64,000 nt of DNA from Leucoraja erinacea (Eukaryota): contig NC_073382.1 of the NCBI RefSeq assembly GCF_028641065.1, forward strand, positions 8,804,001 to 8,868,000. Reading direction: 5' to 3'. A program made the position numbers and the translations under genes. The notes beneath the pieces were generated by a model that saw only the letters and a list, made by a program, of their open reading frames with translations, was not told the DNA's origin and ran no database searches. Shown here piece by piece: positions 1 to 64,000 of the stretch. How positions within the stretch are numbered: position 1 is the stretch's first letter; the number at the start of each line of letters is the position of its first letter.

Positions 1-110
1 TGGCGTTTCGGGTTCAGACTGAAGAAGGGTCTCGACCCAAAACGTCACCCATTCCTTCTTTCCAGAGATGCTGCCTGTCCTGCTGAGTTACTCCAGCATT
101 TTGTGTCTAC
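1..110 (+). mobile_element. Penelope pLTR-derived short repeat (partial)
   Basis: ctgaagaagggtctcgaccc...gatgctgcctgtcctgctgagttactccagcattttgtgtct; the same family adjoins GIY-YIG fragments elsewhere in the window. Confidence 0.7.
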
Positions 111-823
111 AATGAGAATGATTACCATCTTCAAAATGCACTCTATCTGCTCGCCAAAGCTCCTTCAACAGCTTCCCCCAAGCTTACAACTTCTACAACT
201 TAAAAGAACAAAGGCAGAATGTGTAAGGGACCACCACCACTGACAGTTTCCCTCTAATTCGTTCACAATCCTGACTTCGAAATAATTTGGTGTTTCTTTA
301 TTGGAACTCCATACTCAAAAGCACTATGGGAGCACCTTAGTCCAACTGATTGCAGCAGCTCAAGGCAAACTGGTCACCACTATTTTGAGTGCGATTAGGC
401 ATGGATAATAAACTGTGGCCTGCACAGTGATGCGCAAATCTCAAATGAATAAAAAAAAAATCTGTGTAAATCGTATGGCACCTCTAGCTGACCATTGGTT
501 TAATACTCACTGTTCAATCATTCCTAATTTCAAATCATCTGCATATTCTTTATTTAACAAGTTTTCCTAGATAATTCAAATTTAATTTTGGGTTCCAAAG
601 TTTCCAAATACCCAACTTTCAACCCGAAATGCAACATACCACAGAAAGAACAACAGCATGGACATTTCATATCCAAGGTTCTAACCAGACAGGAATGCTT
701 TTGTTGACATGGCACTTGGATGAAAAGATAGCTTACAGATTTTACTATAATTATCTACTGTTGGAAGGGACTTATGACTTCTAGACCCATTGCACTTGCC
801 CACTAAATAATAGGCTACCTGAA

Positions 824-855
<32 letters not shown>

Positions 856-885
856 GGGGGGGGGGGGGGGGGGGGGGGGGGGGGT

Positions 886-917
<32 letters not shown>
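824..917 (+). repeat. Poly-G tract (94 nt, two T interruptions)
   Basis: Seen directly; T at 855 and 885. Confidence 0.85.
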
Positions 918-919
<2 letters not shown>

Positions 920-979
920 TCCCTCTGAAACTGAGAGATGGAGGAGCTTCTTATAGTCAGAAAGGTAAAATAATCTCAC

Positions 980-1070
980 CTCCATTCAATGGCACTTTCA
1001 ACAGAGTTGAATATTTTCGGCCGACTTCGTAAAAACGTTTGCATGCTGTTTAAAGCGTCCATTGCTGTGC
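980..1070 (-). CDS. PPME1: PPME1 exon 7 (later exons lie outside the window)
   Basis: Reads TAMDALNSMQTFLRSRPKIFNSVESAIEW. TAG acceptor, GTGAGA donor, 91 nt. Confidence 0.96.
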
Positions 1071-1180
1071 CTAGAAATGTTTTTTTAAAAAAATCATTAA
1101 ATGCTTTGGAAATTATTTATACATTCATTAACAGTAAAAATTCATATATTACTCAGTGGTTTACAAACACTGTTACTCTT

Positions 1181-1486
1181 GGGCGACACGGTGATGTAGT
1201 GGTAGAGCTACTGCTTTACAGTGTCAGAGACCCTGGTTCGATCCTGACTATGGATGCATGTCTGTACGTTCTCCCCGATCTGCGTGGTTTTTCTCCGAGA
1301 TCTTCGGTTTCCTCCCCCTCCAAAGACGTACAGGTTTGTAGGTTAATTGGCTTGATATATTTTTAAAAATGCAAATTGCCCCTAGTGTGTGTAAGATAGT
1401 GTTAATGTGCGGGTAATCGCTAGTCGGTGCGGTCTCGATGGGCCGAAGGGCTTGTTTTTCAATGCTGTATCTCTAAACTAAACTAA
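1181..1486 (+). mobile_element. tRNA-derived HE1/V-SINE-like element
   Basis: A-box-like tagtggt, B-box ggttcgatcc, V-domain-like middle, CR1-like 3' end gggccgaagggc...ctgtatctc(taaac)n. Further copies near 8820-9137(+), 10090-10845(-, split), 12300-12585(-), 18277-18578(-), 45480-45705(-), 45850-46015(+), 54020-54200(-), 58340-58567(-), 58715-58870(+), 61425-61520(-). Confidence 0.85.
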
Positions 1487-1513
1487 GATGTTACTCTGAT
1501 GATATTTACATTT

Positions 1514-1905
1514 CTGGGCAGTGGGCAGGTGCTATAGACCTGCACGGGAAGGTAGACGCTCCCGCCCCCACGGGTCTCGGGCAGATGGGGCTCGTCAGCC
1601 TGGGAAGGCAGTCCATCTAGGAGAGGGAAAACCTCCACTGCCTTGTGGCCATATCCAGTCATGGAAAAGGCACCTGGAGTAAACCTCAAGAAAAATCCGG
1701 AGTCCGAGTCCCTAAGGCAGTTTGTCGTTGTCTATAACCTCGATCTGGCAGCTCCTGCGACGGCGCTGGTGCCAAACTGTAACGGCCCAGCGACGTGGAG
1801 AGGACGAGCTGCATGGGTCACAGCCTGTCCTCCATATGACATCGCCCAGGCTTGCATCCAACCAGGATGCATTACCCATGATCAGTCATGACTGCGGGGG
1901 ACCTA
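1514..1905 (+). mobile_element. Short non-coding insertion resembling an RTE-clade 5' UTR derivative
   Basis: Flanked by atatttacattt (1502-1513) and atatctacattt (1906-1917). The internal ctcgtcagcctgggaaggcagtccatctaggagagggaaaa block recalls RTE 5' UTRs; the family call is from memory. Confidence 0.55.
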
Positions 1906-1975
1906 ATATCTACATTTAAACAAGACTAAAACAACTTTGTTCTTTAAGTTTCCCATAGTAATTTAAATAACCCAC

Positions 1976-2130
1976 CTTCCACCACATCAATCACGCAGAG
2001 GCCCTGGAGAGATGGAACAAGATTCTTTGCTGCAGAATGAACTGCTATTGCTCCCCCCATACTATGGCCAATCAACAGAACTGGGGGAGCATTTGCACCG
2101 TATAGTGTGTTAATTATATCTCCAACATCC
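1976..2130 (-). CDS. PPME1: PPME1 exon 6 (catalytic GHSMGG)
   Basis: Reads DVGDIINTLYGANAPPVLLIGHSMGGAIAVHSAAKNLVPSLQGLCVIDVVEG. CAG acceptor, GTGGGT donor, 155 nt. Confidence 0.97.
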
Positions 2131-4644
2131 CTGTAAAGGAGTAATATATATATATTTTTTTAAATATAAACACATAATCATTCTCAACAAAATTGACTGA
2201 TAGACCATTTCAAACCGTACTATGTCGAGGTGAGTTATCCCATCTTGGTGTAATATACCAAACAGCCTGGTGTCAAGATATTTATCCCAAGGCTGTTCTT
2301 TCAAAATTCAATGCATAAATTGTGTATGTTACATGAATGTGTTAACCTTTAGTGTTAAATGAGTAATCTATAAATAGAACAATTATCATTCAATCCAAGG
2401 CCAAATTCAAGACCTGTTTCATCGACCTCCAGAATTGAAAAGGTGGTTCAGATTTGATAAAAAAGGAAATTAGCATGCTACATTAAATGCAATAAAAAAT
2501 CTTTCGATGCTACGAATAATTTTATGTCTTCACGTTTCGTGCATTTTGATGTAGAGGTAGAAACCAAAGAACTGAATTGATCATATTTCTTTCTGGATTC
2601 TTTAAAAGCTGAAAATCAGTTAAAACTGTTTTTTAGCTAATGAAAAACAACTTTCCAAAAGCTTCTAAAACAGTCAGAAAAGACAGAACTAGCAGATCTT
2701 GCCAAATCAAATTGATCATTTAATACATAAAATTATTTTTAAAATAAATATTGAGAGTAGAAATGAACTGATGCAGATAAAACATGCAGATAAAACATGC
2801 AGACCTAAACCATTTGAAATACATTTTAATTGCCGTTTTTCAGTGCCTAGAATAGGGTTAATTTTGAGTTAATGGAGTACTTTTGCAATGTTGCAGTGTA
2901 TTTCAAATATATAAAAAAATTAGCAATGAGTCATTGGGTATTTTCCTGAAACTAATAGTAGTTTAAATAGCAAGAACTCTGGAATAAATTATATTTATTA
3001 ACTGTTCTATTTTTGATTTTGCAGTAACATTCAACACAAACATCCTTTGGAAGTCCACATATCAATAGAATATACAGGAGTCAGTTGTTTTATTATTTAT
3101 CCATTATCCAAGAGCATCATACTGGCATTTACTGTAGCTATCAGTGTTTTTCATTACATTTTATTTTTCTAATTGCCTGGATAATATTAAACATTTTAAG
3201 GTCTGCTGCATCGAAAACTGATGTAATTAAATATTCAGCCTGAAAGAACACTTTGAAGTGAAAGTATTTTTAATAAGGATGAGAGAATTAAAATTAGGAA
3301 TATTCAATAAACCACAGTCAAGTGCAGCTGACACATTCAAGTCTCAGCTGCAGCTGATAGTTCAGTGTTAAAGGGAATGTGTATATGTGTGTGCGCACAC
3401 ATACGTGTTCACAAAAATAGGTTGCTGAATCAGAGCCAACAATGAGCTTAATGTCAGAAATGATATTTCTCCACCAGCATCTATATTTCAAAAACAGGCA
3501 TTTAGATTGGGATAAAACGTACGTACACAATCCACCTACCCTTATCTGGGTTCAAAATAAACCCAGATTACCAGTGATCATTGCTTCTTTCATATTTGGC
3601 CAATAGAGACCAAAGATCAACAGGTCATCCTCTCATTAAATATCAGCATTTACTTTATTATGATGCAAAAATAACTGATCGCAAAAAAAACCCATAGTAA
3701 ACTAAATTTGAGATAAAAACAAGAAGTCAATCATGTGCATTCGCTTAGTGCCTGCCTTTGCCTCTCTTCTCTCATGCAATGACACTTCCTTTGCAGCACG
3801 ACTCATGACAGGCTACTGAGTTTCAGTGGAGGAAACAATAAATAATAAATCAAATACAAATGAAAGATAAACCTAACCATCTTTGTGCCTGGATCATCAC
3901 CGTCTTAGCTTTGGTAATACAGCTTCAGCTGGCTACTCAGGGGCAAGAGCAAGGGTGCAGTCGAGTGATGTTTAAAAACTACCATTTGTTCCAATGAGGA
4001 ATCACTGACCTGCAATATTATTTAATTGTTTCTCCCTCTCTTCAGATACTGACTAAATTGCTGACTATTTCCAGCAATTTCTGGTTTTATTTTGGAATTA
4101 GAAATAGCAGTTCCCTCTCAGAGGACGGTCGGGATTGGCTCGGTGGCACTACCCTTTTACGTCAGAAATCCTAATAAACTATTGCCGTGCTATTGTAAGA
4201 GGGTGAAAGCCCCTTTATTATAACACTATAAACATAGAAATTGCTACCTTTCAACTTCAGCTCAAGCCTCTTGTGCAGCACAAAGCCATTGACTTATGCT
4301 GGTCGAGAAAGATACAACTACTTTCCAGAGCTACAGCACATATACATCATTAAAATAATAATCAGGCCATAAATAGATGAATAATAGCGGCATGTAGCGT
4401 AAATACTATTTCTATTAATGAGTTTCTATAAATGGCTGCAGGGTGATCAAACGGTGTTGTTAATATGATAACCTGATTCCACAGTTTAGAAAAAACTAAA
4501 TGTTTTACTCTTAATGGGAAAATGCTGTAATAATGTTAAAATTAGAGTTAGAGATTTAATATAGGAACCAATATTGTCACAAAAACTGGAATTCTCTCCT
4601 CTGAACGTCATTGGATTCTGGTTCAATTCAAATATCCAGTACTC

Positions 4645-5005
4645 GGATCCATAGTACAAAATCATGAGAGGAATAGATCGGGTAGATGCACAGGGTCTTT
4701 TGCCCAGAGTATGTGAATCGAGGACCAGAGGACATAGGTTTTAAGGTGAAGAGGAAAAGATTTATTAGGAATCTGAGGGGTAACTTTTTCCACACAAAGG
4801 GTGGTGGGTGTATGGAACAAGCTGCCAGACGAGGTAGTTGAGGCTGGGACTGTCCCAACGTTTAAGAAACAGGTACATGGATAGGACAGCTTTGGAAGGA
4901 TATGGACCAAGCGCAGGCAGGTGGGACTAGTGTAGCATGGACATATTGGCCGGTATGGGCAAATTGGGCTGAAGGGCCTGTTTCCACACTGTATCACTCT
5001 ATGGC
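4645..5005 (+). mobile_element. CR1 LINE 3' fragment
   Basis: Degenerate ..YKIMRGIDRVD..TRGHRFKV..FFTQRVV..WNKLP region, then a 3' tail shared with the SINEs. Confidence 0.85.
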
Positions 5006-5709
5006 TTAGATGTTTTGTTTCTCTTAATAGGCATCAAGAACATGGAGCAAAAGGAAATAAATGGATTTGAAGTAAAGAATAACCATGATCCATCTGAATG
5101 GCATAATAGGCTTGTGGGGCTCAGTGCCCTTCCTATGCCTCTATTGACTACAATGACTGTACTCAGTTGCCAGTAGAATTCTAGAACAAAGCTGAAAAAC
5201 TATTTCACAGTAATAACTGCATTCGAGATTAGCTGTCAAAATTTTTTTTTTTTTTCTGTTTTTATTTTCCCACAACAATTAACAACTAAACTTTGAAACC
5301 AAAATCATAAATATATGAATCCACAGATTATTTTCCTCTCAAAGCTTTGATGTAAATCTAACCATGGAAAAGTAAATAGAAAACTATCTACAGTTTCGGC
5401 CGTGCTAAGTGTGTGTTAGTTATTCATATTATTAAAAGTTTTGCAATCTTTTTGGAACACTTGCATTTCACATTCAAGATGTAACTGCAGAAACTGCTAG
5501 ACAGGATGTAGCTCACAATGGGAGATCTTGTCAACAGATGGAACAGCCCACACACAATAACATTTCACAGGTTGCTGAGGAATTATGATAAGGCCCTAAT
5601 GACCTTGCAGTAACACAGAGGAGGAATGTACTGGTACAAAATAAACAATTTGTAATTTGGTGGCTGAATCATTTACAACATGAAAATAATTACTTTATTG
5701 CCTTTGTAC

Positions 5710-5761
5710 CTGGACATTTTTTCTGCTGAAAGATTATCACTGTCTACGACTTTTGTATCAC
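5710..5761 (-). CDS. PPME1: PPME1 exon 5
   Basis: Reads DTKVVDSDNLSAEKMSR (human ETKVKNPEDLSAETMAK). CAG acceptor, GTACAA donor, 52 nt, phases fit both neighbours. Confidence 0.93.
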
Positions 5762-6349
5762 CTGAAAGATAAATAGGACCTTCAGTTAATGTTTTCATAA
5801 CAGATGGTTTCCTGCCTTCATATTAAATAAATTATGATTTGATCTTGTGCATTTGGCTTATACATTTTCATGAACAGAAAACTACCCATATTACAAACAT
5901 AAGCAAAAAAAAGGAACTATCATGCTTATTTGTAGTAACATCGCTCCAGTATTAATTAGCCTTGCAGAAATCTAGAGCTTTTGACTTAATATGTTCATAG
6001 CAAACAAAAAAAAAGCCATTCAGGCTAGTTCCATCTGCCAGTCCTCAGTCCCTACTCTGGTTGATCATACCACAAATTCTCATCCAGGTACTTTTCAAGT
6101 GTGGGTTTATGCCTTCACCGCACATTTATACGGCGAGTTTCAGACTTCCTGAACTCTGTTTTCCCCATTTAAAAAGAGTTATTATTAAACTTTTACATAT
6201 CACCTTAAACCTATATCAGCCAGTTATTGACCTATCACCCTATCCAAGCATCGCATATTTCACCAACATCAACCAAATCTTCCCTCAGTTCCAAAGAGAA
6301 TAGTTTTTTGTTTTCCTGGCAACATCCTTGCAGATCTCCTCCATACATC

Positions 6350-6950
6350 TTGTGCAAGAAGGAACTGCAGACGCTGGTTTAAACCGAAGATTGACACGAA
6401 AAGCTGGAGTAACTCAGCGCAACATGCAGCATCTCTGGAGAGAAGGAATGTGTGACGTTTCGGGTCAAGACCCTTCCTCAGACTGAGTCAGGGGAGAGGG
6501 AGACAGAGATAAGAAAGTGTAAGGTGTGAAAATGAGACATCAAAACGGATGATGGTCAAGAAAAATGTAGATTTCTTGACCATTGATTGCTAGGAGATGG
6601 TGACAATAACGCATACAGAGATAACATTTAATCGGGAAGACAGTCAGACTGGTTGGAGAACTGGGAAGGGGCAGGGATGAAGAGAGAAGGTAAGCAAGGG
6701 TTACTTGAAGTTAGATAAGTCAATATTCATACTGCTGGGGTGAAATATGAGATGCCGTTCCTCCAATTTACACTGGGCCTCACTCTGACAGTGGAGTTGG
6801 CCCAGGACAGAAAGGTCAGTATGGGAATGGGAGGGGGTTAAAGTGTTTAACAACCGGGAGATCAGATAAGTTTAGGTGGACTGAGCGGAGATATCCAGCG
6901 AAACGATCGCCGAGTCTGCGCTTGGTCTCGTCGATATATAGGAGTCCACA
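6350..6950 (-). mobile_element. Penelope-like element 3' fragment (GIY-YIG C-terminus plus pLTR)
   Basis: Reverse complement encodes ..GLLYIDETKRRLGDRFA..PSHTDLSVLG..KLEERHLIF..GMNIDLSNFK. Confidence 0.85.
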
Positions 6951-7854
6951 CATCAGTAGATGAGATTAAGGCCCGAGGAAAGGTGAAATTTCTTCACTCA
7001 TGGGATTATGAACCTTTAGAATTCCCTAGTTTTCTATTTTTATTTCAGACTGGTCAAAACTTTGTGGTTCTATTTGACCTCAAGCCATGGAACATTCACC
7101 CTGCCATTTCTAAGACAGAACATCTCCATTCCTGTGTCAGTCCAGCTCTTGCTAAACGCTCATCTCGTGCCTGTGCTACATTTAGTTTTTCCAATGTACT
7201 CCTGACCTGCTGTCATTGCAGTACCTACTGCAAACCAGAGGTCATCCAAAGCCACAGCTGGCTAGTTCATGACATTGACCCAATATTGTTCACTTAGAAG
7301 CTAGTAAAATAACACAATAATGTTAAGATTTGCAACCCCATTTTCAAATCCCTTCAAGAGTTTGCCCATTCCTGTCATTGTAAACTCCTCCAAACATACC
7401 AGACAGCTACATTCCTGAGATTGATGTTTATGCTCAAATAGTTTTGCATGTGGCAGCCATGCTTTCAGCTACCAATGTGTCAAGCTCTAGATTTCTCTCT
7501 CTAAACATCACTACCTTTTGACCACTACCTGCTCCTGCAAGAGGCTTCTGATCTGCAAGTCTGCTGATCTGATTATATGTCCAGCCAAAAGTCCTGGGAT
7601 GTTTTGCCAAGGTAAAATGAGCTGCACAAATATGAACATATTTTATTTCTGAAAAAAAGGAATTCTACACTATATTTATGAAAGACTGTTTCCTTTGGAG
7701 CATCGGAGGCTGATGCATGACCTGATAGAAACAAGCATAGGAGGGGTAGATAATCAGAGTCTTTTTCCTTGGGTGGAAATTTCAAAAGCCAGTGAGCATA
7801 GCTCAAAAGGTGACAGCAGGAACATTTTAAGGGAACGTGTGAAGCAAGTTATTT

Positions 7855-8034
7855 TTCTTTTCGGTATTTCGAGGTCGCGGGCAAAATGCGACTTCATGCG
7901 CGCTGGATCGCGTAGTGCACGTGTGAACACAACCCGTTCCGGCACCAGGAACGGCTGCAGCCCGCTCTGGCACGGGGAAATCATCCCACGGGCGGGATTG
8001 AATCCCTTCGCGGGCCACGAGTTTGACACCCCTG
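7855..8034 (+). mobile_element. hAT/Charlie-type MITE right end inside a CR1 tail
   Basis: Ends gagtttgacacccctg (TIR CAGGGGTGTCAAACTC) and is CpG-rich. Left TIR not found. Confidence 0.65.
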
Positions 8035-10174
8035 GATTAAACCATGTGCAGGCAGATGGTATTACTTTAACATAGCATCAGATCAGCACTGTCATTGTGG
8101 GCCAAAGACCCTGTCCTGTGCTGTACTGTTCTATGTATCACATAAGTGAATGGGAGGTAAATTGGCAATTTTACAAGTCACCACAGTAGAACAGAGATGT
8201 TGGTATAATGTAATAATAATTGGTATTATTATTATTATTACACATATGTAATTAGGTTTTTATAACATATCATGTTACACTGCATTACATTATATAATGT
8301 AACATAACATTATGTTAGAAAGTGCCATTGCATCTACCATACCCAAAATGACTAAGTTACCCATTTCTACTTTGCATCTGTGCGGAAGCGCAGAAAATCA
8401 TCAGGTGTTTCAACTTGGATGAAAATGGCATTATGAGTTCAATAAAGGCGATCATTGGGTTACATATGGATTGTTACAGAGAACTTCCCGTAAGCTGATT
8501 TCTCCAATGTCAGAAACATCCATTTTCTGTAGCTACTCATATCGTCTCACTCTCCACCACACACATGCTATAATGCTTTAATTTCATTAAAATTGCACTA
8601 ACATTATCCATAATCAACCCATAATGGATTACACACTGTATATAGTTATTCATTAATAGGATGAAACATTAGTATTGCTCAATTATTGAAAAATGCGTTA
8701 AAAATGTATGGTAAAACTAGCGTTGTCAGATTTCCACTGGTCACCATTGGTAACCCAGGGAGCCCCATGTTATATTTTCTCAGCAGTACAGTTCATAGAT
8801 GCCATGGAGACTTAACCAATGGAGCTGCTGACTCACAGCTCCACTTATCTGGGCTCAAGACTGACCTCTAATGCTGTCTATATGGAGTTTGCACATTCTC
8901 ACTGTGACCATGTGTGCTTCCTCTGGGTGCTCCAGTTTTCTCCCACATTCCAAAGATGTGAATTGGTAGGTTAATTGGCTTCTATAACTTCTTCCTAGCA
9001 TCTATGTGATTGGCAGAATCCGGGAAAAATTGATAAGAATAAGAGGAGAATAAAATGGGATTAGTGTAAATGGATGCTTGACAGTTGACGCAGATGCGAT
9101 GGGCTGAAGGGCCTGTTTCCATACTATATAACTCTATGCCCTTACAGACACCTGGAAATAATTGTCTCCCAAGCCCTGGGAGACAAAACAACTGACTCAA
9201 ACATTGTACATGTTATGGTTTACAAATATTCTGTTCAGCTCTACGTTTTGGGAACATCAAGTCAAAATGTATATGCCTAAGAATATTCACTACTTATCTC
9301 TAAGTCTGAGAGGACATAGTCTATGTTACCATGTTAGCATAGAAAGTTCTAGTGCCAGAATCTCATGTTTTGTTATGCTGTTAAACCGTGTAAAGAAATT
9401 ACTTCAGGGGCGTTTTACGAACTACCGGTTAATGGTGTTTTAAGGATAATGCTTTCCTAAATATACGAGGGCAGCAAGTCAAAAATTGCAGTAGCCTCTG
9501 AACTCATTTCTAGCAGAAACTAAACTGTGAAGGTAGACACAAAATGCTGGAGTAACTCAGGGGGTCAGGCAGCATCTCTGGAGAGAAGGAATGGGTGACG
9601 TTTCGGGTCGAGACCTTTCTTCAGACTAAACTGTGAAATTGGCTCATATTGGCTATTTTCTAAAAGAATAGTTTCTATTAACCAAGAAGCTTAATTTTGT
9701 GTAGTTGAAAATCATTTTGTTTTATGATATAAACAATGTACATATTGCTCTCCGATAGGTTTTGAAGATGAATTCAGAAATATAGCATAAGGTGGCCATA
9801 ACGTCATGGTCTACCACGAAGGATTTGATTTTGCTCCTGACCACATTACTACAAATGTGATATGTCCATAATCCAAGAGATTAGTGTCTTTTAGTACTTT
9901 GTTGTGGATTCGAAAATCGATAGGAGCTGTATAATAAATGATGAGAGCGAGTGGGACCATAAAGTGGGAATACTTGAATAGACATTTGGAGTATACGCAA
10001 GTTTAAGACCGTGTACTAACATTTGTAGTTGGGGGGAGGGGGGGGGCAGAGAGCCAAAGCACAAGGTATACAAGAAAGAAATAATGAATTTAGAGATGCA
10101 GCATGGAAAAAGGCCCTTCGGCCCACCGAGTCCGCACTGATCAGCTAGTTCACGAACACTATCCTACACACTAG

Positions 10175-10628
10175 TGTGAGAAAAGGGTTTATAGGGATGG
10201 TTGAATTATACTAGAACTCTGAAAAATATAACTTAGAAAGAAATTAGCTTATCAGCAGAAGCCAGACTGCTGGTAGAATAAAGTAACAATATACAGAACA
10301 GAGAGAAATTCTAGATAAAAAGTAGCAAACAGATAGAAACTTCAGCAGAAGGCCTTGGGAGTCTTTGACGTCAGGAGATGGTCCGAGACATTCCTGGACT
10401 TTCTCGTGGGAATGTGGGCTTTATGTTATGATTGGACGAAACTCGATGGGGAGACATGAGGTAGTGACCATAGTGAAGAAAAGTATAAAGATAGAAATCA
10501 TCTCCATTTTCTTTGTGCCTCTAGGGGACATCAGAGGAGAGGCACCTATTCTGCAGAATATGAAATTAATAAAAACACTTCTTTGTCTGAATTTGTCTCA
10601 AGAGCATTTGTGATTTTTGAATCTCACA
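10175..10628 (+). mobile_element. Solo LTR (454 bp) inserted into a SINE
   Basis: TGTGAGA...TCTCACA termini and CTAG 4-bp TSD (10171-10174, 10629-10632). TATAAA at 10484, AATAAA at 10568. Removing it restores the SINE sequence cctacacactagggacaatt. Confidence 0.85.
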
Positions 10629-11067
10629 CTAGGGACAATTGACAATTGACAATTTTACCAAACCAATTATCCTACAAACTTATACGCCTTTGGAGTGTAG
10701 GAGGAAACCGGAGCACCTGGGGAAAACCCAGGTGGTCACAGGGAGAACTTTCAAACTACGTACAGACAGCACCCGCAGTCAGGAACGAACCCGTGCCTCT
10801 GGTGCTGTAAGGCAGCAGCTCTATTGCTACGCCACTGTGCTGCCTACTAAACACAGGGAAGCACAGTCTCAGAGAAGGATCTGAATCAATGAAAACTTAT
10901 AGATGTTCCTAAAAAGAATCAGATCCACTGTGTTCTTAAAAGTGATGAAACATGAATAAAAATATAAAGCCATACTAGTTTAAAAAGAAACAAAATGGAG
11001 GTTTCTTTATCAAACCTAATGACAAATATTTTTAGCAGCTAGAATAATATATATTTTTTATCAGAAG

Positions 11068-11524
11068 GTAGACAAAAATGCTGGAGAAACTCAGCGGGTG
11101 AGGCAGCATCTATAGAGCGAAGGAAATAGGTGACGTTTCAGGTCTCGACCCTTCTTCAGACTGATGTGGGGGTGTGGGGGGGCGGGAAGAAAGAAGGAAG
11201 AGGCGGAGACAGTGGGCTGTGGGAGAACTGGGAAGGGGAGGGTAAAGGAGAAAGGAGAAAGCAGGGACTACCTGAAATTGGAAAAAATCGTCCCTGCTTT
11301 CTCCTTTCCACTCCCCTTCCCAGTTCTCCCACAGCCCACTGTCTCCGCCTCTTGCTTTCTTCTTCCCACCCCCCACCCCCCACATCAGTCTGAAGAAGGG
11401 CCTCGACCTGAAACGTCACCTATTTCCTTCGCTCCATAGATGCTGCCTCACCCACTGAGTTTCTCCAGCATTTTTGTCTACATTCGATTTTCCAGCATCT
11501 GCAGTTCCTTCTTAAACATTAAAT
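11068..11524. mobile_element. Inverted pair of Penelope pLTRs (~200-bp arms)
   Basis: Arms 11068-11268 and 11290-11481 are near reverse complements with a 21-nt loop. Direct repeat ttttttatcagaag at 11054-11067 and 11525-11538. Confidence 0.85.
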
Positions 11525-11557
11525 TTTTTTATCAGAAGTTAGTTTAAATGAACTTAC

Positions 11558-11615
11558 CATGGCCTCGCAGGTCTACTGCCACAACTCTGCATTTAACACG
11601 ACTGATAATCAAGGA
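11558..11615 (-). CDS. PPME1: PPME1 exon 4
   Basis: Reads SLIISRVKCRVVAVDLRGHG. CAG acceptor, GTAAGT donor, 58 nt. Confidence 0.96.
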
Positions 11616-13342
11616 CTGTAGTCAAAAATAACAGATCATCAAAGTTATATAAACTAATAAGTCACATCGCAATAACTCTTTATCTACAAATAAACATCTT
11701 CCAGAAAGATTAAAAATTTAATCTTTTATTCCAAATTTTGAAATTTCAGTATCAATTTTTGGTGAAAAATTACTTCATGGCAAGAAGAAATGGCAATAAA
11801 TTTTGTTGTTCGAATGTTGCCACCATTCTGGGATAAAAACATTCACCTACTTAAACGTGTTTAATGTTCCATTATGTATAATGTTGCAATTACATTGTTA
11901 TTATGGTAAATTCAGCACTAAACATCATGAGTTCGCACACTGATAAATAAGCCGTGCCACCTTCTTTCCCATCCCTTCTGCATGCACTGATCCATGCATT
12001 GCTACTGCTAACTATGAAGTATCACAACAGTTATTAAAAACTATGAAAATATCAAAAAGCCAAACCTTGCCCTGAGAGAATTTACTCTTTTCAGTTTAGG
12101 TTAGCACAGTCTGATTCATGATGGCTATCTCATTGGTGTTTTATAATCATTCAGCAATTCAGCATTGCTTCACTGCTTTCACATTCTGTGCCTCTATTGA
12201 TAAAACCCCAAATTACGCAAGCCTTATTAACAGGTTTCGCAACCAACTCCTGTAATTTTCTTCAATTCTTGCACTAAATATCTGGGATTCTGCACCCCTT
12301 TTAGTTTAATTTAGTTTAGAGAAAGCAGGGAGTCCGTGCCGACCAGCAATCCCTGCTCATTAACACTGCCCAACACATATTAGGGAAAATTTACACATAT
12401 ACCAAGCCAATTAACCTACAAACCTGTAGGTCTTTGGAGTATGGTATGAAACCGAAGATCTTTGGAGAAAACCTACGCGGTCATGGGGAGAACGTAAAAC
12501 TCCGCTCAGACAGCACCCATAGTTGGGATTGAACCCGGGTCTCCGGTGCTGCAAGGCAACAACTCTACCGCTGCACCACCGTGCCAAATTACATTTCGGA
12601 CAAATCCTTCCTCGTTTATTTCATCTCAATCAACATCAAAATTAACCACTTCACATTGCACTTCATCTGCAATACACTGCCCATTCCACCCGTTTGTTTT
12701 ATCACCGTAACCCATTACTGTTCTTTTTGCAGTTCACACAGCTGCCAAATTTAGTGGCATCCAGTAATTTACAAAAGGCATAAAGGTTTCACATGTGGAA
12801 ATCAAATTGTTAATCCAACACAAATTTTGGTCATAAAGAGGCAGAATAAACAATATTTATCTCAGTCCCTATTATGATGCATCAAATTTAGGACCTAAAT
12901 TTCATTAGTCAGAGAACCAAGAGAGAGTGTTTTATTGTCATATGTCCCAGACGGGACAATGAAATTCTTACTTGCTGTAGCACCCATTAGTAAAAAGCAA
13001 AGAAAATGCAAGATAAGTGCAGGGCCAGTTTTGTAAACAGCAAATTTCCTAAATGGTATTCATTCTCCAGTCCCACTAACACAGAACAATCAGTTGGAGA
13101 TACTAAGAGGTATGTAGTGCTATTGAATTTTAGGCCAACCTTCTGAAGAAAGCAAAGATTTTATTCTTATTAAAACATGCAAGCACAAGCACAGAAATGT
13201 GAAACGTAACAGGAATTAAATCACAGAATATATTGAAATAATCTTAAAATAATCATAATTTTACTTGTCGGTATACAAAGATATTTGGCCAATTTCACTT
13301 TAAACAACAACCAATTTCCTTTTAAAATTTGCAATTACTTAC

Positions 13343-13435
13343 AGAAAAAACTGCCCAGGAGAGGGCTGAATGGCCTCCTCCATGTAATAATAAAAGGACA
13401 GGTCCTTCAGATCCACTTTTGTAGATTCGAAAAGA
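13343..13435 (-). CDS. PPME1: PPME1 exon 3
   Basis: Reads SFRIYKSGSEGPVLLLLHGGGHSALSWAVFS, with the alpha/beta-hydrolase HGGG motif. AC acceptor, GTAAGT donor, 93 nt. Confidence 0.97.
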
Positions 13436-13853
13436 GTACATGTAGTTAAGGTTTACATGCAAAATATAAAAAAGCATATAAGGGTTAAAGGATAATGTAT
13501 AATATCCTCTAAATATGGCCAGATTAAAATAGCCTCATTGTCTATCACAACAACATTTGTAACCTTGCTAGTGTTATACATTTTTTACATTAGATTGAAG
13601 ATGATCAAAGGATAGGAGAGGGGGTGAAACATATCCCCTCGTGGAACATATTTTCAAGTTGGTTTTAAAAATAATAAAAATATGAACCAACCTCAAGACT
13701 TTTAATGCTGATGGAGACAACGTTATTTTATGTTGTGGGACACAAAATAAATCTAGAAATGCAACCAATAAGCTAAACTGAATTCCTGATCAAGACCAGA
13801 CTTATATACGAACGTACAGGCCTTGTAGTGCACTGGAATTTTATAAAGGATAT
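13436..13853 (-). other. PPME1: U12-type AT-AC intron (PPME1 intron 2, 418 nt)
   Basis: 5' end ATATCCTTT. Branch site CCTTAAC (13451-13445) ends 9 nt before the 3' end. Terminal AC. Flanking exons join in frame. Confidence 0.95.
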
Positions 13854-13947
13854 ATCTTTACTTTTTCCCCTCTTAATTATGACATCTTCCATTGTTTCAA
13901 AATAATGATTCCAGGGCACTGGTGAGAAGTCCCGTTTTCTTCCAGGG
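13854..13947 (-). CDS. PPME1: PPME1 exon 2
   Basis: Reads PGRKRDFSPVPWNHYFETMEDVIIKRGKSKD. TAG acceptor, 94 nt, followed by the U12-type donor ATATCCTTT. Confidence 0.96.
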
Positions 13948-15494
13948 CTATAACAAAAGGGACATTAAACATTAGTTAAAGATAGCCATCAATAATCTAT
14001 GTACAATTTTAGAACATATTTCCTTTGGGGAAATCACAACATGTCAGTTCTGTATGTTTCCGATTCATTATTTGTAGGTATCCGGTGAGAAAGGTAAATT
14101 AGGAGGGCTAACCAGCTGTTCCAGTAGAAAATATCACTTTGTTGCACAGTACTTAAAGCAGAAAACTGCAGAGATTGAAGACCCAAAACAAAAGCTAAAT
14201 ACTAGAAGCACTCAGCAGATCAAGCAGCAACATTGGAGAGAGAAACAGTTAGCAAACCAGGTTGTGGTTATCAGAATTTTCACAATGAAAGATCAAAAAT
14301 AAACTAGGCATGGGAGAGAGAATTAACAATGGCAGATAAGGACAACTAAGCATCCAATTAATTTTCACTTTAATTCCCTATCCCACCCCCATTCTAACCG
14401 CTCTGTCGTCAGCAAGTGGACTGTGAGAAAGACCACACAGCAATCAAGGAATTAAAATGAAAGGGAAAAACATTTTTTTAATCACTTTTATGGCATATTC
14501 ATGACTGCTCACATCAGGGGTTCACATCAGGAGATAATATAATTCCCTAACTGAAAGAGAACCAAACAATCATTACTGAGTACTGAGAGAGATTACTATA
14601 TCAAAATTATTTTGCATGGCATTAAATTGTGAAAATGCATCTAGCAGGAGAGAAGGAGAGAGGAACAGAGATATTTGCAGTGGATTGCCTTTCATCAGAG
14701 AAAGTTACGTAACTTTTTCATTTTTTCTATTCCAACTAACACTTTGTCTCCATGCTATCAATTACTTTTTTTCCTTTTTCTCTGCCCTCCTATTTGCTCT
14801 TCCATCCTCTATTTTCCAGTTCTGATGCAAAGTTGTTAATAATAAACAGTGTTTATTTCTCTCGCCCGAGATTACTCTGCTGAATAATTCCAGCATCTGG
14901 AGTATATTGCTTTTGAATTATTACTTGGCATGGTACTGGATGGGTCAGCAAACCATCCATTCACTTCTAAGACCAAGATTCCAACGCACGAGAACCTTCT
15001 AATTCTGCTGACTATAAATACCCTGTAAAATTTTGATTTGTTTGCACTCAACCAACTTCTTTCTGAGATGTCAACAGAATAAAATTTCCTTTAGATTAGT
15101 TGAGGAAAATTGGCCAAAGGGTTGATTGATAAGGGAAAATGGGCAAACAAATAAATGACTAATTAAAACAAATTAGTCATATGTGGGTTTAGTGTTGGGA
15201 TTAGTGACCTTGATGACAATTTGGCCATGAATCAGACTGAAATAGGGATGATTCTCATTGGTCAGTATTTGCACACGAACCCCGACTCACCATAAATACT
15301 ACTACATGCTATTTCATGGCAAACTAGTACTTGGTTCTATTTCAACCAGCAAGCAGTGTATAGAAGATGACACATGGCATCCATTAATGAAACTGTACCA
15401 ACACACTGAAATTCCATTGCCTTCTTAAAATAAAGCATTTATGAAAACAGATTCTAGTCGTTTAATCAAATATGTTACTGATATTAATCTAAGA

Positions 15495-17200
15495 ACATAA
15501 AACATAGAAAGGTACAGCAAAGGAATAGCCCCTTTGGCCCATGATGTTTGTGCTGACTATGATGCCAATTTAAACTATATGTACATTTGCCTGCATGCCA
15601 TCTAAATGGCTCATATCGTATCTGCTAACACCACTACGCCTAGCAATGCATCCAGGCACTTACCATTCTCTGTGTAAAACAACTTTCCCCACACATCTCT
15701 TACACATTCTTCTCTGACCATAACACTATGCCCTCTCGTATTTGAGATTTCCACCCTGGGAAAAAGACTATGACCTTCTCTCCTGTCTATGGCTCTCATA
15801 ATTTTATATACTTCTGTCAGGTTGCCCCCTCTCCCTTCAGCACCAGAAAAAAAGTCCAAATTTATCCCACTGTTCCTTCAGGCAAATACTTTCAAATTCA
15901 AGCAGCATCTCCAGTGAAGCTCTGCACCCTTTCCAAAATCTCCACACTCTTCATGTAATGCAACCAGAACTGCACACAATACTTTAAATGTTGCCTATCC
16001 AAAGTTTTATATTGTTTCAACATGACTTTCATCCTTTTATACACAACACCCTTACGGACCTTATGGATGAAATCAAGCATGCCCTAAGTATTCTTAACCA
16101 CCCTATCTACTTGTGTTGGCACTTTCAGGGAGCTCTAGATTTTTGCCCCCAATCCCTCTGAACACCAATGCACCAAGGGTCCATCCATATACTGTATATT
16201 TTCCTCTTGCATTTGACCTCAATGCTCACATTTCTCTATCCATATTTCCAACTGATCTATATCCTGCTGAATCTTTTGACAAACTTCCTCACTACCCACA
16301 AGTCAACCATTTTTGTGTCATCTACATATTTATTAATCAAACCACCTGATTTTGTCCAAAAATATTTATATATATTCAAAACACTGATCCTTGCAGAACA
16401 TCACGAGCCACCGACCTCCAGCCAAAATAACACCCTACCCTTTGTCTACTATGGCCAAACCAATTTTCAAACCAATCTGCCAAGCCATGGATCTTATATG
16501 CCTTATCTTCTGGATCAGCTTACCAGGAGGGACCTTGGTACAGTTCATGTGCAAAACATTCACTGCCTAGCCTCATCAATCATCTTCTTCACCTTCCCCA
16601 AAAAAAACTCAAATCGAGTTTGTAAGACATGGACTTACCCGCACCAACTGGCCTTTAAATTACTTCCAAATATCAGATGTGGGCTAACAGCTGCTTCCAA
16701 TCTGCTCTTCCTAGCTCCTGCCTAACACCGTTGTAATTCGCCTTCTCCAATTTAGCACTTTCCTGCAAAGTCCACTCTGATCCTTATCCATGACTATCTG
16801 AAAACTTAAGAAGTTATGATCTCTGTTCCGAAAATGATCTTCTACTGAAACTTATTTCCCATTACAATGTCTAGTATGGCCCCTTCACTATTATTAATGT
16901 GTGATGTCAAGAAACCCTCTTGGATTCTATGGGTTATTGATTGGAGACGATCAGCCATGATCACAATGAATGGCGGTGCTGGCTCGAAGGGCCTCCTGCA
17001 CCTATTTTCTATGTTTCTATGGATGCATTTAACGAATTCTGCACCATCCAAGCCTCTGGCACTAAGTCCCAATCAATATTGGGGAAATTAAAGTCACCCA
17101 CTACAACTATCCTGTTGCTTTTACATCTTTCCATATGCTGCTGACATATCTGTTCCACTATCTCCTGCTAGCCTTTGGGAAGCCTATAATAACACCACAT
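15495..17200 (-). mobile_element. Old degraded CR1 LINE
   Basis: Minus-strand fragments YKTLDRQHLKYCVQFW, EVYKIMRAIDR and EGAILDIVMGN. A younger CR1 tail is nested near 16935-17020. Confidence 0.8.
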
Positions 17201-17713
17201 AATAACGAATGCAGCCTTTTCCATTCCCGAGCTCTACCTATATTTTCCACTTTTCTTAGCAAAATAAGTATCTCTAAGAAATACAAATCAAATAAATTAA
17301 ACTTTCTCGAACAATAATTTCAAGAAATACATGTCCATTTAAGACCAGCTCAAATTCTTTGTTTTCCCAATCAGGTCCAACTCTTAAAGTACTTCTTACG
17401 TTTATAAAGCTAAACAATAAACATTGTTTTCTGAAGAACATGACAAATCACAACATAAAATCATATGGAAATACAAAATGAGTGGGCAGTTGCAATATTC
17501 TGAGACTCAGCACTTGGTCTTGTGATTAAAATTTACATTTAACGTAAAAAAAGCACAATAGCATGTATTTTGCAAGCAAAACTCCTATGCAGTTAGGTTA
17601 AAAAACAATTAAAAATTCTTCATTAATTGAAATTGCAATAATCTGCTGTATAAAGCAAAATCTAAATTTAAGTTCACAACTAATAATATTCAGAAAATCT
17701 CTAATACTATTGG

Positions 17714-18930
17714 GATTACCTAAAATTGGAAAATTCAATGTTCATACCGTTGGGTTGTAAGCTACCCAAGTGGAATACAGGGTGCTGTTCCTCCAGTTTA
17801 TGTGTGGCCGCCTCCTTGCAATGGAAGAGGCCCAGGACAGAAAGGTTGGCATGGGAAAGGGAAGAGGAGTTAAAATGATGAGCAACCACGAGATCCAACA
17901 GGCCTTGGCAGATGGAGAGCGTGTTTAGCAAAATGGTCACCTAGTCTACACTTGGTCTCGCTGATGTAAAGGAGGCCACATCAGGAGCACTGAATGCAGT
18001 AAAAGTTAGACAAGGTGCAGGTGAACTTCCATCTCACCTGGAAGGGTCACTGAGGTCCTTGGATAAAAGTAAGGGAGGAGGTAGGGGGACAGTGTTACCT
18101 TTCCCATGGCTGCAGCGGAAAGTATCTGGGGAGGTGTTGTTTTGGGCAGGAAGGACGAGTTAACTGGGAAGTTACGGAAGGTGTGGTCTCTGCGAAATGA
18201 AGAAACGGGTGAGGATGGGAACATTTGACTCATTGTGGCATCATGTTGCTGGTGGCAGGAATGTCAGGGAAGAATGTTTAGAATTACAGCGTGGAAACAG
18301 GTCCTTCGGCCCACCAAGTCCATGCCAACCATCAGTCACCTGTACATTAGCTCCATTTATCCCACTTTTGCATCCTACACATTAGGACAACTTATAGAAG
18401 CCAATTAACCTACAAACCAGTACCCGCACCATCATCTTTGGAATGTGGGGGGAAACCAGAGCACCCGAAAACACAAACAAGCAGTCACAGGGAGAACGTA
18501 CAAACGCCTCACAGACAGCAGCCATAGTCAGGATCTGGCACTGTGCGGCAACAGCTCTACCGCAGCGCTACTGTGCCGTCCAGCTTTACATTGTGTTGGA
18601 TACGGCGGCTGGTAGAGTGAAAGGCAAGGACATGGGGAACTCTATACTAGTTCCATCCGGGGGAAGGGGGAACAAGAGCAGGAATGAGGGACACAGAGGA
18701 GACCCGTGTGAGGGATTCATTCAAAACAGCAGGGGCATAATCATGCTCACAAAAGGAAGACAACAGATGTCCTAGACAGGAAAGCTAATCTTGGGACCAG
18801 AGTGGCAGAAATTGAGAAATCGAGAGTGGGGAGATGGCGGACAGAGAAATTATCTCTGGATGGAGAAGTTGAGAGTAGGAAATGGTGGATGGATAAATTG
18901 AGAGTAGGGGATCGCAGACGGAGAAACTGC
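17714..18930 (-). mobile_element. Penelope-like element fragment with nested SINE
   Basis: HKLEEQHPVFHLGSLQPNGMNIEFSNFR (GIY-YIG C-terminus) plus upstream linker and RT-thumb remnants. Confidence 0.8.
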
Positions 18931-20914
18931 AAGTGAGAATGGTGTTATGGAAATACATGTTACAACACAACTTCAATAATCTTCTATTGAGTATTCAGAA
19001 ATCTAACTGGTTTGGCATCTAGTTCACCAGGTGATGTTTGCCATATTTCTTTCCGATTTGCTGGGGCCCAATTTCCCTGCCCTCTCTAAGCTGACTGAAT
19101 TCCCAGGCAATTTTTGTATAAATACTGTGTAACATCAAAAAAAGTGAAATTAAAATGTCCTGAAAATCTGCTATCCTGCCACCAAAATCCTGAGTGTGTT
19201 AGATTATGAGAGGATGGTACTGTTCAAATGTACAGCTCAGAGAATGTAGCATGTTAACATTCAACCAAATCTAGAATGCAAAACTATAATTTGATAGACT
19301 ACAAAACTACAATTTAAAGGAGTGGAGCAGAGTTCATCCAAACTTTATTCTTCACGGCATATGGCACATTTATTTTACAACTGCGTAAATTTATGCTCTC
19401 AACTCCCTTGTTTCAGACAACCAATTAGTTTTGATTTTAAATGCCTTTGAGAGCCTTTAAAGTTGCAGGCTGCATTTCTAATTTTCGTAAATTAAATTGT
19501 TATCACAAACAAAGAATTTTAATGAATATTGTGAACTTTCATGTCATCCCAAAATTCTTTGCAAAGATAAGTTACTGTTTTAATATAGGAAAGTTGCCAG
19601 TTAATTTTCAAACAGCAAGGTGCCACAAACAACAACAAAAATGAAGTTATTTGTTTCAGCTGTAGATTTGAGGGATTTGTTATCTAGCACATTTGTATGT
19701 TTCCAGCATTTTCTGTTTTTATTCTTATCAAGCAGAACAGTTCCCCTTACTTACTCTGTCAAACCCCTTCATGACATTGAATAACTATATTAAATTTTGT
19801 CTCTTCATGTAAATAAAATCTGTCATTCCTGGTAACTAAATTCCTGGTAATTCCAAATTAAGAAAGGATTAAAATAAATCTACCGTTTAAAAAAAATGTA
19901 AATCTTAAAAGATTAGGCAACAAAATGGGAGGTTAACTCCAATTTGCACAATATATCTAAAGTGATATGTTTTAAGCTGACAGTTGGTTCTTTTAAATAC
20001 AGTGTTATCATTAGTATTCCAGCAACGCATGTAAATAGCACACTGCATGAACTATGAAATACACGGCAGTATAATTATAGATTTTGCCATTCTACACCTG
20101 CCTAGAACATTATTTTTACACAAGGGTCAATAACTATTCGTGATAGATCCACCACTAGTATTCATGCCAGTAAAAGTAATTTAAAGTACTACATTCCAAG
20201 TGTCATATAGGATGAGTATTGAACTCAGTTTAGGTATGCCTTTTCTATTGTACATAGACTTTGAAAAAGCATTAAAACACCTAGTGACAAGTCTGAAAAA
20301 TAGGTGCTTCATCTTGTTAACGGACCTTCTATTTCATATAATTTTGTCTAAAGTGGTCCCACCTTTATGTGCTGCTCTAATGAATAGTGCAATGTAGATT
20401 CATAACAACACGATTTCATAAAATTCACTCAATAAGAAAATCATGTACAATTTCAGTTTTACTCAAGAGAAAACAAATCTCATTTAGTGCCATAGAGTTA
20501 TACAACACAGAATCTGCCCCATGCTGACCAAGGTGCCCCCCATCTAAGCCAGTCACGTTCACCCATAAGATAGACACCAAAAAGTAGAGTAACTCAGCAG
20601 GACAGGCAACATCTCTGGAGACAAGGAATGGGTGACATTTCGAGTCAAGACCCGTCTTCAGACTGAAAGTCACCCATGTTTGGCCCAAATCCCTCTAAAT
20701 CTTTCCTATCCATTTACCCATCCAAAAATCTTTTAAATGTGCAGGGCATTTTTACACATGTGGGTGCCTGGAACATGGTCCCAACAGTAGTGGTGGAGCC
20801 AGATATGATAGTGGCATTTAAGAGGCTTTTAAATAGGCACATGGATATGTAGAGAATGGAGTGATATGCATCATGTGCAGGCAGATAAGATTAGTTTATC
20901 TTGGCAAAGATACA

Positions 20915-22400
20915 TAGAAAATAAGTGCAAGAGTACGTCATTCGGCCCTTCGAGCCAGCACCGTCATTAAATATGATTATGGCTGATCATCCCAAATCAG
21001 TACCCCGTCCTGCTTTCTCCCCATATCCCTTGATTCCGTTAGCCCTAAGAGCAATATCCAACTCTCTCTTGAATAAATCCAGTGAATTGGTCTCCACTGC
21101 GGCAGAGAATTCCAGATTCACAACTCTCTGGGTGAAAATGTTTTTCCTCATCTCAGTCCTAAATGAATCAGTACCTTATTCTTAAACTATAACCCCAGGT
21201 TCTGGGCTCCCCCAACATGGGGAACATTTTTCCTGCATCTAGCCTGTCTAATCCCTTAATAATAGTATATGTTTCTATAAGATTCCCTCTCATCCTTCTA
21301 AATTCCAGTGAATATAAGCCCAGTCAATCCATTCTTTCATCATATGGGAGTCCCGCCATCCCGGGAATTAATCTTGTGAACCTACGCTGCACTCCCTCAA
21401 TAGCAAGAATAACATCATGGTACAGTGTGACCTCACCAACATCTTGTACAACTGCAACATAACGTCCTAACTATTCAGTACCCTGACTGATGAAAGTGAA
21501 TATGCCAATAGTCCTCTTACACATCCCATCTACCTATTGCACCACCTTCAGGGAATTATGTACTTGTTCACTGCAAAGATCCTGCCCTGATTTGACTTCC
21601 CAAAAAACAATACCTCACACTTATCGGAATTAAACTCTATTAGCGATTCCTCAACCCACTTATCCAGCTGATCCTGCAGTAATTCTTTATAACCATATTT
21701 ACTATCTACAATATTAGCTATTTTAGTGATATCTGCAAACATGCAAGGTTAATAATTTCTCATCCAAATCGTTGATATAGATGACAAACAGGAATGGGGC
21801 CCAGCAGCAATCCCTGTGACATACCACTGGTCACAGGCATTCAGTCCGTCATCACCCTCTACTTCCTACCATAAAGCAATTCTGTGTCCAGTTAGCTAGC
21901 TCTCCCTGGATTCCATGCAATTTAACCTTCCAGTGCAGCCTACCACAAAGAACACCATCAAAGGCTTGCACATCCAAATAGACTTCGTTTACAGCCCTGC
22001 CCTCATCAATCTTCTTAGTGATGCCTTAAAAAAAATTGATCAAATTCATGAGGCACAATTTCCCACATACAAAACCATACTGACTATCCCTAATCAACAC
22101 ACCCACATCATGTTGATGTTATCTGTCGGATTTCTCTCCACTAACTTTCCTACCAAAGATGTTAGGCTTATTGGTCTAGAGTCTCCATGTTTTTCTTTGC
22201 TGCCTTTCTTAAACAGCATTGCTTCCCTTCAGTCTACTGGCGTTTCACCCGTGACTATGATGATTGATTTCTCTCAGCTGGACTCCTGCAATTTCTTTTT
22301 TAGTTTCACACAGAGTCCTTGGATATATCTGACGAGGCCTGGAGATTTATCTACCATTATACGTCTCATGCAATCCAGTACCTTCCTGACTGTAATACGG
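20915..22400 (-). mobile_element. Nested CR1 fragments
   Basis: A young 3' end at 20915-21410 sits inside an older RT remnant (MFADITKIANIVDS..FNSDKCEVL). Confidence 0.8.
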
Positions 22401-23128
22401 CAGGATAATCTTAAAAAGCTACACTTTATAGCAAAGATGCTCTGTAAAATAATAGTTAATTCAAATATTGAATTCCAAAGAAAGTGCAATTATTGAACTT
22501 GAAATAATGATGTGTTTAGATTATATCAGATGATCGACTGGGTGCACACCAAATATCAAATAATGAAAAAGCAATCAGATAGCCAACTAACAACATGTCT
22601 AAGTAAAACAATAAAATGTAATGGTCAGTGTACAAAGAATATAATACAGAAAATCAGGTGAACAATTATGTACACATAATCATAACAACTCATAACTAGC
22701 CAAGTCTTTCCTCCCCACAGTCTAATGTCAGATCGTATAATTTGTAGTCATCAAAACACTGAACACACATTTTCTACTTACGCTTAACAATTAAAAACAC
22801 GACACATTACTTTAAAAAGGAAGAAAACGTTAGTAACCTTATATTTCATATTACAAATAGAAACTGTAATCAATAGATAAGACCGACTTAAACTTGCACT
22901 GCCTTTTACACCTGCATTTATGCAAGATACATAAAATGAAGAAACCCCCTGAAGTTTAAATATGTTGCTGCTATTTGCTTGAGACTTTGGTTGCCAAAAT
23001 GAACCAAACTGCAAAATTGATCAGTTATTACTGGTTCAACATCTCCAATGACTGGAGACGCGGTCCGTCAGAAAATAAATGAAAAAAAAATCAAGGTCTA
23101 GATTTGAAAAGATAGTTTGCACACTCAC

Positions 23129-23223
23129 CCCATCCTCATTTTGGACCCCGTCTGAAGACCTGGCCGCATCGGTGGTCGTGAAGGCAATTTACTCAAGAAC
23201 AACTCTTTCTCTAAAGAAGACAT
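23129..23223 (-). CDS. PPME1: Protein phosphatase methylesterase 1, coding exon 1
   Basis: Minus strand reads MSSLEKELFLSKLPSRPPMRPGLQTGSKMRMG, similar to human MSALEKSMHLGRLPSRPP...KMRMG. ATG at 23223, GTGAGT donor, 95 nt, phase 2. Confidence 0.96.
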
Positions 23224-23289
23224 TTTTTCAGATGCATGGAGGAAAAGAAAATTAAGTTAATGGTGGACCCGTTTGATGTTACTGCTGTT

Positions 23290-23650
23290 AAGAAGCGGCC
23301 GCTCCCCCTCTGTGCGTTTATACTACATAAGGTGTTTCAAATGATGATTAGCAGGAAAATCATTAAATATATTTTTAAATCCCTTCTCCGGTCCTGAAGA
23401 TGGCCTACACCGATAGGAAGACGGTTATTGCTCATGGGCCTTGGTGCCGGGACTTGTAGTCCTACCAGTCCATTTTGTGAGGCAATTGCATTTTGGATCT
23501 TCAACATTAAACTACATTCTCCATGAAAGCGATCGTGAATGATGTAATGGTTGGGAAGAGGCAGCTCCTCAAGCAATGTCTACCAGGCTTTCTGGGAGTT
23601 GTAGTCAACATGTGGTTCCGGCGCGCCGTTGCTAACGTTACCAATTTGAA
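23290..23650. promoter_or_regulatory. PPME1 promoter with two ZNF143/SBS-type motifs and an RFX X-box match
   Basis: Minus-strand GACTACAAGTCCCGGC (23446-23461) and GACTACAACTCCCAGA (23591-23606). Minus-strand GTAACG-TT-AGCAAC (23628-23641) fits GTNRCN-N(0-3)-RGYAAC. Local CpG enrichment just upstream of the ATG. Confidence 0.75.
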
Positions 23651-24294
23651 TTTTTAGATAAAGGATCGTTGAGACTTTAGGCTGCTGGCAGCTTCCAGAT
23701 ATTGTCAGCAACTCCATCAAAACTTTCCTGCAATTGCACCTTGTATTTAACGGGCACATTTAATGCGTCTAACCTGAGCTAAATAACATAATTTATGGAG
23801 TGAGAAGAAGCCAATTTTTTAGGTCGAGGTTCTGCTTCCAAAAACAATATTAACTCTTCTCCTACCAGCCTGCAATATTTCCTCCACCAGATATCTTTCC
23901 AATCACGTTTGAAGACTGAACCTGCTTCCACAACTCTTTCAGCAATCAATTAAAAAAAATTCAAACTGCATCTTCCACAATGTCATGCTCCCTCGTTTAT
24001 CAGTCGATTAAATGGCACTTGTAGTTCTTGGTTCTTGGTCCTCCAAAATATTCTAAATGGAATTTAAACTGGAGGTGGTGAAGGAAAGTGGAGGTGGTGA
24101 AGGAAGGTGAAGGAGTTCCTTACCATTGAAGGAAGGTGGAGATGGGGAAGGAAGGTGAAGGAGTTCCTTACCAATGCATGTTTTGTCCTTTTTTTTTTGT
24201 TCATGATTTTGTAAAATATTGTCAAATCATAATGTTAATGTCCTTGACTGTCAGAAGCACATTCGCTTGCAATGGTCAGTGATTGCAAAGGGTA

Positions 24295-25450
24295 TTAGAC
24301 AATAGACAACAGGTGCAGGAGTAGGTCATTCGGCCCTTCGAGCCAGCACAGCCATTCAATGTGATCATGGCTGATCATCCCCAATCAGTACCCCGTTCCT
24401 GCCTTCTCCCCATATCCGCCAACTCCGCTATCTTTAAAAGCCCTATCTAGCTCTCTCTTGAAAGTATCCAGAGAACCTGCCTCCACTGCCCTCTGAGGCA
24501 GAGAATTCCACAGACTCACCACTCTCTGTGGGGAAAAAGTGTTTCCTCGTCTCTGTTCTAAATAGCTTACCCCTTATTCTTAAACTGTAGCCCCTGATTC
24601 TGGACTCCCCCAACATCGGGAACATGTTTCCTGCCTCTAGCGTGTCCAAACCATTAATATATCTTATATATTTCAATGAGATCGCCTCTCATCCTTCTAA
24701 ACTCGAGTACACAAGCCCAGCTGCTCCATTCTCTCAGCATATGACAGTCCCACCATCCCGGGAATTAACCTTGTAAACCTACGCTGCACTCCCTCAATAA
24801 CAAGAATGTCCTTCCTCAAATTAGGGGACCAAAACTGCACACAATACTTCAGGTGTGCTCTCACTAGGGCCCTACACAACTGCAGAAGGACCTCTTTGCT
24901 CCTATACTCAACTCCTCTTGTTATGAAGGCCAACATGCCATTTGCTTTCTTCACTGCCTGCTGTACCTGCACGCTTACTTTTATTGACTGATGAACAAGG
25001 ACCCCCAGATCCCGTTGTACTTCCCATTTTCCCAACTTGACACAATTTAGATAATAATCTGCCTTATCGTTTTTGCTACCAAAGTAGATAACCTCACATT
25101 TAAGGTCTTTAAGACTTTTGCCTTCCATCACAGTGAGGAGGTGCCTGGTAGACTCACTGGGGTGGATGTTAAACTGTGTTCATCGTGTGTTTTGTTGTTT
25201 TGTTCTATGTTATGACTGCAAGGTTCACAATTTCGTTCAGACTGAAAAGTCTGAATGACAATAAAGGATACTTTCATACTTTGACTTTGATTTATCCCCA
25301 TTAATCTGCATCTGCCATGCATCTGCCCACTCATCCAACCTGTCCAAGTCACCCTGCATTCTCATAGCATCCTCCTCACAGTTCATACTGCCACCCAGCT
25401 TTGTGTCAACTGTAATTTTGCTAATGTTACTTTGAATCCCTTCATCTAAT
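24295..25450 (-). mobile_element. CR1 LINE 3' fragment, split by a short insertion at ~25110-25290
   Basis: KCEVIYFG..RDLGVLVH..LVRAHLKYCVQFWSP..VQRRFTRLIPG. Confidence 0.9.
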
Positions 25451-26344
25451 CTATTATTCCTCACACCCTTGCCTAACACAACACCTTCCACCCAGGTTGC
25501 CCACATTTCAGGGAACAGATGAACAAGAATCTGCAATGCAGCACATGCCAAAAACAACATAAGAAGCTGATGCTGATATAACCCATTTTTGCATCGTTCA
25601 ATACAATTACGATTGATCTGTTATCTCAGTGCCACATTCCTGCACTAAAACCATAATCATGGATTCCCTTAATATAAAGTATCTATTAGCCCCTTTCTTT
25701 AATATAGTCTGCAACTGAGTTCTGAGCTTACACATTAATACTGAATGTTGCAATCTAAAGATTCATTACCCTCTGGTTAATGAAATTCTCCCTTTCCACT
25801 CCCCTCCACCTATATTCCCCCAGCTTCATGTCACGCCTCTTCTACCTTTACTCTCCTTATCTCAACACTTTTCATCTCTTGCCAGTGTCCAACCATCTAC
25901 AAATCCAAAATGTACTCACCTATCACGTGCCAGGCTTGGCTTGCTCCCACCTCCATTCCAGCTTTCTTCCCCACCTAATACAATCAGTCTGAAGAAGGGT
26001 CCCGACCTGAAACATCGCCTATCCATGTTCGTCAGAGATGTTGCCTGGCCCGTTGAGTTACTCCAGCACTTGGTGTAAACCAGTATCTGGAGTCTGTTGT
26101 GACTAAATTTCCTCTCATTTCTGTTCTGAATGCCCAAGTGACGCAAGGTCCTAGATAACACAGCCAAGCAACTCACTGAGTTCCTCAGCAGTTTGTCTTT
26201 TTGTCCCAGACTACATAATCTGCAGTCTTTGGCTCTTCAATGAAAACATCTACCCTGTCAAGCCCCACAAGTATCTTATATCTAAAAAAAAGATATTGTT
26301 TTTTTCAAAAATATATCTATTAAATTGTAATTTTATAATGCAGT

Positions 26345-27290
26345 ACAGTGGTGAATCTCTGGAATTCTCTGCCACAGAGGGTAGTTGAGGCCAGTTCATT
26401 GGCTATATTTAAGAGGGAATTAGATGTGGCCCTTGTGGCTAAAGGGGATCAGGGGGTATGGAGAGAAGGCAGGTACGGGATACTGAGTTGGATGATCAGT
26501 CATGATCATATTGAATGGCGGTGCAGGCTCGAAGGGCCGAATGGCCTACTCCTGCACCTAATTTCTATGTTTCTATTAATATTTTATCATAATCAGTACT
26601 TAAGAGTCACAGGCACAAAAAAAAAAGACCACTCAACCCATCAAATCCACACTAGGTCCCAGCAGAGCTATTTCATCTGCCTCACATGTCCATCAAAAAC
26701 CTTTTGATCGGGTCTACAAAAACACAGATGTAATGCTGCTGCTCTATAATGCGCTGGTCAGGCCGCATTTAGAGTACTGTGAACAAATTTAGGCCCCATA
26801 TCTGAGGAAGGATGTGTTGGCTCTGGAGCTGGTCCAAAGGAGGTTTACAAGAATGATTCCATAAATGAGTGGGTTTAGCATATGATGAGCGTTTGACAGC
26901 AATGGGCCTCTACTCGCTGGAGTTTAGAAGGTTGAGGGGGGACCTCATTGAAATTTACAGAATGAAAGACTTAATTAAAACATATAAGAACCTGAATAGT
27001 CTTCACAGAGTGGATGTGGGGAGGATGAGTCCTCTTTTCGGAAACATTAGTACTCAGCGAAACTATTTAAAAATAACGTATGACAGAGATAACATAACAT
27101 TTTTTCTTTCGCAGAGTATATTGAATCCTTGGTACTCATTTCAAGCAGAGTCTTTGAACATTTAAAGTAGAGGTAGGCAGATTTCTGATAAACAAGAGGG
27201 TGAAAGGTTACTCTGGATGGATGGAGATCAGATTATCCATGATGTGTTAAAAAGTGGAGTCGTCTGTCCATGCTCCAAATTCATATGTTT
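26345..27290 (+). mobile_element. Two CR1 3' fragments
   Basis: VNLWNSLPQRVVEA and GLYSLEFRRLRGDLIE. Confidence 0.85.
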
Positions 27291-27599
27291 GTAAGTAGAA
27301 ATGTTTATTTGACCAAGCTATTGTTGCCCGTTTGACACTCGCATAATAACATCTGCATGTTTGTCAAAAAGGCAAAATGATACAAGATGTCACACGCCAT
27401 AACCTGATGAGTTCAGATGAAATATTAAACTCCAGTGCAATTGCAGGTGAAAAAGAGCAGCCAAGATTATGTAAATGGAGCAAAATTGTGAAATGAAATC
27501 ATATAGATAATGGAAGAAATTGAATTTCAAAACATTTGATTGATGTCTTGGAATTTTTCTCAGAAGCAAAAAGACAAATCACATTCATTATGGTGATGT

Positions 27600-28860
27600 A
27601 TTTCATCTGATAATTAAAATTTGAGTAATAATAATGAAACTTAAGAGAAGGTAGCAATCTCTGATACTTTTATGTTGCCTAATATCTTTAATGAATGACC
27701 TTCCTCATCTGCACCTACGATCAGATTTTTGGCATCAGCATTGTGTATGAAACCTAATAATGCTGATTCACTCAGTCTGATTCACTCAGTAATTTGCTTT
27801 CAATGTGATGTCGTCATATTACCAAGCTGGTGATTTTACTTTGCATTTGATCAATTTACATGAATGGCCCGATGCCAAATTGTTCAAAATAAATGAATAG
27901 GCTATTGGGTCTCACGTTATTTCTTGGGTATCTACTGTATAAAAATAGTTTTCATATTCCTTCCCTTTGTAAAATCAAATAAATGTTCATCAAAGTAGTA
28001 ATGCTTCATCGGCAACATTTAAACAATATAATTAAATTAATCAATTGATTTATTAATTGATTTTATTGAGCCTGCCATCACAGAACAAAGCAGGTTTAAG
28101 TTTATCATTATCACATGTACCAAGATACAATGAAAAGTTTTATTTTTGTATACTATCCAACAGATCAGATATACCAATCATAGATGCAATCAAGTTAAAC
28201 CCATGTACAATAGATAGAACAAAGGGGAAGATATGGAGTGCAGAATATAGTATCAGACTGCAGAGCATTATAGCGTATCGGGTTTGTAGCTGTAGTATGT
28301 GGGAATTAAAGAAAATCAGACTGTTCTTTGTAGGCCATAAACATCAGCAGCTCGAGGATCTCCAATATTTGGACACTGCATCATAGAGGACGAAAAGCTC
28401 TGTGATATTTTGATGTAGATGCACCACTTAGATTAAATACTGCAGAACCAGTCAGTCAAAAGAAACAGGGGAGTGTGACTACAGGGAAACAGGTGTGCAG
28501 ATAAAGAACCCCTTGCAATCTTCGACATTTTTATGTTATCTAATGCTTTCATCTAAGATGGACAAAGTGATCTTTTTCAGGTTTTTGGCATTGACCATGG
28601 ATATCAAACCTAACAATGCTGATTGCTTGGTTTGACAGAAATAGTCAGAGGAATATCAGTTCATTTTTAACGCACCATCATCATAGTACTTCCTCTTAGG
28701 CCTTGTGATTGTCCAGCAGGTATATAATTTTGCAGCTTGTGTAGAGATGAATTGAGACTGCAGGTGGGTAGAACAAACTGACCATTTTACTCAATAAAAA
28801 AAGCCCACTCATTTTGAGGAGTGAAAGGAATATAGTGTTTAAATGGAACAGTATCGTTAG
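27600..28860 (-). pseudogene. Two decayed homologous coding segments of unknown identity
   Basis: YDDITLKAN..SALLGFIHNADAKNL..LKILGNIKVSEIA (~27650-27820) aligns with YDDGALKMN..SALLGLISMVNAKNL..MKALDNIKMSKIA (~28515-28690). Many synonymous third-position differences; stops and frameshifts present. Confidence 0.55.
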
Positions 28861-29084
28861 CGGGATAGATTCTGTTTGCTGCAACTAAGATTGTAAATCC
28901 TGAAGACTGTTCCCTGCCTGATGCCAGGACTATGGACATCTACTTGGGGCTAAACACAAACTTAGAATGGTAGGAGAAAGATTCAATTGTTAAAGTCAAT
29001 ATGGGAAACAATAACATAATTAGAACAATGAAGGTAGTTCTGCTGAAATAATACGAGCAGTAGAGTTCAAATTGAAAAAAAGTA

Positions 29085-29885
29085 AAGACAATAATCCAGT
29101 TACAGAGGGATGCACAGAAACCCAAGGTAGGTAATAGGTTTGGAGGGGATGTTGAACGCCGAGCTGCAGTGTGTGAACAACAGCCTAAGATATGTGTTTT
29201 TATCATTCAAATCGTCCAGTGCAGAGTGGAGAGCCAGCAAGATCGCATCCCCCATTGAGCTAATGTGGCGGTAGGCAAATTGTAGCAGGTCCAGGTTCTT
29301 GTAAAGGTGTGAAGCAGATGTGCACCATAACCATCCTCTATTTCCTAAGAAGGCTTAGGAAGTTCGGCATGTCTCACCAACTCCTACAGATGCGCTATAA
29401 AAAACATTTTATCGAGATGCATCACAGCTTGGTTTGGGAACAGCTCCATTCAAGACCACAAGAAATTACAGCAAATTTTGGACGCAGCCCAGACCATCAC
29501 ACAAACCAACCTCCTTTCCATTGACTCCATTTATACCTCACGCTGCCTCGGCAAGGCCAGCAGCATAATCAAGGACGAGTTGCACCATGGCCACTCCCTC
29601 TTCTCTCCTCTCCCATCGGGCAAATGGTATCGAAGTGTGAAAACACACAACTCCAGATTCAGGGACAGTTTCTTCCCAGCTCTTATCAGGCAACTGAATC
29701 ATCCTACCACAACTAGAGCAGTCCTGAACTATTTTCTACCACATTGGTGACTCTCAGACTATCTTTGATTGGACTCTACTAACATACCTTGCATTAAACA
29801 TTATTCCCTCATCATATATCTATATGCTGTAAGTGGCTCGATTGTAATCATGTAATGTCTTTCCATTGACTGGTTAGCACGCTAC
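29085..29885. mobile_element. Rex1/Babar-like LINE fragment in two opposed pieces
   Basis: The minus piece (29085-29295) encodes LDLLQFAYR..DAI..SSAFN..LCNWI. The plus piece (29310-29885) encodes LYFLRRLRKFG..HSLFSPLPSGK..RFRDSFFP. Confidence 0.8.
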
Positions 29886-30394
29886 AAAAGCATGTACACG
29901 TGTACAATAAGCTACACTGAACTTCTCCAAGAACTTCATCACCACAAATACTTCTACTGTGCATTTAACTCTTTCACATTTCCAATATTTCTGGCACACA
30001 AACATCAAAAATGGGTTCAGGACAAGACCAATTGATCCTTCGGAGCTGCCATGCTGCTCAACAAAATCCATTATGGCTCAAGAAGATATTGCATTATCGA
30101 GAATCCTTAACAAATCATCTTTCCATTTTTGGACAGTCTTTTTATTTTCTTAGATAATATATGTTTTGTGCAGGAAGGAACTGCAGATGCTAGTCTAAAT
30201 CAGATAGACACAAAAAGCTGGAGCACCTCAGTGGATCAGGTAGCATCGCCGTTGAAATATATGTTTTTGCGTGTGTTCTGCGCCTACATGATGCGAGGCT
30301 GTTACAAGTAAGATTTTCATTGCACCAGTATCTCACCGTATTTATAGATATGATTATAAATACCTGGCTTGAAAGTAAACGCACTTGAATAAGA

Positions 30395-31055
30395 AAATAT
30401 TGCAGATGCTGGATATTTGAAATATAAAATCAGAAAATACTAGAAACACTCAGCAGGTCAAACAGCATCTGTGGACAGGTTCGTTACCCAAGCGCAGATC
30501 AAGAACCAAGCACAGGATCGGCAACCATTTCGCTGAACACCTCCGCTCAGTCCGCCTAAACCTCCTTGACCTCCCGGCTGCTCAACACTTTTAACTCCCT
30601 CTCCCACTGTCCTGGGACACCTCCACTGTCAGAGTGAGGCCCAGCGTAAATTGGAGGAACCGCACCTCATATTTCGCTTGGGCAGCTTACACCCCAGTGG
30701 TATGAATATTGATTTTTCTAACTTCGAGTAACCCTTGCTATCCCTCTCTCTATAGCCTTCCCCTTCCCTAGTTCTCCGGGCAATCTTACAATCTTTAACT
30801 GTCCTCGATTAAAATGTATCTTTGTATGCTCTGTTGTCACCTTATCCTAGCTAACGATACGATACAATTTTATTCAATGATCTATTCTACATTTTCCTTG
30901 AATTGCATCTCCTTTGATATCGTTTTCACACCTTACACTCATCTCTGTGTCTCCCTTCCCCCTGACTTTCAGTCTGAAGAAGGGTCTGGACCCGAAACGT
31001 CACCCATTCCTTCTATTCAGAGATGCTGCCTGTCGCCCCAGCATTTTGTGTCTAT
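30395..31055 (+). mobile_element. Penelope 3' fragment with pLTR
   Basis: ..HFAEHLRSVR..KLEEPHLIFRLGSLHPSGMNIDFSNF, followed by the pLTR. Confidence 0.8.
30971..31005 (+). ncRNA. Candidate minimal type I hammerhead ribozyme core in a pLTR (representative copy)
   Basis: CUGAAGA-A-GGGUC UG GACCC-GAAAC-GUC. The conserved boxes and a stem II are present; stem III is vestigial and stem I weak. Confidence 0.5.
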
Positions 31056-31194
31056 TAACGGAGTTAGAATATCAGCTCAGACGCCCTTCGTTAGACCTGG
31101 TGAAACGCGCTGCCCATTCCTTCAGTTCCGATCAACAGTCTTTGTCGCGAAACGTCAACTGTTCTCCCCAAAACCCCCGCCTCCTTGCTTTGCT

Positions 31195-31700
31195 GGTCCT
31201 CCGGCATCCCATTGGCCGCTCGTCCCGTTCCTCCGGTATCCCATTGGACGCTCGTCTCTGGTCTTCCGGTATCCCATTGGATACCAGTTACAGGACCTCC
31301 CATTGGACGATCCTCGCTGGTCCTCCCTCATCTCATTGGATACCCGTCGCTGGTCCTCCCTCATCTCATTGGATACCCGTCGCTGGTCCTCCCTCATTCC
31401 ATTGGACGATCTTCGCTGGTCCTCCGTCATCTCATTGGATACCCGTCGCTGGTCCTCCCTCATCCCATTGGACGCTGGTCGCTGATCCTCATCCCATTGG
31501 ACGACAGTTCCTGGTGCTCCCTCATCCCATTGGACGCTGGTCGCTGATCCTCATCCCATTGGACGACAGTTCCTGGTGCTCCGTCATCCCATTGGACGGT
31601 AATTACTGGTCATGCTATTGGACGTCAGTTTCTGGTCCTCTGTCAACCCATTGGACGCCAGTTACTGGTCCTCCGTTGTCGTATTGGACGCTCGTTGCTG
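31195..31700 (+). repeat. CpG-rich minisatellite, modal 33-bp unit, one ATTGG (inverted CCAAT box) per unit, 16 units
   Basis: ATTGG starts at 31211, 31243, 31276, 31302, 31335, 31368, 31401, 31434, 31467, 31496, 31529, 31558, 31591, 31617, 31650 and 31683. Confidence 0.93.
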
Positions 31701-31751
31701 GGTATCCGTCATCCTCTGGTAACCCGCGCGCGGCTGGCGGGCTGGCTGGCA

Positions 31752-31766
31752 CGCGGCGCGTTTGAA
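31752..31766 (+). promoter_or_regulatory. CDE/CHR tandem element in the C2CD3 CpG-island promoter
   Basis: CGCGG, a 4-nt spacer, then TTTGAA. It lies about 180 nt upstream of the ATG and just downstream of the CCAAT array. Confidence 0.7.
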
Positions 31767-31943
31767 AGCCGAGTCCGTTGCCCGGGAGCTCGTTTTGTAC
31801 ACAGATCGCTGGCGGCTGTTGGTCCTCCGCTGTCCCGGCGTGCAGAGCGGCCACCGTCCTTCCGCAACCCACCCGGAGTGCGCGGGCAACCAGGTTCAAA
31901 CTATTCCAATCATCGACATGCACTGGAAAACCACGGAGCAACA

Positions 31944-31992
31944 ATGAAAACCAGGAAACCAAAAACTGCAAAACTGGGAAAGAAAAAGAAGC
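31944..31992 (+). CDS. C2CD3: C2 domain-containing protein 3, coding exon 1
   Basis: acaATG start, reads MKTRKPKTAKLGKKKK(R), similar to the basic human N-terminus MKQRKGQG...RKKR. GTAAGT donor; phase 1 matches exon 2. Confidence 0.88.
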
Positions 31993-32214
31993 GTAAGTGC
32001 GGATTTCCCCCTTTCTGGAGAAGGATCTCGACCTGAAATGTCACCAATTACTGAGATGCTGCCCAAAGATCACAGAGCGGAGCTGACCCGATGAGTTACT
32101 CTATCTTCGGTTTACTAAACCAGCACCTGCAGGTCATTCTTACACGTTTCCCCTTTTAGTGTGTGTTTAACCATTGATTCTTTAGGCCTTGTGAATTAAT
32201 GTATGTCAAACATA

Positions 32215-32380
32215 GAAGATAGACACGAAAAGCTGGAGTAACTCAGCGGGACAGGCAGCATCTCTGGAGAGAAGGAATGGGTGGGTGACGTTTCGGGTCG
32301 AGACCCTTCTTCAGACCCGAAACGCCACCCATTCCTCTCTCCAGAGATTTAAACCAGCATCTGCAGCTCCTTCTTACACA
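32215..32380. mobile_element. Short palindromic pLTR-derived element
   Basis: tctctggagagaaggaatggg..gacgtttcgggtc..gacccgaaacgccacccattcctctctccagaga. Similar units near 37065-37265 and 61870-62070. Confidence 0.7.
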
Positions 32381-32470
32381 TAGAAACATAGAATATGCAG
32401 GTGTAGGCCATTCGGCCCTTCGAGCCAGACTGCCATTCAATATGATCATGCCTGATCATCCATAATCAAT

Positions 32471-33180
32471 AGGGTGATTTCACGAAAGGTCACTGGAGCG
32501 CAGATCCGCACCCACGTGACCGAAAATCTCAAGTGGAGGACATGCTAGACATCCGGTACATGTTAGTGGATGGGAAAACACGCACTTTCCCACCCGTTAA
32601 AAACATAGAAAACGGCCAGGTTTTGATCTGCAATTTATTGTGCCAGATTGTGTTATTGTGCCAGATTATGTTAAAAACATAGAAAACGGCCAAGTTTTGA
32701 TCTGCAATTTATTGTGCCGGTCGGGGTGACCGTGAGGCACAGCTACCTAGATTTACAATTTAAAAAAAAGATAGAAACTAAGGTAAATTAAAGAGGGAGC
32801 TGAGGCATTATTGACTTACTTTTGATGAAATTCAGCGAGAAAACGCGATAATTCCCGATATTTTGGACCTTTAAATCTCCACGGCAAATGTCCGCTGTTC
32901 ACTTCCGCTAGATTGGCACCTTCAGCTCCCTCTTTAATTTACCTTAGTTTTTATCTTTTATTTTTATTGTAAATCTAGGTAGCTGTGCCTCACGGTCACC
33001 CCGACCAGCACAATAAATTGCAGATCAAAACTTGGCCGTTTTCTATGTTTTTAACGTGTGGGAAAGTGCGTGTTTTCCCATCCACTAACATGTACCGGAT
33101 GTCTAGCATGTCCTCCACTTGAGATTTTTGGTCACGTTGGTGCGGATCTACGCTCCAGTGACCTTTCGTGAAATCACCCT
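32471..33180. mobile_element. Foldback MITE (710 bp, ~270-bp TIR core), possibly ISL2EU/PHIS type
   Basis: Begins agggtgatttcacgaaaggtcactggagcg and ends cgctccagtgacctttcgtgaaatcaccct, with AT on both sides. Inserted in a CR1 tail. Confidence 0.85.
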
Positions 33181-33296
33181 ATAGCCAGTTCCTGCTTTCT
33201 CCCCATATCTGCAGTTCTTTCCTACACATTCTCCCCATATCCCTTGATTCCTTTAGCATTAAGAGCTAAATCTAACTCTCTCTTGAAAACATTGAA

Positions 33297-34435
33297 AGCA
33301 GGTGCAGCAGGCAGTGAAGAAAGCGAAAGGTATGTTAGCATTCATAGCAAAAGGATTTAAGTATTGGTGAGACCACACCTGGAGTATTGCATACAGTTTT
33401 GGTCTCCTAATCTGAGGAAAAACATCTGAGGAGTACAGAGAAGGTTCACCAGACTGATTCCTGGGATGTCAGGACTTCCAAATGAACAAAGACTGGATAG
33501 ACTGAATTTGTACTCGCTAGAATTTACAAGATTGAGGGGGGATCTTATAGAAACGTACAAGAGTCTTAAGCCGCCCGACTCATCACCCATACCAAATCCT
33601 GGCATCACATCACTCCAGTCCTCAAACAAGTCCTCAAACAACTTCACTGGCTTCCCATCCCATCTTCACTGGCTTCCCATCTCCCACCGGATCACCTACA
33701 AAATCCTGATCCTCACCTACAAAGCCCTCCACCATCTGGCCCCCCCATATCTCACTGACCTCCTCTCCCCCTACCAACCCTCACGGTCCCTCAGATCCAC
33801 ATCAGCCGGTCTCCTCTCCATCCACGTCCAACCTCCGCAGTTTTGGGACAGAGCCTTCTCCAGGGCAGCTCCCAGGCTCTGGAACTCCCTCCCCCAACTG
33901 ATCCGCAATTCCGTGTCCCTCACCATCTTCCAGTCCCGCATCAAGACCCATCTCTTCACCTCTGCCTATCCTTAGCCCCACGTGCCGTCCCTTTTCATCT
34001 GTGCATTTTAAATTTTGTAAGGTGTCCTTGAGACTCTTGAAAGGCGCCCATAAATAAAATTTATTATCATTATTATTATTAAGGGGTTGGACAGACTAGA
34101 TGCAGGAAGATTGTTCCCGATGTTGGGGAAGTCCAGTACAAGGGGTCACAGTTTAAGGATAAGGGGGAAATCTTTTAGGACCGAGATGAGAAAAACATTT
34201 TTCACACAGAGAGTGGTGAATCTCTGGAATTCTCTGCCAGTAGGTAGTTGAGGCCAGTTTATTGGCTATATTTAAGAGGGAGTTAGATGTGGCCCTTGTG
34301 GTTTAGGGGTTTGTGTATGGTGAGAAGGCAGGTACGGGATACTGAGTTGGATGATCAGCCATGATCATATTGAATGGCGGTGCAGGCTTGAAGAGCCGAA
34401 TGGCCTACTCCTGCACCTATTTTCTATGTTTCTAT
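33297..34435 (+). mobile_element. CR1 3' fragment interrupted by an L2 3' fragment (~33562-34080)
   Basis: CR1 LYSLEFTRLRGDLIETYK, then L2 HLHWLPISHRITYKILILTYKALH..APRLWNSLP with aataaa(att)n, then CR1 resumes at aaggggttggacag. Confidence 0.9.
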
Positions 34436-34794
34436 TTGAGGTACTTGCCTTCATCTGGATTGCAAGCGACCCAGGTGGAATATGAAGTGCTGTTCCTCCA
34501 GTCTGCGTGTGGCCTTATAACCCAATGGAGGAGGCCATGCCAAAAAGGCCAGTGTGGGAAGGGGAATTAAAATGATTGGCAAATAGGAGATCCAGCATGC
34601 CTTGGTAGACAGAGTAGACAAGTGTTAGCCAAAACCTAGTCGATGTTTGGTATTGCCAATATAAAATAGATCACTTAAGGAGCGCAGAATACAATAGACA
34701 ATATTTGAATTCGGCTCCCAGGGAAAACAACCTCCATTCACCCTGTAGAGTCCTGTAAGAATTTTGTAAGTATGTGAGGTGGGCTCTCATTCCT

Positions 34795-35546
34795 CTGAAA
34801 GATGGGTGGCGCCGCGACCCTCGCCAGCAGCTGTTTGTCCTTTCCACTTTATTTTTGTTTTTAGTGTATCTAAAAGTGTGTTTTAGTGTGGTGGGGGGCG
34901 GGAATTGGGGGAAATTTACCTCAGTTGAATGCGACTTTTCAAGTTGCATTTAGCCTTCCCTCGCGGCTTAACAGCTTGGATTGGTGTGGCCTTTCCTGTA
35001 GTCGGGTCCAGAGCTTCAGCAGCATGCTCCAGAAGAAGTGCTCCGATCGCTGGCCCGCAGACTACGACAACCTGAAGACGTGGTCTGCGGAGCTTCTTGC
35101 GCGGCGTGGACTTTCCATCCCGGAACCTGGGATCCCTTGCCGGGGATCGCTGGAGAAGAGCTCCGACTGCCGGCTTGCAGCCTATAACATCATGAAGCCC
35201 CGGTCTCCGGTGGGAAGCGGCCAATTCCAGACCTCCAAGCCGCGGAGTGTCAATCCGTCCTGACGTTGGAGTTTCGAGCATCCCGACGAGAGGGCCTGTA
35301 CATCGGGCCATCCGTAGCGGCAACAGCGGATGGTTCATGCCCCCAACCACGGATGAACAAAGGAGGACTGACAAAGTTATTGCCTTCCACCATAGTGATG
35401 AATGTTGATTCCACTGTGGTGGATGTTCATGTTATATTCTATTGTGTATTGTGTTCTTTTGTTTGTATGGCTGCATGGTAAATCAGATTCCACTGTACCT
35501 TAATTGGTGCATGTGGCAATAAATATGAACTTGAACGAACTTGAAA
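34795..35546 (+). mobile_element. CpG-rich non-coding retroposon family member
   Basis: The 3' block ttgccttccaccatagtga..actgtggtggatgtt and a microsatellite tail are shared with 49300-49800(-), 49980-50710(-) and 25110-25290(+). Confidence 0.65.
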
Positions 35547-35949
35547 TCTAAGGACTTTCATGGAGAGTCTATTCAATCTCTCTTTGAAATGCAATCCTGC
35601 CTATTCAGGAATTGGTTTGATGAATTTCATCTGTTTCTTCTGTGGCAGGTAAATCCTTTTTTTATTACCTAAGAAGACAAATCTGCATGCAATACTCTGG
35701 ATGCTGTTTCATAGTGGCCACGTATAATTGCATATGTCATACCTTTGTAGCTTTCTTTGTTTAGATTAATAGAGTAATAGCCTAATGTAAAATTCTATCA
35801 CATTACAGTTGCTTTGGCCTCAAAAGGCCCCTTAACAATTTTCATGTTGGGTTCTTCAACATTGGTTCTGGAAAAGCATGTTGTATCTATAAATTTGTTC
35901 ATATTGTCACAGCTGTGCTGGGACCTCTGTTGTTTATGATATATATAAA

Positions 35950-37545
35950 TTACTTTGACATAAATGTGCATGGTCAGTTAGTAAGTTTGCAGATGACACC
36001 AAGATTGCCAGAGTTGTAGACAGTGAGGAGGGCTGTCAAAGTATACAATGGATTATAGATCATTTAATCCGAGCAAGCGTGAGGTGTTGCACTTTGGGAG
36101 TTCAAATGTAAGGGGAAGATATACAGTTGATTTTAAGACTTAACAGCATTGATGTGCTGAGGGATCTTGCGGGCTAGGCCCATAGCTCCACGAAAGCGGC
36201 AACACAAATAGGGTGGTAATGAAGTTGTGTGAGGTACTTGCCTTCATTAGTCGGAATATTAAGTATAGAAACATAGAAATTAGGTGCAGGAGTAGGCCAT
36301 TCGGCCCTTCGAGCCTGCACCGCCATTCAATATGATCATGGCTGATCATCCAACTCAGTATCCCGTACCTGCCTTCTCTCCATACCCCCTGATCCCCTTA
36401 GCCACAAGGGCCACATCTAACCCCCTCTTAAATATAGCCAATGAACTGGCCTCAACTACCCTCTGTGGCAGAGAGTTCCAGAGATTCACCACTCTCTGTG
36501 TGAAAAAAATTTCTTCTCATCTCGGTTTTAAAGGATTTCCCCCTTATCCTTAAGCTGTGACCCCTTGTCCTGGACTTCCCTAACATCGGGAACATTCTTC
36601 CTGCATCTAGCCTGTCCAACCCCTTAAGAATTTTGTAAGTTTCTATAAGATCCCCTCTCAATCTCTTAAATTCTAGAGAGTATAAACCAAGTCTATCCAG
36701 TCTTTCTTCATAAGACAGTCCTGACATCCCAGGAATCAGTCTGGTGAACCGTCTCTGCACTCCCTACAGAGGGTATAAGCATCATGAAATCATAATGTAA
36801 CTCTATAAGACTTTGGTTAGGCCACAGTTGGAGTACTGCATGCAGTTCTGGTCACCACATAACAGGAAGGATGTGGAGGCTTAGGAGAGGGTGCTGAAGA
36901 GGTTTGCTGCCTAGATATTGGGGTACTAGTTATAAGGAGGGGTTGGACAAACTTGTATTGTTTTTTCTGGAGTGTCAGAAGCTGAAGGGATACTTGATGG
37001 AAGTATATGAAATTATGAGAGTAGCTAATTAATAATAATAGATAGGGTAGACAGTCAGAATATAGAAACAAGGAACTTCAGATGCTGGTAATACACAAAA
37101 TGACATAAAATGCTGGAGTAACTCAGCTAGTCGGGCAGCATCTTTGGGGAACAGGGATAGGTGAAGTTTAGGGTCGAGTCTGAAGAAGGGTCTCGACCCA
37201 GATAGTCAACCATCCACGTTCTTCATATTGCCTGACCTGTTGAATTACTCCAGCACTTTGTGTCCTAGGCAGTCCGAACCGTTTTCCCAGGGTGGAAATG
37301 TCAAAGATTAGAGGTCATAGATTAAAGGCAGGTGCGGGGCAATTTTTTTTTTACACAGAATGTGATGGGTGCCTGGAATGTACTGCCTGGGGTGATGGTG
37401 TTGGAAATATGATACAGGTAGTAGCATTTCAGAGGGTTTTAGATAGATGCAGGGAATGAGGAGACATGAATCGTATTTTGGCAGCATGTTTGGCACAGAT
37501 GTTATGGGCTAAAGAGCCTGTTCCTGTGCTGTACTGTTCTATGTT
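35950..37545. mobile_element. Old CR1 (+) with a nested young CR1 (-, 36265-36765) and a pLTR unit
   Basis: SKFADDTKI on the plus strand; QRRFTRLIPGMSGLSYEERLDRLGLYSLE on the minus strand. Confidence 0.85.
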
Positions 37546-38388
37546 AATTTGTCTTATTCTGTCTATTCATAGATTAGAATTCTCAGTGATAACCATATTA
37601 CTTCTGTAACACTTAATTTTTTTTTTCATTTACACAATGCCCAATATTTGTTTCTCCAAAAGTGCTTCCTGACAGCTAAGAATTTTAACATTTTAATGAT
37701 TTATTCCTTTGATTTCAGCACATTTATATTTAAATAGTTTTAGTAACATAACATGAAAATGTATGTAGGGCAACGTTAGAGAGGACTTGTTTCTTTGTTT
37801 GGATTGTGTTACCATTCTTATTAAGATGTACAATATACCCTCATATTTTCCTGTGTTGCATTTTGCCTGCTACGTTTCTGTCTGTTCCACTATCTTATTT
37901 TGTTTGCTGAACAACACGTGTCTAATATTATTAGCACATTAATAAGAAGCACATATTGCAGGATGGAAAATGTGCTTATTAATTCTTGTCCATTCATCAC
38001 ATTTTTGTTTCATTCTAAGTACAATGTAAAACTTGTTCATTGCTCTTGGTTAATTTTCCTACTTTCTCCAAAATGATGATCAACATGGTCATAAAATGAC
38101 TTCAGGACAGTTGCATATATAAATATTTTAACATTATGACATTCATAATTCATCTTTCACTGCTCCTCAGCATCAATTAATCTGCAACCAGTAGTATTTT
38201 ACCGTATGGTACTTGCCATGTGATATTTTCAACTGCCAAAGGTTTAAGCTTGTGGGAGATAATATCTTCAATTTGAAATTATTTAATATGTTGATTATTA
38301 CTGATAATATTTTGTATGCAACTGATATTTTTTGTATGCAACTGATAACACTATGAGACAGACACCATAACATTAATTATGTTTACAG

Positions 38389-38658
38389 GAATAAGTGACG
38401 TCCTACCATCTACAAGTCTGCCACCGCTGGTTGACGGTCAGATTCGATGTTTTCTAAGGATAACGGTCAGTAAAATCCTGTGGATCATTCTCAAACCACC
38501 AGTAGCCCCTCTTGTTAGACTGCGCTGGTGGGGTGAAACTTCCAATGGCACTTTGTTTCACCCAAGAGATTCTTCGCATTCTGAACCAAAATCTGTGAAA
38601 ACTACTGCTCGATATGCTGTTCGCTGTGGACCAAGACAGTTCACTTCTTACCTTGCAG
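38389..38658 (+). CDS. C2CD3: C2CD3 exon 2 (N-terminal C2-like domain)
   Basis: Reads [26 protein letters not shown]...[19 protein letters not shown]...[19 protein letters not shown] acceptor, GTTAGT donor, 270 nt. Confidence 0.97.
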
Positions 38659-38719
38659 GTTAGTTTCCAATATTATTAATTTTATTTAACTATATCTGCA
38701 AGTTTTCAGTTTTCCTACA

Positions 38720-39830
38720 GTTTTCAGACTCGTATCTTCTTTCCGATGGCAGGAGTGAAATGAGAGCAAGGACATGGTGGTGTGGGTCTTTTGATGATGC
38801 TGGCTGCCTTTTTGAGGCAGTGACTCCTGAGGTTTCCTTAGATGGTGGGGAAATCAGTACCCTTGATGGATTGGGCAGCTTTCACACTTTTTACAGACTT
38901 CATTCTTGGGCATTTAATTTTGCTGAACTAGGTCAATATGCTCTCTACTATACACCTATAGATGTTCAAGAGCGTATTTGTTGACATGCCGAAATTTCCT
39001 CAATCTTCAAAGGAAGTAGAGGCTTTCTTTATGATTGCGTTAACGTGCTGGGTCAAGGATAGAACTTCGGAGATATGCATGCCCAGAAATTTTTTTTTTT
39101 TTGTCTCTCCACCGCCGTCCTGTTGATAAAGAGAGATTTGTGGATCTTTGGCCTTCTTCTAAAGACAGCATTCAGTTCCTTGGATGGACAATATGCTGAA
39201 GTAACTCAGTGGCTCAGGCAGCATCCTTGGAGAATATGGATATGTGATGTTTCGGGTCAGAACCCTTCTTCAGACTGCAAATCAGTTCCGTGGTTTTACT
39301 GATGTTGAGAGCAAGGCTGTGCTGGCAACATTTGGTCAATTGATCTTCCCACATTGACTCGTCACCTTCTGTAATTTATACAATAAGCTTGTGTATTTCT
39401 AAGTGGGAATAGTTTAGGCTTATTGTCATATTACCAAGGCCACAGTGAAGAGCTTTTGTTTGTGTGCTATAAAATCAAATCAGATAATATACACAAATAC
39501 AATCAATCCAAACTCAAGTGCATAAGGTAAAATGAAGAGAAAGAGTACCGGATACAGTTCTTAGCATTGGAGCAAAGCAGTACCAAGGGAATCTTCCATT
39601 GTCCACAATGCGGTAGGTTGGAGAATGGGGAATGTACCAATATCTTATGGAAGGACCTTTCAGAAACCTGATAACAGAGGGGAAGATGCTGTTCATTAGT
39701 CTGGTGGTACTCACTTTCAAACTTCTGTATCTTCTGCCCAACGGGAGCAGGGAGAATAAGGAATGATTGGAGTGGAAAAGGTCTTCATTGTGTTGGCTGC
39801 TTTCCTGAGGCAGCATGAGGTGTAAACAGT
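38720..39830 (-). mobile_element. Two Rex1/Babar-like 3' fragments
   Basis: HSLFSLLPLGRRYRSLKVSTTRLMNSIFPSVIRFL and a degenerate equivalent. Confidence 0.75.
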
Positions 39831-39991
39831 GGTGTCCGAGGTTGTAGGTTTTGATGTTCCCAGAGATCAGCTACTCTTGCACATGCAGATGTGTATTTTT
39901 CATTTCTCGATTAATGTTTGTCCAGTAGCGCAACTGCTAAAACTAGTTTTATATTTACAAAGTTTTTTTTTTCATCTTTTTAATATGATAG

Positions 39992-40149
39992 ATATGGGAG
40001 TGCTGGTATTGGAAGTGTTGACAAAGGCTGACCATCTTCCCATTGGTCGAGTTCAAATAAATGGAATTTCACAACTATCATCCACGTATGAAATTAGTGG
40101 ATTTTTCACAATGATTTCACCTACCTCGGAGAAACTTGGAGAACTACAG
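39992..40149 (+). CDS. C2CD3: C2CD3 exon 3
   Basis: Reads [56 protein letters not shown] acceptor, GTTAGA donor, 158 nt. Confidence 0.97.
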
Positions 40150-41516
40150 GTTAGAAATGCTATTTGCCTTGGTACGTTTGATTAAGAAATGTGGTATTAA
40201 AGTTTGTCCTTACTTGGCAAATAAAATTTCATGATTATTTATTTAATTCAGGAAATAACCGCGCAAACAATCTTTTTTTTCCCAATACTTTTTTCTGCTT
40301 GCTGATTTCCAAAGTAACTTTTAAGTGGTACTCTAATTCCCAATTAAACTCAAGATGGACAGATCCTTTCCCAATCAAACACACTGTATAACTAATTTGG
40401 ACCCGCACAAAAAAACAGATGGTATTCCCTATTTCATAAATCATGTTATATCCAATTAGTGTAATGAAATAGTGCATTATAGCAAAGCCAAGTACACGGG
40501 CAACCAGTTTGGTGGAAGATGAATAAATTATTATGGTGTCACATGTTATCTCATGCAAATGTGAATTGATGTTTATTGCAACCATCATTGCCTATCAGAG
40601 CATCGAGTGTGCTTGAATTTGCTTAGCTGGGGTTGTTTCCAAACAGATGGGTGGTGAGAGGACAAAAAAATGTAAAGGGTATGTTTTAATCAAGGTATTT
40701 AAAACAGAGGCCTAAACAGAGTAAACAGGAAAGGCCCACTCCCCTTTACAGAATAACCAGTTACAAGTAGAAGCGGTGGTGAAGAGTTGGGGAAAATTGT
40801 TTTGACCCAAATTGTGATGAGGGTTTGGAACTTGCTTCCTGAAGAGAGTGACTCAGTCACAGCATCTTTAAAAAGAGCAAAAGCAAAGTAAGGATTCTGG
40901 AAGCGATACCTGCGGAAGCAGTAGAATCTCATAATCGATAAGGCTATATGTAGAGTTCTTGGATATCTAGACCTCTCCTTTTGTGCTGTAAATATGTATG
41001 ATTCCACAATGCAGTTTGAACCGAGTAGTTTTCAGATATTGTCACCAGTATAATAAAGGGGAAAAAATTCAGACAGAGTAATACCTAAAAGTGATTTGTT
41101 TTTGAGGGAAGTAAAATATGTTGGCCTATAGTGTCATTTGTGGATCATTTGGCAACATCCATTCCCGAGTCAGGATGTGACTTGAGCATAAAAATCAAAA
41201 CTGCAATTCCATCATACTGCTGAGGACATGCTTCCCTGTTGTAGTTTTTTTGGGGGGGGCAAGATGTTAACCCAAAGCTTCATCTCCATCAAGTGGATTA
41301 AAAAAAAATATTCATGCTTGTGGTTTCACTTCATGAAGTATTTCATTGGCTGCAAAACATTGAATGAAAAATGTGAAAGACTTTTAAAGTGTGCATGTCT
41401 ACTTTAGTGCATTATTCATCTGTTATTTCATTCCCTACAGTGTGCAACAAAAATATTATGTGTTACATTTGCTGACCATTTACGTTCACTTGTGTTGTTG
41501 TTGAAATGATTTGAAG

Positions 41517-41746
41517 GTTTCACTTGCTGTGGAGTCGCTGACTGACACGTGTGATAGTGGCAGTTCTAATCCAACTACTGACACAAGTATGGATGGTGGA
41601 ATCACAGTTCAAAGTCCTGTCATGGCGCATACTTCAAGAGCAGGATCTTTAGAGAATCTCGTTGAACTTTCTGCTCCTCGCAAATCATCCTTAACCAGCT
41701 TAAGTGGAAAGGAGTCCCTGTCAAGTAGTGCTTCTAATACTCCAAG
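41517..41746 (+). CDS. C2CD3: C2CD3 exon 4
   Basis: Reads VSLAVESLTDTCDS...SASNTPR (human VSLALEPLSETYDS...STTPR). AAG acceptor, GTATCA donor, 230 nt. Confidence 0.92.
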
Positions 41747-42322
41747 GTATCATCAAAATAAATCTTGATTTTATATTTTGTATACATTTTGCATGAAATA
41801 ATGTGTTTCTTCCCTATGTTCACAGCAGCATGCATTTCTATTGTATCTGCTTTGAAAACAATTCTTATGCCTCCTTAATTTTTTTAATTAGACAGACACA
41901 GGGCCAGAATGTGAATTTTGAGAATAATAAGGTGGAGAAATGTGTTCAGCCAGAGATTCAACAACATTGAGCCTAGATGGATTGAAGTAGCAGCTCCCTT
42001 CATCATCTAAGCTCAATTGTGAAAGAAGCCAGTTGAATTGAGATGATGGCAGATGTGAAGTGAAATCAAAGGGAAATTTAATAGATGCAAACTTCACAAA
42101 GGAAGATGTAAAGAAATTAAGACATGGGTGTTAGCAATAAGAGGTTAAGTAAGTAGAAGGTCATGAGGAAACTTTTTTTGGATTGTGTTAGATTATGCCT
42201 TGATTACCGTTTTTGTAGATAATTACATTTAGAAGGCTTGCCTTTGGGGCACAGTTCATCAGAAAACTAATGCGAGGAGAAATAATTTTTGGCTCTTTGT
42301 GTTTTTCTCACCTGCCTCTCAG

Positions 42323-42507
42323 AGGAAGAGATCATTTGTACTTCCAGGAAAATGCAAGAAGTTCCACAAAGACTGGTACATCTGAAGCTAAGGAACTGCT
42401 GAACACGGCTCCTTTGGCCCCTGCTGTGACATTTGCCACTGGCAGCAAGAGGACAGATAAACATGTACTGTCATCAAAGAGCCAGAGTACTAAAAATCTG
42501 ATTTCGG
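42323..42507 (+). CDS. C2CD3: C2CD3 exon 5
   Basis: Reads GRDHLYFQENA...STKNLIS (human GKDHVCFAEN...PTKDLLS). CAG acceptor, GTAAGT donor, 185 nt. Confidence 0.92.
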
Positions 42508-42539
42508 GTAAGTTGCTAACATGAAATCTTATTTTAAGC

Positions 42540-43420
42540 AAGGTACTAAATGAGTACTTTGCATCTGTACTCTACAAAGAGTAGAACATGGAAGATCGTG
42601 CGATCAATGTGGGGTATACCAGAGCTTGCTTTCCCTGGAATGATGGACGCTGAGGGGTGATCTGAAAGAGGTATTAAATTATAAGGTGCAAAGGTAGGAT
42701 ACATGGTCAGAATATATTTTCTTCCATGATAGGGGTATTAAAAACAAGAGTACATAGGTTTAAGGTGAGAGGAAAGAATTTCAGTGCGGATTTGAGGGGA
42801 ATTTTTTTGGTGGGAATGGGTCGATTGGGCTTGTATTCACTGGAGTTTAGAAGGTTGAGAGGGGATCTTCTAGAAACATATAACATTCTTAAGAGATTGG
42901 ACAGACAGGAAAAATGTTCGCCATGTTGGGGAGTCCAGAACTAGGGATCGCCGTTTAAGAATAATGGGTAGGCCATTTAGGCCTGAGATAAGGAAAAACT
43001 TTTTCTCCCAGAGAGAGGTGAATCTGTGGAATACTCTGGCACAGAAGGTAGTGGAGGCCAATTCACTGGACGTTTTCAAGAGAGATTTAGATTTAGCTCT
43101 TAGGGCTAACGGAATCAATGGATATTGGGGAAAAAGCAGGAACGGGGTACTGATTTTAGATGATCAACCATGATCATATTGAATGGCGGTGCTGGCTCGA
43201 AGAGCAGAATGGCCTACCCCTCCAGCTATTTTATATGTATACCGAGTGGTTGTTATGTGGAACCTGCTGTAAAAGGAGATTGTGGGGTTAGATATGGTCA
43301 CTGTGATTAAAATTTGGACAGGCACTTGAATAGGCAAAGCATATTAGGATATAGACCTTATGTGGTAAGAGGATTTATTGTAGTTGAACAGAAATGTTGT
43401 CATATAACTGTGGGCTTTAT
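42540..43420 (+). mobile_element. Nested CR1 3' fragments
   Basis: GLYSLEFRRLRGDLLETY..VNLWNTL inside an older CR1 tail. Confidence 0.8.
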
Positions 43421-44058
43421 AAAAAAATGTTTGTCTGTTCTTCTTAATTTGTTTGGATACCACCTTTAAATTTATTGTTTGTAATGTGTAAATATGCTGT
43501 GTGAGAACCTTTGCTGAGTTGGTTGCAGTTAAATTTGATGGATAAACTTTTGGGGATGGGTGTAACCTGCAATTGTTCTGACCAGTGATTTACAATTCAC
43601 AATTTATACTATTTTTAACTTGGTGTGCAAGAGTTTGTTGGGTAGGGGAGAGTTGGTGTTAAAATGACCGCCCACTAACTGGTATCAGAAATAAAAATAT
43701 TACCATCTATTTATCAAATCCCGCCATATTGAGTTCCACAAAGCCCAAAATTTCACCTTCTCTCAGCCTCGCGTTGCCTCAGTCCCTTAAATATTGTACA
43801 TGGGTCGCCCTTCCTGACCATTAATTTCCTTTACAGTCATTTTTGCCACTTTCCCCTAACAATGAGCAATATTGATCACTGTTCTTGCATGTTGTCACCT
43901 CACTTACAGCATTCATTTATTCTACAGTATTATGGAGCATATTATTGTTCCTCAGATCCATATAATTTCTTGCATATGTTTCCTTTTGAATACCTGATAT
44001 ATTTTACACCTTGTTAATATTTTGAGCACTATGCCACAGTGCAAAAGGAATATCAGTG

Positions 44059-47000
44059 CAGGACTCTCACTTAACTCTTTTTCTCTGTTGTCAGCCGGGC
44101 AACCTAGGCAGCTTTTTAGGTTGCCAAATGACAGTTTAGGTGGTCATTTAAGACAGCTTGCATGACGTGTGCGATAATGTGCTCAGACAAAATGTGTAGT
44201 TACCAGTCGGAATTATGCTAAATGAAGCATTCACATATTATTTCTACTTCAAATAAAGTCACAAACTTAACATATTCACCAATCAAGACATGATATATAC
44301 CACAATGACATGCAGCAAAATTATAATACAGTATATACAGTATCTCAACTCTTTTTACACATTGCAATGAATGTAATTTCTATTATTTCTTTCCACTTCC
44401 AAACAAAAATGTGGTTGGATTATTCAGCCTATGATCAACCTCGATGAGATCAAGCGCAGGCTTGACGATCACTTCGCACAACACCTCCACTCAGTTCGCA
44501 ATAACCAACCTGATCTCCCGGTGGCTCAGCACTTCAACTCCCCCTCCCATTCCGATTCCGACCTTTCTGTCCTGGGCCTCCTCCATTGCCAGAGTGAGGC
44601 CCACCGCAAATTGGAGGAACATCACCTCATATTTCACGAGTAGTTTACACCCCAGCTGTATGAACATTGGCTTCTCCAATTTCAGGTAGTCCTTGTTTTC
44701 TCCCTCATTCCCCTCCCATTCCCAGCTCTCCCACAGCCTCATCCGCTGCTTTTCTCCAGCTTTTTCTGTCTACCAACGGGATCCCACCACTGGCCGCATC
44801 TTCCCTTCTCCTCCCCTGTTGGCTTTCCGCAGAGACCGCTCCCTTCGTAACTCCCTGGTCAATTCGTCCCTTCCCACCCAACCACCCTTTCTTCTGGCAC
44901 TTTCCCTTGCAACCACAGGAAATGCTACACTTGTCACTTTACCTCCCCCCTTGACTCCATTCAAGGACCCAAGCAGTCTTTCCAGGTGCGGCAGAGGTTC
45001 ACCTGCACCTCCTCCAACCTCATCTATTGCATCCGCTGCTCAAGGTGTCAGCTGCTCTACATAGGTGAGACCAAGCGATCGCCCAAAACCTCTGCTCGGT
45101 TCTCAATAACCAACCTGATCTCCCGGTGGCTCAGCATTTCAACTACCCCACCCATTCCGAATCCGACCTTTCTGCCCTGGGCCTCCTCCATGGCCCACTG
45201 TAAATTGGAGCAGCAGCACCTCATATTTTGCTTGGGCAGTTTACACCCCAACGGAATGAACATTGACTTTTCCAATTTCAGGTAGTCCCTGCTTTCTCCT
45301 CCCCTTCCCAGCTCTCCCTCAGCCCACTGTCTCCGCCTCTTCCTTTCTTCTTCCCGCCCCCACCCCACCCCCCACCCTCACATCAGTCTGAAGAAGGATC
45401 TCAACCCGAAACGTCGCCTATACCTTCGCTCCATAGATGCTGCCTCACCCTCTGAGTTTCTACAGCATTTGTATCTACCCATTCGCACAAGTTGTGTTAT
45501 CCCACTTTCCTCACCCACTCCCTACACATTAGGGGCAATTTTACAGAGACAAGTTAACCTACAAAGCCAATGCGTCTTTGGGATGTGGGAGGAAACCCAC
45601 ATGCTTGCAGGGAGAATGTGCAAATTCAACACAGACAGTGCCCGAGGACAGGATCGAACACAGATCTCTGGCGTGTGAGGCAGCAAGTCCACCAGCTGTG
45701 CCACTATATTTTGTTTTCCAACACACAAAAAATTATACGTTGATAACTTTGGTTACTAAAAAAAAGAAACTATCCATTTTCTGTCTTAAATCTCTAAGTG
45801 ATGCTATGTCCCCCTTTACAGCTACTGTATGTTTTAATTCAGTTCAAGACTATGGGGCAGTACATTGGCCATAAAGTTGCTGCCTAAAAGTGCCAGAGAC
45901 CCGGAATTGATCCTGAATATGGGTGCTGTCTGTATGGAGTTTGCTCCTTTTCCCTTTGATTGCATGGGTTTTCTCCGGGTGCTCTTGTTTCCTTCCACAT
46001 TCCAAAGGTGTGCAGGAACCTTTTTCAGACCCAACCCAAAACGTAATATTTTCCTTTTTGTCCAGAGATTCTGTCTGACCTGTTGAGTTACTCCAGCTGT
46101 TTGTGTCTATCTTCAGTTTAAACCAGCATCTGCAGTTCCTGCCTACACACACGATACTATACGTTAGAAATTTGTTAANNNNNNNNNNNNNNNNNNNNNN
46201 NNNNNNNNNNNNNNNNNNNNNNNNNNNNNNNNNNNNNNNNNNNNNNNNNNNNNNNNNNNNNNNNNNNNNNNNNNNNNNNNNNNNNNNNNNNNNNNNNNNN
46301 NNNNNNNNNNNNNNNNNNNNNNNNNNNNNNNNNNACATTTATAACATTGTTTACAGAGTACTATGTTTACATATTCTGTTGTGCTGCTGCAAGTAAGGAT
46401 TTCATTGTTCTAACTGGGACGTGAGAGACCTGACTCTTGACTTACGTGGCTAATGTGTGGGACAGCGCTAGTATACGGGTGATCGGTGGTCGGCGTGGGC
46501 TGAAGGGCCTGTTTCCACGCTGTATCTTTAAATTAAACTAAAAACACTAAAACCAGAGGAAATCTAAAGATAGGTCTCTACCTGAAACATCACTCAATTT
46601 CTTCTATCCAGAGATGCTGGCTGCTCCATGGAGTTCCACGGCACAATTAAAGCATGGAATAATCTTCACCCTACCATAGTTACCCAACCAAATTTAAGAT
46701 AGCAACTAAATTTAAGATAGCTCTTTTTTCCCCATGAACCCTTTTTTGCATGTCCAAGTCAAGTCAAGATAGTTTTATTGTCATGTGTTCCAGATAGGAC
46801 AATGAAATTCACAACAGAATATGTAAACATAATACAGAACAGGAGATAAAAGTGCAGTGTCTCTATATAGCATAGACCATATATAAACACAATAAATAAA
46901 CAGATAAAGTGCAGTAGGCTGTTATTTTTCAGAATTTGGAGTTTGGTGGTGGAGGGTCCACCAGTTTAAATTCCATTTGGCATATTTTTGAAGGACCAGG

Positions 47001-47555
47001 AAACCAAGAAGCAAGAGTTACTCCAGGGAGTTACTCCAGCTCCAGGGAGTGATTCTGCGTTGGTTTTCAATGGTCGCGGCAAGGCGGCGACCGGACAGCA
47101 ATGGCGGCCACATCTCCCACAATGCAAAGGGAGGGAGAAATCCCCGCCGCCGACCAGTTGTCATGGCAGTGCACATGTGCATGGCGGCACATGCGCATAA
47201 CCACGGCCGATGATGTGCTGGTCGTGGTTGTGCGCATGTGCAGGGGGAGGATGTTCAGGCTGTGGCAGTGCGCATGTGCAAGGCGGTCGGCCGTGCCGGC
47301 GGATGAGGAGCGGGCGGAAAGCAGAGGACGGAGAATCGGCAGCCCGGGCACGGACACGGATACGGATGGCGGGCGGAGACGGAGAGTGATAGAGAGAGAG
47401 AGAGAGAGAGATAGAAAGGGGGGGCCCTGCTCAGAGTTGAACGATAGGTGTCCCGGGTGCTTGCCAAGCCAGGCAAAATGGCACAGCTTTTAGGTTGCCC
47501 GCGCGGGACTTTAGGTCGCCATTGGCACCCGGGCAACCATTAATTTCAAGCCCTG
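44059..47555 (+). mobile_element. Composite hAT-like non-autonomous element, copy 1 (contains an N gap)
   Basis: Ends caggactctcacttaac and attaatttcaagccctg, subterminal ggcaacc/ggttgcc motifs, cagtg on both flanks. Cargo: Penelope GIY-YIG pieces, pLTRs, two SINEs and a LINE tail. Confidence 0.75.
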
Positions 47556-47773
47556 CAGTGATGGGAAAACTACTGAGAGGGTGCAGCTTTCAAGGAAGAC
47601 TCCTGTGTTTACAGTTGTTTAGGTTCACGTACTTATATAGCATAATCAAAAACAAACATTATCGACTAAGCACTTTGAAGTTTCACGTAGAAAGGGTTTT
47701 GATGTAAATTCATATTGTTATAGTAGTAGAGAATTCTTGCAGTTGTGCACTCAATTAATATTTTTCTTTGCAG

Positions 47774-47909
47774 TTCTATTAGACCGAGGTAGCAAATTGC
47801 GAAATGCGATGGTGGTTTCGGCAATGAAAACTGTTCCCGATGGTGTATCCGGATTAATGGATGTTCCTTCCTCACCTCAATGTCATCCTATGGATGTACC
47901 ACAATCAAA
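47774..47909 (+). CDS. C2CD3: C2CD3 exon 6
   Basis: Reads VLLDRGSKLRNAMVVSAMKTVPD... (human [22 protein letters not shown]). CAG acceptor, GTAAGC donor, 136 nt. Confidence 0.94.
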
Positions 47910-47984
47910 GTAAGCTTGATAAAACTCTGAGCGGTTGCAAAACCCTTTTCTGTGCCTTAATAAATATAATCAATGCCTTCAGCA

Positions 47985-48870
47985 AGGCATTTCATAAGGT
48001 AGCCCATCAAAGATTTGAATGAGTATGTAGAAGACATAATTAGTAAGTTTATAGATGACACTAAAGTGGATGGTATTGTCGATAGCGAAGATGATTGTCA
48101 AACATTGAAGCAGGATCTTGATCAATTGGGCAGGTGGGCATTTTGGGAAGTCAAGCCAGGGCAGGACCTACTCAGTGAATGGCAGGGCTCTGGGGAGTGT
48201 TGTAGAGGGATCTTGGAGTGCTGGTACATTGATACTTGAAAGTGACATCACAGGTAGATTGGGTGGCCAAGAAGACTTACAGAACATTGGCCTTCATCAG
48301 TCAGGGTATTCAGTATCTAATTTAACTTGTTACATTACAGTTGTATAAGATGTTGGTGATTGTGTTTTGGAATATTATGTTTAATTTTGGTCACCCTGCC
48401 ATAAGAAGGATGTTATTAAGCTGAAAAGAGTGAAGACATGATTTATGGAGATATTGGAAGGACTTGCGGGCCTGAGTTATTGGGAGAGGCTTGGCAGGCT
48501 TGGACTTTATTCCTCGAAGTGCAAGAGGCAGAGGGGTGATCTTATGGAAGTATATAAGATCATGAGGAGAATAGAAAGGGTGAATGCACAGAGTATTTTA
48601 CCCAGTGTAGGGTAATCAAGACCAGAGCACGAGTTTAAAGTGAGAGAGGAAATATTTAATAGGAACCTGAGGGGCAACTACTTCACACAGAAGGTGGTAG
48701 GCATGTGGAACAAGCTGCCAGAGGAGGTAGTTGATTGAGGCAGGTATTATATCAACATTTTAAAGAAATTTGGCCAGGTACATGGAAAGGAAAACTTCAG
48801 AGGGATATTGGCCAAACATGGGCAGGTGGGACTAATGTAGATAGAGCATCTTGTTCGGTATGATTGGTTT
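47985..48870 (+). mobile_element. Old CR1 RT/3' fragment
   Basis: ISKFIDDTKVDGIVDSEDDCQTLKQDLDQL. Confidence 0.85.
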
Positions 48871-51304
48871 GAATTGAAATTATTTCTTCTTTGTTGTATT
48901 TTCCTCAAAAATCCAATTCATGTTGTACCATTTTCAATGATTTGGTTACAATATGGGATCTCTGCAGATAGTGGGGCATTCATGCAGACAGGGAAGAAAA
49001 ATGCTTCTGCATTGCACAGCATTCATGTTCAGCATTTATTCCGATATACTATTACTCATTTCCTTTCATCCATGACTGATGAAATTAATCTTTAAATAAG
49101 CTCCAAGTATAATTTCTATGGAAAGGCAGTTTGATTGTTAATTTGTTTTATATTAAATGAAAAGTCTGTTTTTTGCAAATGTGAGTGGAAAAATAGTGTT
49201 TTAAGTTTTTTAAATTGGTCAGAGGAGTAGAGAAATTTACAGAGACCAGTGATGTTAATAGACATTATTTGGTAAAATATTCTAAGGTTTATAGGTCTAA
49301 TTTTGCAATGTGCACCAATTAAGGTACAGTGATATTCGATTTACAATACAGCCATACTAAAAAAAGCAACAAGACACACAACTACATAAAAGTTAACATA
49401 AACATCCACCACAGCAATTCCCCACATTCCTCACTGTGATGGAAGGCAATAAAGCTGACTCCCGAAGTCGGTCCTTAACTAGGGACCGCGAGCTCCACGA
49501 GGCCCTGCAGGCTCCCGAAGCTCCCAAAGTACGTCCCCAGCAGAGGCGTCCAACTGCATGATGTTAGGCCGCAGTGCAGACGGAGATACAATACGGGAAA
49601 CAAATTGCATCTACGTCAAGGTAAGAGGTAAAAAAAAAAAAGGTAAGAGGTAAAAACAAGTTTCCCCAACCCCCTCCCCCGCTCCCCACACATAAAACAA
49701 GCTAAAGAACACTAAAACATCCATTTAACACATACTAAAAGAAGGAAAAGGACAAGTCAGACTGTTGGCAAGGCAGCTATTACAGGCGCCACCCGGTGGT
49801 TGTATTTGTGTTTATTGATAAAATACATCAACTTGCTTTCCAGTTTCCATTACAAATGATCATTTAAGCTTTTGGCTGTATCATTCATTATCATTAAACC
49901 GTGAGAATTAATATCCCTTTTAAATCCACCACCCAAACTTGCTAAATCATCAATTTCAACGATGACACCTGCCAAAGATTAATCAGAATCAGAATTTATT
50001 CGTCAAGTATGTTTTGCAACATACGAGGAATTTCACCGGCCAGATCAGTCATACAATTAAAAGCAATATACTCAAAAACAGATTTTAACATTAATATCCA
50101 CCATAGTGACTCCTACACATTCCTCACTGTGATGGAAGGCGAAATAAAGTTCAAGTCCTTCCTATTGTTCTTCCGTGGTCCTGGGCTTCTTGACGGGATG
50201 GTCTTGACTCCCGTAGCCGGAGGCGTTCTGGCCCTCTGCGTCGAGGCATTCAGCTCCTGCATCGGGGGGTTGTCAGCTCCCCAGCGCCGGGTGATCGAAC
50301 CTTACGTTGGGGCTGGTCGAACCTCCCGCGGCGTTGGAGTTCCGGATTAGCCTCTCCCGAGACTGCAAGCCCTTGATGGTAAGTCTGCAGGCCACGGTGG
50401 GAGCGATCCCAGGCAAGGGATCCGCTTCGAAGTTGAGTTTGTGCCCCGTGATGGGGCTCACGATAGTCCGAGGAGACCTCCAGCTCCAGTGATGGTAGGC
50501 TGCAGAGCCCGGAGGATATGACCCGAAAATTGACCACATCTCCGGGAAGGTAGGAACTTGAAAAAACGTTTCCCCCGATCCCCTCCCCCCACATAAAACA
50601 AACCGAAGTACATTAAAACAAACTTTTAACAAACGCTAAAAATAACAAAAAGATGCAAAAACAAACAGACTGCCGGCAGGGCAGCCATCTCCCCGGCACC
50701 CTGTGGTGAAGAGAATGAGAATTAAACATCTGAAAATAAAGTGAAACTGTGCATCGTCTGCTCAATGTACTAAATAATGATGACATCAAGGGATTTATCA
50801 ATGATAATAATTTATGTTATGATAATTTGCTATTTGCAATGTTATTTGAGCCCTTGAATGAGATTGCTGCTTTAACATCCTTTATTATTTGTTCACTATT
50901 AACTCATATTTGTGGATTAAGAAAATGTCTGAAAGTGAAAACTGTTTAAAAATTGTCTGACATCTGGGCATCACACAGAGCATAGCAAATAATTACAATT
51001 TGTTTAACAGACTACAATACTTTGAATTATGTGAAATAACATACTTTAAGAGAATAGCCCTAGTCCATTAGATTTGCTAAATATTTCCATGATGGACCTG
51101 TCATAAGGTTGTTCACCTGCAAGTCATCGAATTGTGCACACTTTTTGAGGTGAATATTTGTTATGATTATGAATATATTTCTCACTTTTAGTTTCTAAAT
51201 GCTGGCCACCCCACTTGATGTTTTCAAGCTCATGTGATTAAGTAATGCAGTATTTCGCAGTTATAAACAGTTGTTCTCTACATCCCTTTTTTCCCTCACT
51301 TAAG

Positions 51305-51460
51305 AATACATCAATATCCTTCGGGAAAACTCTTTCATAATTTGCCCGAATCTGAAGAAATGTTACCATCTAGAGATTTTTTACTGCCTTCTCCTGAATA
51401 CTCATTTAAAGAACGTTATCCCAACACTGAGGCCACAGCTATCAATTTACTTCTTGGGAG
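51305..51460 (+). CDS. C2CD3: C2CD3 exon 7
   Basis: Reads IHQYPSGKLFH...DFLLPSPE...TEATAINLLLGS (human DHLLPSTE...DTRAIQLLLGS). GTAAAT donor. The AAG acceptor was chosen by phase and pyrimidine tract. 156 nt. Confidence 0.85.
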
Positions 51461-51550
51461 GTAAATACTGGTTTAACTTATTAATTAACTATTTTAATTT
51501 GTTTTGTAGTTGAACTTTGCATTGGTTTCAATGTTTTCAGGTTGGTAATA

Positions 51551-52401
51551 CAGGTGCACAACCTTTTATCCGGAGTTCCAGAAACCGAAAAGCTCCGTAA
51601 ACCGGACATTTTTTCCAGGATGTCGTCTGCACACCAAAGCTCGCGTTTGGCACCAAACTTGACCCGAAACAACCCACGGTCAACCCAGGTCTGTACTACT
51701 GTAGTGGCTGCCTCCTCCCCGGAGACCGGGGAGACACTTAAACATCTGTAAATCATTGCTTAAATGTTAGTCAGTTAGTTTGGAGGGCTTTTATGTGAAG
51801 GGGGAAACTTTAATTCTTAGTCCCCTACCTGGTCGGAGAGGCGGGGAGCGGGCAATGCCTTACCGGGTCGCCGTGCGGTAAGCTCCGGAGCGCTGTGGCC
51901 GCCGACTCCCAACATCGCGGAGCTGGGGCTGCGGGCATCCGGCCGCGGGCCGCGCTGGATTTGGAGCGCCGCGCAGCCAGGGGTAGGGTTGCCGGGGTCG
52001 GAGCTCCAACCGGCGCCGCCCGCGGCCGGACGCCCGCAGCCCCAGCTCCGCGATGTTGGGAGTCGGCGGCCACAGCGCTCCGGAGCTTACTGCACGGCGA
52101 CCCGGTAAGGCATTGCCCACTCCCCGCCTCTCCGACCAGGAAGGGGACTAAGAATTAAAGTTTCCCCCTTAACCCCCCCCCCCCCCACATAAAATCCCTC
52201 CAAACTAACTGACTAACATTTAAGCAATGATTTACAATGATTCCCCGGTCTCCGGGGAGGAGGCAGCCGCTCCAGACTTTTCAAGCCGCCCGCGCTACCT
52301 ACCTAATCTACGCTAAAAATCTTCCATTCCGAAACCCGAAAAATTCCGAAATCCGAGAAGTGTCTGGTCCCAAAGCTTTCGGATAAAAGGTTGTGTACCT
52401 G
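51551..52401. mobile_element. Tc1/mariner (Tigger/pogo-like) MITE with an internal GC-rich palindrome
   Basis: TA|caggtgcacaaccttttatccg ... cggataaaaggttgtgtacctg|TA. Internal inverted arms at ~51712-51945 and ~52020-52268. Confidence 0.88.
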
Positions 52402-52654
52402 TAATGTAAAAACACACCTGTGTCAGAGGTTCCACAATTAAGAGAAACTAGGAAGTTAATTTGTACATAAGGTAATGGATGGGTAATAAGTTCTGCTTGG
52501 GGCATTCCATTAGAATTAATTATATTTTTCTATAGATATTTTTCTCGCTGGTGATTTAAAGGGAAGAACTATAATATCTAATAATAATTAAGCATTATTA
52601 TCTAATGCAGTAATTGGGGAATCGCAGTGGTAAAATTACAACTATACAGATTGA

Positions 52655-53712
52655 TATAGAGCAAATAGTAGGAGTAAACAGGTCCTTTTCAGAAAGGCAG
52701 GCAGTGACTAGTGGGGTACCGCAAGGCTCGGTGCTGGGACCCCAGCTATTTACAATATATATTAATGATCTGGATGAGGGAATTGAATGCAACATCTCTA
52801 AGTTTGCGGATGACACGAAGCTGGGGGGCAGTGTTAGCTGTGAGGAGGATGCTAGGAGGCTGCAAGGTGACTTGGATAGGTTGGGTGAGTGGGCAAATGC
52901 ATGGCAAATGCAGTATAATGTGGATAAATGTGAGGTTATTCAATTTGGTGGCAAAAACAGGAAAGTAGACTATTATCTGAATGGTGGCCGATTAGGAAAA
53001 GGGGAAATACAACGAGACCTGGGTGTCATGGTACACCAGTCATTGAAAGTAGACATGCAGGTGCAGCAGGCATTGAAGAAAGCGAATGGTATGTTAGCAT
53101 TCATAGCAAAAGGATTTGAGTATAAGAGCAGGGAGGTTCTACTGCAGTTGTACAGGGTCTTGGTGAGACCACACCTGGAGTATTGCGTACAGTTTTGGTC
53201 TCCTAATCTGAGGAAAGACATTCTTGCCATAGAGGGAGTACAGAGAAGGTTCACCAGACTGATTCCTGGGTAAGAAAGACTGGATAGACTCGACTTGTAC
53301 TCGTTAGAATTTAGAAGATTGAGGGGGGATCTTATAGAAAGTTACAAAATTCTTAAGGGGTTGGACAGGCTAGATGCAGGAAGATTATTCCCGATGTTGG
53401 GGAAGTCCAGAACAAGGGGTCACAGTTTAAGGATAAGGGGGAAGTCTTTGAGGACCAAGTTGAGAATATCATTTTTTACACAGAGAGCGGTGAATCTGTG
53501 CAATTCTCTGCCACAGAAGGTAGTTGAGGCCAGTTCATTAGCTATATTTAAGAGGGAGTTAGATGTGGCCCTTGTGGCTAAAGAGATCAGGGGGTATGGA
53601 GAGAAGGCAGGTACAGGATACTGTTGGATGATCAGCCATGATCATATTGAATGGCAGTGCAGACTCGAATGGCCGAATGGCCTACTCCTGCGCCTATTTT
53701 CTATGTTTCTAT
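52655..53712 (+). mobile_element. Young CR1 RT and 3' end
   Basis: [46 protein letters not shown]; short deletion near 53270. Confidence 0.95.
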
Positions 53713-54624
53713 GATACCTGTACTCTTGAAGTAAGGGTCATAGAATCAGAGTTATGCAGCATGCAAACAGGTCCTTCGGCCCACCATGTCCACGATGCGC
53801 AAGTTGGCCTTTTGGGGATAGTCCTATTTGGCTCGTATAACGTTCTAAATCTCTAATTTCCATATAAGGGCTATCTGTTGAGATTCTTCCAATTAAGTTT
53901 ATCAAGTACAACTGATGAGTATTGAAGTGAAATTCGAGCTTTCATTTAAAATGTTCTGTTCCATCTAAATTTTATAAAGCTGCTTCAAGGTACTTTCTGC
54001 ATGATTATTCATTCACAGTAGCGAGTTAACCTACCACCAGCAGATCTTTGGGGTGTGGGAGGAATTGAGCCCATTCAGGGGAAACTTGCGTAGTCACAGG
54101 GTGAACGTGCAAACTTCATTCAGTCATTACCCAGGGTTAGAATTGAAACTGGGTCACTGGAGATGTCTAACATCAGTACTAACTCTTTAACTATCATACT
54201 GTCCAGATATGGCATCTTAAATGCTGTATTGCAAATCCTTGAAGAAGATTCTCAAAATGTGATTTTATTGCTGCATGAGATAATAATAAACTTCCATAAA
54301 GATTTATTTTAAAGTTAGTAAATTTCTGCCTTGGTGGTTTATGGTTTTGTAGATACTGGGAGACTACAAGAGTCTGTCATGATACAAGAATTGCAATCCT
54401 GACCATCTAGAAAACCAACGGTCTAAAATTCATTTGGTTTGTGTAACATCTTGTTTTTTGGAAAGATGAAAGTTCTCATGAGATGTGAATTTCTGATGGG
54501 ATGGGATGTAGTTAACTTTTGTATCAATTTATTGTTCTACAGGTATAACGCAATGGAGCATTTTTAACAAACTCATCAATTTAAATTCAATATGTTTGCA
54601 AGATAAACATAGATCTTGATTAGA

Positions 54625-56340
54625 AAACATAGAAAATAGGTGCAGGAGTAGGCCATTCGGCCCTTTGAGCCAGCACCTGCATTCAATATGATCATGGCTG
54701 ATCATCTAAATTCAGTACCTCGTTCATGCTTTTTCCCCATATCCCTTGGTTCCATTAGCCCTACGCTAAATCTACTGTAACTCTCTCTTGAAAACATCCA
54801 GCAAATTGGCCTCCCTGCCTTCTGTGGCAGAGAATTCCACAGATTCACACCTCTCTGGGTGAAGAATTTTTTCAGTTCTAAATGGCCTGCCCCTTATTCT
54901 TAAACTGTGACCCCTGGTTCTCGATGCACCGAACATCGGGAAAATCTTTTCTGCATCTAGCCTGTCCAATCCTTTAAGAATTTTATATGTTTGTATAAGA
55001 TCTCCTCTCGTCCTTGTAAATTCCAGTGAATATAAGCCCAGTCAACCCATTCTTTCATCATATGTCAGTCCCGCTATCCCGGGAATTAACCTGGTGAAGC
55101 TATGCTGCACTTCCTCAATAGCAATAATGTCCTTCCTCAAATTAGGAGACCAAAATTGCACACAATACACCAGTTGCAGTCTCACCAGAGCCCTGTAAAA
55201 CTACAGTAGGACCTCCTTGCTCCTAAACTCAAATCCTCTCGCAATGAAGGCCAACATGCCATTAGCTTTCTTCACTGCCTGCTGTACCTGCATGCTTACT
55301 TTCAATGACTGATGTAAAAGCACACCCAGGTCTCGTTGCACCTCCCCTTTTCCTAATCTCACATCATTCAGATAATAATCTGCCTTCCTGTTCTTGCCAC
55401 CAAAGTGGATAGCCTCACATTTATCCACATTATACTGCATCTGCCCACTCACCCAACCTATCCAAGTCACCCTGCAGGCTCATAGCATCCTCATCGCAGC
55501 TCACACTGCCACCCAGCTTTGTGTCATCCGCAAACTTGGAGATGTCACATTTAATTTCCTCGTCTAAATCATTAATATATATTGTAAATAACTGAGGTCC
55601 CAGCACTGAACCTTGCGGCACCCCACTAGTCACTGCCTGCCATTCTGGAAAGGACCCCTTAATTCCTACTCTTTGCTTCCTATCTGCCAACTAGTTTTCT
55701 ATCCATTTCAATACCCTACCCCCAATACCATGTGCACTAATTTTGCACACTAATCGTTTGTGTGGGACCTTGTCAAAGGCTTTTTGAAAGTCCAGATACA
55801 CCACATCCACTGGCTCTCCCTTATCCATTCTGCTTGTTACATCCTCAAAAAATTCCACAAGATTAGTCAAGCATGTTTTCCCCTTTGTAAATCCATGCTG
55901 ACTTTGACCGAACCTGTCACTGCTTTCCAAATGTGCTGCTATAACATCTTTAATAATCGACTCAAGCATCTTCCCCACTACCGATGTAAGGCTAACTGGT
56001 CTATAATTCCCTGTTTTCTCTCTTCCTCCTTTCTTAAAAAGTGGAGTGGAGCTACCCCCAGTCAACAGGAACTGTTCCAGAGTCGAGGGAGCATTGGAAA
56101 ACGATCACCAATACATCCACAATTTCTAGGGCCATCTTCATGATTACTCTGGGATGCAGAGCCTCAGGCCCTGGGGATTTATCTGCCTTCAGTCCCAACA
56201 GTTTACCTAACACCATATCCTAATTAATGTGGATTCCCTTCAGTTCCTCCCTTCCACTGGATCCTCGGTCCCCTAGTATTTCTGGGAGATTGTGTCTTCC
56301 TTAGTGAAGACTGAACCAAAGTACTCAGTTAACTGTTCTG
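54625..56340 (-). mobile_element. CR1 LINE, 5'-truncated (1.7 kb)
   Basis: [53 protein letters not shown], with frameshifts and stops. Confidence 0.95.
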
Positions 56341-56693
56341 AGGATTAGAGGAAGTGTGGTTGACCAAGAGATTTAACTAAGTTGTATGTTTCTTAGATTC
56401 ACTTGTAGATTTGCAACTTCAAAAAAGGTGTGTCACTGACATGGTGGATTGGCGTCCATTACAGAAAATTCCAAATTTTCAATTGTGTTGAAATCTATTT
56501 TAATTTACATGGCATGGTATATGTAAGAGATAACCAATCCTTAACATTGGTTTTGCATCAGGATGATGACATCTAAATGTTCCTCACTGTAATTATGAAA
56601 ATATTCCTGAATTATTTTTTGACACAAACATTCTTTCTTCACAAAATTCCTTCCAACAGATTCATATTCTGCTTTTCATTTATTTATCTACAG

Positions 56694-56841
56694 TACTGAC
56701 TCTATACCTCTCCATTACTGGCATGGCACACACTCCCCTCCAGAGTCGTTATCTGGTGGAAGTAGTATTCTTGATGCAAGCGAATTAAACGATCCTCATT
56801 ATGACAAGAGCCTGCTGGAAAATCTCTTCTACAAGGATCCT
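56694..56841 (+). CDS. C2CD3: C2CD3 exon 8
   Basis: Reads TDSIPLHYWHGTHSPPES...[21 protein letters not shown] (human [21 protein letters not shown]). CAG acceptor, GTAAGT donor, 148 nt. Confidence 0.95.
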
Positions 56842-56959
56842 GTAAGTTTAAACAGTTACAAAGCTTCCAAGATTTTTCACATTGATAGTCGGCATGTTAT
56901 AATTAGGTGATTGCTTTATATTGACACGATAAATTGGTTTGTATTTAAAAACTTTTAAA

Positions 56960-56961
<2 letters not shown>

Positions 56962-56998
<37 letters not shown>
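56962..56998 (+). repeat. Poly-C tract
   Basis: Seen directly. Confidence 0.8.
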
Positions 56999-57524
56999 TT
57001 TTTTATGCTGTTGCCAATGTACTTATCGGGCAACAACAGTCTGGTTTCTACCAGTTATTAGAGCAGAAATTTAAAGATGCACTTAGGATAATTATTTTGT
57101 ATAATGTGTAATGCTAATATGCAGAAGGCACTCTACTTGACCACTCACAGATGAATCCTTAGAACAATGCAAATAAAATGCAGTAAATATAAAATATGAA
57201 ACAGGCCCTTCGGCCCACCAAGTCTACGGCAACCATCGATCACCCGTTAACACTAGTTCTATGAAATAGAAGCATAGTTAGTTTGTTACTTTATTGTCAC
57301 GTGTACTTCTGTACAGTAACAAGCTCGTTCTGCATGCTATTCAGTCAAATCATACTATATTTGCGTAGAATAGATCGTCTTCTGGAACAGCACGCAGAGA
57401 GACGCCACGTCCTAGCTCCATCTTACAACTTCCAAGTCTCTGCAAAGTACGATCTTGGCCAAAGAGATGTGTGATTTCTTATTTTCTCATTATTTTCTCA
57501 TTATAAGGCCTGCTTTCCTGGTCA

Positions 57525-60442
57525 CTGGGCTCTCACTTAACTTTTTTTCTCTGTTGCTAGCCGGACAACCTAGGCAGCTTTTTAGGTTGCCAAATGACAG
57601 TTTAGGTGGTCATTTAAGACGACTTGCAAGACGCGTGCGATAATGTGCTCGGACTAAGTGCGTAGTTATAAGTCGGAATTATGCTCAATGAAGCATTCAC
57701 ATATTATTTCTGCTTCAAATAAAGTCACAAATTAAACATATTCACCAATCAAGACGTGACATATACCACAATGGCATGCAGCAAAATTACAATACAGTAT
57801 CTCAACTCTTTTTACACGTTGCAAAGAAATGCAATTTCTAACCACTTCCAAACAAAAATGTGGTTGGATTATTCAGCGTATGATCAACTTCGGTGAGACC
57901 AAGCGCAAGCTTGGCGATCGCTTCGCACATCACCTCCACTCAGTTCGCAATAACCAACCTGATGTCCCGGCGGCTCAACACTTCAACTCCCCCTCCCATT
58001 CCGATTCCGACCTTTCTGTCCTGTGCCTCCTCCATGGCCAGAGTGAGGACCACAGCAAATTGGAGGAGCAGCACCTCATATTTCGCTTGGTTAGTTTACA
58101 CCCCAGAGGTATGAACATATGCTTCTCCAGTTTCAGGTAGTCTTTGCTTTCCCCTTCCTTCCCCTCCCATTCCCAACTCTCCCAATCCTACCATCTCCGC
58201 CTCTTCCTTTCCTTTTAGTGCCCCCCCCCCCCCCCGACATCAGTCTGAAGAAGGGTCTCGACCCGCAACGTTAACTATTCCTTTGCTCCATAGATGCTGC
58301 CTCACCCGCTGAGTTTCTCCATCTTTTTTTGTCTTACATCCATTCACACAAGTTCTGTTATCCCACTTTCCTCACCCACTCCCTACACATTAGGGGCAAT
58401 TTTACAGAGACAAGTTAACCTACAAAGCCAATGCGTCTTTGGGATGTGGGAGGAAACCCACACGCTTGCAGGGAGAATGTGCAAATTCAACACAGACAGT
58501 GCCCGAGGACAGGATCGAACACAGATCTCTGGCGTACGAGGCAGCAAGTCCACCAGCTGTGCCACTATATTTTGTTTTCCAACACACAAAAAATTATACG
58601 TTGATAACTTTGGTTACTAAAAAAAATAAACTATCCATTTTCAGTCTTAAATCTCTAAGTGACGCTATGTCCCCCTTTACAGCTACTGTATTTTTAAATT
58701 CAGTAGAAGACTACTGGGCAGTACATTGGACATACAGTTGCTGCCTAAAAGTGCCAGAGACCCGGAATTGATCCTGAATATGGGTGCTGTCTGTATGGAG
58801 TTTGCTCCTTTTCCCTTTGATTGCATGGGTTTTCTCCAGGTGCTCTTGTTTCCCTCCACATTCAAAGGTGGGCAGGAAGCTTTTTCAGACCCAACCCAAA
58901 CGTAATGTTTTCCTTTTGTCCAGAGATTCTGTCTGACCTGTTGAGTTACTCCAGCTTTTTGTGTCTATCTTCAGTTTAAACCAACATCTGCAGTTCCTGC
59001 CTACACACACGGTACTATACAATAGAACTTTATTAATCCCAGGAGGGAAATTGNNNNNNNNNNNNNNNNNNNNNNNNNNNNNNNNNNNNNNNNNNNNNNN
59101 NNNNNNNNNNNNNNNNNNNNNNNNNNNNNNNNNNNNNNNNNNNNNNNNNNNNNNNNNNNNNNNNNNNNNNNNNNNNNNNNNNNNNNNNNNNNNNNNNNNN
59201 NNNTATACACTTTTGTTTTCGCGTTTATAACTTTGTTTACAGAGTACTATGTTTACATATTCTGTTGTGCTGCTGCAAGTAAGGATTTCATTGTTCTAAC
59301 TGGGACGTGAGAATAAAATACTCTTGACTCTTGACTTGCGTCGCTAATGTGTGGGATAGAACTAGTGTATGGGTGGTCGGTGTGGGCTGAAGGGCCTGTT
59401 TCCGCTCTATCTTTAAATTAAACTAAAAACACTAAAACCAGAGGGAGTCTAAAGAAGGGTCTCTACCCGAAAAGGTCACCCAATTTCTTCTATCCAGAGA
59501 TGCTGGCTGCTCCACGGAGTTCTCCCGCACAATTAAAGCATGGAATAGTCTTCACCCTACCATAATTGTAATTGTAATTGTAAATCTTTATTGTCATTTC
59601 CTGAGTATTCGCATACTCGGAGGAAACAAAAAAACGTTTCTCAACCAGTGTCCATTCAGTTTTCGTTACAAAATAAATAGCAATTAAAATTAAAATACAT
59701 GTCATGAACAATTTAACCCTCTAATAACATTCAATAACATTCAACAGCCGTTCCGACCGGCAGCGGCACAACAGTGGCTCTGCTGCAGTGTGGGGTGTTT
59801 GTGCGCGATACTTGGCAGGGGGGAAAGTTCATTTAACAGTCTTATAGCCTGTGGGAAGAAGCTGAGGAGCATCCTGCTGGTTTTGCAGCTGATGCTCCTG
59901 TACCTCTTCCCAGATGGGAGGATGGTGAAAAAGTCATGCGATGGGTGGTAAGGGTCTTTGATGATGGAGATGGCTCTGTTGATGCATCTCTTCTTGTATA
60001 TGTCCAGCAGGAAGGGGAGTTACCCAACTAAATTTAAGATGGCATACAGACGCAACTAAATCTAAGGTAGCTCTTTTTTCCCCCAAGAACCCTTTTTAGC
60101 TTTGGTCCACCCTCCACCACCTCCAGTTTAAATTCCATTTAAGAAACCAAGAAGCAAGAGTTACTCCAGCTCCAGGGAGTGATTCTGTGTTGGCTTTCAG
60201 CGGTCGCAGCCTGGCAGTGCGCTTGTGCAAGGCGGCCGGCCGGCTGGCCGTGCTGGCGGATGAGGAATGGCTGGATTGCGGAGACCCGGCGACCCGGATA
60301 CGCATGGCGGGTGGAGATGGAGAATGAAAGAGAGAGAGATAGAGAGGGGGGCAAAGCCGGGCAAAATGACTCGGCTTTTAGGTTGCCCGGTGGGACTTTA
60401 GGTGGCCATTGGCAACCGGGCAACCGTTAATTTCGAGCCCTG
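57525..60442 (+). mobile_element. Composite hAT-like element, copy 2 (N gap; extra Rex-like insertion ~59565-60020)
   Basis: Ends ctgggctctcacttaac and gttaatttcgagccctg. Same internal order as copy 1, unrelated flanks, no clear TSD. Confidence 0.75.
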
Positions 60443-60964
60443 GATAAAGTAGCGTTCAGCCTGGCCCATCGCGTTGTCATCCACTCCTTCCACCATCGCT
60501 ACGTGCAGCTGCCACAGGCTGCATTTGATTTGCTCGCACACTGACTGCTATAGGACCTCCCGTGACCGCCTCCGCTGTCACCATTACTGGGGTCACCGCA
60601 AACATGCAGCCCACCACTTCTAGCAGCCGCCCTTCTCGCTGTGTGTGCCATAGTCGCTTCCTGAGACGGTCATGGAAAGTTGGGGCAGTTCCTGAGGATG
60701 CGGGGAGTGAGTTTGTGGACCATTCATAGTGCTGACTTTCCCCTTCACCTTCCACTGCTGCCATTGTTTGCTCTAAACTGAGTAAGACCCTGATCTTCTC
60801 GATCTCTGCTGAGGTCGGATGTGACGCCCAGTGTCCAACTTCAAGCAGAACAGCCATGCTATGGCCAGTCCCCGTGATTGACTGGCGTGCTCATAGCTGG
60901 TCCCTGTAGGCGATCAATGAGCACAAGTAACGGATGTGCTCTGTGGCTATGAGGAAACTGGAGG

Positions 60965-61410
60965 AAATGAGAATGATCCCAGGAATGAGTGGGTTAACAT
61001 ATGATGAGCGTTTGACGGCACTAGGCCTCTACTCGCTGGGGTTTAGAAATATGAGAGGGGATCTCATTGAAACTTACCGAATAGTGAAAGGCCAGGATAG
61101 AGTGGATATTGAGAGTATATTTCCACTAGTGGGAAAGTCTAGGACCAGATCAGAATTAAACAACGTTCCTTTAGGAAGATGAGGAGGAATTTCTTTGGTC
61201 AGCGCGTGGTGAATCTGTGGGATTCATTGCCACTGAAAGCTGTGGAGGCAATGGATATTTTCAAGGCAGAGATAGATAGATTCTTGATTGGTACAGGTGT
61301 CATGGGTTATGGGGAGAAGGCAGGAGAATGGGGTTTGGAGGGAGAGATAGATCAGCCATGATTGAATGGTGGAATGGACTTGATGGGCTGAATGGCCTAA
61401 TTGTGCTCCT
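60965..61410 (+). mobile_element. CR1 3' fragment
   Basis: RMIPGMSGLTYDERLTALGLYSL..VVNLWDSLP. Confidence 0.88.
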
Positions 61411-62151
61411 ATCAGTTGTGAAACGCGCACGGTCATATGGAGAACGTACAATCTTCAGACAGTCAGGATGGAACCCGGTTCTCTGGCGCTGTGAGGCAAC
61501 AGCTCTACCAGCTGTGCCACTTTGCAATTGGAGATGAACAATAGATGCTGGCTATTCATCAGATGTTTACATCTGGTAATTGAACAAATAAGTTCCTCTC
61601 ATCTCAGACACAAGAAATTCAGTCTGTTTAAGCATGGATTTGGTGTGAAATAACAAGTTAAGTAAACGCATGGTTTTGTGTATGGATTTGCATAATATTT
61701 TCTTGTATTTTATTTATGTGAAGAGTTTGTTCAACATTCCTGACACTTGCATTGCTGCACCCGCTGAGCTTCTCCAGCTTTTTTGTGTACCTGACACTTG
61801 CATTGTTTGGTTGTGATTGCTGTGTACTTTTACAAGTCTACATTGTCAAATTTAGTGTTGTGCTAAAATAAGGAACTGCAGATGCTAGTTTGCAAAAAAG
61901 AGAAACAAAGTGCTGGAGTAACTCAGCGGGTCAGGCAGAGACAATGATAGGTGCCGTTTCGGGTCAGGCCCCTTCAGACTGAATCAGCCCTGACCCAAAA
62001 CATCATCTATCCATGTTCTCCAGCAATTCTGCTTGACTGCTGGATTAATCCAGCACTCTTTGCCTTTTTTCAGTGCTGTGGGGTTTAGTTATAAATCCAC
62101 TTTCATGCACATTCACAGATTTCTTATCCATTTGTTGTTGCTTCCGCATAG

Positions 62152-62315
62152 AATTATGAAAGTAGCATTAGTGATTTTACTAGTGAAGATGAGGAATTGG
62201 ATACTTCAAAGAAAAAACTGAAGACGAAGTCATGTTACAAACCTGATGACCATAACCAGCATAAAACTGCTAGTAGGATAGATTTAAATCAAAACAAAGC
62301 ACAAAAGATTATCAG
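62152..62315 (+). CDS. C2CD3: C2CD3 exon 9 (gene continues beyond the window)
   Basis: Reads NYESSISDFTSEDEELDTSKKK... (human KSDTSISDFLSEEDD). TAG acceptor, GTAAAA donor, 164 nt. Confidence 0.88.
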
Positions 62316-62428
62316 GTAAAATAGTGTTTTATTAACATTTAATGTTGGTAAATGTAGGTATTTGTGTATTTAATGTACGGTTTTATATAATTTTGTTTTC
62401 TACAATTTTGCTTTAGCTTAAATGTAAG

Positions 62429-62701
62429 AAATGAAATGAAATGAAATGATTCAATTAATTGTCATTGTCAGTGTACAGTACAGAGACAACGAAATGCATG
62501 TTTAGCATCTCCCTTGAAAGGGAGCCACAGGGCGTCGCGGTGTGCCCGCGCCTGCCGCCGTAATCACAGTCCATTACACACAGGCAAAGGTGGGTGAAGT
62601 GTCTTGCCCAAGGACACAACGACAGTATGCACTCCAAGCGGGATTTGAACCGGCTACCTTCCGGTCGCCAGCCGAACTCTTAGCCCATTGTGCTATCTGT
62701 C
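62429..62701 (-). mobile_element. tRNA-derived SINE with a CORE-like block and (cattt)n tail
   Basis: Minus strand shows B-box ggttcaaatcc and CORE-like gtccttgggcaagacacttcacc. 10-bp TSD taaatgtaag (62419-62428, 62702-62711). Confidence 0.8.
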
Positions 62702-62729
62702 TAAATGTAAGCATTGCTTGCTGATGACA

Positions 62730-64000
62730 TAGATGCATAGATACATAGACAATATGTGCCGTAGGCCATTAATTCGGCACTTCGAGCCAGCACTGCCATT
62801 CAATGTGATCATGGCTGATCATCCACAATCAGTACACCGTACCTGCCTTCTCCCCATATCCCTTGATTCCGCTAGCCTAAGAGCTCTATCTAACTCTTTT
62901 AGACAATAGATAATAGGTGCAGGAGTAGGCCATTCGACCCTTCGAGCCAGCACCACCCTTCAATGTGATCATGGCTGATCATCCCCAATCAGTACCACGT
63001 TCCTGCCTTCTCCCCATATCCCCTGACTTTGCTATATTTGTGCCCTATCTAGCTCTCTCTTGAAAGCATCTAGAGAACCCGCCTCCACCGCCCTCTGAGG
63101 CAGAGAATTCCACAGACGCAATACGCTCTGTGAGAAAAAGTATTTCCTCGTCTCCATTCTAAATGGCTTATTCTTAAACTGTGGCCCCTGGTTCTGGACT
63201 CCCCCAACATCAGGAACAAGTTTCCTGCCTCTAGCGTGTCCAAACCCTTAACAATCTTATATGTTTCAATGAGATACCCTCTCATCCTCCTAAACTCCAG
63301 AGTGTACAAGCCCAGCTGCTCCCTTCTCTCAGCATATGACAGTCCCGCCATCCCAGAAATTAACCTTGTAAACCTACGCTGCACTCCCACAATAGCAAGA
63401 ATGTCCTTCCTCAAATTAGGGGACCAAAACTGCTCACAATACCCCAGGTATGGTCTCACTAGGGCTCTGTACAACTGCAGAAGGACCTCTTTGCTCCTAT
63501 ATTCGATTCCTCGTGTTATAAAGGCCAACATGCCATTCGCTTTCATCACTGCCTGCTCTACCTGCATGCTTACTTTCATAGACTGATGTACAAGGACCCC
63601 CAGATACCGTTGTACTTCCCCTTTTCCCAACTTGATGCCATTTAGATAGTAATCTGCCTTCCTGTTTTTGCTACCAAAGTGGATAACCTCACATTTATCC
63701 GCATTAAACTTCATCTGCCATGCATCTGCCCACTCCCCTAACCTGTCCAAGTCACCCTGCATTCTCATAGCATCCTCCTCACAGTTCACACTGCCACCCA
63801 GCTTTGTGTCATCTGCAAATTTGTTAATGTTACTTTGAATCCCTTCATCCAAATCATTGATATATTTGGAAATAGCTGCGGTCCCAGCACCGAGCCTTGT
63901 GGTACCCCACTAGTCACTGCCTGCCATTCTGAAAGGGACCCGTTAATCCTTACTCTTTGTTTCCTGTCTGCCAACCACTTCTCTATCCATGTCAGCACTC
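62730..64000 (-). mobile_element. CR1 RT/3' region with a second tandem 3' tail (62730-62900)
   Basis: 260-aa [19 protein letters not shown]..; runs off the window edge. Confidence 0.95.

Follow-up and report, generated by a model that had tools for sequence, protein, structure and literature searches.

The window analysed here, a stretch of 64,000 nucleotides of skate DNA, contains a close series of 16 ATTGG, the CCAAT box read from the opposite strand, upstream of the gene C2CD3. The locus raises the question of how such a series arose and what it does. The original prediction was that a cell-cycle promoter module of C2CD3 had been amplified into a minisatellite.

The CCAAT boxes are carried by a single-locus minisatellite

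The 16 ATTGG lie on the same strand at 31211, 31243, 31276, 31302, 31335, 31368, 31401, 31434, 31467, 31496, 31529, 31558, 31591, 31617, 31650 and 31683. Their number and strand agree with the original prediction, as do all 15 spacings from one ATTGG to the next (32, 33, 26, 33, 33, 33, 33, 33, 29, 33, 29, 33, 26, 33 and 33 bp; 33 bp in 10 of the 15). The 64-kb window has 96 ATTGG, or one per 667 bp, as against 16 within 477 bp at the array. This clustering is explained by a tandem repeat with a period of 33 bp, for which TRF gave 12.8 copies with a 72% match at 31192-31598 and a further block at 31615-31691. Alignment of the units gave the following features of the array, which lies in a CpG island:

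31183..31719, no strand: 33-bp minisatellite of 17 units of 26-33 bp, defined by unit alignment, with CCAAT read on the minus strand in 16 of the 17 units
31211..31215, minus strand: the outermost box, the sole one in which −2 and −1 are both purines
31314..31550, no strand: the homogenised centre of the array, with near-identical units arranged as two-unit blocks (66 and 62 bp) and a likely variable copy number
31688-31719: the 17th unit, in which the box is lost (unit alignment)
31001..32000, no strand: CpG island, the single one within window positions 1-34000 by the cut-offs used

In a search of the 2.19-Gb genome that skips very common words, the array was matched once. The 17-base core of the unit had six matches inside the array and four lone matches elsewhere without arrays, compared with two control matches, and no look-alike of the array was found among the other scanned genomes. 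Two other identities for the repeat were tried and rejected. A dispersed repeat, which the original prediction had named among the outcomes that would count against it, does not fit the single genome match, the lone core matches and the absence of BLAST likeness to other loci. A coding repeat (33 bp would be 11 codons) is at odds with the 26-, 29- and 32-bp units, which shift the frame, and with the RNA records, none of which lies on the array. The array is a single-locus 33-bp minisatellite, and the predicted amplification of a CCAAT module is supported to this extent. It is a head-to-tail repeat with units in the 10-60 bp range, confined to one locus and placed, judging from sparse RNA data, at a transcription start region; by its sequence it qualifies as a promoter minisatellite.

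The array fills the gap between PPME1 and C2CD3

The array fills the gap between two head-to-head genes, PPME1 on the minus strand and C2CD3 on the plus strand, for which we assigned these exons:

31726..31992, plus strand: first exon of C2CD3, with the most upstream read ends at ~31726 and ~31741, the ATG at 31944 and the donor GT at 31993
38389..38660, plus strand: exon 2 of C2CD3 (N-terminal C2 domain, PF25339), spliced to exon 1 in a contig of run X18
31089..31186, minus strand: transcribed stretch, the inferred non-coding first exon of PPME1, from five same-ended reads of one run
23127..23223, minus strand: putative first coding exon of PPME1, with the ATG at 23223
1947..13964, minus strand: further PPME1 coding exons, in open frames at 13776-13964, 13325-13450 and 1947-2159

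The identification of C2CD3 in the original prediction is borne out by matches to PF25339, the N-terminal C2 domain of C2CD3, in the frames at 38388-38660 (E = 1.3e-31) and 39985-40182 (E = 1.2e-15), as well as by the RNA contig that joins exon 1 to exon 2. The ATG begins a short first coding exon, 177 bases 3' of the CHR described below. The prediction of a C2CD3 promoter was correct in that C2CD3 lies downstream of the array, but the divergent gene was missed, and the gap is common to PPME1 too. The exon at 23127..23223 is putatively assigned to PPME1 by its likeness to the human N-terminus. Two PPME1 exons match the human PME-1 chains in PDB entries 3c5v, 3c5w and 7soy (E = 8e-21 and 9.5e-15). 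The start codon of PPME1 is 8 kb from the CpG island, which implies an untranslated first exon and a long first intron, and several candidate acceptors lie at 23282-23462. The human genes are also head-to-head, with starts 303 bp apart according to the portion of Table S3 of PMC4176359 that covers them, and a passage of PMC3428666 describes C2CD3 and PPME1 as adjoining in tetrapods.

The introns of C2CD3 contain other repeats. A MITE-like element with long inverted ends, recognised by eye, lies at 32463-33183 of the window in intron 1. Two similar blocks of ~1.5-2 kb, at 57760-59310 and 44377-46424, carry near-identical open frames, and each runs into a masked stretch.

Sparse RNA reads lie on both sides of the array

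Four RNA or likely-RNA runs were placed on 31055-32015, using 1-5% of three of the runs and reaching a depth of ~1-5. None of the 24 RNA records that fit this interval touches the bins 31187-31714, although an array empty of RNA is weak evidence because the coverage is thin. On the C2CD3 side, the plus-strand reads start at ~31726, ~31741 and ~31767, as worked back from the bin depths, and in these sparse data C2CD3 reads start 40-55 bp past the last box. The transcription start had been predicted at 31770-31800, and this did not hold, since the reads reach ~31726-31741, upstream of that interval.

On the PPME1 side, five minus-strand reads of run X23 extend from 31186 to 31089 with identical ends and possibly represent one molecule; at this thin coverage, none of the minus-strand reads at 31089-31186 connects to the coding exon of PPME1, which is 8 kb distant. 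Base 31186 is an A preceded by a C, and A after C is the usual initiator context. A few minus-strand reads were also observed at 31913-31978. Most single-cell reads fit partially, and we infer that adapter is present at their 5' ends. A promoter common to PPME1 and C2CD3 is likely.

The number of units likely varies

We compared the assembly with contigs from four DNA runs: X3, labelled as the same organism; X4 and X10, from organism B; and X15, from organism C. The difference concerns one two-unit block:

31489..31550, no strand: 62-bp two-unit duplication, present in the assembly and absent from the X3, X4, X10 and X15 contigs, and so known from the assembly alone

In X3, X4 and X10, the right-hand contig begins with 15 letters equal to 31412-31426 and continues at 31489, which is the junction expected if the 62-bp duplication is absent. 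In X15, a loose end equal to 31396-31415 joins at 31511, and 95 bp are skipped. The junctions of all four runs skip the duplication, and none of the runs has a contig that spans the array. The depth of the central contig, which is not a copy number, was 2.2-2.9 times that of the flanks in three of the four runs, where the reference predicts 1.43, and 1.08 times in X15, where 1.53 is expected, with the same limit on its meaning. The contigs of the four samples without the 62-bp duplication indicate that the unit number likely varies, as the original prediction had supposed, and the centre of the array appears likely to gain and lose two-unit blocks.

Large CCAAT ladders occur elsewhere in the genome

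Two sets of loci were sampled from the same genome. One comprised 97 loci from the top of the list of 321 matches to a 12-mer favoured by NF-Y, and the other comprised 36 loci at a second motif, TCTCGCGAGA. Near-duplicate matches were dropped (2 and 5 among the first returned loci), and further adjacent ones were not fetched twice. The second motif was not enriched over its control (129 vs 374 matches), and unique CpG islands were found at 9 of its 36 loci. With a ladder defined by gaps of up to 60 bp, the 28 unique CpG-island loci of the 12-mer set had ladders of 1-2 boxes in 22 cases, 3-4 boxes in 4 and 7 boxes in 2. Minisatellites were found in 4 of 37 unique CpG islands and 2 of 84 other loci, a difference that is not significant (P = 0.07).

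Ladders of 8-27 boxes were present at four other loci, two of which (L206 and L207) are clusters chosen by eye from matches with C at −1:

L155, 375-887 (G000:C10:5319800 onward): 14 ATTGG in 513 bp
L067 and L209: 8-box ladder of 34/93-bp units, in a CpG island that is present twice as a whole, ~3 kb apart
L206, 1492-1913 (G000:C3:54007000 onward): 41-bp minisatellite of ~10.6 copies with 11 boxes
L207, 1069-2243 (G000:C42:173500 onward): 27 ATTGG in 1.2 kb, with nested 161- and 445-bp repeats

The spacings at L155 (30, 33, 29, 33, 29, 33, 62, 33, 97, 30, 33, 29 and 41 bp) show a 33/29 alternation like that of the array, in unrelated sequence; 29 and 33 add up to 62 bp, about six helical turns. 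The first exon after this ladder presumably resembles endophilin B (SH3GLB), and its 21 residues gave no Pfam match. Each unit at L206 contains a CCAAT box and most contain a CACGTG E-box, and the repeat ends ~70 bp 5' of the start codon in an exon of the Tom5 family (PF10642). The L207 spacings are rich in 31, 41, 73 and 82, and downstream of this ladder lies a minus-strand exon that we take to resemble an RBM4-type RNA-binding protein. By BLAST, none of the four loci resembles the unit of the array. With 16 boxes, the array is at the high end of the ladders in this genome, and it is not unique. The unrelated ladders at several loci, one of them with the 33/29 alternation, suggest that repeat-built promoters may be common in skate genomes. 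A smaller ladder at L159:759-955 has six ATTGG in 25-31 bp steps with TTTGAA 12 bp on, and is a candidate textbook CCAAT/CHR promoter.

A common redundant NF-Y promoter is the favoured reading

We consider it rather probable that the array between PPME1 and C2CD3 is their common, redundant NF-Y promoter, for which NF-Y binding and activity are predicted. Slippage or unequal exchange would have multiplied one ordinary CCAAT unit of an ancestral bidirectional promoter. NF-Y would occupy several of the boxes, keep the ~540-bp gap open and confine initiation to its two edges. Most weight would fall on the older, outer units close to the starts, and gains or losses of central units would matter little. 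As a separate, putative layer, the CDE/CHR at the start of C2CD3 may act as a cell-cycle brake on that side alone.

A passage of PMC6624317 describes NF-Y as holding the region upstream of starts nucleosome-free and guarding against ectopic initiation. From this work and from the mouse Mrps12/Sars2 promoter we infer a similar role for NF-Y at the array, with the number of boxes presumably inflated by tandem duplication, for which ABO and TRIB3 offer parallels. The array is probably functional, its predicted function being that of a multi-CCAAT bidirectional promoter.

CDE-like and CHR sites at the C2CD3 start

The cell-cycle part of the original prediction concerns two sites between the array and the ATG:

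31752..31756, plus strand: CDE-like CGCGG, whose first base is G in organisms B and C
31761..31766, plus strand: canonical CHR TTTGAA, four bases past the CDE-like site, unchanged in all four DNA runs

The predicted CGCGG-N4-TTTGAA was correctly described, being 64 bp past the last box, where ~65 bp had been given, and followed by the ATG. In the G2/M module proposed from it, the NF-Y array activates, a DREAM/MuvB-bound CDE/CHR represses C2CD3 outside S/G2/M, and the unit number tunes the level. We regard this as possible, though doubtful.

Both sites fall within the zone of C2CD3 read starts, with TTTGAA lying 20-35 bp within the reads that reach furthest upstream. The constancy of the CHR between the DNA runs speaks for the module, as does the single change in the CDE-like site, from C to G at the first base, which keeps SGCGG. 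A strict CDE-CHR pair occurred in 0.018% of simulated 200-bp pieces; a bare TTTGAA, however, is common, being found in 21% of the same kind of pieces and at 7 of 37 sampled CpG-island loci, and the six-letter CDE pattern as given in PMC4176359 fails at 31751, which is an A. The genome-wide count of CDE-CHR matches (2433 vs 262 in the control) is uninformative because one 15-mer, belonging to a repeat family, is shared by most of the 100 matches listed. This CpG-rich dispersed family (L012-L041), with a perfect CDE-N4-CHR 15-mer, makes up most of the genome-wide matches listed. The CKS promoters, intended as a positive control, had a CpG island in none of four loci.

Among three close organisms the CHR does not differ. 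On the C2CD3 strand of the human promoter lies TTTGTA, which is conserved, is validated as a CHR variant according to a passage of PMC4176359 and is putatively homologous to the skate site. The same passages count the centriole genes CEP152, SASS6, POC5 and PLK4 among the CHR genes and report that a CHR acts on a single gene of a head-to-head pair, but the entries of Table S3 of that paper give DREAM 0000 for human C2CD3, with no MMB or FOXM1 entry and no cell-cycle peak, and C2CD3 is not in its Table 1. C2CD3 also has no occurrence in PMC5729532. The part of PMC3287175 on cyclin B2 reports that a spacing of ~33 bp is conserved, but also that DREAM binding does not require the CCAAT boxes. None of the four other loci with large ladders has an adjacent TTTGAA, which indicates that the array needs no cell-cycle explanation, and nothing ties unit number to output. 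The array is a candidate rather than an established member of the CDE/CHR class, and G2/M control is hypothetical.

The boxes look conserved in a changing array

An unlikely reading is that the array is a largely neutral minisatellite, in which function is confined to the 1-3 boxes closest to either start and the remaining units are repeat debris; the apparent conservation of the boxes would then reflect homogenisation and the selection of the example. On a tree of the 16 box-bearing units, the 53 parsimony changes all lie outside the five columns of the box (P = 0.0002; P = 0.004 for any five-column window), and column permutation gave P = 0.00035 for the box columns and 0.015 for any window. 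When the 17th unit is added, 2 of 58 changes fall in the box columns (P = 0.005; any window, 0.11), and column permutation gave P = 0.006 for the box columns and 0.14 for any window, so that neither any-window value is significant with all 17 units. These tests are partly circular because the boxes served both to delimit the units and to pick out the array. ATTGG had been predicted to be invariant, which is true of 16 units; the 17th has lost its box, and four further single columns of the 33-bp unit are also invariant in the unit alignment.

In a more independent comparison, between samples, 24 sites are variable in ~299 array bases and none within the 45 box bases (P = 0.017, or 0.053 when clusters are merged to 18 events); this scoring left out the central units because the contigs break there. 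Organism C differs from the assembly at 18 of the 299 bases of the array and at 11 of 369 in the flanks. This faster change of the array than of its flanks fits neutrality, and so does the apparent freedom with which central units come and go. Against neutrality, the five box letters are kept in diverged outer and inner units alike, and the four internal unit deletions of 4-7 bp all spare the box and leave spacings of at least 26 bp. The boxes look conserved, being spared by the sequence change around them, and these comparisons offer moderate evidence that selection may act on them.

Box geometry is compatible with NF-Y and most −1 bases are disfavoured

All boxes are intact pentamers on the same strand with spacings above 24 bp, the minimum distance between neighbouring NF-Y trimers reported in a passage of PMC4982600. 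The peak at 31 bp in that work is not directly comparable with the array spacings because its distances are edge-to-edge, as stated in its Methods. The boxes had been predicted to be phased, which is correct between neighbours but not for the array as a whole: 33 bp is 3.14 helical turns and 26 bp is 2.48, and the 16 boxes share no helical face, the resultant being 0.04-0.43 for periods of 10.0-11.0. This feature, too, fits a neutral minisatellite.

Favourable NF-Y flanks have purines at −2 and −1 and S-R after the box. In the array, a purine is present at −2 in all 16 boxes and at −1 in one, and the 3' flank fits in 14. The disfavoured T is found at −1 in 15 of the 16, compared with 6 of 54 other boxes at CpG-rich CCAAT loci in the genome, where −1 is A or G in 40. 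The flanks are thus as suboptimal on the 5' side as had been predicted, and many boxes may bind NF-Y weakly, a further point for the neutral reading. Genome counts by the −1 base were 505 for T (control, 42), 117 for C (control, 41) and 321 for the favoured form (control, 19); the count for T is uninformative because most of the 20 loci read belong to a few repeat families, and the favoured-form matches are also partly repeats (9 of 37 CpG-rich loci). No published passage on NF-Y flank affinities was found in the literature searched. Neutrality of most units also has a parallel in ABO, where alleles without three NF-Y repeats can have normal transcript levels (a passage of PMC7187371).

A transposon or LTR enhancer remnant that brought in a ready-made CCAAT array, as in human LTR12/ERV-9, is very improbable and already weakened: LTR12 does contain NF-Y-bound CCAAT repeats (passages of PMC3730095 and PMC4982600) and our genome search omits very common words, but the array and its unit core gave the single match and the few lone matches described above, the other fetched loci have no BLAST likeness to the array, and the array sits in the PPME1/C2CD3 gap, which is conserved.

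Significance and relation to known systems

As a common redundant NF-Y promoter, the array would be a natural NF-Y dosage series, with many boxes, likely length variants and two outputs. A broader scheme, speculative and improbable when taken as a whole, is that cartilaginous fishes routinely tile core promoters over 0.4-1.2 kb with tandemly amplified CCAAT modules, whose NF-Y sites recur at spacings of 29+33, 31 and 41 bp, that a copy-variable 16-box tile powers PPME1 and C2CD3, and that the one-sided CDE/CHR puts C2CD3 alone under cell-cycle control, unlike in human. Repeat-built CCAAT promoters in elasmobranchs were not found in the literature searched, a scope that excluded most subscription journals.

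The closest tested model for the array is mouse Mrps12/Sars2, in which four same-strand boxes drive both genes, the outer set giving direction and the middle being accessory (passages of PMC1802594). Both systems have same-strand CCAAT boxes between two divergent genes. In contrast to the array, Mrps12/Sars2 has four boxes in less than 200 bp, these passages describe no tandem repeat, and NF-Y binding is demonstrated there, whereas the array is known from its sequence. Cyclin B2 shares the ~33-bp spacing and a TTTGAA four bases past a GC-rich site near the start, but has three boxes as well as proven DREAM/MMB binding and a G2/M peak, which human C2CD3 is not scored as having (passages of PMC3287175 and PMC4176359).

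Among repeat-built elements, the CBF/NF-Y minisatellite enhancer of human ABO also consists of tandem units that each contain a CCAAT box. Its units are copy-variable and NF-Y-bound, and the effect of their copy number is disputed; it has one or four 43-bp units ~3.8 kb upstream, whereas the array has 16 boxes in units of 26-33 bp in the gap between two head-to-head genes (passages of PMC7187371). The VNTR of the human TRIB3 promoter likewise has a 33-bp unit with a factor site, tandemly multiplied in one lineage, but the site is of C/EBP-ATF type, the copies number 1-5 and a dosage effect is demonstrated (PMC7425993). The E3 repeats of LTR12/ERV-9, ~14 in tandem and each CCAAT-bearing, are NF-Y-bound and belong to a dispersed retroviral element, unlike the single-locus array (passages of PMC3730095 and PMC4982600). 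The principle of promoters built from repeated CCAAT boxes or other factor sites is already known from ABO, TRIB3, LTR12 and Mrps12/Sars2.
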